DNA of 64,000 nucleotides. Origin: Pseudogymnoascus verrucosus (taxonomy: Eukaryota). Where the stretch lies: NCBI GenBank assembly GCA_001662655.1, contig KV460224.1. One strand, given 5' to 3'. Shown here piece by piece: positions 1-64,000 of the stretch. Numbering within the stretch: the first letter of the stretch is position 1; every line of letters begins with the position of its first letter. Made by a program: the position numbers and the translations under genes. Under the pieces are notes generated by a model. It searched no databases, was not told the origin of the DNA, and saw nothing but the letters and a program-made list of their open reading frames with translations.

Positions 1-388
1 CGCCTTAATACACGCAACACCCTTTAAAAAAGAGAGTGTGATAACTTACGCTCAATTATTTAGAAGCGTAGGGCACAGAATAAGGGTAAAAGAGCTGTTT
101 TAAAGGGTCAATTCCACATTTCAACAGAAGAACTCCAGTCGCAAGTTATAGAAGCAGAAGCAGCAACAGCAACAGCTTCACAGAGGCCTAGAACAACACC
201 ACGACCTATAAACGAGGCTATAATTGAGGAAATAGATGAAGAGAGCGAAGAAGAGCCTTCTGAGGATGATATAGATGAATTAGGGTGGTAGTAATTAGAT
301 TATTACGATTTTTTGAAGCTTTTAATAGGGTGGTCCTAACCCCACTACCGACATTACGCCATTACCGACATTACGCCACGACCTACGT
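1..388 (+). mobile_element. 3' end of a pogo/Fot1-like DNA transposon (copy A, truncated by the window edge)
   Basis: 1-290 is a diverged reverse complement of about 878-1175 (acidic transposase C-terminus). It ends in a TIR ...ccccactaccgacattacgccattaccgacattacgccacgacctacgt followed by TA (389-390). Confidence 0.85.
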
Positions 389-390
389 TA

Positions 391-698
391 TAGCTAGAGT
401 TAAGATGCATAATGACAGCCTAAATCATGTTATGTAGTTAATATCTAAATTGCTATATAAAATATTTATATAGTAAAACTTAAACTATATATAATTACTT
501 AATAAGAATAGCTTACAATCTAGCAAAATTAATAACGATATATTAATATATAAAGAGTAATAGTCTAAGAGGATTAAGCTTTATAAGCATTATTACAAAA
601 GTTATTAACGTTTTAATTTTGGTCATGTGACCTGGATTTTGGTGGGGTGAGTAAAGTAGCCGGTTACACCATGTAGCCGGTTACACCACGACCTACGT
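391..698 (+). mobile_element. AT-rich remnant ending in a third, related transposon TIR
   Basis: gtagccggttacacca x2 plus cgacctacgt, then TA at 699-700. Same terminal sequence and internal direct-repeat layout as the other TIRs; the body is very TpA-rich. Confidence 0.65.
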
Positions 699-777
699 TA
701 AGCCCCTATAAAGCTAACACTCGCTTTCCTATGTACTAGAACTAACTATCTTAATTAAGTGCTACGTTATAGAACTA

Positions 778-2714
778 ACGTAAGTCGTGGCGTAACGGGT
801 GTAATGGCGTAACGGGTGTAGTGGGGTTAGAACCACCCCATCAAAACCATTAAAAAATCGCAATAATTCAATTATTACTATGCTAATTCATCTACATCAT
901 CATCAGAAAGCTCCTCTTCGCTCTCCTCGCTCTCTTCTTCACCCTCACTATTAGTTAAGTTAACTATTGAGGTAGGTTGTGGTGTTTTTGAGATTCTTGA
1001 CCTCTGGGTTGCTGCCTCTGCCTCAATAACTTGCGACTGTAACTCTAGAGTTGAGATGTGGAATTGACCCTTCAAAACAGCTCTCTTACCCTTATTCTGT
1101 GCTCTACGCTTCTGAATAATTGAGCGTAGGTTATCACACTCTCTTTTTTGAAGGGCGTTGCGTGTATTAAGTCGTTCTGACTCATCTGCTAACTTATTGA
1201 TATATCGCTTNNNNNNNNNNNNNNNNNNNNNNNNNNNNNNNNNNNNNNNNNNNNNNNNNNNNNNNNNNNNNNNNNNNNNNNNNNNNTTCTTAAAAATATC
1301 ATACTCTATAGGAGTATGTAGCCGTTCTAATACTACTACGTCTATAGTAGGAATTGTAGCTGCTCAAATTACTGTTTGTGGCTAGAATGGCTATAGCCTA
1401 CTTCCTCTCTATGCAGAAGTAATATTTAAGTTAGAAAATGCTAATTCTCTTGCTTTTATATATACTTTGAGCTACTCTGCTTTCTGTATACGTAGGAGTT
1501 GCGCCTCATTTAGGTGCGAGAGAGCAGTTATAAGGTGTTGCTTTAAGGGCCTAAAAATTGAAATATCAAGTGGCTGTAGAACATGAGATGTATGAGGAGG
1601 TAGTATAAGGAGCAATATTCGATTTTGAATGCAGTGTGATATAAAGCTTCCACTTATATGGCTATTATGGCCATCGCAAATTAGGAGCCGTTGCTGTAGT
1701 CGTCCATTTTGTGTTGCTTTTGCTCTTGTAGAGGGCTCAAAAACGCGTTTTAGCTACTCTAATCCATGAAGATTGCTTGTCTATCCTTTTGTATTTGTAG
1801 AGAAGTGCCATTTTTGTATAACCTCCTTTGGAATCTAGCTCTGTAGTATGTTCTGTCCTTTAAAAATAATAAGGGGGTTAATAGCTGTTCTGTCCATGCA
1901 AATGCATTTAACAGCAGACACCTATTCCTGTTAGCTAGGATGAGCTTGAAAACGCGTACGAAGTGTAGAATCGACTATAATTCGTGTAGATTGCATAGTT
2001 CCAATTGAAAATCCAGTTTCATCTATATTGTAGGTGTTGTAGTTTTCGATTTTTAGCTCTGTTATAAGGCTCTTGTACGCGTCAAACCACCCCCTTAACA
2101 CCTGCTTTGTGACCCCATTCATCCTTTGTGCCTTAACTCTACGTCCTAACTTAACACGTAAGTTAGGATGCCTTTGAATGAATCGTGGAACCCAATCTTG
2201 CCTAAGAGGTAAGTTAGGAATGTGTTCTTGTTAAGTTTGTAGTTGTTGAGTTTGTAGTTGTTGAGTTTGTAGGTGTTGAGGCTGAAAAACGCAACACTTA
2301 TTTGACCGGACTTCATCTGCAACCTCCTGTAATATCCGATGGCTAGGAGCGTAGCCACTTATAGTAAGCTCTTTAATCCACTTTAGGAGGGTCTGCTCTT
2401 GATTTTTTGATAGGAGCTGCTGCTATTGGCGTGCTTCTACTCGTGTATGCCTTCCATTTACACGACATCGGAGGGTCTCTGCTGGTAGCCCTAGAGCTTT
2501 TGCAGCAGCATATATTGATTTATATTGATTTGATTTAATAGCTAATATAGCCTTTTGTATTTGAATTTCGCGTTCTTGAGCCTTTATACTCTTCTGACGG
2601 ACCATTCTAGCATAGTAGTAGTAGTAATAGTTAATAGGGTGGTAGGTTTGATGGGGTGGTTCCAACCCCACTACACCCGTTACGCCATTACACCCGTTAC
2701 GCCACGACTTACGT
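778..2714 (-). mobile_element. pogo/Fot1-like (Tc1/mariner superfamily) DNA transposon with both TIRs and an inactivated transposase (copy B)
   Basis: 68-bp TIRs at 778-845 and 2647-2714 with 1 mismatch, and TA target duplication at 776-777 and 2715-2716. Minus-strand fragments include a HTH (SIYAAAKALGLPAETLRCRVNG), the DDE-region motif YNIDETGF and an acidic tail. Multiple in-frame stops. Confidence 0.93.
1211..1286. other. assembly gap (run of N) inside the transposon
   Basis: 76 N characters. Confidence 1.
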
Positions 2715-3588
2715 TAGTGTTACAAAGGGCATAGATAGGATTCTGTATTAAATAGTAAGGATAGCGGCGGTAAGCCTAATTAGTAGAGAATATCTATTAA
2801 TAGTTAGCACGCACATGGTAGATAAATCTTTTAAGGAAGCAAACATGGTAAATAGATCTTTTGCCCTTAAACTAATGATTTTTATAACAAAATGTTAAAT
2901 CCCTAAACCACTATAGAGATGGACCACCAACGCTCTCTAGCACACTACAACTACACTCACGCACCTACCTCTATGAATAAGTAAGAGGGTGGCAGAGGCA
3001 TATATGCCAGACCTATGGCAATTGCCTCTGTCGAAAAGAGCAACCTATGGCAGGCGTTGCTCCATGGGAATCTTGCCACATGTTAACCGCTTTTATCCTT
3101 GCATTTCACAAACTGCTATACTATTTCCCGCATCTCGTGGCAGGCTAACTAACCCCTTCGAATGGCATAAAATTTACTAACGGGAGATGAAAAATGAGCG
3201 TGTCTAATGATGCTCGTTGGCTTTAATGGTAGTAAGCTATAACGTGCAGACTTACTACCACAGCCCCCTATGGTAGAGGACATGGGAAGAGGGTTAATAA
3301 CGAGGTAGTGAACGAAGTAAGGTGGTAGAAATGAGGCGATAGCGAGGTACCGACAGGAAGGTTTTAGGGGCTTTAGGGTCACGTGTAGGGTAGATAGAAC
3401 TTTTTTTCAGAGACAGCGCATATAGATCTTTATAGGGGCAAACAGGGTAAATAGATCTTTTGCCTTTAGTTTAAACTTTAGCTGCTAAAGTTGTAAAACA
3501 TACTTATTAATACGCAGGATCTAGTGGCACCTCAGCAGCTCTCTGTACTGCCTATATGCTAAGAATATACTATAATTGTTTTCTAGAT

Positions 3589-6406
3589 CTATGACTTTGG
3601 TGGCAATGGCTTAATTGGCCACTCATAGTCCCTGCTAAACCTCGACTTAAATACCCACTCGCCCATTCCTACGGTCTCTGTCTTCTCACCCGTCTCTTGC
3701 GGCACTACAACCTCTAAGGTCACACCGTATGGCACCAAAGCCCGCATCTCTATCGTATTCATCCCGTAGCCATCTTGCTTCGTCTCCCACGTGCACGAAA
3801 CAAGGCCGAAAGGCGTAACATGTTCCACGATGGCCCTGTCGAACTCTGCTCCAATCAAAGGCGCAAAGCAGCATTTTGTCCATCCAGGCGCCAAGCGCCG
3901 AAGCCCTGCAACACGCCCGTGGAGAAACGTTGCGACGGCACCAAAAGCGTAGTGATTAAAGCTTGTCATGTCGCCAGGGTTCACTGACCCGTCGGGTAGT
4001 AAGCTGTCCCAGCGCTCCCACATGGTTGTTGCATCCATTGTCACGGGATACAGCCAGGAGGGGCACGTCTTTTCGAGGAGCATTGCGTACGCTATATTCG
4101 TATGGCCCGTCCGTGCAAGGGCCTCGCACAAGAATGGTGTGCCAGCGAATCCGGTACCGATCCTGAATCCGTTCTTGTGAACGAGATACTTGAGACGATT
4201 GCCGGCGACCACTGCTTGTGTAGGTGTGAGCAGGTCGAAGCAGATCGCGAGGGCGTAGGCTGTTTGAGAGTCGGAGATGAGCCGACCGTTGGGTGACACA
4301 TACTCGTTCTGGAAGTCCTGACGTGTAGCGAGAGCGTCGCTAGAGAACTTTGCGCAGTCGGCGGTTTGGCCGACAATGCGTGAGATAAGAACCATGAGGT
4401 CTAGACTGTGGACAAGAAAGGCATTAGCGACGAGCTGGGCGTCGGTTGCTGATTTCCACGGCGCATCGGCCGGAGCAGCAGGGTCAAGCCAGTCCTACTC
4501 AAATACATTAGTTGGCAGATGTAGCACCAAGACGCAAAGAGACACAAATGCGTACCCCAAGTTGGAATATCGATGGGTCCCATAAGTGGGTTGTACCATT
4601 TTTGCAGCGGGGCACAATGTCTATCCACGTCGTCATGCTGGAGTACTGCTGTGCTAGAATCGTCGCATCTCCTGTCTCGCTGTATAGTTCCCACGGGGCT
4701 AATATGGTCACATCATGCCACACGGCACATGGCTTCCGTCGACACCAAACCGGGTCGACAATGGTTGAGTTGGGCGTCACCATTGCTGGGACGCCGCCTA
4801 GTACCTTCTGGTCGTATTCGACATCTACCAGCCAATTCTTCAACATACCGAAGCAGTCGTAGATCAGGGTTGCAGCTGGGGCAAACAAGGCCAGATCGCC
4901 AGACCAGCCCAGTCTTTCATCGCGCTGCGGGCAGTCGGTCGGTACGGAAAGGAAGTTACCACGCATGCCCCACCGGATATTTTGGTATAACTTGTTAAGC
5001 AAGGGATCAGAGCAATCGAAGGTGCCGGCGCTCCTCATGTCCGTGTGACAGACAACGGCTTTAATGGAGGCGCTCAGGTCGACTGTATCATCCCACCCGT
5101 CCACCTGCACATAGCGGAAACCGTGGAAAGTGAACCGAGGTTCGTAATGTTCGCCGCTTGCATCACCCTTAAGTGTGTAGACATCGATAGCCTTGCAGAC
5201 GCGCAGAGGTCGCGTTGCGATCTCCCCGTCCTCTAGTACTTCGACGTGCGAGAGGGTGATTTGGTGGCCGCGCGGTCCTATAATATTCTTTAGACGAACA
5301 TAGCCGACGAGATTCTGACCGAAGTCAAGGACGGTTTTGCCAGCTGGCGTGGTGATGCGTTGCACCGGATTGACCTCCTCAATACGCCTCACCGGCTCGG
5401 TAAAGCCCGTTGTGAGATTAGTGGTGGCTGGCAGGAAATCCATCACCACGACTGGTTCCCAGCGGGCGACTACGCTTATTTCAGCACTGTTTTCCAGACT
5501 GCTTGTTATTGACGCGGAAGCCGCTGGTGACGACCAGCCCGGAACCTCGAGCGTAGCATCATACTTCTCTCCATCGTAGATTTCGGCCAGGCGAATTGGT
5601 CCTCGCGTCACCTGCCATGAGCCGTCGGTCACAATGCGTTCCTCTCGGCCATCGACATAGCGGATCTCCAGCTGAGCCATCAAGGCCGTGTGTGGCCCCC
5701 AGATATTTCGATGGCCACCCTCAAAACCAATGCGCCCTGAGAACCATCCCTCCGCAACACGCACGCCTAGACAGTTGACGCCGCCTGCCAGGAGGGACGT
5801 TACATCATAGGTCTGGTAGGGGAGGCGAGCATCGTAGGCGGTCCAGCCAGGCGCCATGAAAATGTCGCCTACACGCTGGCCGTTGATCTCGGCTTCGTAG
5901 ACTCCTTGCGCAGTGATGTAGAGCCGCGCCTGATCGATGGTACCCACTATGCTAGCCGCCGGCAGGGAAAATTCCTGGCGAAACAACTGTTCCGGGTCCG
6001 ATACCGTGGTGTCAGATGCCCATGGCGCCGCGATGCGCTCACATTGCCAGTCTGCATGGCTGAGAAGGCCAATCTCGAGGCGGGCTGGTGCGCTCCAGGG
6101 CGTGTCTTGTCCTGCCGAATCCCATACCCGAACTCGCACTGAGATCTTCTCTCGCGCGCGGAGATGTCGATCAAGCGGCCATGGAACAAGATGAGATAGT
6201 GAGGACGCGCGCCGCACTGTGCAGAGGAGCTCGAGGGTTGAGCCAGAGCTCTCTTTCGAGACTTCAATGTCGTAGCTTTGCGGAGAAAAGGCACTGGAAG
6301 CGTTCTGGAATGTCCACGACAGGCGCGGCGCGGTGTCCTGAGTTACCAGCAGCTGTGTAGGCCCGGGGTGGTAGTGCTCAAAACGAAGGTCAATGATCGA
6401 TGCCAT
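3589..6406 (-). CDS. GH78 alpha-L-rhamnosidase, no signal peptide (2 exons; intron 4495-4555)
   Basis: Motifs LDFGQNLVG, FTFHGFRYVQV, PTDCPQRDERLGWSGD, TTMWERWD, MTSFNHYAFG. A GTACG...CTAAT...TAG intron joins FQLG to DWLDP in frame. N-terminus MASIIDLRFEHYH is not hydrophobic. Confidence 0.93.
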
Positions 6407-6743
6407 GATACCAGTGGGGTTCTGTGGCAAAGCCAGAGTGAGATTGGCCTTAACTGCTAGAGAGAAACAGACCAGGCAGGGAGAGTAAAGTAAGTACTGT
6501 ATAGAATAATATCAGGGCTTCTCACACTTCTCACTAATTCTAAACAGAAAATTAGACCACAATTCCGGCGAGCAGAGCAGTCATCGTAACTCTGATCGTC
6601 CATATTAAGAACTGTTATTAAACTTACGGATTAATTTGTAAACAGCTGACGCCTTTTACCTAGAGTCTAAAGCTATCCATAGCTATAGATAGCTTTGTTA
6701 GTTTGTAGTCATAGCGCAGCGATAGTGGAGCGAAAGCGCCACA

Positions 6744-6793
6744 TTTATCCGCGGTAGAACTGTATAAACTTACTTACCCCCGACGTTTATCCG
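6744..6793 (-). promoter_or_regulatory. two CGGATAAA motifs in the GH78/GH1 divergent promoter (candidate Zn2Cys6 activator sites)
   Basis: tttatccg at 6744-6751 and 6786-6793. The same 8-mer occurs twice in the second cluster promoter. Confidence 0.5.
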
Positions 6794-7181
6794 TCCCGTT
6801 AATGGTAGTATCAGATGGTTGAATGACTGGCAGTTCTGTTCTTTGATTCCATAACTACAACCACATCACATCACATCGTCTCTTGCATCCCGTTTCTTGA
6901 CAAATTCGCTCACTATTAACCCGAGCAGACCCTTTCCTCCTGCCTTTTTGTCTTGTTTTCCGGCCTAGCGACCAACTCTGTCCCCGATCCCAGCCCCGCT
7001 ACCCTTAGTTATGGATCCATCCTAGGTCTACAAAATATTCCCTACTAGGATCTAGAGCCTGATGTCTAATATTTGAGAGATGCTACACCCCAGTTCGTTT
7101 TTAATTTCTTACCTCCTATATTTGTGCTGGAGATAGTCTATATTCACTCATTTGGGTTCATTAACTGAAGGTTCGCTCAGC

Positions 7182-8756
<1,575 letters not shown>

Positions 8757-9528
8757 TAATGATTCTACGTACTAGACAGAAAAATCAATAGAATGATAGG
8801 AAGGTTAACAGGGTTAGCCTTTAGGGCTATGCATATAAATTTAGGGACAGACCGTTGCCTATGGAAGCTTTAGCGACCAACTCGAATGATGCAAATTACA
8901 TGTGACTGTCTTACTATTCCCCGTCCCCCTGTCTGACTGTAACGACCCGGAAAAGTATTACTAGAGCTTGGCAGGATCAGTCACTAAACCTGAACGCGCT
9001 ATTCCGCCTAACTTAGGTGCGGTGTAACAGTAAAAAAAGTAGATCGTTACAATCATACAGGGTGGGGGGGGGATGGGGATTAATAGAAGAATGGGATATC
9101 ATGGAGGTAATCACGGGAAGATTAGCCATCGCGGTATAAAAACATTGTCCCGTTTCTAAGTCATCAATGACGGAGAGAGGATGCAGATGTTAAACATGCG
9201 TCGGAGCTAGGCGATGCGTAATTAACACCAGTGTAAGATTATTATCTTGTCATAATTATCATTTGTTGAGGGGGAAACAACACTACGCCATTTGGAACTG
9301 AGGCGAGACTAGGATAAATTCACAAAGTCTAGAGATGCGATTAAGTTAAATGCACTTGTCGATATCATTCGATGTCAGGTGCATTGTCTATCAAGACTTG
9401 GCAGTGGATATATAGTGCAATCAATACATTGTATTCACAATTCTACTTAATGAGTAAATCAGCTACATCAGCCCGCAAACTGAATATCGCAGCATTAGGC
9501 GATCATGCGTATGCTATTCTTCGATTGC

Positions 9529-11347
9529 TTACTCAGCCTCGTGCTCTTTAAGGACACGTTGGGTTGCGGTCTCCGTCTTGTGGAATCGCCATGGCTTGAT
9601 ACCTCGCTCGAAAAGTTCGTCTAGTTCAGCAGCAGAGCGGCTAGAGGAGGGTCAATTCGGATTTCCACAAATAAAGGGGGCATTCTGAACTTACCCTGTT
9701 GTCTCAGGGATTAAGAACCACATCCCGACCATAAATGGCGCGCCGACACCAACGTAGAACCAGGCGGTCTTAAGTCCCCAATTCCACTTGTTAATATTAG
9801 TCATATACGGAACTAGGACGCTCATGACAACGCCAATGACGCAGGTCGCTGCGCCACCAAACCCTGCAGTATAAGGACGGAGGCGCTGGGAAGAAATTTC
9901 GCCAATGAAGCCCCAACCAGTGGCACCGTTGGCGGCCAGTCCGACATCTGTAAAAAGTTAGATAAATCTTCAGAAGTATAGACCAGAAGGAGAGAATTGC
10001 AAGAGATACGTACTCCAGAGACAGGCGAAGAGGATAAAAACGTAGGATGACGCATTAGTAGACGGTACGACTCCTAGAATACCAACGGCGATGCAAGCAA
10101 GCCAAGAAAGTGTTGTACCACAGCAAGCGATATATCGACGGCCGACTCTATCAGCACAAAGAACTACGACGATAACGGTCGCAATCTGGATAGATGACGT
10201 GATAACCTTGATTCTGAAAGGATTTTTGAGACCCGCCTGTTGGAAGAAGTATGTTCCAAATGTGCCGAAGAGGGAGAGGCCGATGAACTGCTGAGTGAGG
10301 TTGGTCCACAGTGTGATCACAGTCCGAATGCCGTTCACGCCTTGGAAGATGGCGTACCACTTTTCTCTTCGCTGCTCGACGGCAAGAGCGCGCTCGTGTT
10401 CGACGTTCAATAGAATGATCTCGAGTTGTGCATCGACATTATAATTCTCGACGCCCCGGTTGAGGTACGACAGGGATTTCTTGGCGAGCTCCATCTTCCC
10501 AGCTGTGACGCACCACGCGGGAGACTCAGGGAGGAATAGATAAATGGTGAGCATCAAGCCGATCTGTGCCCATTGCGAATATAGGGCGTTGAGGTAGTTG
10601 TGCGGGTTGCTAGCATTAAGACTGTTTAGTGCCACCTGAGCGAAGAAAGAGCCAAGGGTCCACCAAAAGCTGTAGAGCATCAACAAGCCACCCCGGATAC
10701 GAGGAGGAGCACACTCGGAAATATATGCTGGGATAGTAGATTGAAGACAGCCGACACCAATACCAGCTAGAAGTTTGCCGACCAACCAGCCCTCCCAGCT
10801 GCGGGTAAGTGTCTCGGCAAGGATAGAGCCCACAAGAATGAGCCAGTAAGTATACATGGCGACCTTCCTGCCGAATTTGACAGTGTAGAAGGACAGCCCA
10901 ACCATGCCGATAATCTGACCAACAGATACGACAGAGGACCAGCCGCTGAGAATGGGCGAGGCGAGGGCGGGGCTACCATTAGCGTTTTTCTCAGTTGCGA
11001 ACTGCTTAACAAAGCCCGCGTTCGCGATGATACTGGCGTTGATGCTAAACAAGAAGAATGTTAATAATAGAGCCTAAGCACAACACAAAAGAAGTTCGGT
11101 GAAAGCTAACTCACCCGATCTGATAACCGTCTGTTGCAGCACTAAAGGCAGCAGCAAAGCAAAGAGCAGTGGCCATTTTAAAGTGCTTTACAGTTTGCCA
11201 TGGAGTCAAATTTTCATAGCCGGTGATGGCCTGACCCTTAGTAGCAGCATCGGCAACGACATCTGAGCCTTTGATATCGCCATCCTCCCCAAATTCGTTG
11301 TGCTCTGCGGTATTAGTCGGCTTATCGCTGATGGGCTGAGAAGCCAT
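9529..11347 (-). CDS. MFS sugar porter (maltose/oligosaccharide permease-like), multi-exon
   Basis: Many hydrophobic segments; motifs DGYQIG, KFGRK, YISECAPPRIRG, LPESP, DRVGRR, PET..RSAAELDELFE. GT-AG introns near 11047-11112, 9950-10013 and 9641-9694. Confidence 0.92.
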
Positions 11348-11488
11348 GGCAAAGAATAGTAAATTCAGTCAATGGCCGCCGGAAGTTGAAAGGTGTCGTT
11401 GAAAGGTGTCGTTGAAACAAGAGGGATGGTACAAGGAAGAGATGTAGAGAAGTTGCTCTATCTAATGCACCGATATCTTTCTGACATT

Positions 11489-11672
11489 GCGGGGATGTTA
11501 AGCTCCTTATACTTCTTGGACATGCCACTTAACTCGCATGAAAATAGCACGTAGCTCATTCAACCTTTCATTTCAATATTGGAGCTCTAGCATGCGGGGA
11601 AGGAAATGCGGGGATGTAAATGCGGGGAAGGAGACACCGAAGTGTCTAGGCCGAGCCGTAGGTTTAGCGGGG
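11489..11672 (+). promoter_or_regulatory. cluster of GCGGGG (SYGGRG, CreA/Cre1-type) sites
   Basis: GCGGGG at 11489, 11594, 11608, 11622 and 11667; three are spaced exactly 14 bp apart. Confidence 0.55.
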
Positions 11673-11750
11673 TTTCCAATAGTGGATCCGCAACCTCATA
11701 GAATGTAAATTATTGAGTGTCATGGGGGAGACACGGGGTGGGTGTCAACC

Positions 11751-11837
11751 TTGAAGTTTATCCGCGTTTTGCCGTTTTCTCGAAGCACCACAGTTCATCC
11801 GCGGTTGAGACCACAACCCCATGTTGAAGTTTATCCG
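11751..11837 (-). promoter_or_regulatory. 14-bp direct repeat ttgaagtttatccg containing CGGATAAA
   Basis: Copies at 11751-11764 and 11824-11837, with the variant agttcatccg between them. Confidence 0.5.
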
Positions 11838-12349
11838 AATGTTATACGAATGTTACCAAAGGTACAAAATACGCTAGCATACACTTCATGCACGCATTCC
11901 CGACTGTGGCTCCCATGGAAAACCATACTTCTGGTATTTCTCACTGTCGTGTCTAAATATTGGTAATTCGAATGAAGTTAGAATGTGGGGTAAAACCATT
12001 TCCCGGCGTGATAAAGTTGTATGGGGTTAAGAACCGTTTCCCCGCGTTCTAACTTCATTCGAATTTATCAATATTTGGATGCTACAGCAGCCAGGGCGTA
12101 TGGATGCTATTACAGACTTCAAAGGACTGAAGATATACCGAGTGAGAGACAAGAGTGCGGAGATAGGGCTGAAGTTAATCACAAGGAAATATCGCAAGGA
12201 GAGACGAAAAAAAAAAGGATTGAAATTAAGATACTATAAGTTATAACTCAAGCTGCTCCCAAATTCTATATTGTCCAAAACGCATTATTCGTCTAGGGAT
12301 TCTTCTGTGACGCTGAATGGTAACCGACAGAAGGAGCAGTAGGGACATT

Positions 12350-14209
12350 ATGTCTTTCAATTTCGTGAAGAGAATCATCTTCAGTGCTGCCGCTGTCGCT
12401 GTCGCTGTCGCTGCCATCCCGCCGCCAAATCCGGAGTTCTTCGAGATAACTCAGCTGTCTCTGCCACCCGCCATCAATACCACGAGTGTGGGCGCCTGCA
12501 CAGCATCTATAAATCCTCGCCGCACCGGCTGTATCTACTACCAGGAAAACTACGACTTCCAGTCTGGCGACTTCACTCCCGATGGCAAACACGTCGTTGT
12601 CAGTGTTAACTTTACCGGTGCTCCTGCCGCACCAGACCCTGCCAGCATCTACTCCGGCGCACAGGTGATACTTATTACGGCCGATGGCACCAACTTCCCT
12701 AATGGCGATAGCTGGAAGTGTATGAGCTGTGCTGTGCCCACCCAAAACAAGCAATCTCTCGATCCCGTGATCGACTATCCCCACGTCTTCCGGAGTGGCA
12801 CCAAGATCTTGTGGGGACATAATATCCTCGACTGCAATGGCCAACCGCTTGCTGATGAGTCGTGCACGCCTACCCGCACACATATCTACCCTATCTTCTG
12901 GCCCGTCTCCACGAATGCCTTCGCAGCCGGCGGATCTCCGCGTGAGATGCGTCTCCATCCAGATGATACGCACATTTTATGGAGTTCCTTGTCCAACAGC
13001 GGTCAATCCACGTTCACGGGGAAGCTCCAATTCAATGCCAGACCCACTAACGGGTCCCTTCGCGCCCCACGTTATGATCTCATTCAAGTCAACGTCCTAG
13101 CCCGCGCCAACAGCACCCCTGCTATCTATGCGGACGGCAATCAGATCAAGATCAACCCCCAGCCTCTCTCACTCGGCGAACTTCGTGGCTGGTCTGGCAA
13201 TGGAGAGGAGATCATTTATCTTGGTTCCAACGTCGAGGCTAACAACGTCGACCTCTACGCCATTCACGTTGTGACTGGTGCGATTCGCCGCATTACTAGC
13301 CACCCCGAGTATGCTGATCCGATCGTATCGTCTCCCGATAATCGAAATTATCTCATCATGGACACCCGCGGCTCAAATCGTCAGATGTGGATGGCCGGCA
13401 TGCGCGGTATCCCCCCTATCATAGATATTGTGGTTACGCTCCTCGCAGTGTCGACCCGCAACAATGGCCCGCGTCGCTTTTTCCAGCCCATTCTCCTCGA
13501 CCAGTTCGGCGATCGCAGCGATATCGACTACTATGGCCAACGTATTAATACTGAAGGCGACCTTTCTAATGGCTCTGTCAACGATCCAAACTGGAACGGC
13601 CGCGCCGACGCCGGTTTCTCTCTTGATAGCACCAAAATCGTGTATTGGCAAGCTCTTGTCACATCTCCTGCCTGTGGCGGCGTCAACCCGCTCAAGTGCC
13701 CAGCCTCCACGGCCCAAGGAGGTAGCAACTATCGTGTTATGCTCGCAAAACGCACCAGCCGTGCACCTACAAGGCCCGTCCCAGTCTTTAAAATTCCTGA
13801 CATCATCCCCTGGGCAACACCCTTCCCACCCGGAGCGTCTGTCCCTGTCGATAAGACACTTGCACCTGGGGACTATACCCTCTATGGCAAGGCACATGGC
13901 TTCGCGAATGTTACGCTTACTTCGTCGAGCGTCGCTATTAGATACTCCAACTTTAGCGACGACTATCGGCACATCATAGACGGATACGAGAACGCTACCT
14001 CATCGGTTAAGCCCCCAAATTACTATGACGTTCATGTCGACTGGTTCTCAGATATATTCCAATCTGGTGCCGTATTTGGTACTAAGAAGACGAGCCCCGG
14101 CGGGTTCCATGCAGAAATAGATGCATTTTTGAATATTTTCTCCGCGAATGGATCACTTACGACGACGATCAATGGAGTGGAATATTTACAACCCCTTAAT
14201 TTTTCTTAA
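12350..14209 (+). CDS. secreted saponin-hydrolase-like protein (intronless, about 619 aa)
   Basis: Signal-peptide-like MSFNFVKRIIFSAAAVAVAVAA. Segments PPPNPE..LSLPP..GACTASINPRRTGCI, REMRLHPDD, ELRGWSG, HPEYADP and RNNGPRRFFQP match my recollection of fungal proteins annotated as saponin hydrolase precursor. Confidence 0.75.
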   Translation: MSFNFVKRIIFSAAAVAVAVAAIPPPNPEFFEITQLSLPPAINTTSVGACTASINPRRTGCIYYQENYDFQSGDFTPDGKHVVVSVNFTGAPAAPDPASIYSGAQVILITADGTNFPNGDSWKCMSCAVPTQNKQSLDPVIDYPHVFRSGTKILWGHNILDCNGQPLADESCTPTRTHIYPIFWPVSTNAFAAGGSPREMRLHPDDTHILWSSLSNSGQSTFTGKLQFNARPTNGSLRAPRYDLIQVNVLARANSTPAIYADGNQIKINPQPLSLGELRGWSGNGEEIIYLGSNVEANNVDLYAIHVVTGAIRRITSHPEYADPIVSSPDNRNYLIMDTRGSNRQMWMAGMRGIPPIIDIVVTLLAVSTRNNGPRRFFQPILLDQFGDRSDIDYYGQRINTEGDLSNGSVNDPNWNGRADAGFSLDSTKIVYWQALVTSPACGGVNPLKCPASTAQGGSNYRVMLAKRTSRAPTRPVPVFKIPDIIPWATPFPPGASVPVDKTLAPGDYTLYGKAHGFANVTLTSSSVAIRYSNFSDDYRHIIDGYENATSSVKPPNYYDVHVDWFSDIFQSGAVFGTKKTSPGGFHAEIDAFLNIFSANGSLTTTINGVEYLQPLNFS

Positions 14210-14546
14210 TAGATAAAATAATTAAGATGAAACTAAGTTATTGTTAGCTTTATAAGGGCTCGAGTCTTAGAAGGAAAAAACTTGTCTATTTCTAAACGTC
14301 TAATTCTACAAGGGGTTACTAAATGCTAAGAATCTCAATCGTATACTCTTCAGAATAGATGCTATAAAAATTCACCGTTCCAACCGGATTTCAAATTCTC
14401 ATAGTAGCTTAAATCTTATTCGTCTCTGTTATAGTGAATTAATATTAAATTATCAAGAAGGGGTACAATAGAGTCCTGGTTATCATATCACTTAACCCTA
14501 TTTAACCACCTTACGGGATGACCCTTATTCCACCCTAGCTCCCTCA

Positions 14547-16033
14547 TCAAATATACTCCCACCGATCACCCCCTATTAAATTCAGCGCATTCCTCCGCCC
14601 CTTCGCTGCAATATTTGCCTCTATCGTCTTCGCTGCTAATAAATCTTCTGCCTTCCTTGCCGCTTCAATGTTGATAATTTTCACACGGTCTAGTAGCTCC
14701 TGCGGTGCTACTACAGGGAACACATTCCTCGGCATTTCGCCCAACTCGCGCCAAATTCCATAGTGCCTTGCGGCCTTTGTCACGCAGTTGAACCCGTCGT
14801 TTGGATAGTAGAGAAACTCATTCGCGCAATGGTCAATGAAACCGCGGCGGGTGAGGAGGGGCATTTGGTTGCCGGAGATGGAGTTGCCGGTGGGGATAGA
14901 ATCGAGGATTTTAGAGAAGGAAGGTGGCACTATATTGCGGAGAGAGGAGAAGGAGGATCTTATGTCAGTGTTAGGGGCGGAAGGTGGGCGGGGTGCCATG
15001 ACATGGTCGATGGAGAAATTAATATATTCTTGCCTGAGCTGGTAGTCCGCAAAATCCTGTGGGTTGTAGCCGAAAACGGGTTTAGACATTTGATTTTTCC
15101 CTATATTAGAGCGATGGAGATTAGGAAGGGCTTTAAAGGAGCGGAGTGAGAGAGCGGAACGAGACGTATAAACGTACATGCGTTCTGCTCAAGGCTGTAG
15201 CCAATAATATCAAGGAAGCCAGAGTACTGCTCTGGCAGTAATAGGCCGGTGCGATTAGTATCCAAATGGTTGAAGATTTCGTTGAAAAATGCCATGCCGA
15301 AAGCTGTCGGTGCAGTGTTGTTATAAAACGGCTGCCACCCCGTTGAAGCAGCGGAGTGCGTCTGCTGTAGCTGAGGCCGCGGTGGTTGTTGTGGCGGCTG
15401 CTGGTACTTTTGCTGTTGCTGCGGTTGAGAGGGAACAGGTCCTTGGGAAGGCTCATATGTGTATTGTGGTGTTTGCGGGCCAGGGGTCGAGTTTGAACGC
15501 GACGTATAAGCATATGGCGAGGACCGCGAAGGGCCAGCCTCTGGTAGCACTGTGTTTGTGCTCTCGGATGGAGCTGCGTAGTTTGTTTGTGAAGACGCCG
15601 AGCTTGGGATTTCAGGTGCAGGAGGTGCATGGCTAGTTTGCGGTGACGCTGCATGGGGACTTGCAAATGGCGGCGGCGTTGTAGACGCACTCACCGACGG
15701 CTGTGGTGGATATCGTTGAGGCGGCAAGCCTTCACCCCCAACCTGTTTCAGCGAGGCCAACGGCAACTGCGTCGACACCGGTCGTCTCTGCGTTGAAGCC
15801 GCTGTGTTGATTGGTTGTAGAGGCGGCCGTGGAGGGAGCTCTGGCGGAGTGCGAGGGGGGTAGCCGCTGTATTCGTAAAGGAGGGAGGGGTGGGAGGCGA
15901 GGTGGGGTCCGGGGGAGCGTGAGAGGATGTAGCAGGAGGCACAGAAATGAGAGGGACACGTGTTGCAAGAGATACGGGGGGAGGTGGGAGGAATAGGGAA
16001 TGTGCAGGAGGTGCAGTGGAAGGGGAGGGACAT
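14547..16033 (-). CDS. hypothetical protein: Cys/His-rich N-terminus, Pro/Gln-rich linker, EF-hand-like motif (intron 15101-15177)
   Basis: CTSC...CNTC..HFCASC...H...H, then low-complexity P/Q sequence, then FNHLDTNRTGLLLPEQ. A GTACGT...CTAAT..TAG intron joins the two ORFs in frame. Confidence 0.75.
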
Positions 16034-16376
16034 GGTGAGGTTGGGCGTGGTTGGTAAGGGTTGTATGTGAAGAAACGAAGGGCGATGAGTTGTTAGTGAA
16101 CAAACTATTGGGGTTTGATGACTTATAGTAATGAGCCTCTTGGGAATAATAGTCACGCTGTATTAACATGTAGGCGTATGCGTAGGCGCCTTTATAATTT
16201 ATATGTTCTGCCTTACCGCCGCCACAATATTGAATAATTGACGCTCTAGCAAATAGTTCGGCCCTCCTACTACTAATATTGGTGAGCTGGCTGGCCCTAC
16301 AGCCAATAGGAGCATTGGGCACTAACAGTTTAGCCCTCCCTAGTCTAGCCCCCTAGATAATGCTTGTAGGTTGGTA

Positions 16377-16660
16377 CGAGAGCTTCTAGAGGCGGAACAA
16401 GATGCCATGGAAAGTCACGGGTCGCTTCTTGAGGATGGGAAAATTCTTCATTGCGATAATTCTAAGAATAATATCATCATTACAGAAGCTGCCTTAAAAG
16501 GGGAGCCGAGAGGGACACTAATTAAGCTAGACTTGACAGAGGAGTTAGGCAGTATGCTAAGCGGAGCTAGTCATAACACAAGCACTATATAGTTCATGGT
16601 GATTGAGGTGCTGCAGGGCAAGGGTCACAGGTCATGGCTTGACCTCGAGTCGTTTTTCTT
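16377..16660 (+). pseudogene. decayed fragment of a FunK1-type fungal protein kinase
   Basis: ELLEA..DAMESHGSL...KILHCDNSKNNIII...GTLIKLDL...SGASHNTSTI*FMVIEVL...DLESFF resembles ILHRDISxNNI / LIDLDLA / RTGTxQFMAIEVL / HDLESFF. Catalytic motifs are degraded and there is an in-frame stop at 16590. Confidence 0.75.
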
Positions 16661-16817
16661 ATTAGGAACAGACACTATAGAGAATACAATCGCCTATACT
16701 AATCAAAGCCCTCTCTCAGACTCGTGCACTATAATCAATCACACTAGCACCAGGGAAAAAAATCACTCTGCACATGGAATACAATCACAGTAACTCATTC
16801 AATTCGTAGAAACCTGG

Positions 16818-17710
16818 CTAGCTACTTATACCTACCCCCCTAGTTCTCCTCCCCCCACGGCGCATATGCCTCCCGCCATACGTATCCCTGCACCCAAACT
16901 TGACCAGATAAGGGCTTATGGTCGTTGTGCCATCGACAATAAGTGTCCCATCCGGAGCCTTGATCTTCAGCTCGTAGTATCCCGCTCCGCCCGAGTTATC
17001 CCAAGAGAACCTAATCGGATAGTACTTGCCCTTTACTAGCGTGACCTTGTACTCTAGCGGCGCCGAGCCGACTGGAGTGTACGTCGCCTCCAGATTAGCG
17101 TTTGCGCGTGTGTAGCCAGAGTAGGCGTTTGGAGCGAGCCAGAGCAGACTCAGGTTATCGGCAATGGGCGCGGTAAAGCTGTACTCTCCATCCTGGTGCG
17201 CGTACAGATAGCCTCTATGGTTCACCGCAACGTATTCCCAGTTTGCGGCGTCTGGCCGTAGATTGTATGGGCATCTGCGACTCCGATTCTCGTAGTCGTT
17301 CCCTCGTAGTATGGCTCCGTACGCTTCATGACCACGAGGTTAAAGTTTCCGTCGTTAGGTCCTAGGTATGTAATGTCATTCGGGAAAAATGCAAACTCAA
17401 ACCCAGCATTGCCACAGGACGTGTCTGGGAGAGATGCTGGCTCTTGGACGTCATCTTTGCGAGCATCTTTACAGCAGCCTCCTCCACCGCACGCTCCAGC
17501 ACATCCTACACTATGGGCGCTGTCGAAGCTCGAGGCGATGACGAGGGGGTTGTTGTGATGGGATCCTAGGTAGCACTTCTTTGTACGTGCTTGATAGTCG
17601 ACGCTGTGGCAAGGACAATGGTGGCGCAGGTTTCCATGCCTGAAAATTAGCAAGTCTCCTGATGACAGAATGGCAGACTTACATTCTTGAAAGTTCTGGG
17701 CAGATGACAC
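16818..17710 (-). pseudogene. frameshifted GLEYA/PA14-domain adhesin-like gene
   Basis: SCGNAGFEFA in one frame and VNHRGYLYA..GEYSF..ADN..LLWL..NAYSGYTRANA..GKYYPIR in another, with the frame switch near 17225-17250. Upstream Cys-rich part is decayed; no clear start. Confidence 0.7.
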
Positions 17711-17967
17711 CGTGAAATACCTCGTCCCGTGCCGTTTCCCAACGCCCTCATCACATCGCTGGCCCTCGCTGGCTCATACAGCCTATTTCTCTATTCCTCT
17801 AGGAAATTTAGGGGCCCCTGCCGCCCCTGCCGCCGCGGCTTCTGCTGCTGCGCAGCCAGTCTCGGTTGCTTGGACTCCATTTGGGAGCTGGCTATTACAG
17901 CCATCCAGATATAGAGTCGTCTGGGTATGTCTTTGTCTATATTACCAACGTCCGCTAACACCTATAG

Positions 17968-18316
17968 CCGTTCCCCCTCGTCCTCGCAACCAACAATGGG
18001 CCCGCACCAGCTGGCATGCCAGCTCCAGCTGTCGGTACGTCTTAATCGTACTCTACACATACATAATATACTAAATATTCTAGCCTGCCCTGCCTCGTGT
18101 GTGGCTGCAGCTGCCACTGTGACTGTGACCTCCCCGCCGGTTACAACAACAACGACAACAACACTTTCGGGACCGCTACCGACTGAAATTGCAAATGGAG
18201 GTGCATTCAGCGCAGGAGGAAATCTGCCTAAGCCAGATCCAGTGTTTGATGAACAAGGTAACTGGTCTTGTTGTATCGGGCCATTTTCCGGTGGTAGCGG
18301 TGTTGGCTGCACTTGA
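17968..18316 (+). CDS. possible exons of a small Cys/Thr-rich protein (5' end unclear)
   Basis: Intron-like 17925-17967 and 18034-18082 give PFPLVLATNNGPAPAGMPAPAV-ACPASCVAAAATVTVTSPPVTTTTTTT...WSCC...GCT*. Confidence 0.35.
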
Positions 18317-19059
18317 TGTTATGAGACTTGAATTAGTGAAATGGGAATTTGAATTTGGTGACGAAGCTATACCCATGAGATACACATTTTGATGTTGTAG
18401 ACACGCCATAAAACTATGGCATTGGCCGACTTTGAATCCTGAACCCTCTGGCAGATTGTTAAACCTATGCTGAGCACCAAGTCTCCTATGCCAACGTGCT
18501 AAGCTTTATATCTCCATCCCCTGGTTTTGATCTTCCTGTCAACCCCTTGCCGAGCTTCCTACCAATTGGCGTAAAAAGCAGCGCTCAGAGTAATTGGAAA
18601 CAGCAGCTAGTTTTTTGCTGCAAGGTAGATGAACGAGGGTTAACTTTTGCTACAATTCAATTACATTTAGTATGATGAAAGTGCATGCATTGGATAAACC
18701 ACCATCCAATATTGTATTTGACTTCAACTCGTCGTGTTTTTTTATTCTATTTCCCGGCTGATGGGTGCAACACCAGCCCATCTCTTCCCCACCCCCCTTC
18801 TTTCGCACTGTCTAGTTCTACTTGTGTTGCCGTTGAAGACATTTTCTCCTATGCCGAGCCGGTGTATAAAAAATCATGAGGTAATGTAAAAAAAAGAAAA
18901 TCATGAGATCGTTGAAATCCCCAGGACGCCCGCCAAACTTGTTGAAGTTGGCCCGCGCCGCGCTAAATGCAAGAGCCGTGCCGCCCAGTGCAATTGCTCA
19001 GAGAGCACCTGGACGGCCGGAAAATATGAGTTGATCCTGAAATATTTGAAAACTACCAA

Positions 19060-21014
19060 TTATGCCACTGGAAGGACGTTCGATACAATGGCCGGTGGGG
19101 CCTCTTCGACTTTGTCCCCGTTCGTAGCTGGCGCAGCAGCCGCCGCAGGCGCGGGGGCAGCTGCAGGTGCAGCAGTACCCTCAGCAGCCTTGTCAATGTT
19201 TGGGACGGTAAGGCCCTCAAACAGCGAAAATAGCGCATCGCGTTGATGGAAGTCGTTATGGACTAAATTATGTTAGTAAACGTGAAGAGAAAACAGAGCC
19301 AATTTATAGACATACCGATATTAACGAGGTAAAACGTCTCCATAACTCGTTGAATAACATTGCGACTTGGGCTCGAGGAGTCATGGCAATGGGCCCAGTC
19401 CATTCCTAGACGGAAAGCCTCATCCTTCCAGGCCAAAAAGCTGATCGTTTCCACGATGGTTGGCTGAACGATTTCCTTTCCGGGGAACACACCCCAGGTG
19501 ACGGCATTTGGAGCATCGCTAGGAGCATTGGTTCGTAGCGTGCCTGACTTTGTAACCGCATAATAAGTCACCTCGGGGTCTCTCGCGATTCTATCAAGCA
19601 GCTCATCGATAAGCTCTGGTGCAACTAAAAGCTCGAGGTACGCCTTCTGGTAGACGTATCCATTCGCAGGTCCCCATCCATAAACTGGGTGAGATGACTT
19701 GACTCCATCCACGGCAGGTTGCGAGTTGATCGTAAGCAGTCCGCGCTCGTTGAGTTCCACAAGTTGGTTCTTAATAACATCGGCTTCGTTCGAGATCGGT
19801 GCCTCACTCCATGGCAAGCTCTCAATGTCGGCATTCAAGTATCGCAGGAATACATTTGCAATGTCCTTGACTGACTTCGGCTCGCCCCACAGCTTAATGT
19901 TCTGCTCATTGCTACCCTTCAACCCAATTCCGTATGCATCAAGTTCGCCAAAAGCCGGAGACCTCGAATCACCCCATCTGCCGTTGGGGAACTCATCCCA
20001 CTCCTGAGTTCGCATGACGTAAGACTTGTTCCTGTTGCGCCAGAAAATAGGTCGTACATCCTCCCCTCTTCGCCCAAGGCCAAGAGATTGGCGCCATGGG
20101 AGAGCCTGCTTCAGCGGGCGCTCTTCAGATGGAAGCATCTCGAGCTGTTCAAGAACACCGCGTGTGGCCTGGGCCAAGTTCATCGTGTAGAAATGCAGGT
20201 GGTTGATCCCAGACTCAAGGATAGAGCGACACATGTCAGTCACTAAACCTCTCCCAATCTCCCTGACTGCTGCATCATCGTTCTTGACGGGCTCCATGGC
20301 TTCAATCCATCCAGGGGGGATCTTCGCATTCATGTGGTTGCACCTTCTCAGAAAGCTGGCGTATGTGGAAATGGGCATGATGCCTGGGATGATTGGAATG
20401 GTGATGCCCTTCGCCCTAACTTTGCGGACCCAATCCAAGAAGTTGGGAACATCGTAGAACATCTGAGTCACAATGAAAGTTGCGCCCTCGTCGACCTTTT
20501 CCTTCAGGTGGTCGAGCAAAAGATCCGCATCTGTTTGGTCGTCACAGCCTTCTGGGTATCCCGCAACACCAATATCGAAGTGATTACCGTAAGTTTTGCG
20601 GATATATTTGACAAGATCTCTCGCGTACTGGAATCCTTCGTCGGTAGCCACCCATTTTTCTTTCTCGCGAGGGGGGTCCCCACGGAGAGCCAGAATGTTT
20701 GTGCAGCCACCCTTGTATGCATTCTTGAGGGCATCGTCGACCTTCTCCTTGCCCATGTCCGTACATGTCAAGTGCATGCATGTCTCCAACCCGTAAACCG
20801 ACTGTGCCACGCTGACCATTTCACATGTCAGTTGCGCATGGCGGCCGCCAGCACCCCAGGTTATGTCAATGAAGCTCGGTCCCAGCCCATGCATTCTGTC
20901 CATACGATCGTACAGGTTCTGGACACCTTGCGCAGTCTTTGGGGGGAAGAATTCGAACGAGAAAGTAGGCTTCCCCGCCTGCTCCCCCTGGTTTAGCATG
21001 TCTTTGATATGCAT
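19060..21014 (-). CDS. MET13: methylenetetrahydrofolate reductase (intron about 19263-19315)
   Basis: FSFEFFPPKT, ALRGDPP, VAGYPEG, TQMFYD, WDEFPNGRWGDSRSPAFG, NAVTWGVFPG. Last exon begins VHNDF. Confidence 0.95.
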
Positions 21015-21541
21015 CGTGAAGAATATGAGAGTGTGTGTGTGTGAGGAGCCTAGGTTCAGTTCTAGAAAGTATAATTAGTATGACTGTTGTGCTACCGCAG
21101 GCCTCCGGAATGATATAGTTGGCATGGGGTGAGGGTGTCGCTGAAATAAATCTCCGAATGTCGGTATACAACACAACGCAGGAGACTTACCTTGCAATTG
21201 AAAACCCGACGGTGAAGCTGAAGTTTGGCTGCTCCTGGTTTATCAGCGTGTCAGCCGAAGTAACGTTTGCGAGCCCAACGATCTGCCTCCTCTCGCTGCA
21301 TGTACACCACGAACAAAGTGTTGGTGGGTATGGTGGAGTTTGAGGTTTTTGATGATGGAGGGGAAGAAAGTGGCGGTCGATAGGTACATAAGTATCGGTG
21401 CGACTATCGGGCTGTTTTGAGGTTTTAGTGGGGTAACTAATTAGCCTACCTCGCGTTCGGAAAGAGCAAGCAACACGTTCCTTGCACCCCCAATTCCCCC
21501 ACTACCCAGCCAATTCGATCCCCGAACCTAAATTATAAATT

Positions 21542-21757
21542 TGATGTAAGCCAATTAAGGGTACGGGACCCTTTCGTTGGCGACGTCGTCACTCATAGTC
21601 ATGATGAGGCCTTTTTGCTGTGGCTTTCGGATTCATATATAAATGGTTGATCCTGTGTGGTCGACAATGACATAGTGCTATTATCACAGGCAATCAATCA
21701 GCCCACCAATCCCTGGGTTCTATGCCAATCTGAGGGGGTGGCCGTTGCATCCCAGGG
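21542..21757 (-). ncRNA. candidate H/ACA-like structured RNA
   Basis: On the minus strand: stems at 21711-21757 and 21645-21699, then ANANNA (ATATGA, 21633-21638), then a stem closed by aagcca/tggctt (21548-21626), then ACA plus 3 nt. Confidence 0.35.
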
Positions 21758-21958
21758 CATCATCTTATGCAGCTAGAGTATGCAGTTATGCAAGTGTGAT
21801 TCGAAAGATTCTATTCATTGCCCGACTAAAACTGAGTCGTGATACGTATAATTTTAACAACCAACCATACCCACCCGTACGCTCCAATTTCCCCTGAAAA
21901 AAATGACAACAAGACACAGTAACAAAACCAAGCATCATGTCGCATAAAAGAAAGCCGT

Positions 21959-24031
21959 TTAGCGACTTTGCGTCTTGCCCATACCGCGCTTTCCAGAAAA
22001 CTAGATTGATGGTTAGCTGAGGAACAAGGGAAAGGGTTATTTTATTATAGGCAGGACTTACCAAATGCTTAGGCATGGCAGCCGCAACATGTCTGTCAGC
22101 CTCACCAGCACGAGCCATTCTGTTTCTATGCCTCTGTCCCAGCTTGGCAATTCTCTCCGCCTTCGTCCTGATAACTCCCTCGGGCACACCGTCCTCACGA
22201 CGGTTGCTCTGGCTTCTAGCACGGCTCTTCGCGCGCATCTTGGCCTCGTACTCTGGCGAGTCAACATCCATAACATCCTCGGTTCCAGTACGGCTGCGAA
22301 GAACACTGCGTCCTCTGGACTGCGATCTTGCGCGCGTAGTGAGCGAAGTAGTATCCAAACCAAGCGAGTCCAAGTGATCCTCCATATCCGTAAGCTTCGC
22401 CTTTGTCAATGTGCGTGGGATGATCGCCCTGTTCTTCAGAGACTTCTTCATCTTCGCGGCATTTCTGATCAGGATTCTCTTCTCCCTGATTAGCTCAGCC
22501 TTCATGCGGATATCGGCATCCTCGGCATCTTCAAGGTCATCCTCAGAATCGTAGTAACCCTCTGCCTCAAGCTTCTCTTCCTCCTCCTCCAGAGCAGCAA
22601 GCTTAGCCTCGATTTCTGGATCGATGAAGTCGTAGACGTTCTTGCCGTCCAGAACCTCAGGCACCTTATCGTACTTCCACTCATCGTTCTCAAGCATGTA
22701 TTTGTCCTTGAGGTTGATGTTGAAGACACCGGCTCCTCCGTTCTCCTCCTCAATGTCACGGGCAAGCTTCCGGCGCTCAGGATCGTTCTTGTCGTACTTC
22801 TTCATCTCCTTGACGGCATCTGGAATGAATGCCTCCCTAACAACACCGTTCATTGGGCGAGCGACGTGGATACGTGCAAGAACATCACCAAGACGACCAC
22901 CGACTGCGCCGTTGCTGTTTGTGCCAGCCTTAAGCTTCTGGGCCACACGATCCGCAATCAAGCGCTCGCATGCGGCATTCTTCACTTCTTGGACACCTTC
23001 CTCGGTGGTGCAAGATAATTGCAGCATCTCAACATCTCCTGGCTTCAGAAGGGCCTGGAGCTGTGCCTGGGACTCAGCATCGAGATCTTCTGGGCGCATA
23101 ACATCGATCTTGTTGATGACGATGAAGACGAGCTTGTTGGCGAAAAGAGGCTTGATACTTTGGAAAAGCGCAATCTGTGCGGCAACAGTGTAACCACACT
23201 GCTCAGAGAGATCCATGAAGTATAGAATAGCAGATCGCAAATGGGCGATGGCTGTGATCGACTGCATCTCGATGGTGTTCATCTCCTCCAGCGGGTGATC
23301 GAGGATTCCGGGGGTATCAATAGCTTGGAATCTGAGATACTTGTAATCGAAGTGACCAACGAACAAGCTCTTGGTGGTGAAAGCGTAAGGCTGGACATCA
23401 ACATCCGCACGGGTCACGCTCCTCAGGAAACTCGACTTTCCGACATTGGGGTAGCCACAGATGAGTAGCGTTCTGGTGTTGGGGTCGATCGAGGGGAGAC
23501 GGCCCAAATGCTGGCGAACCTGGTCGAGGTATAGAAGAGGGTCTTTGAGGCGCTTGCAGATGGTGGCCATGCGACCAAGAGCAGCACGCTTGAGCTGCTT
23601 GCATTGGAAAAGCGACTGGGCGTATTTGAGAAGACGGACGTAATCGCGGGAAACGGTTTCGATCAGATGCTTCGCTGTCGCTAATTGACCCAGGGCGATA
23701 CGGAAATGGTCGGCATCGTAAAGGGTGTTCAGAAGATCCTTGTGGAAGGGATGGATATCCTGAAGACGTGGGAAGCCATCGAGGATCAGAGAAATCTTCT
23801 CGCTGAAAGTCTCCTGCGTGAACTTGACCTTTCTGGTGTAAAAGTCTAGGGTAGTGGTTAGTTTTGTGGTCGGGCTTTTGTCAACGATGGAAAATACTCA
23901 CTTCTGATTCTGCTAATCTGAAATCCTGCACGAATCTGCGTGGGGAGTCTCCTCTGCGTACGACTCAACACAATGTCCAAAAACTCCTGCGAAGTCGGCA
24001 CCGGCTGGATGTCTTTCCACGTAGTCTTCAT
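21959..24031 (-). CDS. NOG1: nucleolar GTP-binding protein 1 (3 exons)
   Basis: Start [44 protein letters not shown]; spliced end [17 protein letters not shown]. Confidence 0.96.
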
Positions 24032-24690
24032 TTTGGCGACGTTTTCTTACGAGAAGAATGTTTCGTCGTCAAATGTCGGTCGCAGTTGAAGCCCACAAAG
24101 TTTCGTTGTGAGCTTTTCTGTGGAGGCGCAAAATCTAAAGTTTAGCGCTAAAATAATCGTACCGTCCTTATCGGAGGAGGATTAGAAGGTGGCACGGAGC
24201 AATGCGGCCGCATCTGTACCCCACCGTTCCGAACACCGAGACCAACGCACTACTTGAGTAACAACCAACTCCGGAGTAAGTCACCAGCAAATAATACTAC
24301 AAAGGCTCTATCTATATCATTCATACGGCGAAGCACGAGATCACAGTTAGGATAGTCTCCTTACATACTACTACATTATGAGGGTTCCACGAAAGGGAAG
24401 TAATCGTTTCAATATGCAAGCTATTTGGCTTTATATTTTTCATTCGCTTCAAATCCCATCTCCTTTGTGTAGATGCAAAGTAGCTAGGCCCAATATGCCA
24501 TGACTGAGCAAGCCTTGAGGCCCAAGATATCAACTAATCTTGAAGCTATCAAGCGCCACTCAACCCCAAAGTGGCCAAATTTTGGACCCATTTATGATTT
24601 ATGCCATAATATAGTCTCTCCTTGGCGACAAGATCTCCGATGTCTGGCTATTTTCGTAAATAATAAACGATCCTAGCTTCTATCATATGA

Positions 24691-26065
24691 TCATCCCTGA
24701 AAGAGTAAACCCGCAGCGAATTCAACATTTCCATCGCATGCATTCAGCGCATTGACGGCCTCCTCTCTAGAAAAGCCTAGTGCGACTAGCTGGTCGATAG
24801 ACTCTGCTGAGGGAGCAGGTGCCGAAGCAGGAGCAGCTTGCGATGGTTGAATCGGAGGCTGCGGTTGGGGAGTCGCGGCAGCCTGCGCAGCCGGTGCGGC
24901 AGGTGTATTGGCTGTTGCTGGTCCGGCCGGGCCAGATATCGCCCCCGACCTTCCCCCAATGGTAGTACCACCAGGGCCCTCAACCGTGGGCTCGGTGACC
25001 TCTTCGAAACTCCTTGGTATATCTGCTTCGCCAAGGAAAGGCACCTCTACGTCTTGGATAACGAGCTTGTCTTTCGACAAATCTATGCATGCTTGATGCC
25101 TTTTAAGCATGTCAAGCCCAAGGAGGAGATCCACATCCTTGCCTTCCATGACAGTGAAACTGCAGGGGAGGAATAGGCTTCCGATTTTGATCTGAGCTGA
25201 GTGAACCCTGCCCAAGATATTTGCCGTGCCCACACCTCTTGCAATGCCCGCAAAACGTTTATCAACGAGCCTCATGATCCCGCAGGACTCAGCACAGGAT
25301 GGTGACATGATGGTTGCTTGAGCCCCAGAGTCGACGAAAGCCTTAACCTTGTGGCCGTTGACCTCGACGTCGATATATAACATGTGAACCCTGCCAAACA
25401 CTAAAACGCCACAGTTAGACACCTCCATCAGTATGTATCTCTGATCTGGGCTACTTACCTTCGGGGTTGTGCTCGATGGCATTCTGGAGATTCTCCTGAA
25501 CCCTCTCTTCTCTGATCATCTCAGCAATGCGAGTCTGTGCATCGATATCAAACGGATCCGCGTTGAGGTCAGCAATGTGCTGCTGGCGCATCATCCTCTC
25601 TCTGCGTTCCTGATCCTGCATCTGTCTGAACAGCTGAGCAAATCTTTGTGGGTTTTCGACAGCCGCTGCCAATTCTGGTTGTGCTCGCTGGACTTCTTGT
25701 CGCATGCGAGGGTTGCCGAGGAGCTGGAGTCGAATCACCTCTGGATCTTGCTCCTCACGACTGGCGGCTGGCCGTCTGGCTGGTTGCTGTGCTGGGCCTG
25801 GTTGAGGGACGCCGGTATTCCCTACGATGTCCCTGACATGCAATGCAAGCATATCGCCATCCACGACCTGTAACTGCTCCAGTGTCTTGTTGTCGTCGGA
25901 GAGCAGCTGCCCGTTGTGGTAGATGTGTTGTGAAGTCGTCGGGATGTGAGCTTCGGCCTGGACCATCCCCTTCAACGAGCCAACCGTTGTTTCTGTCGGA
26001 ACCTCTAGATTGAGAAGGTCATGTTCGAGGGCCTCTTCGGAGGCAATATTCAGAGTGAGCCGCAT
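24691..26065 (-). CDS. DDI1: DNA-damage-inducible aspartyl protease (UBL-RVP-UBA)
   Basis: UBL N-terminus, [14 protein letters not shown] across an intron (about 25401-25458), FVDSGAQ active site, C-terminal UBA ([15 protein letters not shown]). Confidence 0.94.
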
Positions 26066-27320
26066 CCTGGGCGAGCTCTGAAATCAAGAGTCGCACGCCT
26101 GGTTTGTCGTTAGTCAATTGGTGCAACGAAGGCTGTGGGTGAGAACCGTACGATGTGAGGGATCACAAAAGTATAGGATATTAGACTTGATATATTCACC
26201 TCGAGCAAGTAAGGAGCAGAGCAGCTTGTTGATTCAACGTTGAGGTTCGATATTCACTCTTTAGCTGTTTACGTGGGGTAAGGAGCGGCGAAAGTTTGTG
26301 TGTGCAGTGTGGTGGCGGTTTATATGAATAATATTCCCGGAAGTGGTATAGTGGAATGCGAGCGAATGCACTCGAAAGTGCAGTTCGAAGAGTTTTATAG
26401 GAGGCACGAGTTGCGAACAGAGGCTTTGTAATTGATGTTTGGATGAGTGGGCACGAGAGATGGAAGCGATCCAGACCGTTGTGAATCTGTATGTATCCAG
26501 CCAGGCAGGCACGACCGAAAACTAATACCTTATTATTCTGGCATGAATAGTGAGGCAGCGCCTCGATGACGACGTCAACGACGACGTCGTTCTTATCATT
26601 ATCAGATGTACTCATTATGCGCTGCGCCTCTACCGCCACGTATTTTACTATCCAGAACTTGAAATATATCCTGCAAATAACTACAGTGCACTGAATATTC
26701 ACCGTGATGGTATTTCAGTATCCCAATTGATCACAGACCGAGATTCATAGGCACATGTATGCACATGTATGGATCTAGGATTACTACAACAGACAGTCTA
26801 GTCCATTCGCACAGTAGTGTGTACTGCCACAAACCGTGGAATACCATAACGGCATACTGTGTTGATCAGACACCGTGAGGGAAAGAGGATTAGCTGGTCG
26901 CCGTTCCTACAGATAATTAACCTTGTCTGTCTTGCCTTGTCTTGCCTTGTTGCGCCTTGTCTTGCCTTGAAAGTACCTTTTTACTGGTCGCTGTCACTAC
27001 CACCAACTTATATTCTGAGCCCCCGTATTCAGTATTGTATTATAATCTTCTATTACCTGTCTTATACCATACATTCCCAGCCTCACACGACCTAATAAGC
27101 CAATCCCGTGAGAAACCGCAGCCAACGATCTTGTGGCTGAATTATTGGGTGGTAAGCCTTATCGCCATCCGCCTAGTCTGCCCCTCATCACCCCGCAATC
27201 TCTACCACAGGAAAAAGGCGCGCTACGTATGACGATGAGCGAACGATCTATGCCTGGCCCTTACGCTTAACATGGCACTCTGACCTGACACTCTCCACAG
27301 AAAAAAAAACCCCCTCAACC

Positions 27321-28517
27321 ATGCCTCTCGATCCCGATCACCAGGAGGTGCAAGATGCGCCGATAATACAGAACGTCGACGAGCTGGGCGGCCCTCCCGG
27401 CGACTACTCTGATGACGCTAATAACAGGTTCTTTATCACCAACAACGCGGACGAGGGACAGCAGGGCGAAGACATCCGGTCTCTGCGCTCTCTGCATCCG
27501 TATACTCGTCCGCTGACCGTCTCCGACCTCGACTCCTGCATTGCTCTCGAGAATGCCGCCTTTAACGAGAATGAGAGATGCAGCCCGGATAAGGTGAGCT
27601 TGTTCTTATATGTCACGTGTGGTTCTTGTTCTTCCCCGTTGCTGCCATTGCGAAGGTATATTGCTACGTACCTGCTGTATTACTTCCTCCCCAAGAGAAA
27701 CCAATTGTTATTTCCTCGAAATTCCCATCTTGCGCGTTGTCGTTGAAACCTTGCCCGGCATGTTGGCTTCAAGTCTCCCGAAGCATGCCGATATATACCT
27801 CACCATCACCTGAGGATTCAATTCCCCCCAGCAACCACACAAAACCACCAGTCCCAACTTCTAACCACCCCAAACAGTTCAAATACCGCCTCAGCAAATG
27901 CGGCGAACTCAGCCTCGGCCTCTTCTGCACCGCGACCCCCGACTCCGACATCCCCGCCGCGACCCTCGCGACCGGCAAACCCGTCGAGACCTCCCGCGCC
28001 AACGGCGCCGTCAGCGTTCTCCTCGCCCACGTCGTCGCGACCAAGACGCGCGACGGCCTCGCCACCGACGTCGCCATGGATTATCCGCGGGACTGGGAGA
28101 GCATCAAGAGGGATGAGAGGATCGAGGGGCATCATGAGGATGGGAGGACCATCTGTGTGCATTCCCTGGCTGTGCTGCCCGAGTTTCAGGGGTCGGGGAT
28201 TGGACGCACTATCATGATGGCGTATATGCAGCAGATGAATGGGGCGGGGATTGCGGATAGGTTGGCTATTATTGCGCATGGAGTGAGTTGAGCACCGTTG
28301 TCACTGTTGGAAGGTGGATTGCTAACAGTGAAGCCCTTGGTGCCGTACTATGAGAAGCTTGGGTTTGTGAGCAAGGGACCTAGCGAGGCTCAGTTCGGAG
28401 GAGGAGGGTGGATTGATATGGTTAGTTTGCTACCGCTCCCCATTTGCAGGCAATTCAAGCTGACCCAGATAGATATTCGACCTCAAATCCATCGAGGCAC
28501 GAGCCATGTACGGATGA
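27321..28517 (+). CDS. GNAT acetyltransferase, polyamine/arylalkylamine N-acetyltransferase (Paa1-like), 4 exons
   Basis: RPLTVSDLDSCIALENAAF, TICVHSLAVLPEFQGSGIG, LVPYYEKLGF. GT-AG introns at about 27594-27878, 28284-28333 and 28421-28472. Confidence 0.85.
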
Positions 28518-28668
28518 GTCTAGCGGGCACAGGAACGGCGGCGCAACGGCGGCGCCGCATTATACGGAGGATGAGTTCAGTAGCAGTCAGACACAGGGTG
28601 AAGGGCGCTGCATTGTATGCATTTGCTGGAGAAATATCATATCATAGTGCCATCCCGGCAAATTCCAA

Positions 28669-30237
28669 CTATCTTAGCTTGTAAACACACGGTTTCAGCA
28701 CCCCCGCCTCGCTCGAGACCGGCACGTCCTCCTCCTCCAGGAACTTAGGCTTCGCCTTCGGCTTCCACGTCGTCTGGCCCATCTTCTCCATCCCCTTAGG
28801 CACCGGGACGCACTTCCCCTTCATAGGCGCTAGTGCCTTGACGAAGGTCATCTTGACGAACATCCTGTTACTCAGATCCACCGCCTTCTCGCCCTGTAGC
28901 ACGAACCCCCTCTTCCGTAGCACCTCCACGAAAGCAGACACGTCCGTCTCGGCCTTGGTATCATCGTGCCCGTCCACCTCGACGAGGAGATCCGCATTAT
29001 CGGCATCCTCATCCATCTTCTTCGCCGCCTTCGCAGCAGGCTTCTTCCTATTCCCCACACTATGCTCGACGCGTTTATGCGCGCCTCCCACCCTGCCAAA
29101 CCGGCTCTTAATCTCCGCAATCCACAACTCCCCCTTCCAATGCAGAATCCTGTATGCCTCCTCGATGAAATCAACCCAATTGGTTCCCATGAGCGCTAGA
29201 CAGAAGATCGCAACATCACAACTATTATCCTCCAACGGCAAATTCGAAATATCCGCCTTCGTAACAAACGGACTCGGGTTCTGCAAATCATAACTGAAAA
29301 CCTGCACCTTAAGCGCCTTCTTCTCCTTCTCCAGCGCCTGCGTCAACTTCGCATCTCCACACCCGAGATCAGCAATATAGCACGTCCCCACCGTCCTCGG
29401 CAACGGCAGCTTATCAATCTCTCTCCCCGTATCAGGATGTTCCCCCTTCCCCCGCGGATTCGCCGCCACCTTCCCCCGTGTACGGATCTGCGCGATATAC
29501 GTATCAACAGGGTTCTCGGGCCACACCTCGACCTGGCGGCGGAATCCCTCGTGGTACTCGTGGAACATCTCGGGGTTCTCGGAGAATAACGACAGGGAGT
29601 GTGCGGAGGGCGTGGTGTAGAGGGTTTGGTTGAGGTGGCGGAAGCGGGCTGAGACGAGCTTTTGACGCATGGATGCTTGGAGAGGGGTGAGTTTAGGTTG
29701 GATTTTGGCGGGGGCGGGGGCGGAGATGGTGTGTGTTTCTGTGGGTTCGTCGGTCGAGGGCGCGGCGTTGGCTTTGGCTTTCTTCTCGCGCTTCTTGTCT
29801 TTCATGGTCTTTCTCTTCTGGCCTCTCTCGGAGAGTGTGATGGCACCTGTTGAGTCGACGGCGGGGGCAGCGGCGGGTTTCGCATCTGCAACCTCGGTGG
29901 CTGCTGGTGCCTTTGCATCGGTGCTGGGGAGCTCCTTCGCAGGCTCCTGTGTGACCTTCTGTCTCTTCTCGCTGGGCTTCGCCTTCGCTGCCTTTCCTCC
30001 CTTAGGCGTCTGATCCTTCTCGATAACCGACGCATAGAGATCTGCTACATTGGCCTCGCTGACATTGGCCTGCTTCTGGTCTTTACTCGCACGCTTCCTC
30101 TTCTGTCCAGCTGCACCCGCCGGGCCAGCCTCGTTCGAAGCTCCATCTGCCACTGGGGTTTGTTCCGACTTGGCTGGTTTGAGAGTCTGTGTTTTCAGCG
30201 CACTCGCCGGAACGGACCAGCCTTTTACCGCGAACAT
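28669..30237 (-). CDS. RRP8: 25S rRNA adenine-N1 methyltransferase
   Basis: SARFRHLNQTLYT, YHEGFRRQVEVWPENPVD, IADLGCGDA, FCLALMGTNW, LKPCVYKLR. Confidence 0.93.
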   Translation of the reverse strand: MFAVKGWSVPASALKTQTLKPAKSEQTPVADGASNEAGPAGAAGQKRKRASKDQKQANVSEANVADLYASVIEKDQTPKGGKAAKAKPSEKRQKVTQEPAKELPSTDAKAPAATEVADAKPAAAPAVDSTGAITLSERGQKRKTMKDKKREKKAKANAAPSTDEPTETHTISAPAPAKIQPKLTPLQASMRQKLVSARFRHLNQTLYTTPSAHSLSLFSENPEMFHEYHEGFRRQVEVWPENPVDTYIAQIRTRGKVAANPRGKGEHPDTGREIDKLPLPRTVGTCYIADLGCGDAKLTQALEKEKKALKVQVFSYDLQNPSPFVTKADISNLPLEDNSCDVAIFCLALMGTNWVDFIEEAYRILHWKGELWIAEIKSRFGRVGGAHKRVEHSVGNRKKPAAKAAKKMDEDADNADLLVEVDGHDDTKAETDVSAFVEVLRKRGFVLQGEKAVDLSNRMFVKMTFVKALAPMKGKCVPVPKGMEKMGQTTWKPKAKPKFLEEEDVPVSSEAGVLKPCVYKLR

Positions 30238-32088
30238 GGTTGCTCGAGGAAAAAGAGGGGATTTTCTGTGTGTTGTGATTGTGGGTGTGGAGTTTGGGGT
30301 GGTCTCGTTATCGGTCACCAGCTTGGCCGTGATAAAAAATTCGGAGACCAAATAAATTCCTCGCTTCGTTTACCCCACATTTTTGGCTTGCACAGTACGA
30401 TTGACCCAGCACTGTCACTCCTTAATTACTGGTTAAGGCCGAAATCCGGGAGGAACCGATCTGACGGGGTTGTGTACCTTTGTGACAACTCTCTCTCTCT
30501 CTCTCTATCTTCCCTTCCTGCTGTGTACCGTGGAGACTGTTAACTCGGCCGCAGCGTTCTCATTCGAAACACGTATATCTACATATTCTAACTGCGGAAT
30601 GCAGATGGCCAGATGATGCGGTCGGTCGGTTTGTTTGTTCCCCGGATTACTGCGCATGGCGATTGAAGGATGGGGTGTTTTGCTGGTCTGCGAGGGCCTG
30701 GAATCGAGTGAGTGATTGATCGAGTGAGTGAGTGAGGGCGTCACGAACCCCGAAAATAGACTCAACGCAGATGCGCAGCCATTGCAGTAGCTCTTTTCTC
30801 TCTCTTTGGGACCAACTAGGCACTTCGAGAAGGCGTTTATGCAGCTCTCACGCTCTTTTCAGCTGGCATCGTCCCAACGACGCGAGGGGAGATGAGGGTG
30901 CTACGAGGGTGCTGCGCCTTGTCGGAGGGGATGTGATAGGTCGACTGCATCTGGGGAGGGCGTCTGGTGCATTGGGGTGTGCATCTACCCGTCGCAATGG
31001 GATGTTTGTGGTATATAATTGGGTGTTATATATATATCTAGACAGATATTGACGTATATGTGTATGTATGCGTATGTATGTGTATAGATGATATGGATAG
31101 TAGTGTGTGTGGAATGGACATGGAATGTGTGTGAGAGTGAGAGTGAGAGTGCGCGTGTGTGAAGTTATACTCGTAGTACCCGCAGCACAGCACAGCACCT
31201 TCAAGCCCTTTCACCAACTGACTTACCTGCAAGTAAAGTAAAGTATGATGAACATTGTATACGGAATACGGGATACGATATACGGTATAGTATAGCTGTG
31301 TCATCTTTCCTTGTTGCTGTTTCTCTGCTGTAGTCTGCTGCACATACCACAGTAACTGACACAGATAGAACAGACATACCCGTCCAACTCACCTTTCATC
31401 GCTCTTCTCCTTGGAATGTACTGTGCAGCACTCTAGTACAGCACTACAATACCATAATATATGTACGGCCGTAATATGCAAGACTACATGCATTGATCTG
31501 CTGGCCGCTGGCTGCTGGCCGCCGCTGGCTGCTGCGTTCTCTGCGTTCTCCATGCATAAATGGCTTTGGCCGTTACTCGCCATACATATTATTATCCCCC
31601 CAATGCGTCCGATGTGCGCCCCGATGTGTCCCATCTGTCCAATCTGTCCAATCTGTCCCATCTGTCGGCGGGAACTAAGACCCTAAGACAAGGGAATTAC
31701 ACTAAACCTCCACCCAAATCCCACTAACGCACGCCCTCAATAGCCTCGCCCCGCCCTACAACGCCTACTGCGGACTGTCCGGAAAGTGCCACAATCAATA
31801 CCGGCATATCAGTTTCACCACAATACTACTCCAACCACTCCAACCGCACAATCCCACACACAAACACTCAGAAATCTGATTGATGGCCGAACCATCCCCC
31901 CTCCTTGCTCCCCCATGCCCTTCATAGCCCCATCGCCATCTCCATCTCCATCTGCCCCCATATGCCATCCTTCCTCTTTAATCCCTCCGCTCCGCACACC
32001 ACCTGGTTGACCCACGACAAACTTCACCTTGACATCCTGCCATGCGCCTGCTGTGATTGCCCCGTAGGGGTCCAAACCCGCCGAAGCT

Positions 32089-35000
32089 ATGGATGCCGCC
32101 GGTCCTGCCGCCGAGCTACACCAGGGGACTAGCCGCGACGACGACGAGACGCTTGTAGATGCCCCCACCGAGGCCTCTGCGGCAAAGAATGCGGCCAATG
32201 CACGAGCGTCGCGACGGCGGACGAAGACGGGGTGCCTGAGTGAGTTTCACATCCTTATCATGCCCTCACCGGCTCCCTATATGCGCACAGAGCTAATCAT
32301 CCTCTAGCTTGCCGACGACGGCGAATAAAATGCGGCGAGGAGCGCCCTACCTGTGGCAATTGCATCAAGTCGAAGCGCCAATGCGAGGGGTATAACCAAC
32401 GTGTTATCTTCAAAGATCCATTGAACACCTACCGAGGCCCGACTAGCAGCATTGCGACCCATTCGGGATTCGTTGCGAGGCCCATACGACAGCAGGGCTC
32501 ACTGGGCGCTCATGGCCGGCCTGTACAATCGAAGGTTCCCGGGGGAGCGTCACAGCAAAACATCCCGCCTCGGGCCGGAGGTTCTTCACAATCAGATACC
32601 AGCAGACCTGCGACCGTCTTCCAGGGCTTCGTTCACAATGATTCCGCTACTTTTCAACCGCAGCAGAGCGTAGTCAATCCTTTGCGCCGAGAATCGGAGA
32701 TCAGCCATGGAGGGTCAGAAGCACCCGCGCAATGGGACAATCCCGTGAATAGTGTGCCAGTCTCCAGTCCATTGGATGCCCAATGGATCACAGCTCCACA
32801 GCCACCTCAATATCACCATGAGCCTACGTACTCGGAGGTGTACGAAGATCAAGCCCAGATGACACATGATTCGTATTTGGGCGACATACCGATGCAGCAG
32901 TCCCACGATACGGGCAACAGAAGCGCTGACCTGAGTAACCGTTCGTCGGTGTCCCAGGGTCATGTAGACGACATCAGTTATGTACAGGGTTATCAGCAAG
33001 AGTACCAAGCCCCGACTCAGCAAGGTGCCTGGAGCCAAGTAGCCCGCCCTATTATGTCGTCGCCGCCATACGAGCCAGTCACCAATGAATTCTATGACAC
33101 GAGAAATCCAATCCATAGAACAGACGAGGAGGACGAAGACGACGATGATAGCGATCCATTCGACGTTTCTGACGACGAGGATGAAGACGAAGAACCACGC
33201 AATGGCGGAGCTCATTTTGACCCCAGGTCACGAGAAATCCAGAGGCTCAGAAGAGACAATGAGCTCGCAACCGTTATGGCTATTCAAGCGGCGCAAACTC
33301 GAGAAGATACACGGATTCGAACATATCACTCTGTGATAGAAAACTACGGCCCGAATATGCTTGCTAGCTATTATCCTTCAGCTCGGGACTCGCCGTTGAG
33401 CAATCCTATTGCTGCGGGCATATTTTGCCATTTCATCAATGTTATTGCACCGAGTTTGTCCATGTTTGAACGTCACCCTGTGAACCCATCTATTGTGTTT
33501 CGAGGGAATCCTGTGCCGAAGTCTCAGCAGCATATCTGGTCTTGTAAGTCACTATCTTGACACAGAGAGATCCAACACTAACTTGTTTCAGATACCATGC
33601 CTACTATTGCACTTCGGAACCATGCCCTCTGCCACGCGATGTTGGCAATGGCAAGTCTCCATATCGCAAAGCTAGAAAACGGACCCATCACCGTATCACT
33701 AAGGCATTACCATATTGCTATTAGGAAGCTGGCAAAGAACGTTGGCTCCTCCACCAGACGCAAACAGCTCGCAACTTTAGCTACCACACTACTTCTTGGA
33801 TTCTACGAGGTTATCTCTGCAGACCATAGTAAATGGTGTGACCATCTGCTTGGAGCACATCAACTGGTCAAGCAGATTGATTTTTCTGGAATAACTCGAT
33901 ATTTAAAGACCAAGAAGGCATACATGGCAAATCTGCCACCTCAAAATGTATATTATGGCGGCGACATGTCCTCTGATACCCCGATCGTATATGGCCACGA
34001 TAGCATGGAAGATTCGAGTCTATCTATGAACGATGAAGTTGACGAGAATCTAGTGGGAATTATCATGGGAAAGCAGATCAGATATGCCGAATACGGAGAG
34101 ATTATTGAGGACCCTGATGGACCGTATATGGGAAATAAAAGGTTTACGCAGCGCGAACTGGATCTATTTGATACCCAACAGGATCTTTTTTGGTGGTATA
34201 CCAAGCAGGACGTCTTTCAGAGCATTCTCAGCCAAAATAGGCTATTGTAAGCTTTCAACCTCAGCGATAACGTATCTACGTACTGACTGTTAAGTTTAAA
34301 CTACGATAGATGGAGTCACTGTCCTCCGCGAGCACCCCTAGGTCGCCGTGATGCTGTGTATGCCAGCCTACTTCCCTTGTATATACTGATTTGCTGACCC
34401 TTTCTAGATATGGTACATTCGACCATCTGGTGCTGCTGCTAGGAAGACTATGCTGTTTTGCCGCCAAAGACGTGAGGCGCAAGAAGAGAGCAATGGCGGC
34501 TAACAGAGGGCAATGGGGACCGCCTCCAGGCGCACCTGGGGGTCCAAATCCAGGGCCACCAATGCCTCCTAATCAGCAGCCTCAAGGTGGGCGAGGAATG
34601 CCGCCTATGCCCGGAATGCCTCCCAATCAGCAACCTCAAGGCGGACCGGGAATGCCTATGCCTCCAGGCGGGCGAGGAATGCCTATGTCAGCAATGCCTT
34701 CATTCGCCGGTATGCTACCAGGCATCCGCAAAGCTTCATTACCAAGAGGATTCAGCCCATCAAGTGAAGACTCGCCGCCGGCAAATAGCGATGAAGGCGA
34801 CGAACGCCTCAGCGAGCAAACTGCCAAGGCCGAAGAGGAGTGGAACGGTATCCGAAGCGTGTTCGGCATGTTCGAACAGCACCTGGGACCGGATTTTGCA
34901 CCCCTCGGACCTGAATACGCCCAGGAAATCCCATCGCCTTTCGGCCCAGCAATTCAATATCGTACTTACGGTATGGCTTTGATGTGGCTCACGTACTACA

Positions 35001-35632
35001 TGGGTCTTATTGTCTGCCACAGATCGCATCCTTCGATGCCCCCATCAGCGATGATGGCAGCTGGGTTTGCCGCGCAACAAACGGGATTGTTTGCGAATAC
35101 GATTGGCCGGATATCAGCTGGTATAACAGCCGATACATCGTCAGCGACGCGAGTGAATGTTGGAACCGGTGCAGCCCTCAACGACTCCTGCTTTGCCCTT
35201 TTTGTCGCTGGAGTCCAAGTATGTAGCCTTCTATTTCAAATCCCATGCACAGATGCTAATATACGTTTTTAGGTACAAGATCAAGCCCAGCGACACTGGG
35301 TTGTTCAGCGGTGTCTGGATATAGAGCGTCTCACTGGGTTCGAGACAGCTAGCCACATCGCCCGAGGCTGCGAGACCTCGTGGACAAGAGCCGCGGCGAT
35401 GGGTAAAGGGGCTCCTTATACGCGGTATACGGAGCAGGCCCCTGTAGACAAGGTGTGGAGCCGAGCAGGTCAGAGGCTGGAGAGGATGAGGATCACTGCT
35501 GGAGAAGAGCAGCATGTGCATCCCCAGAGCACTGAGAGGGTGGGAAGAGTCCAGTTCGCAGTTGGTATTCTTGGAGTCACGAGCCACTTCGGGAAGCTGG
35601 ATTTAGAAAGTGATGATGAAGAAGATCGATGA
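32089..35632 (+). CDS. Zn(II)2Cys6 transcription factor with fungal-specific TF domain, multi-exon
   Basis: RRRTKTGCL-(intron 32240-32308)-CRRRRIKCGEERPTCGNCIKSKRQCEGY; later MPTIALRNHALCHAMLAMASLHIA...ATTLLLGFYEV. Confidence 0.9.
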
Positions 35633-35781
35633 ATGCATGGCGTGGGAGTAGGTTTAATGGAAGCAAGCGGACATTGGTGGTGTTTTGGGTTCCATCGCAT
35701 CTACGGGGCGGTAAACTTCAGTGTGCAATCAATTCAAAATTATGACCTCACGTTTCCCAATCAGCAGAACAGATACACATG

Positions 35782-35812
35782 TAGATGCCAGATGCCAGAT
35801 GCCAGATGCCAG
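35782..35812 (+). repeat. 7-bp tandem repeat (agatgcc)x4
   Basis: agatgccagatgccagatgccagatgccag between convergent genes. Confidence 0.85.
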
Positions 35813-35865
35813 TGACTTTTGCTTTCAAGAACTCCCAATCTCTATCATAAAATACATAGCTCAGT

Positions 35866-36805
35866 CTAGTTCGCTGGTAATCTCTCCACGACCGCAGCCA
35901 TCTCCTCATCCGTGTAAATCCGGAATCCCCTCTCCTTAGTCACGCTCGCCAGCTGCACGTTCTTGGAATCGAGCTTCTCCTCCATAACCTGCTTCAGCGT
36001 CTTCAGGACCAGTGTCTCGGCCTCCTCAATCGTCAGAGACTACACCAACACCATTAGCACTCACTCACTCCCATCTCCAGGGTCATCCTCAAACCTACTT
36101 TGTGGAACTCATTCTGCAACTCCGCCTGCGCCCCCTCCGACCCCGACCCAATAGCCTTAGCATCATACCTATAAAACGTCCCACTCGGCTCCGCATGATA
36201 CAGCTGCGGCCCATCCTCATCAAACCCCGCAATCAACAACGCCACCCCAAACGGCCTACTCATAATACTCTCCTCCCCATCCGCGCCCTCTCCAAACCTC
36301 AACGCCAAATCGCAAATCGCCTGCGTACAGCTCTCCACGCGCAGCGGCTCATTGTAGTTGAACGCATGGTTCTGCGACTCCACGCGCGCGTGCTCGACCA
36401 TGCTGCGGGCGTCGGCTTGCAGGCCGGACATGGCGCACCCGATGTGGCGGTCGATTTCGACGATCTTTTCGACGGAGGAGGTCTCGAGGAGGGTGGAGGT
36501 TACGCGCTTTTCGACGCCGAGGACCACGCCGCCGCCGGTGGCGACGCCGATGGCGGTCGAACCGAGCTTGATTGCTTCGAGGGAGTATTCGACTTGGAAG
36601 AGGCGGCCTTCGGGGGAGAAGGTGCTGGTGGGTGGTGGTGTTAGAGAGGGGCGGTATGATGGGGGGTTGGGGTGTTGGTTAGAGAGGGGAGGAGCTTACT
36701 TGATCCCGCGATCTGTAAAGATTTGTTAGTTTGGAGCTGTGGTTTTGGAAGAATGAAGGTCCACCTGGGTGGCTACTCACCATATTCCGAACGTGCGATA
36801 AACAT
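35866..36805 (-). CDS. PUP2: 20S proteasome subunit alpha-5, multi-exon
   Basis: [55 protein letters not shown]. Confidence 0.96.
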
Positions 36806-37206
36806 GCTTGCTTGCTAGCTGGACTCTACCAGGCTTGAGCTGAGGATGTGTAGATGTGAACCGTAGACTAGAGACGGCAGTGATATCTCGGTGTGGGGGG
36901 TTCTGTTTGTCAGGGTATCACGGAGAAGTGGAAGGTGAGGTTGTTGGTAAATCGAAGCTTGGGTCCTGGGTTGATTGATGGCAAGGCAGGCACTGGTCCA
37001 CGAAGCTGTGGTCGAATGGAGCTAGAGCTGAGCTAGGTAGAGCGAGACATGCAGCCCAGATTTAGCGAACCCGCGAGGCGCGTGTCGGGTCGCTACCCCA
37101 CGCGTCGACCAAGAGACGAGCAAGGCTGAGTCCATTTCACTTTTCTCCATGGGAAAGCAACGGCAGTTTTTTTGACGACTTCAAATGAGAGCTGAGCAGT
37201 AGGATA

Positions 37207-40036
37207 ATGTCTTCTTCCTCGAACCAAAGGGCTGCGACTATTAGTGACAGGAGGACCACCGCCAGCGGTGAGAATGTTCTGAGCTCCAAAGCCCGTCTGG
37301 CTTCGACTTTGGGAGGAGGAAGCAAAACCGACAGAGATGGACGACAATTGCAGTCACCACAGAATGCGCCCGGTGTCTCGCAGCACAGGCGCATGCCATC
37401 TGGCTCCCACTCCCAGCGCTCCAGCAGAACAGCAGTAGAAGAGAGACGAACAGAGCGCCACACAGTAACAACCCGCGAGACCATCTCTTCTCGACCACGA
37501 AGCCCAGAACGACGACAAGCACCCCCCGTGGTGCCGACAAGCCGCGCCAGACCCGTCGATCGCACGAGATATGCTACGCCAGATGTTAAACCGATACCGA
37601 GCAAACCTGAGCCTCAGCAGCTTCCGTGGGACCCTCAAGCGGTTCTGATACCCCACACCAGCGCGCCATTGGCGGCTCGAATCTCGATCCCCCCCTTGGC
37701 GTCCCAGGCACCGCAATCGTTACAGCCTAGACCTATGCAGGAGCTGTCGCTCGATGCGCAGGAGTCGTCTATTCTGGAAGACCTGCTGTTCGTTTTTATG
37801 GGCTACGAGGGACAGTACATTCGCTTTGCGCCTTCATACAATCCCAGCGCTGAGAAGGAACGGCTTGCTGGTCCGACATTCAAGATACACCCGGGATTGG
37901 ATCCGAGTTTGCGGGACCTTACGACGACGATGCTGAAGATGGCGACTCATTATATGGCTGTGGAAGCATTTGTTGAGGTGCAGAGTCGGGAGGAGTTTGG
38001 GGCTGTGAACCATGCTCTTTGCGCGGCGATACGGAAGCTTTTACAGGATTATCTGGTTCTGATCGCTCAGCTGGAGACGCAGTTCCTCACGAACCCGTCG
38101 TTTACTTTACATGTGCTCAACCTCCATACTCTGCCTACGAGTCATATGATGTTCCAGGTTTATTCGTTGGCGCATGAGATATTAAAACGGAACTCCTTGT
38201 TAGAAGAGGATTTGGAGGACTCAGAGGGTGATTTCGACGACATAGAAAATATTTTGGAGACCCTCCGAGAGGGCGGTGATCTTGGGCCAGGTAGTATACC
38301 TGGAAAGAAGATCTGCAAGGGCGGGAATGTGTTGGGGTTGATCACAAGGAGGCTGGAAACTATGTCGGGAGATCCGGCGGCGAGAACGCTGCTGACTGGT
38401 TTGCTGCGAGATGCAAGCCGACCGTACATGATGATGCTGAACGAGTGGCTTCATCATGGAAGCATAAAAGACCCGCATGCAGAGTTCTTGGTTAAGGAGC
38501 AAAAGAGTATCAAGCGTGAAAGGCTGGAACAGGACTATACGGATGAGTACTGGGAACGGCGATATACGGTTCGAGAGCAAGATGTGCCTCCACAGCTAGA
38601 GGCTGTCAAGGATAAGGTCCTCCTGGCTGGAAAGTATCTCAATGTTGTCAGAGAGTGTGGTGGAGTGGATGTGAGCAAGGCCGTCAAGGACGTCCCAAGG
38701 TCATTCGACGACAATCGATTCCTAGACAACGTCAACAGCGCATACGCACATGCAAACGAGTCGCTTTTGAGGCTCTTACTCACAACCCATGCGCTCCCTG
38801 CACGCCTGAGGTCGCTGAAGCATTACTTCTTCTTGGACCAATCGGATTTCTTCTCTTACTTCCTTGAATTGGGAACATCTGAGCTTCGGAAGCCGGTCAA
38901 GGCTGTCAATACAAGCAAGCTGCAGTCGCTGTTGGATCTCGTTCTACGCCAGCCTGGCAGTGTTGCTGCTCTTGATCCTTTCAAGGAGGATGTCAAGGTT
39001 GAGATGAACGACATTAGCTTGACAAATTCGTTGACAAGAGTTGTCAACATTTCTGGCATAGAAGAAGGCGAGAAATTCCAGGCCCCGGCGCAGACGACAG
39101 CGGAAACCGAGAAGTCGGCCATTGGCTATACATCTCTTCAACTAGATTACTCGGTTCCATTCCCTGTATCTCTGGTTATCAGTCGCAAGACAGTGTGGAG
39201 ATACCAAGCTTTATTCCGATATCTGCTGTCGCTTCGCTATCTGGAGCAGCAGCTCGTTTCGAGCTGGCAGACTCACAACCGAGCAACGGTGTGGACTCAC
39301 AAGAGCTCGCACAGGCCTATCGAGATGTGGAAACGAAGGGCCTGGACATTACGAGCCCGTATGCTTGTGTTTGTGCAGCAGCTGTTATACTTCTGCACTG
39401 CTGAGGTTATAGAGCCGAATTGGCAGGCTCTCATGGCACGGCTGAAGACCAAGGACGAGAACAAGGATGACGGCGCGCCAGCGAGTCGCACTGTTGATGA
39501 GCTGATGCAGGACCACGTTGACTTTCTTGATACGTGCCTGAAGGAGTGCATGCTCACTAATAGCCGGCTATTGAGGGTGCGTAGTGTCTTTTCTAAACAT
39601 TGTTTATATACATACTGACGATTGATAGGTGCACTCGAAACTCATGCAAACGTGCTCCATGTTCGCCAGCTACACGGCATGGCTCTCAAGGGAACTGGAG
39701 AAGACCGATACGGACTTGAACGGCCCCAACAAACCCAATAACATGAGCAAGAAACAATGGCAACGCTTCCAAGACGAGCGAAGCGCGCGACACTCCGACT
39801 CGACCTCCTCCAACGCTGGAAAAGTCAGCGAGGCCGCCAGACTCGAGAAAATCAACGAGACGCTCCACAAATACGAATACAACTTCAGCAGACATCTCCA
39901 GATTCTGCTGGATAGTCTCAACCACTACGCCGCCACCGAGACCGTCGTGCTTCTCGGCCTCTGCGCCAGGCTCAGCACGGCAAACCAGGGAACGCCGTTC
40001 AGTGGTCTGAGGACTGATGAGGATGGTATTGCATGA
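37207..40036 (+). CDS. SPC97: gamma-tubulin complex component GCP2 (Spc97/Alp4), 2 exons
   Basis: ILEDLLFVFMGYEGQYI, YTDEYWERRY, LAGKYLNVVRECG, LKHYFFLDQSDF, FLDTCLKECMLTN; intron 39577-39628. Confidence 0.9.
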
Positions 40037-40340
40037 TCGGCTGTTTTTCTGAATAAATATTGAAAGTATTGAGCGGCGTTTGGGGAAAAGGTTTAATGAT
40101 ATCCATGTCTACCAAGAAAGTTTCCTCTTGATGAAGCGACCTGTGGAGTTTTACATACCAAGCCAGAATGGGCAGATCCGGTGATGATAGCTGGATAGGA
40201 GTAGCGTCTCATTAGATGTATATAAATGTACTGTACAATAAATGCCTCAATGGCACTCACAATATTCCGTTCCCAGCCACCCCCAGTGCTCAATTGCATC
40301 GTACAACCCCTCCAGCCAAAACCCGCTGACTATCAATCCC

Positions 40341-40952
40341 CTACGCCAACAACTCCTTCACAATCCTCGCCACATCCGCCCTCTCCACATTCCTCTCCCC
40401 CAACACCTCCTTACTAAAAACCTTCTTCAACACCTCCCCCATCTGCACCTTCTTCTCCCCGGCCTCCTTCCTCAACCCCTCCACCACCCCCCCAACAACC
40501 GTCCTAATCTCCTCCTCCCCCACCGTCTTAACCTCCCCAATATACTCCTCCATAACCCTCACCTGCTCCGTCTCCTTGTCCGCCAAATCCTGCCTCCCCG
40601 CCTCCACGAACTCGGCAGCGGCCTGTTTGCTCGCCGCGGCGTTCTTGCGCACGAGAGCAAGCATCTGCATGTCTGTCACGATGGGCGAGTTGGTCTTGGA
40701 GGCGTTGAGGGATTGCGAGAGCAGCGCGCGGAGGACGTTGAGCTTGTTCTTGTCTTTGTCTTGCATGGCGGTTTTGAGATCCTTGCTGTGCAGCGCGGGG
40801 GGTTAGTGGGGTGTCTTCTTGCCCGGAGGGATGGGTAGGGGAGAGCCTTACCGGATCTTAAGCAGCAATGGGGGCGCGGTTCCAGTGCCCGTCGTGCTGG
40901 AATAGAGACGGCAGCATGGTCGCGCAGCTCTGAATACAGTTCGGGAAAGCAT
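40341..40952 (-). CDS. AIM41: mitochondrial YqeY/GatB-domain protein
   Basis: Presequence-like MLSRTVFRAARPCCRLYSS, then LLKIR-KDLKTAMQDKDKNKLNVLRALL...AGRQDLADKE; one intron about 40786-40851. Confidence 0.82.
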
Positions 40953-42973
40953 GATGGCGTATATGTGCTATTCGTTGAGTTATCGTGAAGCTGTTCCGAA
41001 CCCAATTGATCAATCGCGCGGTGCTATGTTGCTCGTGATGTCAACTTTTTTGCCTGGCCCGTTACCCGGAAATGGGAGGCTAGACGCGCCGTCCGAGACG
41101 CGGGCCGTAATCATTGCGGGACCCCTGCAAATCATGGGGGGGGGTTGCGTTTTAAGGTTTCCATTAAGTCGCTTCCCGTCCGAAGTTCCACGTTGTTCAG
41201 GGAGTAAATGCGGTAAATGCGGTACTTCACTCTCCTAGGGTGTGTGTAATATCAAATTTGGTTCTTTTGCCCCTGGAGACTGCATATATGGCCCGTCTCT
41301 AGCCAGATCTAAACAAGTCTCAAGAAAATAGGACGGGATGAGTTCTTTTTAATTTCTCGTTCTTATTTTTAGTTGATTTTACTTCAAGAGACACCGCCTT
41401 TTCAATTGTAATTTACCCACTTTTACTAATTCCACAAGGGCAAGAGAACTTTCCATATCGGGTCAACCACTGAACTGATCATGTGCTTGCCATGCTCCGC
41501 TTCGATGCATCGTGATTTCAATAAGTACAACGGGCGTGATATTACCAAAGTAGACCCGTTCCTGCATCCTCGACATATATAGGAAGGAGCAGAGATGAGG
41601 GGATATTTGAGGGAATAGCATGTGCAAAACAGTCTCAGATGGAAAGTAAGGTTGCTTCCGCAAGCAACTCTCACACGTTCCATCGGAGTATGCTCCGTAA
41701 ACCCATACCGTCCCGCAATAGTCGTATTAGATATTAGAGCCCTTGCTGATTATCGTTTGAAAGTCAGGCCGCAGGATTTTCAGGACCGCACTAGAGTATA
41801 AGTAGTTCAGTTCCGGGCGTCCTCATGCTGTACTCTGAAGCTTGGACGCAGCCTATGCTATTCGCGGGCCACCTATACCTTTCTGAGACCAAGAACAACT
41901 GTTTTTATCTCCTCATCTAGATTCCATTCGACGCCTCAACGTCATGACATCATCAAGACCCTGTATGTCTCCTCAGGGGGCCAAAGAAATTGGGAGAAGA
42001 AGGGAACTCATGCAGGCGAACACTTGCCTTGTTTTGGTCGGTACTCAGCCCGAATACAGCCATACACAGCCATACGGATGATGCAACCAACCATCGCTTA
42101 CAACGTAAGGCAAGGTAATCGGGTCAGACCTGATTTGGCGGGTCGAACTTGGTGTGCTGTACCGAATTACCGGTATCAAATATTTCACACAGGGCGCTTG
42201 CCTGGGTAGCACAACCATGCAAGCGTAGATTTTCCCTTGATGTTTAAGACGGCGGGATGTCGGGTCAGCCAAGGCAAGTGGTACAGTGGTAACGTACAAG
42301 GCTAGTAACGGGTGTAGGCTGCTTCCTTTGGAAACGGAGCGAAGTTTTCGCCCTATTGAGTGCCCGCCACGCTCACACGGCTCGTCTGCCCCTAGTTAAC
42401 TTCTCGGCCCCAAGGAGCAGATTACTTAACGGTGCGCCATCGTCCTGTCCAACGTGGCTATCAAGCGTGTTTCTGGCCCTAGACGGTCCAAAACAGCCTA
42501 TCCTATATTCCATTCGCTTCAGCCAACCGGCCCACTTCGACGTACTGTAGTTCCAAAATTCCTGTGGGAGAAATACACCAAAATCCCGGGAGGCATGATA
42601 TCCAGTTGAGAGACGCCGTGTAACCTTAGCGGCAACTGATTAACACCAAGTTGAACACTCCGCCATCGTCTGTATGATTAGCCAAAGTCCGTTGTCGGTA
42701 TATCTCCGCATATCTTAGCTTTTTGTAAGCAATTCTATTGGGTTGGGCATGTCGCTCATCAGCAACCATGTCAGCCTTTCCAACAGCTCAATAATAATTC
42801 CAACAGTGTGATAATTAGTCCCGGTTGGTGTACAGTAGTTGGGCTTCCTATGAAGGCTGGCAGGAGAAGTCCAACACATCAACGACAACCAAGGTTTAAA
42901 AAAGTACAAGCCATCGTCCCAGCAAATCGGTCAGAGTCTGACAAACGGTCGGAAACATAGTACTCCTCCCAAG

Positions 42974-44862
42974 ATGTCGTCCAGGTAAGCCACCGATTTA
43001 AGTCCATCCGCATTAATATGTGCGGAGTTGACGTCGGATAAGTTCTCGTGAGCATGATGAAGGCACCACCGAAGTTGACCCCCGCTATCTGGAAACGGTC
43101 ACATACCATAACAGGGAGTTCCAACAGCATTCCGTAGAGAATTCAATATATCTCTCGCCTATTGACGAGGTGATAATCGACATGCCTCCAGCAGGGGCCT
43201 CCTGATACCCTAAGGTTGTCGCTAACTTGCGGTAGGACGAGATTGAGCGCCTGACGCGCCAGCACAGGCTTCTTTCCATCGTCTTCGACGAACGACTCGT
43301 ATTTCCGCCCATCAATAACCCAAGAAGAATCCTCGACTGTGGACATGGATCTGCGTCATGGGCTGTCGACGTAGCTGAGCAGTATCCGCGCTGCGAGGTT
43401 TGTAGACGTTCATCTTGCAACAGCGATACTCCTGAATCAGACACAGCGAATGGTCCTCCGCGCAAGCGACAAGGAGCGACAAGGAGCAATGCAAATACGA
43501 TGACTATAACCATGCCTGAACGATCAATGAGCTGACTTTCCTCCAACCATTTTAGGTCTATGGTGTCGACATAAGCAGCCACATGCAGCCAGATGAAATA
43601 CCTGTCAATCTCCATCTCCAGGTATGTTTCGACGCATCAAATAGTACCCCTCTTTTCAGCGTTCTCGGTCGCTGCTTGCCCTTGATATTCCAATTTCGCA
43701 ACCTGAGCCTTGCCACCACACTGCGGGTTACAATCCCACAGCCAAAGGTCGAGCAATGTGGGAAACGGCGTCCATAACTCGTCTTTGGTGATCCGCACAG
43801 CTGATGGACAACACATGCTGATGAGCTTGATACCTAGGTCGATGACCTCAACCGAAGGTTAGTTGGACCCAGGACCTTTGATCGAGACTATAACCTGACG
43901 ATAGTTCCAGATTCACTTTTGCTCGAAACTCATTCGACATAGTCCATTCCCAGCTCGTAGCAGGTGATGATGAACCATCCTGTCATGTCCAAAGCCCGAA
44001 GCTAATGGATCCAAACAGGTGGCATCAACGCAGCGCGATGGACCACATACCTCCGAGACCTATTCCGCGTTACAAGACCAGGTGCGAAACAAACCCTTCG
44101 AAGGATTGATTGATAGTTGTTGATTTATGCGCTCCACAGGTGGATGGTGCCAAATGGTCGAAGTCTATTACCAGGTTCAGTCGTACAACGGCACGTTGAC
44201 CGATGGTATGCTGTTGAAGTCTCGAAATAAACTGGCTGAGATGTTGATTATATGGCAGAACATGGCCTTCGACAGTGGAGCACACGAATGTTCCAAAGCA
44301 TGGAAGGCCTCAAGGATCTCCGAATGCCTCTGCACCTAGCCAATGCAATGCGGACCGCCGGGTTCGTAGACATCGACCATAGAATGATACCTTTGCCCAC
44401 CTGCGCATGGTCCGATGGTGAGTTGAACTTCGGCCAGCAATGCAAATAGTCGTCAGGCACTGACTGGGATAATCAACCAAGACGAACGAGAACGAAGGAT
44501 CGGCACTGAAAACAGAGACAACGTTCAGAGCTTTCTCTCATCTCTAGCAATATACCCGTTGAGTATGTTACTCTGCTGGCATTGTTGATTGACAGAATCT
44601 GTCTCTAATACAATCCAAACAGCTGAGAGGCTCGGAATGGCACCGAATGATGCTCAGCTTCTGATAGCCCATGCCCGAAATGAAGCGAATAATCCAGCAT
44701 TCAAGGTAAGTGGCATTACCAACAGTTGGCAGCATTTCTAATCCAGTGGGGGTTCGCAGGCGTATTTTCCACTGTAAGTACAATGCCCGTGTTCGTAGTA
44801 TATGGCTGACAATTCCCGCAAGATATGTTTGCATCGGTCGAAAGCCGCCTCAGTCAAGATAG
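42974..44862 (+). CDS. LaeA-like class I SAM-dependent methyltransferase, 13 exons
   Basis: Manual splicing gives YLSPIDE-DEIERL..QH, RILDCGHGSASWAVDVAEQYP, VYGVDIS, VDDLN, RPGGWCQMVE, AGFVDI, YVCIGRKP. Confidence 0.85.
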
Positions 44863-46962
44863 CTTTGGCGTCGAGCAGAGGTGTACGGCGGTACAACGCG
44901 TCTCTTGCAGAATGCCGCAATGCATACTGGGATGCGTTCCACTTGGGCAAAAGTAGCATGTTACTGAAGTATGTATACGAGTTGTTGTCGAGTGGGGGAT
45001 CGCCATAAGCGGGACGCTTTGGATATCGTCGTTTGGGGAAAGAGCGCTTGGTAATATTAGTAAATATATCCTGGTGTTACAATCTAGAACCTACATACCA
45101 ATTTCGATTGGGTTGGCAGGAACAGACGACTGATGCTTGTCCATTGGATCTGTTACACCGAGCCCATTGGAGAGTAGGCAGGCGCGTCCGTGAATGCTCG
45201 TCGTGGCTTTCAAAGTATCAATTTTGCTTGCTTCTTTCTTGCGAGACTCTTCTTCGCCATCCCACAGGATAATAACAGAGATTCCTGATCTACCGAGTTC
45301 CGTGAAGCCCATGGTGACGTTGAAGACCTTGGACTCCGTGAGAGTACAGAGTAGCAAAGCTGCCTCCACGATTGACGTGTCACTCCCAATGAAGAAGCTT
45401 TGCCTTCATAGGTCAGTTCGTGTCTCCAATCTCTCCGTGAGGGCTATTGTGGATGGATAATTGATAGGCTGTCTGGCTCTGAGCATAGTTGGGCAGGTTT
45501 GCTGCCTGACAACACCCAGGAGAAGGTAGTGATGACGTTTATGATAACCAAGCCGATGAGAACGCCGCGAAGAGCGCCTCTATCATCACAAATGCGTGTC
45601 AGAGGGGTAGAGAATTCCAGCAGCGATTGGATGTAGGTATAAACAGTCCCTCTCACATCGCCAAGGCATGTTCTACCCCTATCGGCGCAGAATCGTCTTG
45701 TGTGAGGCAGGAGCACAGTCGTCGCCGGCTATGATGACGCCCTCGCGAAGCAGAAACGTCATATTCTGGACAACATTGAGGTGGACGATAGCAGGAAGTT
45801 TACGAGAGATTGAAGAGAAGATTATAGTATTATTACAGCCTCTTGAGATACCTTAAACACATCACACACCTCTACCCGGATGGAGCTAGGTTTCCCTTCG
45901 CTACCAAGCTGTCGGAGAGCTCACTTACGCGCCGCGCGCGTAAAGTGTTTGGGTGGGCAAACGCGGTCATAAGAGCAGAATCAGCGACTCAAAATGGGGA
46001 GTATGACGTTTACATGGTATATTACGGGTTAATGATATATTTATACAGTTTAGGGATGTCCTGGCGCGACGACTGAGGGCATTCTATTGCCAGAACTGTA
46101 CGACTATGGTACCAGAATCACACATCACAGTTTCCCTTCTCCTTCCTGCGCACAACGAGCGCGTTCGGCTTTTGGAATAAAAAAGGGGCTCCGGGGCAAA
46201 AAGCAAACACATCATATTTCTCAGCTACCCGCGCCGTCTCGATATCTGCAGAACCCATAAAATATGCCTTGCAGCCGCGACTCGATACGCTCATTTCCTT
46301 CTTGGACACTTTGTACTAAGTTTAGAGCAATGACCATGTCGATTCAGGCGATGGGAATCTCAATCCCGGGTCCCCGGAGGCCCGATTTGGAATTAGTTCC
46401 CGCTCCCAAACCTTAAAGCCCGCATAAGGATCTGGTCACATGACATTTATTATCCCTTCTTGCCCCTGACAGCGTTATAATACAAAAAATAGCTACAACA
46501 TAGCCCTGCAACAATGTGAAGTTTGAACTGTCGAAAATATAGAACAGTTCCTTGCTTTGCGGCTTAGTATCACATCCCAATCATTAGCCCCGTCCACTTT
46601 TATTTTCGCAAGGGGAGAAAGAGGTCAGAGCAGAGAACGTTTGACTTGTATGGTCCAGTAAGGAAATATATCTACACAGCGCTACAAATGTATATACTGT
46701 CCAATCCTGGATTTTGATTTCACTCATTATCACCACTATCAATATTAACTATTGCGAATTATAAATCCATGTATTTACTACCGAATATCTGATCTGTACC
46801 AGCCAAATAATACTTATTGCGTCTTTGGCATTTGTGTTGTCCCGTAAATTTATAGATCACCGATAACTACGGTGGTTTTAGTGGCAATTTGTGCATCTAG
46901 AAATTCTTCATACTCAAACTTCTGCCAGCCTCGTCTGCGCAACATTGTTCACGCCAGAATAA

Positions 46963-48222
<1,260 letters not shown>

Positions 48223-48494
48223 GTTGCATCGCTGGGAGCGACTGTCATTTTGGCGATGGAGTATCATGGCTAGCATTTCGTGGAAAGGCGTTTTATGTTT
48301 TCAGATATCATGCCCTAGGACTGGAGGAGATGGGATGAGTTGGTGTGTATGGTAGTGAGCCAAGCAGTACCAGACTGTGTATTTATTACCCTCAAGGATG
48401 ATTATGCATATCCCATTCCACACCCGTCAAACCTTACTATACTATACAATGATCGTCACACAAACCCCCTTATCCCCTAACCCACACACAACCC

Positions 48495-49207
48495 TCAAAC
48501 CTCCGCCTCACTCTCATCCAACTCCTTCATCCTCTCCCTAAACTCCGCCGCCTCCGCCCTCATCACCTCCGTACTCCTCGCCTCCCTCATCTCATCCTCA
48601 ATCCTCGGAAACCTCCCCCCCGGCACCGGCCTCCCCACCACCTCCCTATCCCACAAATGCCCCCCCACATTCCCCCCCTCCCCCGCCATCTCATCATAAA
48701 TCCCATCTCCCTTCCCATCCCCCCTCAACCTCGGGATGATATGGCAATGCACATGCGGCACGCTCTGGCCCGCCTCCACGCCGTCCTGGATCGCGATGTT
48801 GAACCCGCCCTCTTCGGGGGTGCTGGGGGACGGGAAGTGCATTAATGCGATCATGCGCTGCACGCGTTGCACGGTCAGGAAGAGATCGTTTACTTCGGGG
48901 GGGGTGAGGTCCGTGAGTCGTGGGACGGAGCGGTGGGGGGAGACGAGGACGTGGCCGGGGAGGAGAGGCTTGATGTTCACGAGGGCGAAGGAGAGGGGGG
49001 TTGTGTAGAAGACCTGGGGAGTGGTTAGCTATAGACTCTTTCTTGTTTTTGAGTGTATTCTCCCCCCTATATGTTGCTCAGGAACTGGACAAGCAACGTG
49101 GGGTGGTATATATAAATCACGTGATAGGGGAGGATAAAGTTGATCTGTACCTGGTCTGTGACCTCGAATGGGCCAAAGAATATGGGCTTGCCATTCCCGG
49201 AGGACAT
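48495..49207 (-). CDS. HNT2: HIT-family dinucleoside triphosphate hydrolase (Fhit-like)
   Basis: IFFGPFEVTDQ-VFYTTPLSFALVNIKPLLPGHVLV; QDGVEAGQSVPHVHCHIIPR histidine triad. Confidence 0.9.
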
Positions 49208-49975
49208 GACGCGTCGAAATAGTTTAGAAGTCATATATCTCATGTATAATCCTGCCCAGCTTTGTTGTCCCCGTTTTCGTTGTACTCGAGTACTGTATAG
49301 TTGAGTGACGTGACCTTGAGCTTGAAGAGCGGCAGGAACGTCGGGAGTGGCTTCCCCAGGCGTTACCAGGCTAAAATACCCAAGTGCCGGCCCGCGGGAA
49401 GGACCTCCACCTATTCGCTTACCATATACCTTCTGGACAATCATATATCCCCGGCATCAAAGTAGTCTTAACTTCCGGAACAGCTTTCTCCGCTCCTAAC
49501 ATCCAGTCGTTGGTGCCCATACCCTTCTTTACCACTTTATATGCTGCAGTAGCGCTGGCGACAACTCCCACTCATATATCCACTGCCCCTATACTAAACA
49601 AAACGATATATAGCTTATAGTGCTATGCCCGCAACTATCCCCCCCATAGTACTCCAGATCATGAGGGACCCCCCAGATCTTCAAGGGCGGCCATTCAGGC
49701 ACCATGTTTATATATGAGACGGCCGGCTCAAATTGCCGCCAGCGAAACAGATCACCATCATCTGATTCAATCAGGCCAGCTCCGGGGTCATGGCCCTGTT
49801 GTCTAAATAGATTGGCATACGGTAAGGAAGTGATCATCTCATTCCCGTCTTGGTCCAGTGCTTAGTTTAAAGCCCAGCCTGCGTCCCTTCTTGACCGTTC
49901 TTTTTTTTTTGCTCTCTCTCGTCTCCATTCTCCTGTCTTCTCATCTATTGCTGCTGCTCTCTGTTATTCGTCAAG

Positions 49976-51112
49976 ATGCTCAAGGCTCTTTCGATCCTCG
50001 CCTCAGTCGGGTCTGCCCTGGCAGGCACCATCCTCTGGGATGGCCGCATGAACGACTTCACCTCCAGTGCCGACCTGAACAAATGGTCCTGGTCCAACCA
50101 AGTCGGTCCCTACCAATACTACATCGTAAGCCCCCCTTCCCCCCTTCCCCAATCCCACCACTCACACACCCCCCCAGCACGGCTCCGGCGCCGTCACCGA
50201 CTACGTCAACCTCTCGCCCAGCTACAAGAACCCCGCCGACAGCGGCTCCACGCAGGGCGCCAAAATAAGCCTAACCAGCACCGCCTACTGGAACGGGCAG
50301 AACATGCGCCGCACCGAGTTGATCCCGCAGACCACCGCGGCCATCAACAGCGGGAAGGTCTTCTACCATTTCAGCATCATGCGCAGCGCCACTAACGCCC
50401 CGAGCTTGAACCGCGAGCACCAGATCTGCTTCTTCGAGAGCCATTTCACGGAGCTGAAGTCGGGGTGGATTAGTGGCGCGGCGGGGACGAGCGATCCAGC
50501 GCTGAGATGGGAGGTTGGAGGAACGTCCCAGTGGGATGTCGTCTGGGATGCTGGCGTCTGGCACAACGTTGCTTATGAGATTGTAAGCCCCCCACCCCCC
50601 TTCCCCTTTTTTCCCCAAGCCCATAGCAACCCCTGACACCCACCCAGGACTTCTCCGCCAACACAGTAGCCTTCTGGCACTCCACCGGCTCCGCAGCCCT
50701 AACCCTCGCCCACGCCGCCGTCTCCAGCTCCACCTCCTCCAACGGCGCCGACTGGCACCTCGGCGTCCTCGAGCTCCCCCGTGACGGCTACCCAGACAGC
50801 AACGAGGACTTCTACTTCAGCGGCGTGTACATCGAGTCTGGCACTTTGACCACCTCCGTCGCCGGCCCCGGTGGCGTCGTGACTAACCCCTCCAGCAGCA
50901 GCGTTGTCGTTGTCCCGACGAGCACGGTCGCGACGACGATGAAGTCGACGACGAGCGCGGCTGCGACGACGAGCGCGCCGCCCACGCAGACGAATGTGGC
51001 GACCGCGCCAAAGTGGGGGCAGTGTGGTGGGAATGGGTGGACGGGGCCGACAGTTTGTGCGGCGGGGAGCACGTGTAAGGTGTCGAATGAGTGGTATTCG
51101 CAGTGTTTGTAG
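49976..51112 (+). CDS. secreted GH131 beta-glucanase with C-terminal CBM1, 3 exons
   Basis: Signal peptide; [49 protein letters not shown] linker; [32 protein letters not shown]. Confidence 0.9.
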
Positions 51113-51810
51113 AGGGGACGTGGGCGTGAAAAGGGTGGAGAGAGAGGTGGGTGGGGGGGAGAGAAGGGGGTGGAGATAAGAAGGGGGGGAAGGACTGAAG
51201 TTTGGAGAGAGTATATAGTTGGATGTTCAATGTAAATATTCAGAACCCAGTACTAAAATGCTATGCCTCCGTCCATATTCAACCTATGCATTTCTAGCTG
51301 TGACGTCGCAAATAATTATTGGGGTTGCATTATTTTTATTTGTATATTGTTGACGATATATTTTTATTTTATGAAGCCAAAAATATAATGGAATTTTATA
51401 AGAGGACAACAAATAGTGGAAGATTCCAACTATGCCACTAACTTGCTGTTGATATATGTCTCTATTGTATTATCAATACAAGTATATACATTACATGGCA
51501 TGCGCCATCCCAAGTGTAATAATGCCGTTCTCTAGCTCATCAACAAATCCATACTTTTATCCAGCCCCTGAATCGTGATGGCAAGACTAGTATGGCAAGA
51601 TGACCTGTGAGCGATGTGCTAGATGGCGTTCCTGCCTCAACTGAACTTAGTAGGCCATCTCTAAAGGGACTCCGTGAGGGAGGAGTGGGTTTATTAAAAC
51701 CTGGGCCCCATACCCTCAGCCACTCTACGGGTATCATCTTCATCTCCAACACGCACGGCGCCATCGTAGAACCACCATATTTGATATACAAAAAACCGCA
51801 CCCCACCACC

Positions 51811-53236
51811 TCACGGAAAACAGTCCATGATATCGGCCCCGGTAAGAACCATAAGCTTCGTCTTCCCATCCCCCCTCACAGACGGCGAATCCGGAAACAC
51901 CCTATCCACGAAATTCCCCCTTGTCGTATTCGGATGTATATATTCCTCAAAGTAATCCCCATCCCCATCCACCGTCCTCGCATACGCCACTATAGCCGAC
52001 AAACTACTCGTCAGGATCCCCATGAAGTAATCCGCCGACACCAGACTATCGTACTCCGTAATCGCCTTCTCGTCGAACCTCAGCCTTTCGATCTTATCCA
52101 GGATTTTGGTGTGCTTGCTGAGTAGACTCGTTTTATCGTGGACGATATATCCTAACGGCTCCAACCTCTTCTCAAACTTTCGAATCGCGTCGGGGTTTCC
52201 ACAACTGACATAGACATCCTTGATCGTCGCAGTATCATTGCCGCCCAGCGTGTTATTGCGCAGTTCCAGCAGCGCCTGAGTATAAAGGTCGATCTGCGTA
52301 CCCAACTCCCCAAAACTATTCGGCCAATCCTTCTCCCCCCTTAAATGCACCGCCACAACCGGCCCACTAACCGTCTCCCTCAGCGCATCAAAAACCCGCC
52401 CGCCGAGCTGGGATAACTTATCATTATACCTCAGCGCCCTGAACAACTCCTTCTTCACCTCCGTCTCACCCGCCGCAGTGTAGTTCCACGCCAGATACGG
52501 ATCCCCATACAAGATCCGCACCGGCCTATCCTTACTGATTTCCGCGCGCGTACTAACGACCTCGCTCTTAGCGATTGTGTCGTCGATGAGCGCGCGGAAT
52601 GTGTCGTTGGAATGGCTAGGCTCGAGGTATTTCCGGAACTTCGCATCGACGGTGGTGTCGAGGCCTTTCGTGTCTTTGCAGGCGCGGATGTTCAGCTGGG
52701 GACAGGCGGCGGAGAGAGACTGCTGGTAGAGTTTGGTGTCAAAGAGACCTTCAGGGCATTCTTCTGTAATATATTCCATCAGGTCGGTATCGCTGCGTGT
52801 AGCGAATGTGGGGATCTAGAGGGTATCAATAATGCTGCGCGAAACGCCGGCCGTGGCCATGGAGGCTAGGAGAGGCGGGGATTACAATGACACCGGCGCC
52901 AGCGGAGATGGCAAGGCGTACGCAGGTCTGCATCCTGTTCCGTAGATTGCTGAGGCCGCCCCGCATCGAGGTCTTGGATGGCCCGACATTATTGTGGCAT
53001 TGGAGCCAGAGGCCTTCCGTCCATTCTGTTTCGTTGCAGAGATTGCGGAGAGCTGGGAATGAGGAGGCAGAGAGAGAACCCGAGCTGCTCGGGAGAGGAA
53101 ATAAGGATAGATTATGAGAGCGTGGGGGCCGATCGAGCCGAAAGAGGACAGTGTAGAGTGTGGTGATGGCGACTAAGGGGATGAAGATGTAGAAAACGGG
53201 GGTGAATCTCCCAAACATCCTCAATGGAGATGTCAT
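51811..53236 (-). CDS. type II membrane O-fucosyltransferase-like glycosyltransferase (intron about 52816-52885)
   Basis: N-terminal TM anchor; GGLSNLRNRMQTCVRLA, VAVHLRGEKDW, VYVSCG, DYFMGILTSSLS. Confidence 0.7.
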
Positions 53237-53342
53237 CAGGGCGGATGAGAGGTGTCAACAGGATTTTTGAGAAAGTGAGGCATATTTGAGAAATAGAGAA
53301 GTAGAATATGCCAAGACGTGAATCTGGCGCAAGAAAGGGACG

Positions 53343-53414
53343 AAGGAAGGGGGTGATAGTATGAGAAGACTAGGTAGTCTTAGGTAGTCTTCTCATAATA
53401 TCACCCCTTTCCTT
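53343..53414. repeat. 72-bp inverted repeat (30-bp arms, 2 mismatches)
   Basis: aaggaagggggtgatagtatgagaagacta / tagtcttctcataatatcacccctttcctt with a 12-nt loop. Confidence 0.9.
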
Positions 53415-54260
53415 AGTTATTCAGCCAGGGCATTCAGGCTCGTAGACCTACCATTGAAATTGATCCTACCGTCTAATAATACCGTGGATGGCGGCGATAG
53501 GTGTGAATAATGCTGCATCAAACCAGCATCGAACCAGCACTGAACTAGCACCAGGGCCATTTCTATCATCAGTATCATCTTGGTATCGTCTTGGCTGAAG
53601 CAATGTAGCCCCATTGGGAGGATTACCCATACAGCCGCAGAATGGGACCGTGGAAAGCGTGTGCATGGCCCGCACAGGGATAGGCTAGCAGTTGGTTAGT
53701 TAGCAGGCAACAGCTTTTGGGACCTCGATGTTGCAGGCTTACGGAGATGCCATGTTGTGTTGGTGATTGCACATCGTAATTCTGGCGAGTTATGTGTAAG
53801 AGAAGGGAGGAAGGAAGCTGGGCACACGGTATGTCGGCAGAAGGCTATGGTGAAGTATTGCACAATTGTACAATACAGCATGGAACGGATAGATAGAGAT
53901 AGAGATAGAGATAGATATACTGAATACTCCATATTATATGCCATGAAGTAAATAAGATACCTGGGACGTTATTATCCGGAGATGGCATTGTGATATTGCA
54001 CAATTGAGTATACCATGTTTGGCCTCGGTGAAGTTTGTGGCTCGAAGTCTGCCGAAGCATGAGTGATAAGATGAGGCCCAACTCCAACGCTTTATATTTG
54101 GCTTATGTAAGGATCGCGTCGCGACCGCCACGACCGCCACAACCTACCCCCACTTGCGGCGGTATTGTGCTTTGGTAGTCAACGTCTCGATTCGGCCTAT
54201 TGCGACAACCACGAAGACAACCTCTATAATAGTGCATTGCCGCCGTCTATACCCCTCATA

Positions 54261-55571
54261 ATGTCTCGCTCATCCACCTCCCAGCAGAGGAACTTGACCC
54301 TCACCGAGGAGCTCGAGAAGCTGGAGCAAACAATAACACTAACCCTCCAAGGTCAGTGCCCGCGACCCTGAATTGACCTGCGGCATAAAGCTTATATACA
54401 TACAGAAATCGACCACAATTTCAGCCGCGCACACCGAATTGTGACTACGAGTATCCTCCCCATCGTCGAGCAATACGGCAAGCACTCCGAGGCTGTGTGG
54501 GACGGCTCAAAGGTTTGATTGACCCCCCCACCCCACGAGGAAGGAGGGGTATCTTCTTGAACACCTACTAACATTTCACAGTTCTGGAAACAGTTCTTCG
54601 AGGCCAGCGCCAATGTCTCTCTGTCTGGTTACGAGGAATTACAACAGGAAGAGGAAGAGGACACAGCTGTCTCGTATTCACATGGCAACAGCACCTACGG
54701 TGCCTCGCTCCAGGAAGACGATTCCCTGCCCGTAGACACAACCCACCACGGCTACGGCCACGATGACGAGTCCCTCCTCGACAACGGCGACATCAGCGGC
54801 AGCACCCCCCGCGCCCCGCCATCACGAACCGCTACCGGCGGAAAATTCGCCGACTACGGCTCCCCATACGAAGCGCTGAAACGGGAGATGAAGGGAGGCA
54901 AAGCCAAAGAAGAAGAATACGACGACGACACCCCCCTCCCCCCCACAACCCCCGGAACCGAACAACGCCTCCCCCGCATGTCAATGACCCCCCTCTCCTC
55001 CCCCTTCGAACCAACCTCCCACCTCGCCTCCACCAAACGCGCCCAAGACCCGCTCCTGCACCGTGTAATGGACAAGAACTACCGCCTCCAAGCCACGCCC
55101 CACACGGCGCAGAAACAAGCCAAAGCTGCTGCATCAAAACCCTCCTGGCGCGACCTCGCCTCCCCCTCCTCATCCTCCCCCATCCAGGCCCCGCAACTCC
55201 ACCATGAGATCTTCAGCTCCCCCATCCGCCAGCCTCAGATCCGCCCTAACGCCGCGCCGCGCACGCCGGGTGTGAGCGTGCAGACTCCTGCGCGGGGGAA
55301 GAGTACGAGGGATATTGGGATCACAGATGAGATTACGTGGGATAGCGATAGTGAGGATGCGGAGGATGTGTATAAGACTCTGGGAATGAGTCCGCCGAAG
55401 ACGATTCAGTTTGCGATCCCGCCGAATAGGGTGTTGCAGACGCCGGCGAGGGAGGCGAGTAAGCGGATTGTGGAGGATTTGCTGATGACGGCTGGGGCGG
55501 GGGGGTATGATGAGGAGGATAGTCCGAGTATGATCAAGCCGAGTCATAATTTGTTGGATGATAGCTTTTGA
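54261..55571 (+). CDS. ASK1: DASH/Dam1 complex subunit Ask1, 3 exons
   Basis: ELEKLEQTITLTLQ-EIDHNFSRAHRIVTTSILPIVEQY...-FWKQFFEASANVSLSGYE; C-terminal MSPPKTIQFA..TPAREAS. Confidence 0.92.
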
Positions 55572-56652
55572 GGGGTTGATGTTTGGTTTTGGGGGGGAAC
55601 TGCGGGTCCGTTTCCAATGAGCCTCTACGATGTTCGGTTATGCCCGTTGAGATAAAATTTGGCAGACAGCACGGCCATAATACGAACAGCCCTCGGGAAA
55701 AACTGCTAGTCATTCCAGGTCACCAGTTGAGGCACGAAGCTGCCAAGAGTCCAAACTAGACACCACACAGCACCCACGAAGCTATCTACGCACACTGAAC
55801 CACCCCCGATACCTGCCTACAGCAACACCAGCCGCTGCACCAAACACCCAGCAACCTTCCCAGGCGTGCTCCAATACACTGATCCACGAGCCACGCAATA
55901 GAAAGCGAGCTCATCTCCCGCCAACAGTCCCCAACCCCCTCTTCATCCAGGAACCACATATACCCACCAGTCTCTTGCCTTGAAGCGCTTAGATAGATAC
56001 GAATACACCCATTCCTGGAGGATATTCCATACACCACATACAGTCATGACATCCGTACCGTGCGTAGTCCACATGCAACCCTACTAGTATCATGAAAACC
56101 ACCCTGAATCGCTATACTCCTTCGTCATATACCCTTATATCCCCCCCCCTTAAGTCTCTTCACTCCACATACTACCCCCCCCCCCCCAAGCTTCCCCGGT
56201 CTTACTTCTCGGCAGCCACCGTTTTTTGCGGGGGAGCTCAGGGATGCCGGAGGATTTGTCGATCCGGCCCCCCCCTCCCGACACCACAGGCCACAGACCG
56301 ACCACAACAACACCCCTGACACATTTCCCAGGCTTACAGCCTATTTCCCCACACTTTAAACATCCACACATTCACGCCATAGCTGCATGTAAGCTCGACG
56401 GCGCCCCCAATGGCTTGGGTCAGATGATGGGATGGTTTATTGATTGGGGGATATATTGGTGAGGGGTGCTGCGGGCCGGATTGGGGGTTGTATGGATGGG
56501 TGGATGAATGAATGGGGATGGGGTCGAAGGGGGGTATATATTTCATATCCTCACTCCCCCGCGCTCTTACAACTTTACTTATTCCCCCCTCTCGTTTAAC
56601 TCATTCCTTCCTATTTCTCATACTTCATCTTTCGCCCCCAAACCAATTCACA

Positions 56653-57626
56653 ATGCGCGCCCCCTCCACCCTCGCCTTCCTGGCCGTCGCAGCAGCAGCG
56701 ATGGTGGTGGACGCCCAGCAAGGAGCTTATAGCCAATGTCATCCCCTCCCCCCCTTCCTTCCTTACCAGAGAAACCCGAGACTAACAACCTCAAAGGTGG
56801 CGGAACAGCCTGGGCTGGTCCAACGACCTGTGCTAGCGGGTTGAAATGTGTTATCCTGAAGTAAACTCCCATCCCCCCTCCCGTGAGCTCCTACAGTGAA
56901 GCACACCAAGCTAACCCATTCAAACCATAGCGAGTGTACGGCCCCCCCCCCTTTCCCATTCCCGCGGCGCTGTAGGTAGTCGCTGTCTATCTATCTATCT
57001 GACACTGAAAAAAAAGGGATCTACCAATGCGTCCCCTCCTCCTTCCCCGGTCCCACCCCAACCTTGAGCGGCGATAGCCCAGCAACATCCACCCTCCCCC
57101 CCGCCGCAACACTAACCCCCAACAACCTCTGGATCCGCGCGGTAGAGGAGCCGTATTTCCACAAATACCTGCAATCCTCTTCCCCCAACGCGGCCGGGGC
57201 AGCGGTGCTAGGCGACGCCTCAACAGCCGCACAATTCTTCTTCGTCTACGGCCGCATCGTCCTCATCCCCCCCCGCCCCTCTCCCGCCCTCTACGCTGTC
57301 GTGCATCCCGAGGTCATCGGCCCCGCACCGGGTAGACTGGCAATCACTTTCGAGACCGAGGCGGTTAATTATGGAGGGTTTTTGTATACGGGTGATACGC
57401 TTATGTGGAGGAATTTAGCGGTGCCGAGACCGAATGAATCAGCGTGGCTGGTTTGTGGGGGGGAGGTGTTTGTTAATCTGGGGGAGGTGGGGGAGGGGAC
57501 GCCGGAGGGGTGTGTGGATCAGACGGTGCGTTTTTGGGATCCTGGGGAAGGGGTGAGGGGTGAGGGGACGGGGCTAATTTGTGTGTGTAGATTCATTTTT
57601 ATTTTGGGAAGACGGCGGATGTGTAG
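56653..57626 (+). CDS. secreted protein with N-terminal CBM1 and uncharacterised C-terminal domain, 5 exons
   Basis: Signal peptide; spliced YSQC-GGTAWAGPTTCASGLKCVILN-EW-IYQC; P/T linker; WIRAVEEPYFHKYLQ...RPNESAWLVC...GTPEGCVDQT-IHFY. Confidence 0.82.
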
Positions 57627-58169
57627 GTGGTTAAGGGAGAAGGGAAGGAGGGGCATGGAAGGTCGTTGGGGGGGTGGAGAGATGAAGGTGAGGTGGCTGA
57701 TATCTTGGTGTATAGTTTTATGAAAGAAAGGGGTGCCTCTGTCATTAATTTGTGCCTTTTGGCCCCCGAGTGAAGAATACAACGTGAACCTTCAATAATG
57801 TAGAAGTAATGAGTACACCTACCTGTAGTCGACGTAATTCGACGTCCAAAGTCACTGCAGCGATTGGAAAGAATTCCCGGTCAGGCCTCCAAAGCTGTGA
57901 TGCTGCAAGGTGCATAAAAGAATGAGAGTGCACCTACCTGTAGTCGGCGTCCAAAAACTACCGAGCCGGTCGTCAGCGTTGTTGGCCTCCCAAACTCATT
58001 CTCGCACATCACCAACCCAGCCAAAGCAATGAACACAGTCAATACAATTTCTCATATCAAACACCCCAACAAAAATACAGCCAAGCCATAACACGCTCTC
58101 ATGGATATCATAACCCCCCCTTCCCCCTTCCCCCTTCAACCCTTCCACCACCCCACCATCACCACCACC

Positions 58170-58906
58170 CTACCCAACCATCCTCCTAACCTTATCCAAA
58201 AGCACCACACTCTCCCTCCCCAACTTCCTCTGCCCATTCCTCCCCCCCGTCCTCGCCTTCGCCATCGCCCGTCTATGCCTCTCCCTCTCCTCCACCTTCC
58301 CTTTGCGTTCCCTATCCCTCCTCTCAAACTCCGCCCTCCTCTCCTCCGCCTCCTTCTTCTTCGCATCAGCTTCCGCCTTCGCCTTATCAAAATACCCCGG
58401 CCTCTTCGCACCGCGCGACTTTCCGTCTATCTTGGGGCCCGAGAAGCGCGGTACGGATGCCGCGGCGGGGGGTGCGTCGGGGGCATCTAGCATTGCCTGG
58501 CGGGAGGGGTGGAGTTCCTGGTCCTGCTCTTGCTTTGGTTCCTCAGCGGCGGGGGTAGGGGCGACTGGCTCCTCGGGGGCTTGGATGACGATTGTTGATG
58601 CGTCGGGGGCTGCGGGGACGGGAGGGGGGGAGGTGCGGGCTTTGACTTTTGCGTAGGATTTCTTGACTTTGGCGTTGTGGATGAGGTCTTTTTTTATTTT
58701 GATGACTGCGGGGGGGTGTTAGTTTGTGTTATGATGGCTGGAGTATGGGATTGGAGGGGTGTATGAGAGAGAGAGGAGGGAATGTGGCTACCTTTCCTGC
58801 GCCATGTGCCATCGGGGAGGTTGTCTGGACCAACTTTGAAGCCGCCGCGGACCTTCTTGACGTGTGGGACTTGGGCGTCATCTTCTCTGTCTCGTTTGGG
58901 AGCCAT
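58170..58906 (-). CDS. Fyv7/TAP26-like rRNA-processing protein, 2 exons
   Basis: [38 protein letters not shown]; charged coiled coil; GQRKLGRESVVLLDKV. Confidence 0.75.
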
Positions 58907-59893
58907 GGTGTGTGAGATATACACTACAGTAGCTCGTGGTAGTATAGTTGTGCTGAGTCTATGGCTGATCTGGTGGTGGAAATACTCGAGTATGGAAATA
59001 TTTCCTTATCGTTGTATCTGGAGCACAAAATTGTCGTGGTGGAAAAAAGAGCAAACAGAGCAAACACTACTTTTGTTAGTGCTAATCGTTGTAGAGTGGG
59101 GTTGTGGGCAGTAGTGGCGGTCAGAGTACTTGTTACTGCATAGTGGGTACTTAAGTTACGGTGAGTAACGTGGGGGGATGCAAGTACTTACGTGGTGCTG
59201 CAGGTATCCTTGGATCCTTGGAGGGAGGAGGTCATGCTTCAGACTAAGGACTGGATTACTCCACCATTACATTACTCACTCTATCTACTTTGAGGGTTCA
59301 TATTCATAGAAGAGATCACCTAGAAATCTACAATATTTGCTTTTATTTGCTTTTATTTTCCTTATTTGCCTCTATTTGCCTTTATTTATTACTTATACCC
59401 ATATCACATCTTACATCTTCCACCTCGCACGCCAAAATTATCCTTCCTTTATCCCACCTTCCTTCCCTCTTATCCGCCTCTTATCCACCTATCCACCGTC
59501 TATCCGACGCACCTGTGACCTTGCTACTCCACCTTTGACGTACTCAAAGTAGCAAGTATCCCACGTCGATCTGCGCCTCTTGTTCCTCTCCTCTCGGCAT
59601 TTTGCATGAACCGTCCGTCACAAATACCTCATCGAGTCACAGCCGCTGTGCCCCAGTACCTCTTTGACTACAAGAACTGCAACAAACTCCCAAGAAAAGC
59701 ACTCGCCACGACCTACTTCCCGCCCAGTCCCGACCTCGAGAAGAACCCCGCCATTCCCACCGGCAAAGCTGGGAAAGAACCAACTTCCACTGCGAAACGC
59801 ACACTCTTCGCCATGATAAATAATATATTATAAACCCCCCCCCAAAAAAAATCGAGCAAGAGTACCTACCACCAGAGTATCGATGCTCACAGC

Positions 59894-62236
59894 ATGCCCT
59901 ACTTCCAGGACCCGGACGGCCATGCTGCGTCCACACCGCCCAACCGACCGACATTTACCTTCCCCGGACCCAGATACCGAGAATTGAGGAGGGAGCCCTC
60001 GGAGGAGAGTATCCGGACAGACCTCTGCGAGGGCCTGGTACCAGATTCCCCAGACGATGCTGCACCAACTGCCGAGGATGAGGCAGGGACGAGCTCCCAC
60101 GATGCCTCGAGCTGTGTCTCGGACAGGCAGGAGCTGATGGAGAGGTTGAAGAGAGGCGAGAGTCCTATCTGGTCCCCGAAGAGACTGGAAACGCCTGGTG
60201 CGAGACGTACGACACCGCTCTTGCCGCCGGCAGAGATCAAGTCGTCTCCAATCTCACCTAGACTGGACGAGACTGAGAACCTGCAGGCCGGGTTGTCGAT
60301 CGAGAGGCCATTGTCTGCACTACACTCGGGAAACTTTAGGGAGGAGAGAGCAGAGCCCAAACGGGACTTGAATTCGGAGCTAGACATCGATCGCATTCGT
60401 GCTGCAAGTCCCCCGCGACCATGGCTTTGCACTTCGCCACCGAGAGACTTTATACCCTTCCGACATGACCGGTTCCACTCTTCCTCTCGCGCCGACGTCG
60501 ACTTCGTATCCAGGTCAAGGGCCGTCTCACTTTCATCATCCTACTCATCGAGCTTCGCATACATACCCCCAACGAGCCCTCTAGTGCATTCCCAGACCAA
60601 CGACGAGGTGGAATTCTCCCCTCTGGGGGACTCCATGGATATCGAGGCGGATTTTATAAGAAATCGCCGGCGCCATACGTTCCAGCCCTATTCCTCCACG
60701 CCGGTAACACCATCCAGTGCAGTCTCCGATTACCAACTACCCTTCCAACGCAGAGATGCGAGCTACGCCTACCAAGCCCACCAACCGAGGAGGTCACTGG
60801 CCTTGAATACGGGCATGTCACAACCGACGTCTTCCCCCCAGACGCCAGCGTTCCGCCACTCTCGACGACCATCACTTGCCTCGGATTCCCCACTCCACCA
60901 CGCATCAATGGTCGGATCATACGAGGAGAGCATTCTCAGAGGCAGAATGTCCACCACCCCCTCTAAACCGCTGGATTTCGTAGCACAGATCGGGGTACTG
61001 GGATTAGGCAAGTGCAAGCCGAGTTTGAAATGCCCGCCTCATGTGGCTCTACCGTTTCCAGCAGTGTTTTATAGCTATGCGACCACAGCCCATGTCAGAC
61101 ATACAGCATCTGAAGACGGACCAAGTCCCTACGTGGGCCAGATCGACCTCGAAAACGGTCTCCCAGCCGCACCACCCTCAGAAAACCACAGCACCAAGCG
61201 AACCCGCCACTCCAAACTCCGACCCCGAGTTTCCGACGGCCCAGAGCCCCCCTCACCCCAAGACCAAACCCCGGAGCTAGAGAAGAGGCGTCTCCAAAAA
61301 CAAAAACGCCGCTCCACCTCCCCCCGGGCCCCACCAGGTGGATGCTACCGCATTCCCGAAAAGGGACAACTCCAGATCATAATCAAGAACCCCAACAAGA
61401 CAGCCGTGAAGCTATTTCTCGTCCCCTACGACCTCGAGGGGATGGAACCGGGGACTAAGACTTTTATAAGGCAGAGAAGTTACTCTGCGGGGCCGATTAT
61501 GGATATCCCCCCTACTACCACGTCCGCCTCGTCGACGACGCAGCAGCAGCCGGAGCAGAATGATCGCGCAACCCTCCGCTACCTAATCCACCTCCACATC
61601 TGCAGTCCCGCGCGCGGACGGTTTTACCTGTATAAATCCATCCGCGTCGTCTTCGCCAACCGCGTCCCGGACGGTAAAGAGAAGTTACGGAATGAGTTGC
61701 AGTTCCCTGAACCGCGATTCACGAGCTATAAACCCGTTCGCGACACCAATCCCAACCCCAGCGCGATTAGCCCGGCGAGCGAGAAGGCGTTTCGACGGAG
61801 GAGCTCGGGGTTTCCTCTTACGGGACTGAGAGGGGGGGATTTCGAAGCGATGGATGGGATTGCCCAGACAGGGGGGGCGTATCCATATGATGGCGAGGGG
61901 AGGAGTACGACGCCTATCGAACCTATTCCCTTCTCGCTCTACAAACGCAGCGATGCAGCTGCGTCATCTGATACCGGAACCAGCCGATCTGGCGTCCCCT
62001 CTAGACCGCCCACGCAGGATGGGAATGGGTCCGGCGAGTGGGGTGCGAGTAGCACCACCAACGGCGGTGGTGGGGAGACGTATGATAAGCTGTGTAAGGG
62101 TGATATTGGCTACGGCGGAAACGCATTTGCCACCCCTCTCCTACAGGGACGACAGGTTGCGGAGGGTTTGTTGGCTTTGAAGTTGAGGGGGTTGGGTGTT
62201 GGGAGGGGAGATGGGGGGGTGGATGAGGGGAGATGA
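59894..62236 (+). CDS. DUF4210 / chromosome-segregation-domain (Atos/FAM214-like) protein
   Basis: MVGSYEESILRGRMS..LDFVAQIGVLG..CPPHV; YRIPEKGQLQIIIKNPNKTAVKLFLVPYDL..KTFIRQR..LRYLIHL..YLYKSIRVVF. Confidence 0.85.
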   Translation: MPYFQDPDGHAASTPPNRPTFTFPGPRYRELRREPSEESIRTDLCEGLVPDSPDDAAPTAEDEAGTSSHDASSCVSDRQELMERLKRGESPIWSPKRLETPGARRTTPLLPPAEIKSSPISPRLDETENLQAGLSIERPLSALHSGNFREERAEPKRDLNSELDIDRIRAASPPRPWLCTSPPRDFIPFRHDRFHSSSRADVDFVSRSRAVSLSSSYSSSFAYIPPTSPLVHSQTNDEVEFSPLGDSMDIEADFIRNRRRHTFQPYSSTPVTPSSAVSDYQLPFQRRDASYAYQAHQPRRSLALNTGMSQPTSSPQTPAFRHSRRPSLASDSPLHHASMVGSYEESILRGRMSTTPSKPLDFVAQIGVLGLGKCKPSLKCPPHVALPFPAVFYSYATTAHVRHTASEDGPSPYVGQIDLENGLPAAPPSENHSTKRTRHSKLRPRVSDGPEPPSPQDQTPELEKRRLQKQKRRSTSPRAPPGGCYRIPEKGQLQIIIKNPNKTAVKLFLVPYDLEGMEPGTKTFIRQRSYSAGPIMDIPPTTTSASSTTQQQPEQNDRATLRYLIHLHICSPARGRFYLYKSIRVVFANRVPDGKEKLRNELQFPEPRFTSYKPVRDTNPNPSAISPASEKAFRRRSSGFPLTGLRGGDFEAMDGIAQTGGAYPYDGEGRSTTPIEPIPFSLYKRSDAAASSDTGTSRSGVPSRPPTQDGNGSGEWGASSTTNGGGGETYDKLCKGDIGYGGNAFATPLLQGRQVAEGLLALKLRGLGVGRGDGGVDEGR

Positions 62237-62761
62237 TAGTGATGGAGTGGCGCTGGACGTACTTATCTACCTACCTATCCGCACAAGGGAGGGAATAGCT
62301 GTTGGAGTATTTGGAGTTGGAGTGGATTGAATTGAATTTGGGGGATGGGAGGGATTGAATTGCAAGATTAGATACCATTTACTTAGTTTGATATATAAAC
62401 AGATAGCCAGACCCCTCTCACTCACGGGGAGGGGGGTGAATAGAAATTGTTTGAAGGAAATAAATTAAACCCTCCGATGCAGATGATGATGCAGATGATG
62501 ATGATAAATACCCTCACCACCACCCATCACTCCACACGCCCATCTCAAACCCCTTCATCCACCACAACCGACCCTCTCCCCCTCCACTATGCTCTTTCCT
62601 AAGCACAAAATCGATACGAGACAGTTTTAATTTTTCAACTTCCATTATCAGTAGAACCCATCCCCCTTTCTCACATCACCCAAACCCACCATACCACACC
62701 CCAACACACTCAATTAACCCCCTCCCACGCACCATCCCACCGCCTACACCCAGTACCCCCT

Positions 62762-63022
62762 TCAACCAACCAACCAGTAAGAACCAGCCTCCACAGCCCC
62801 AACCAGCACCCCACCCCTTCCCGCCTCATCCGCGAAAGCCCAATTTCCCCAATACGCCCCAAGTGTTCCAAACCCGTCTTCTTTCCCCACGAAGCTAAAT
62901 CTCCACTGCGATCCCGAAGCAGCGCCAGAAAGACTATACCACGTTTCATCGAGCGCGGCAATGAGGGTGTTTGCCGATTGCCATGACCCGTTTTTCTCGC
63001 TGGGGAGAGGGGTGTATTTCAT
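62762..63022 (-). CDS. possible small hypothetical protein (86 aa)
   Basis: ATG in a fungal Kozak-like context (acaacaaaATG); Trp/Gly-rich ORF; no family recognised. Confidence 0.3.
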   Translation of the reverse strand: MKYTPLPSEKNGSWQSANTLIAALDETWYSLSGAASGSQWRFSFVGKEDGFGTLGAYWGNWAFADEAGRGGVLVGAVEAGSYWLVG

Positions 63023-63426
63023 TTTGTTGTCGACTGCGTTCTCACTGCCGCCGCCTAAATTAATTCGCTGTCGATTGCATTCTCACTACCGACTAACTCT
63101 GCTACCACCACCCTCAACACACATATATTTCCACAAGAGCAAGAGCAAGGGCTTCTACCTTCTGCCTTCTGCGCCGTGGATGTTTACATCACAATATCCT
63201 AGCGCATTGTGTTTGCTGACGTCGGTCTCGATGGTTTGAGTTAGAAAGGTATATTATCATACATTACAAAAAACACTATCACATAACATATCTTACTCTC
63301 CCTCTCTCCCAATCGAACAAGAAAACATCACCAACCAACCCACAAAAAAACAAAACAAAAACACCCACCACCCCCTTCTACTTTTCCTCCCCCCCCGCCT
63401 TTTCCCCCAAACTTTTTCCCCCTAAC

Positions 63427-64000
63427 CTACACCCCCCCCGCCTCCCTCTGCCTCTTAACAATATAATAAGTAATCAAACTCTTCCCATCCCCCCCCACCC
63501 CCCCCATAACCTCCCAGAACCTCCCCTCCCCCACCCCCCTATGCAGCGCCACACACATCCCCACCCCATCCATTCTAACCCCACTATTCCCGCTCTCCAG
63601 ACACCTCCCTGCCAGACGTCCCATCTCCGCCGCCCTATCCTCACCAGGCACGTAACCCCCTGGTCCCTCGAGAAGACCAGTTAACATCCGTAATCCCATA
63701 CTGAGAGTTCGGCACCCCTCCACCCCCATCTCCTCCCCTTCAAGTCTCCGCACCACAGTCCCAGCAACCGAATCCGCGTCACCCAACCCCACCAGCTCCT
63801 GAGCAAGCACCTCAAGCCCCGCAACGATATGCGCGCGCCCTTCATACCTCGCCCTAGCAGCCAGAAGCGCCGCGATCCCCTCCTCCCCCCTCGCCGCGAA
63901 CGCATCACGATCCTTCCTCAGCATCGCGCGGATAGTAGCTAGGATCTGCGCCTTGACATCCTGAACCTTCTCTGGTGCCAGGGCGGTGGCGGGGCCGGCG
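63427..64000 (-). CDS. STU1: 3' end of the CLASP-family microtubule-binding protein (truncated by the window)
   Basis: C-terminus GRLAGRCLES..SGVRMD...CVALH...KSLITYYIVKRQRE resembles filamentous-fungal Stu1; the frame is open to the window edge. Confidence 0.7.
   Translation of the reverse strand, partial: AGPATALAPEKVQDVKAQILATIRAMLRKDRDAFAARGEEGIAALLAARARYEGRAHIVAGLEVLAQELVGLGDADSVAGTVVRRLEGEEMGVEGCRTLSMGLRMLTGLLEGPGGYVPGEDRAAEMGRLAGRCLESGNSGVRMDGVGMCVALHRGVGEGRFWEVMGGVGGDGKSLITYYIVKRQREAGGV

Follow-up and report, generated by a model that had tools for sequence, protein, structure and literature searches.

Do four neighbouring genes in a stretch of 64,000 nucleotides of Pseudogymnoascus verrucosus DNA (hereafter the window) form a functional unit that removes the sugar chains from plant saponins and metabolises them? 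The initial annotation proposed that a secreted hydrolase releases an oligosaccharide, which an MFS porter imports and a GH78 rhamnosidase and a GH1 glycosidase then dismantle in the cytosol. On the basis of gene content, conservation and promoter sequence, the four genes probably do form such a unit, and this order of release, import and dismantling is the best reading, one in which we place middling confidence.

The four genes and their products

Positions 3589-14209 of the window hold four adjacent genes in two divergent pairs (Table 1), which read intact, as originally described, with every intron bounded by GT..AG.

Table 1. Genes and divergent promoters of the locus (window positions)
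Feature	Position	Strand	Basis
GH78 alpha-L-rhamnosidase gene, 918 aa	6406→3589	-	five Pfam domains, gene model
GH1 beta-glycosidase gene, 504 aa	7182→8756	+	PF00232, gene model
MFS sugar porter gene, 542 aa	11347→9529	-	Sugar_tr, splice choice
"Saponin hydrolase"-family gene, predicted secreted, 619 aa, intronless	12350→14209	+	homologues, hydropathy, structure model
GH78/GH1 divergent promoter	6407..7181		intergenic, two CGGATAAA sites
MFS/hydrolase divergent promoter	11348..12349		intergenic, TTGAAGTTTATCCG, TGCGGGGA, inverted repeat

The GH78 gene consists of two exons (6406-4556 and 4494-3589) separated by a single 61-nt intron (4555..4495), across which all five Pfam rhamnosidase domains (Ig_Rha78A_N, Bac_rhamnosid_N, Bac_rhamnosid, 6H and C; E 1e-55 to 4e-11), including the (alpha/alpha)6 catalytic domain, are matched end to end. 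Its best solved relative is the Aspergillus terreus rhamnosidase 6gsz (E 1.6e-141), and because this alignment begins at residue 3 of both proteins, the subfamily lacks a cleavable leader. The GH1 product (PF00232, E 1.8e-130) carries the catalytic motifs TFNEP (NEP acid/base) and ITENG (ENG nucleophile), with the DNFEW motif restored once the 60-nt intron at 8557..8616 is modelled, and its solved relatives are the fungal GH1 beta-glucosidases 8in1, 6kht and 5jbo. The porter (Sugar_tr, E 1.4e-52; introns 11114-11045, 10013-9948 and 9694-9641) is matched weakly by solved hexose carriers (E about 1e-17); its homologues mostly bear automatic database names of the alpha-glucoside/maltose permease kind ('MFS alpha-glucoside transporter', 'general alpha-glucoside permease', 'maltose permease (MalP)'), some being called 'hexose transporter'.

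Judged by the best 10-residue Kyte-Doolittle mean, a heuristic rather than SignalP, the fourth protein alone has a signal-like N-terminus (MSFNFVKRIIFSAAAVAVAVAA; 2.79, against 0.35-0.70 for the GH78, GH1 and MFS proteins) and is predicted to be secreted, in agreement with the initial annotation; no signal-like stretch is seen in GH78 or GH1. Read from its second methionine, this protein has 619 residues, in line with homologue lengths of 617-618 aa. A Pfam search with it returned no match. Many of its 789 homologues bear the name 'Saponin hydrolase' or 'saponin hydrolase precursor' in UniRef or NCBI and align with 55-61% identity across 93-99% of the protein; the expected homology to saponin hydrolases is thus confirmed against proteins whose names are automatic. 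The soybean saponin hydrolases Sdn1, Sda1 and Sde1 of Neocosmospora vasinfecta, Aspergillus oryzae and Eupenicillium brefeldianum were reportedly described by Watanabe and colleagues in 2004, and we know of no description of their genomic context. The fourth protein resembles them as a putatively secreted protein of about 620 residues, and its membership of the Sdn1 family is suggested by those automatic names rather than by comparison with the three characterised sequences. It differs in that a long stem (0.51 substitutions per site, FastTree) leads to its clade, so that its specificity may have shifted.

Every family-invariant residue of a 96-sequence alignment of fungal and bacterial members is kept. 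Eight cysteines are invariant across 20 fungal sequences, and C61, C72, C135, C138, C453 and C461, as well as C183, are still invariant across the 96, with C173 falling to nearly invariant. The structure model (pLDDT 90.9, pTM 0.89) predicts a six-bladed beta-propeller (approximately residues 34-485) followed by a C-terminal beta-sandwich; the only folds that it matches are those of generic six-bladed propellers, such as the TolB-like 2ojh (Z 19.8, rmsd 3.0 over 254 residues), with sialidases and the GH93 arabinanase of clan GH-E (GH33/34/83/93) scoring lower (Z 14-16) amid many unrelated propellers.

Linkage and shared promoter motifs

The linkage of the four genes is not a product of chance: the conservation in other genomes that had been anticipated is found in metagenome contigs, named genomes and shared contigs alike. 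Out of 39 metagenomic hydrolase loci, 22 extend 2.8 kb or more upstream of the hydrolase gene, and seven of these (five distinct) carry the MFS gene, together with GH1 and GH78 where the flank permits, in the order and orientation of the window (identities to the window of 57-85% for the hydrolase, 69-83% for GH1, 67-85% for MFS and 57-65% for GH78). The partner genes are absent from the other 15, which comprise copies resembling those of Pleosporales, a paralogous clade of Eurotiales, distant paralogues and bacterial loci.

According to locus tags and shared contigs, the genes also lie together in Aspergillus, Fusarium, Ilyonectria, Colletotrichum, Sordariales, Helotiales and Pleosporales, with linkage seen across Eurotiomycetes, Sordariomycetes, Leotiomycetes and Dothideomycetes, with the order rearranged in some (GH78-x-hydrolase-MFS in Fusarium). 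Examples are Aspergillus fumigatus (KXW98_003580 hydrolase, 003582 MFS, 003584 GH78, a spacing repeated in four more strain annotations), A. lentulus (ALT_0040 / ALT_0042), A. calidoustus (ASPCAL15114 / 15116, on a 15.7-kb contig), Fusarium nematophilum (ACJ41O_012209 / 012211 / 012212), F. decemcellulare (FDECE_3653 / 3656 / 3658), Cadophora sp. M221 (IFR05_003889 / 003892), C. gregata (ONS95_006233 / 006237) and Colletotrichum jinshuiense (EsH8_VII_000141 / 000142). Among the 120 hydrolase homologues listed (of 789), at least 31 are found on the same contig as a listed MFS or GH78 homologue, at least 14 of them on contigs shorter than 150 kb, and at least nine contigs hold hydrolase, MFS and GH78 together among the matches listed. 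A gene model of Colletotrichum abscissum fuses a GH1 sequence, 66% identical to that of the window, to the hydrolase. The four genes are physically linked in the manner of a fungal catabolic gene cluster, beyond background synteny. The literature searched contained no description of this four-gene arrangement.

A parallel association exists in bacteria. In all five bacterial loci with long flanks, the distant hydrolase homologue (38-41% identity) has genes for a GH106 rhamnosidase and for GH2 next to it; the bacterial homologues also neighbour GH39, a GntR regulator and TonB-dependent receptors, a layout typical of polysaccharide-utilisation loci (PULs).

The promoters point in the same direction as the linkage. 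The window contains the 8-mer CGGATAAA four times, each time inside one of the two divergent promoters: twice in the GH78/GH1 promoter (6744-6751 and 6786-6793, minus strand) and twice within exact 14-nt copies of TTGAAGTTTATCCG in the MFS/hydrolase promoter (11751-11764 and 11824-11837, minus strand). When 5000 pairs of segments of matching size were drawn at random, just 20 shared an 8-mer exclusively in this way, and in a related locus (L001) all four copies likewise lie inside cluster promoters. The MFS/hydrolase promoter further contains TGCGGGGA four times (11488, 11593, 11607 and 11621, three of them forming a 14-bp tandem) and a 29-nt inverted repeat (11965-11993 / 12037-12065), and the CreA-like GCGGGG is enriched, 7 of its 57 copies lying within 2.8% of the window. 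In relatives, a Fungal_trans regulator sits within or beside the cluster, between GH78 and GH1 in L001 and downstream of the hydrolase in a second locus (L004). The shared 8-mer and these resident regulators are hints of co-regulation.

That the neighbourhood reflects inherited synteny alone, with the genes functionally uncoupled, is hardly credible: the hydrolase does also occur unlinked, but membership persists while gene order (Fusarium) and regulator position (L001 versus L004) vary, both promoters share an exclusive motif, and bacteria show the parallel association.

A proposed route for a glucuronate-anchored sugar chain

The best explanation, to which we give an even chance, is that the four genes form a conserved and probably co-regulated catabolic cluster directed at glycosides with a rhamnose cap and a sugar chain anchored via glucuronic acid, soyasaponin-type triterpenoid saponins being the model substrate. 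From gene content and published chemistry we infer which substrate is used, in what order the steps run, that an oligosaccharide is imported, and where GH78 acts. According to a review table (PMC8120277), the N. vasinfecta enzyme converts soyasaponin I into soyasapogenol B and the whole triose, and the C-3 chain is described as glucuronic acid, then galactose or arabinose, then rhamnose or glucose (PMC12238454); the triose-release chemistry given in the initial annotation agrees with both accounts. Members of the family are reported as up-regulated during soybean infection (PMC8896106, PMC5241000).

The secreted beta-propeller enzyme would cut the glucuronide-aglycone bond, freeing the oligosaccharide en bloc and also disarming the saponin; the MalP-like symporter would take up the oligosaccharide or a trimmed form; GH78 would then remove the terminal alpha-L-rhamnose and GH1 the next beta-linked hexose (galactose or glucose), leaving free glucuronic acid. 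A Rha/Glc-Gal/Ara-GlcA chain released whole would need exactly a rhamnosidase and a beta-glycosidase (PMC8120277, PMC12238454). An acidic trisaccharide would be an unproven cargo for a transporter of the alpha-glucoside/maltose permease type.

An unlikely alternative, albeit one of some weight, is that GH78, GH1 and MFS make up a module of general use on rhamnoglucosides, among them the flavonoid rutinosides and neohesperidosides (rutin, hesperidin, naringin), with GH78 removing rhamnose, GH1 acting as a beta-glucosidase, and the hydrolase a loosely coupled addition with another or wider substrate. The beta-glucosidase nature of the nearest solved GH1 relatives fits this proposal, as does the use of 6gsz and of A. 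nidulans RhaE, presumably on flavonoid rhamnosides, or on pNP-rhamnoside; and among the 120 MFS homologues listed at least 30 have a GH78 homologue on their contig, as against at least 17 that have the hydrolase there. However, the hydrolase stays beside the trio across four fungal classes, bacteria independently pair its family with a rhamnosidase and GH2, and released rutinose requires a rhamnosidase alone, so that GH1 would have no role unless whole glycosides were imported.

Where the glycosidases act is a separate matter. Fungal GH1 enzymes that lack a signal peptide are as a rule cytosolic, and the majority of porter homologue names indicate di- or oligosaccharide permeases, both of which favour intracellular dismantling. 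The closest studied GH78 enzymes count against a cytosolic GH78: RhaE and 6gsz are, like the window's enzyme, long bacterial-type GH78 proteins without a signal peptide, yet extracellular and glycosylated, RhaE (SignalP score 0.081) having been purified in glycosylated form from culture filtrate (PMC3312857). Together with the leaderless 6gsz alignment and the porter homologues called hexose transporters, this would suit a quite unlikely variant in which the substrate is the same, GH78 and possibly GH1 leave the cell by non-classical secretion, and the MFS protein imports monosaccharides or a disaccharide only; when expressed in yeast, however, RhaE was 83-91% intracellular (PMC3312857). RhaE also differs in being induced by rhamnose via RhaR (CGG-N11-CCG), a site that is not enriched in the window.

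It is distinctly improbable that the target is instead another glycan with rhamnose and glucuronate, for example arabinogalactan-protein or gum-arabic side chains (Rha-GlcA-Gal) or fragments of pectic or microbial polysaccharides. The PUL-typical surroundings of the bacterial homologues and the general saprotrophy of the fungal hosts speak for such a target, whereas the fungal cluster lacks a polysaccharide-backbone enzyme and the family's sole reported biochemical activity, cited in the review table, is towards soyasaponins (PMC8120277). Pseudogymnoascus-like fungi and A. fumigatus, hosts of the cluster, are saprotrophs rather than legume pathogens, which counts against the saponin model.

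Relation to known systems

MAL-type clusters of yeasts and Aspergillus combine a permease, an intracellular glycosidase and a regulator. The proposed saponin-sugar cluster resembles them in the MalP-like permease adjoining signal-less glycosidases, the CreA-like promoter sites and the regulators held by its relatives; it differs in having two different glycosidases, a secreted enzyme that would produce the imported sugar, and a proposed substrate other than storage alpha-glucan. The cellodextrin route of Neurospora, comprising CDT transporters and cytosolic GH1-1, shares the proposed sequence of oligosaccharide import and cytosolic GH1 cleavage, but its genes are not known to be clustered with the secreted enzymes and its sugars differ. 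The comparison with bacterial PULs drawn in the initial annotation holds for the logic of release outside, import and completion inside, and hydrolase homologues do occur in such loci; it does not extend to the parts, since the fungal cluster has an MFS symporter and divergent promoters in place of a SusC/SusD pair and an operon, and remains an analogy.

It is possible, though short of probable, that the Sdn1 family is an unclassified six-bladed-propeller glycoside hydrolase family that removes uronic-acid-anchored chains en bloc and serves as the entry enzyme of an ancient module shared from bacteria to fungi. If so, this module would be found both in bacteria, where GH106 and GH2 accompany the enzyme, and in four classes of filamentous fungi, where its partners are GH78, GH1 and a MalP-type permease; the module would move as a unit, with a possible transfer into Dendryphion, and would make a carbon source out of a plant chemical defence. 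The classical fungal saponin-detoxifying enzymes, avenacinase and the tomatinases, are likewise secreted and disarm saponins through deglycosylation, but are described as removing single sugars and belong to known families (GH3, GH10 and GH43; PMC8120277), in contrast to the window's predicted, unclassified six-bladed propeller, with its putative en bloc chain removal and its linkage to genes for uptake and breakdown.

Gene content and linkage across fungi

Gene modelling bears out the initial annotation of four adjacent, intact genes in two divergent pairs: all four reading frames are free of stops once canonical GT..AG introns are removed (see table), and the NEP and ENG catalytic motifs are kept in GH1. 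The signal peptide ascribed there to the last gene only agrees with hydropathy, as a hydrophobic, signal-like N-terminus occurs in the fourth protein alone (Kyte-Doolittle 2.79 versus 0.70 or less in the others; a heuristic, not SignalP). Since the four genes are intact and the flanks of the cluster hold no related genes, the observation as a whole is confirmed. The AT-rich upstream flank, in which no gene is recognisable, borders the cluster directly, and downstream lie a low-complexity gene, a GLEYA/PA14 adhesin-like ORF, MTHFR, NOG1 and DDI1. The window is fungal; among the matches listed, the closest named relatives of its proteins are from Pseudogymnoascus (89-91% identity) and from Cadophora, Leptodontidium or Leptodophora (76-85%). 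Contigs from four sequencing runs proved DNA-like and come from near-identical strains, and the coverage by one possible RNA run is confined to four short GH78 pieces and includes no intron.

Coordinates of the genes, promoter features and neighbouring sequences discussed in the text
Feature	Position	Strand	Introns	Product (aa)	Remarks
GH78	6406->3589	-	one, 61 nt	918	Pfam E 1e-55
GH1	7182->8756	+	one, 60 nt	504	Pfam E 1.8e-130
MFS sugar porter	11347->9529	-	three	542	Sugar_tr E 1.4e-52
Fourth gene (hydrolase)	12350->14209	+	none	619	no Pfam family
GH78-GH1 promoter	6407-7181				divergent
MFS-hydrolase promoter	11348-12349				divergent
Upstream flank	1-3000				36-41% GC
Low-complexity gene and GLEYA/PA14 adhesin-like ORF	14547-17339				strong GC skew and weak DUF7514 match in the former
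Insertion in near-identical strains	8742				16 nt, repeated C-terminal tail of GH1
Deletion in near-identical strains	12391				in-frame, 6 nt, alanine/valine-rich signal region of the hydrolase
Three ATGCGGGGA copies	11590-11632				14-bp tandem
Fourth ATGCGGGGA copy	11488-11495				105 bp upstream
Inverted repeat, MFS-hydrolase promoter	11965-11993 / 12037-12065				29 nt, 90% complementary, 43-nt spacer
Segment skipped in two near-identical strains' contigs	11990-12028				37 nt, inside the inverted repeat
GH78 N-terminal part, Cadophora-like locus	L001:1-960 (window 5390-6406)				57% identical
GMC oxidoreductase gene	L001:12084-13880				directly 3' of the hydrolase
Hydrolase paralogue beside squalene epoxidase homologue	L007:12542-13882				PF08491, E 1.2e-75
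Common bacterial array	L030=L036, L033, L037 (about 1-11900)				hydrolase homologue at end

The expectation of conserved linkage in other genomes was borne out in metagenomes and in named genomes alike. A scan with the hydrolase alignment returned 39 metagenome loci, 22 of them with 2.8 kb or more of sequence 5' of the hydrolase; in seven of these 22 the partners, as far as each flank reaches, are arranged and oriented as in the window, GH78(-) GH1(+) MFS(-) hydrolase(+). These seven represent five distinct loci (L001=L017, L004=L006, L010, L011, L014), with identities to the window of 57-85% for the hydrolase, 69-83% for GH1, 67-85% for MFS and 57-65% for GH78. The 15 loci that lack partners comprise five bacterial ones, Pleosporales-like copies, a Eurotiales paralogue clade and distant paralogues.

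For named genomes, MFS- and GH78-exon searches were compared with the hydrolase list by locus tags and shared contigs. Among the 120 hydrolase homologues listed, 17 rows share a contig with MFS, 23 with GH78 and 31 with either, 14 of the latter on contigs shorter than 150 kb; all three genes fall together on nine contigs among the matches listed. Locus tags that are neighbours or nearly so are found in Aspergillus lentulus, A. calidoustus, Fusarium nematophilum, F. decemcellulare, Cadophora sp. M221, C. gregata and Colletotrichum jinshuiense, as well as in at least five strain annotations of Aspergillus fumigatus (hydrolase-x-MFS-y-GH78), two further genes (x, y) being interleaved in Aspergillus section Fumigati. 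In addition, a 1026-aa model of Colletotrichum abscissum joins GH1 to the hydrolase; its GH1 portion, which ends at the common intron donor, shares 66% identity with that of the window, and we take the fusion for a misannotation that runs across the cluster.

Altogether, linkage is found in Eurotiomycetes, Sordariomycetes, Leotiomycetes and Dothideomycetes with varying gene order, which, as far as genome comparison can tell, argues for clustering kept by selection rather than inertia. Mere synteny of the four genes is very improbable given this spread over four classes in differing order, and as a conserved unit the cluster has good support.

Several observations concern individual lineages. 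The cluster genes bear locus tags 000007-000009 in one assembly of A. fumigatus, which may place them near a chromosome end. The Dothideomycete Dendryphion nanum has a hydrolase (P0015, 77%) and an MFS porter (P0127, 82%) on one 217,517-bp contig, both nesting amid Leotiomycete sequences, and also a second, Pleosporales-type hydrolase (P0100); these sequence placements hint that the cluster may have moved horizontally into this species. In L001, the N-terminal part of GH78 shows only 57% identity next to GH1, MFS and hydrolase neighbours that are 83-85% identical to the window, while a Sordariales-like GH78, though more distant, reaches 65% across the full exon; evolution may have been uneven, or the gene may have been replaced. 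The GMC oxidoreductase gene of the same locus is absent from the corresponding place in the window.

The hydrolase family

The fourth protein has 789 homologues at E<=1e-3, mostly fungal and of 610-650 aa. The names "Saponin hydrolase" (UniRef) and "saponin hydrolase precursor" (NCBI) are common among them, with identities of 55-61% beyond the protein's own clade, in agreement with the homology to saponin hydrolases proposed earlier; as these names are automatic, the protein counts as a putative member of that family. The characterised N. vasinfecta protein was not found in the sequence clusters of ten Hypocreales and Penicillium representatives. In a FastTree phylogeny of 145 sequences, which approximately follows taxonomy (SH-like supports only), the window's protein belongs to a clade of 13 rows whose stem is long (0.51).

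An alignment of 96 sequences, including bacterial homologues at 39-41% identity, revealed 11 invariant acidic residues (E210, E288, D312, D334, D349, D370, D395, D399, D423 and D431 among them), six invariant cysteines and many invariant arginines. The AlphaFold model built from it (pLDDT 90.9, pTM 0.89) predicts a beta-propeller of six blades (about residues 34-485) with a beta-sandwich after it, and supersedes an earlier model from 20 sequences (pLDDT 66) with generic Foldseek matches. Its best fold match is the TolB-like 2ojh (Z 19.8, rmsd 3.0 over 254 residues), also the sole match of a PDB sequence search (E 0.045); sialidases and a GH93 arabinanase follow at Z 14-16, amid many unrelated propellers. 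Since PDB sequence and fold searches yield generic six-bladed propellers only, they provide no solved relative of the family and single out no known glycosidase family. No Pfam model covers it, and it is not known to have a CAZy class.

On a Penicillium-like contig (L007), an unlinked hydrolase paralogue adjoins a squalene epoxidase homologue, and a connection with triterpenoid or sterol metabolism may exist.

Promoters and regulators

The 8-mer CGGATAAA has four copies in the 64-kb window, two in each of the two divergent promoters; among 5000 random equal-sized segment pairs, only 20 have an 8-mer in common that is present two or more times in each segment and absent elsewhere. All four copies in L001 likewise lie in cluster promoters, and the extended form CGGATAAACTTCAA is found in both lineages, giving CGGATAAAC(T)T as a candidate promoter element. 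The CreA-like GCGGGG is enriched as well: the two promoters make up 2.8% of the window's sequence and hold 7 of its 57 sites. The ATGCGGGGA copies upstream of the hydrolase conform to the CreA-like SYGGRG, and of the five TGCGGGGA copies in the window, four fall in the stretches that hold them; a CCCCTGAnnnTGCGGGGA footprint is retained in the MFS-hydrolase promoters of L004, L010, L011 and L014. Furthermore, a Fungal_trans-domain gene lies between GH78 and GH1 in L001/L017, and a different one just 3' of the hydrolase in L004, L006, L010, L014 and L022. Neither regulator type is present in the window, and a regular-expression search found no Zn2Cys6 motif in the relatives' regulator regions or in window 1-20000; introns may split the motif. 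Taken together, the promoter motifs and the relatives' regulators suggest that the cluster may be co-regulated and subject to glucose repression.

Two other elements were discarded. The RhaR site CGG-N11-CCG is not enriched (14 in the window versus 14.8 expected), and the only copy within the two cluster promoters lies between MFS and the hydrolase. The 7-mer CCCCTGA occurs in 10 of 12 promoter regions of relatives but in neither of the window's, with weak enrichment per locus (p 0.009-0.29), and is treated as a putative lineage-specific footprint only. The MFS-hydrolase promoter also contains an inverted repeat.

Proposed function and significance

Release of the whole triose by a fungal soyasaponin hydrolase, as the initial annotation had stated, is what a review table records for the N. 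vasinfecta enzyme, which converts soyasaponin I to soyasapogenol B plus triose (PMC8120277). The C-3 chain is described as running from GlcA through Gal or Ara to Rha or Glc (PMC12238454). The secreted hydrolase would cut the sugar chain off whole at glucuronic acid, the MFS porter would take it up, and GH78 and GH1 would dismantle it to monosaccharides. This sequence of release, import and dismantling fits the chemistry because a rhamnosidase and a beta-glycosidase are exactly what a chain freed whole requires to yield monosaccharides; the proposed function is plausible, and we consider it the best explanation, with roughly an even chance of being correct.

A parallel comes from bacteria, where in all five loci with long flanks a distant hydrolase homologue adjoins a GH106 alpha-L-rhamnosidase and a GH2. 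Three distinct loci share the array GH106-GH2-GH39-GntR-SDR-oxidoreductase before the homologue, and L031 carries GH106, GH2, TonB-dependent receptors and a sigma/FecR pair. These partners belong to other enzyme families in another kingdom, and the pairing of rhamnosidase with beta-glycosidase is as predicted by a Rha-hexose-uronic acid chain as substrate. Another glycan combining rhamnose and glucuronic acid, such as arabinogalactan-protein side chains, is an improbable target.

Weak points of the release-import-dismantle model include the long branch of the window's hydrolase clade, the existence of unlinked hydrolase paralogues and the names of the MFS homologues, mostly alpha-glucoside or maltose permease and some hexose transporter. 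A module serving rhamnoglucosides (flavonoids) at large, to which the hydrolase is only appended, is conceivable but rather unlikely. The location of GH78 is uncertain: RhaE of A. nidulans, a long GH78 that lacks a signal peptide, was purified glycosylated from culture filtrate, and was 83-91% intracellular when made in yeast (PMC3312857). The alignment of the window's GH78 with the solved A. terreus enzyme 6gsz starts at residue 3 of the former. An identical pathway with extracellular trimming would accommodate the filtrate result and sits less easily with the yeast one; we hold it to be doubtful.

For the preferred model, the likeness to bacterial polysaccharide-utilisation loci drawn in the initial annotation holds for the logic and extends no further. 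In architecture the cluster is akin to a MAL cluster or the cellodextrin route, with a permease, signal-less glycosidases and, in relatives of the window cluster, a regulator; to these is added a secreted enzyme that would produce the imported sugar. No description of this cluster was found in full-text literature, a search with subscription journals mostly outside it, and earlier priority is possible. Passages naming family members mention them solely as infection-induced secreted proteins (PMC8896106, PMC5241000), and a review passage flags the use of sugars freed from saponins as unstudied (PMC8120277). The cluster places an orphan enzyme family in a genomic setting from which the sugar make-up of its substrate and its partner enzymes can be predicted, and suggests that saponin deglycosylation may be nutritional as well as defensive. 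It also names a candidate rhamnosidase, beta-glycosidase and transporter for a defined acidic trisaccharide, which could serve in making sapogenols and rare oligosaccharides. Because the cluster occurs in well-studied fungi, A. fumigatus and many further sequenced species among its carriers, its function is directly testable.
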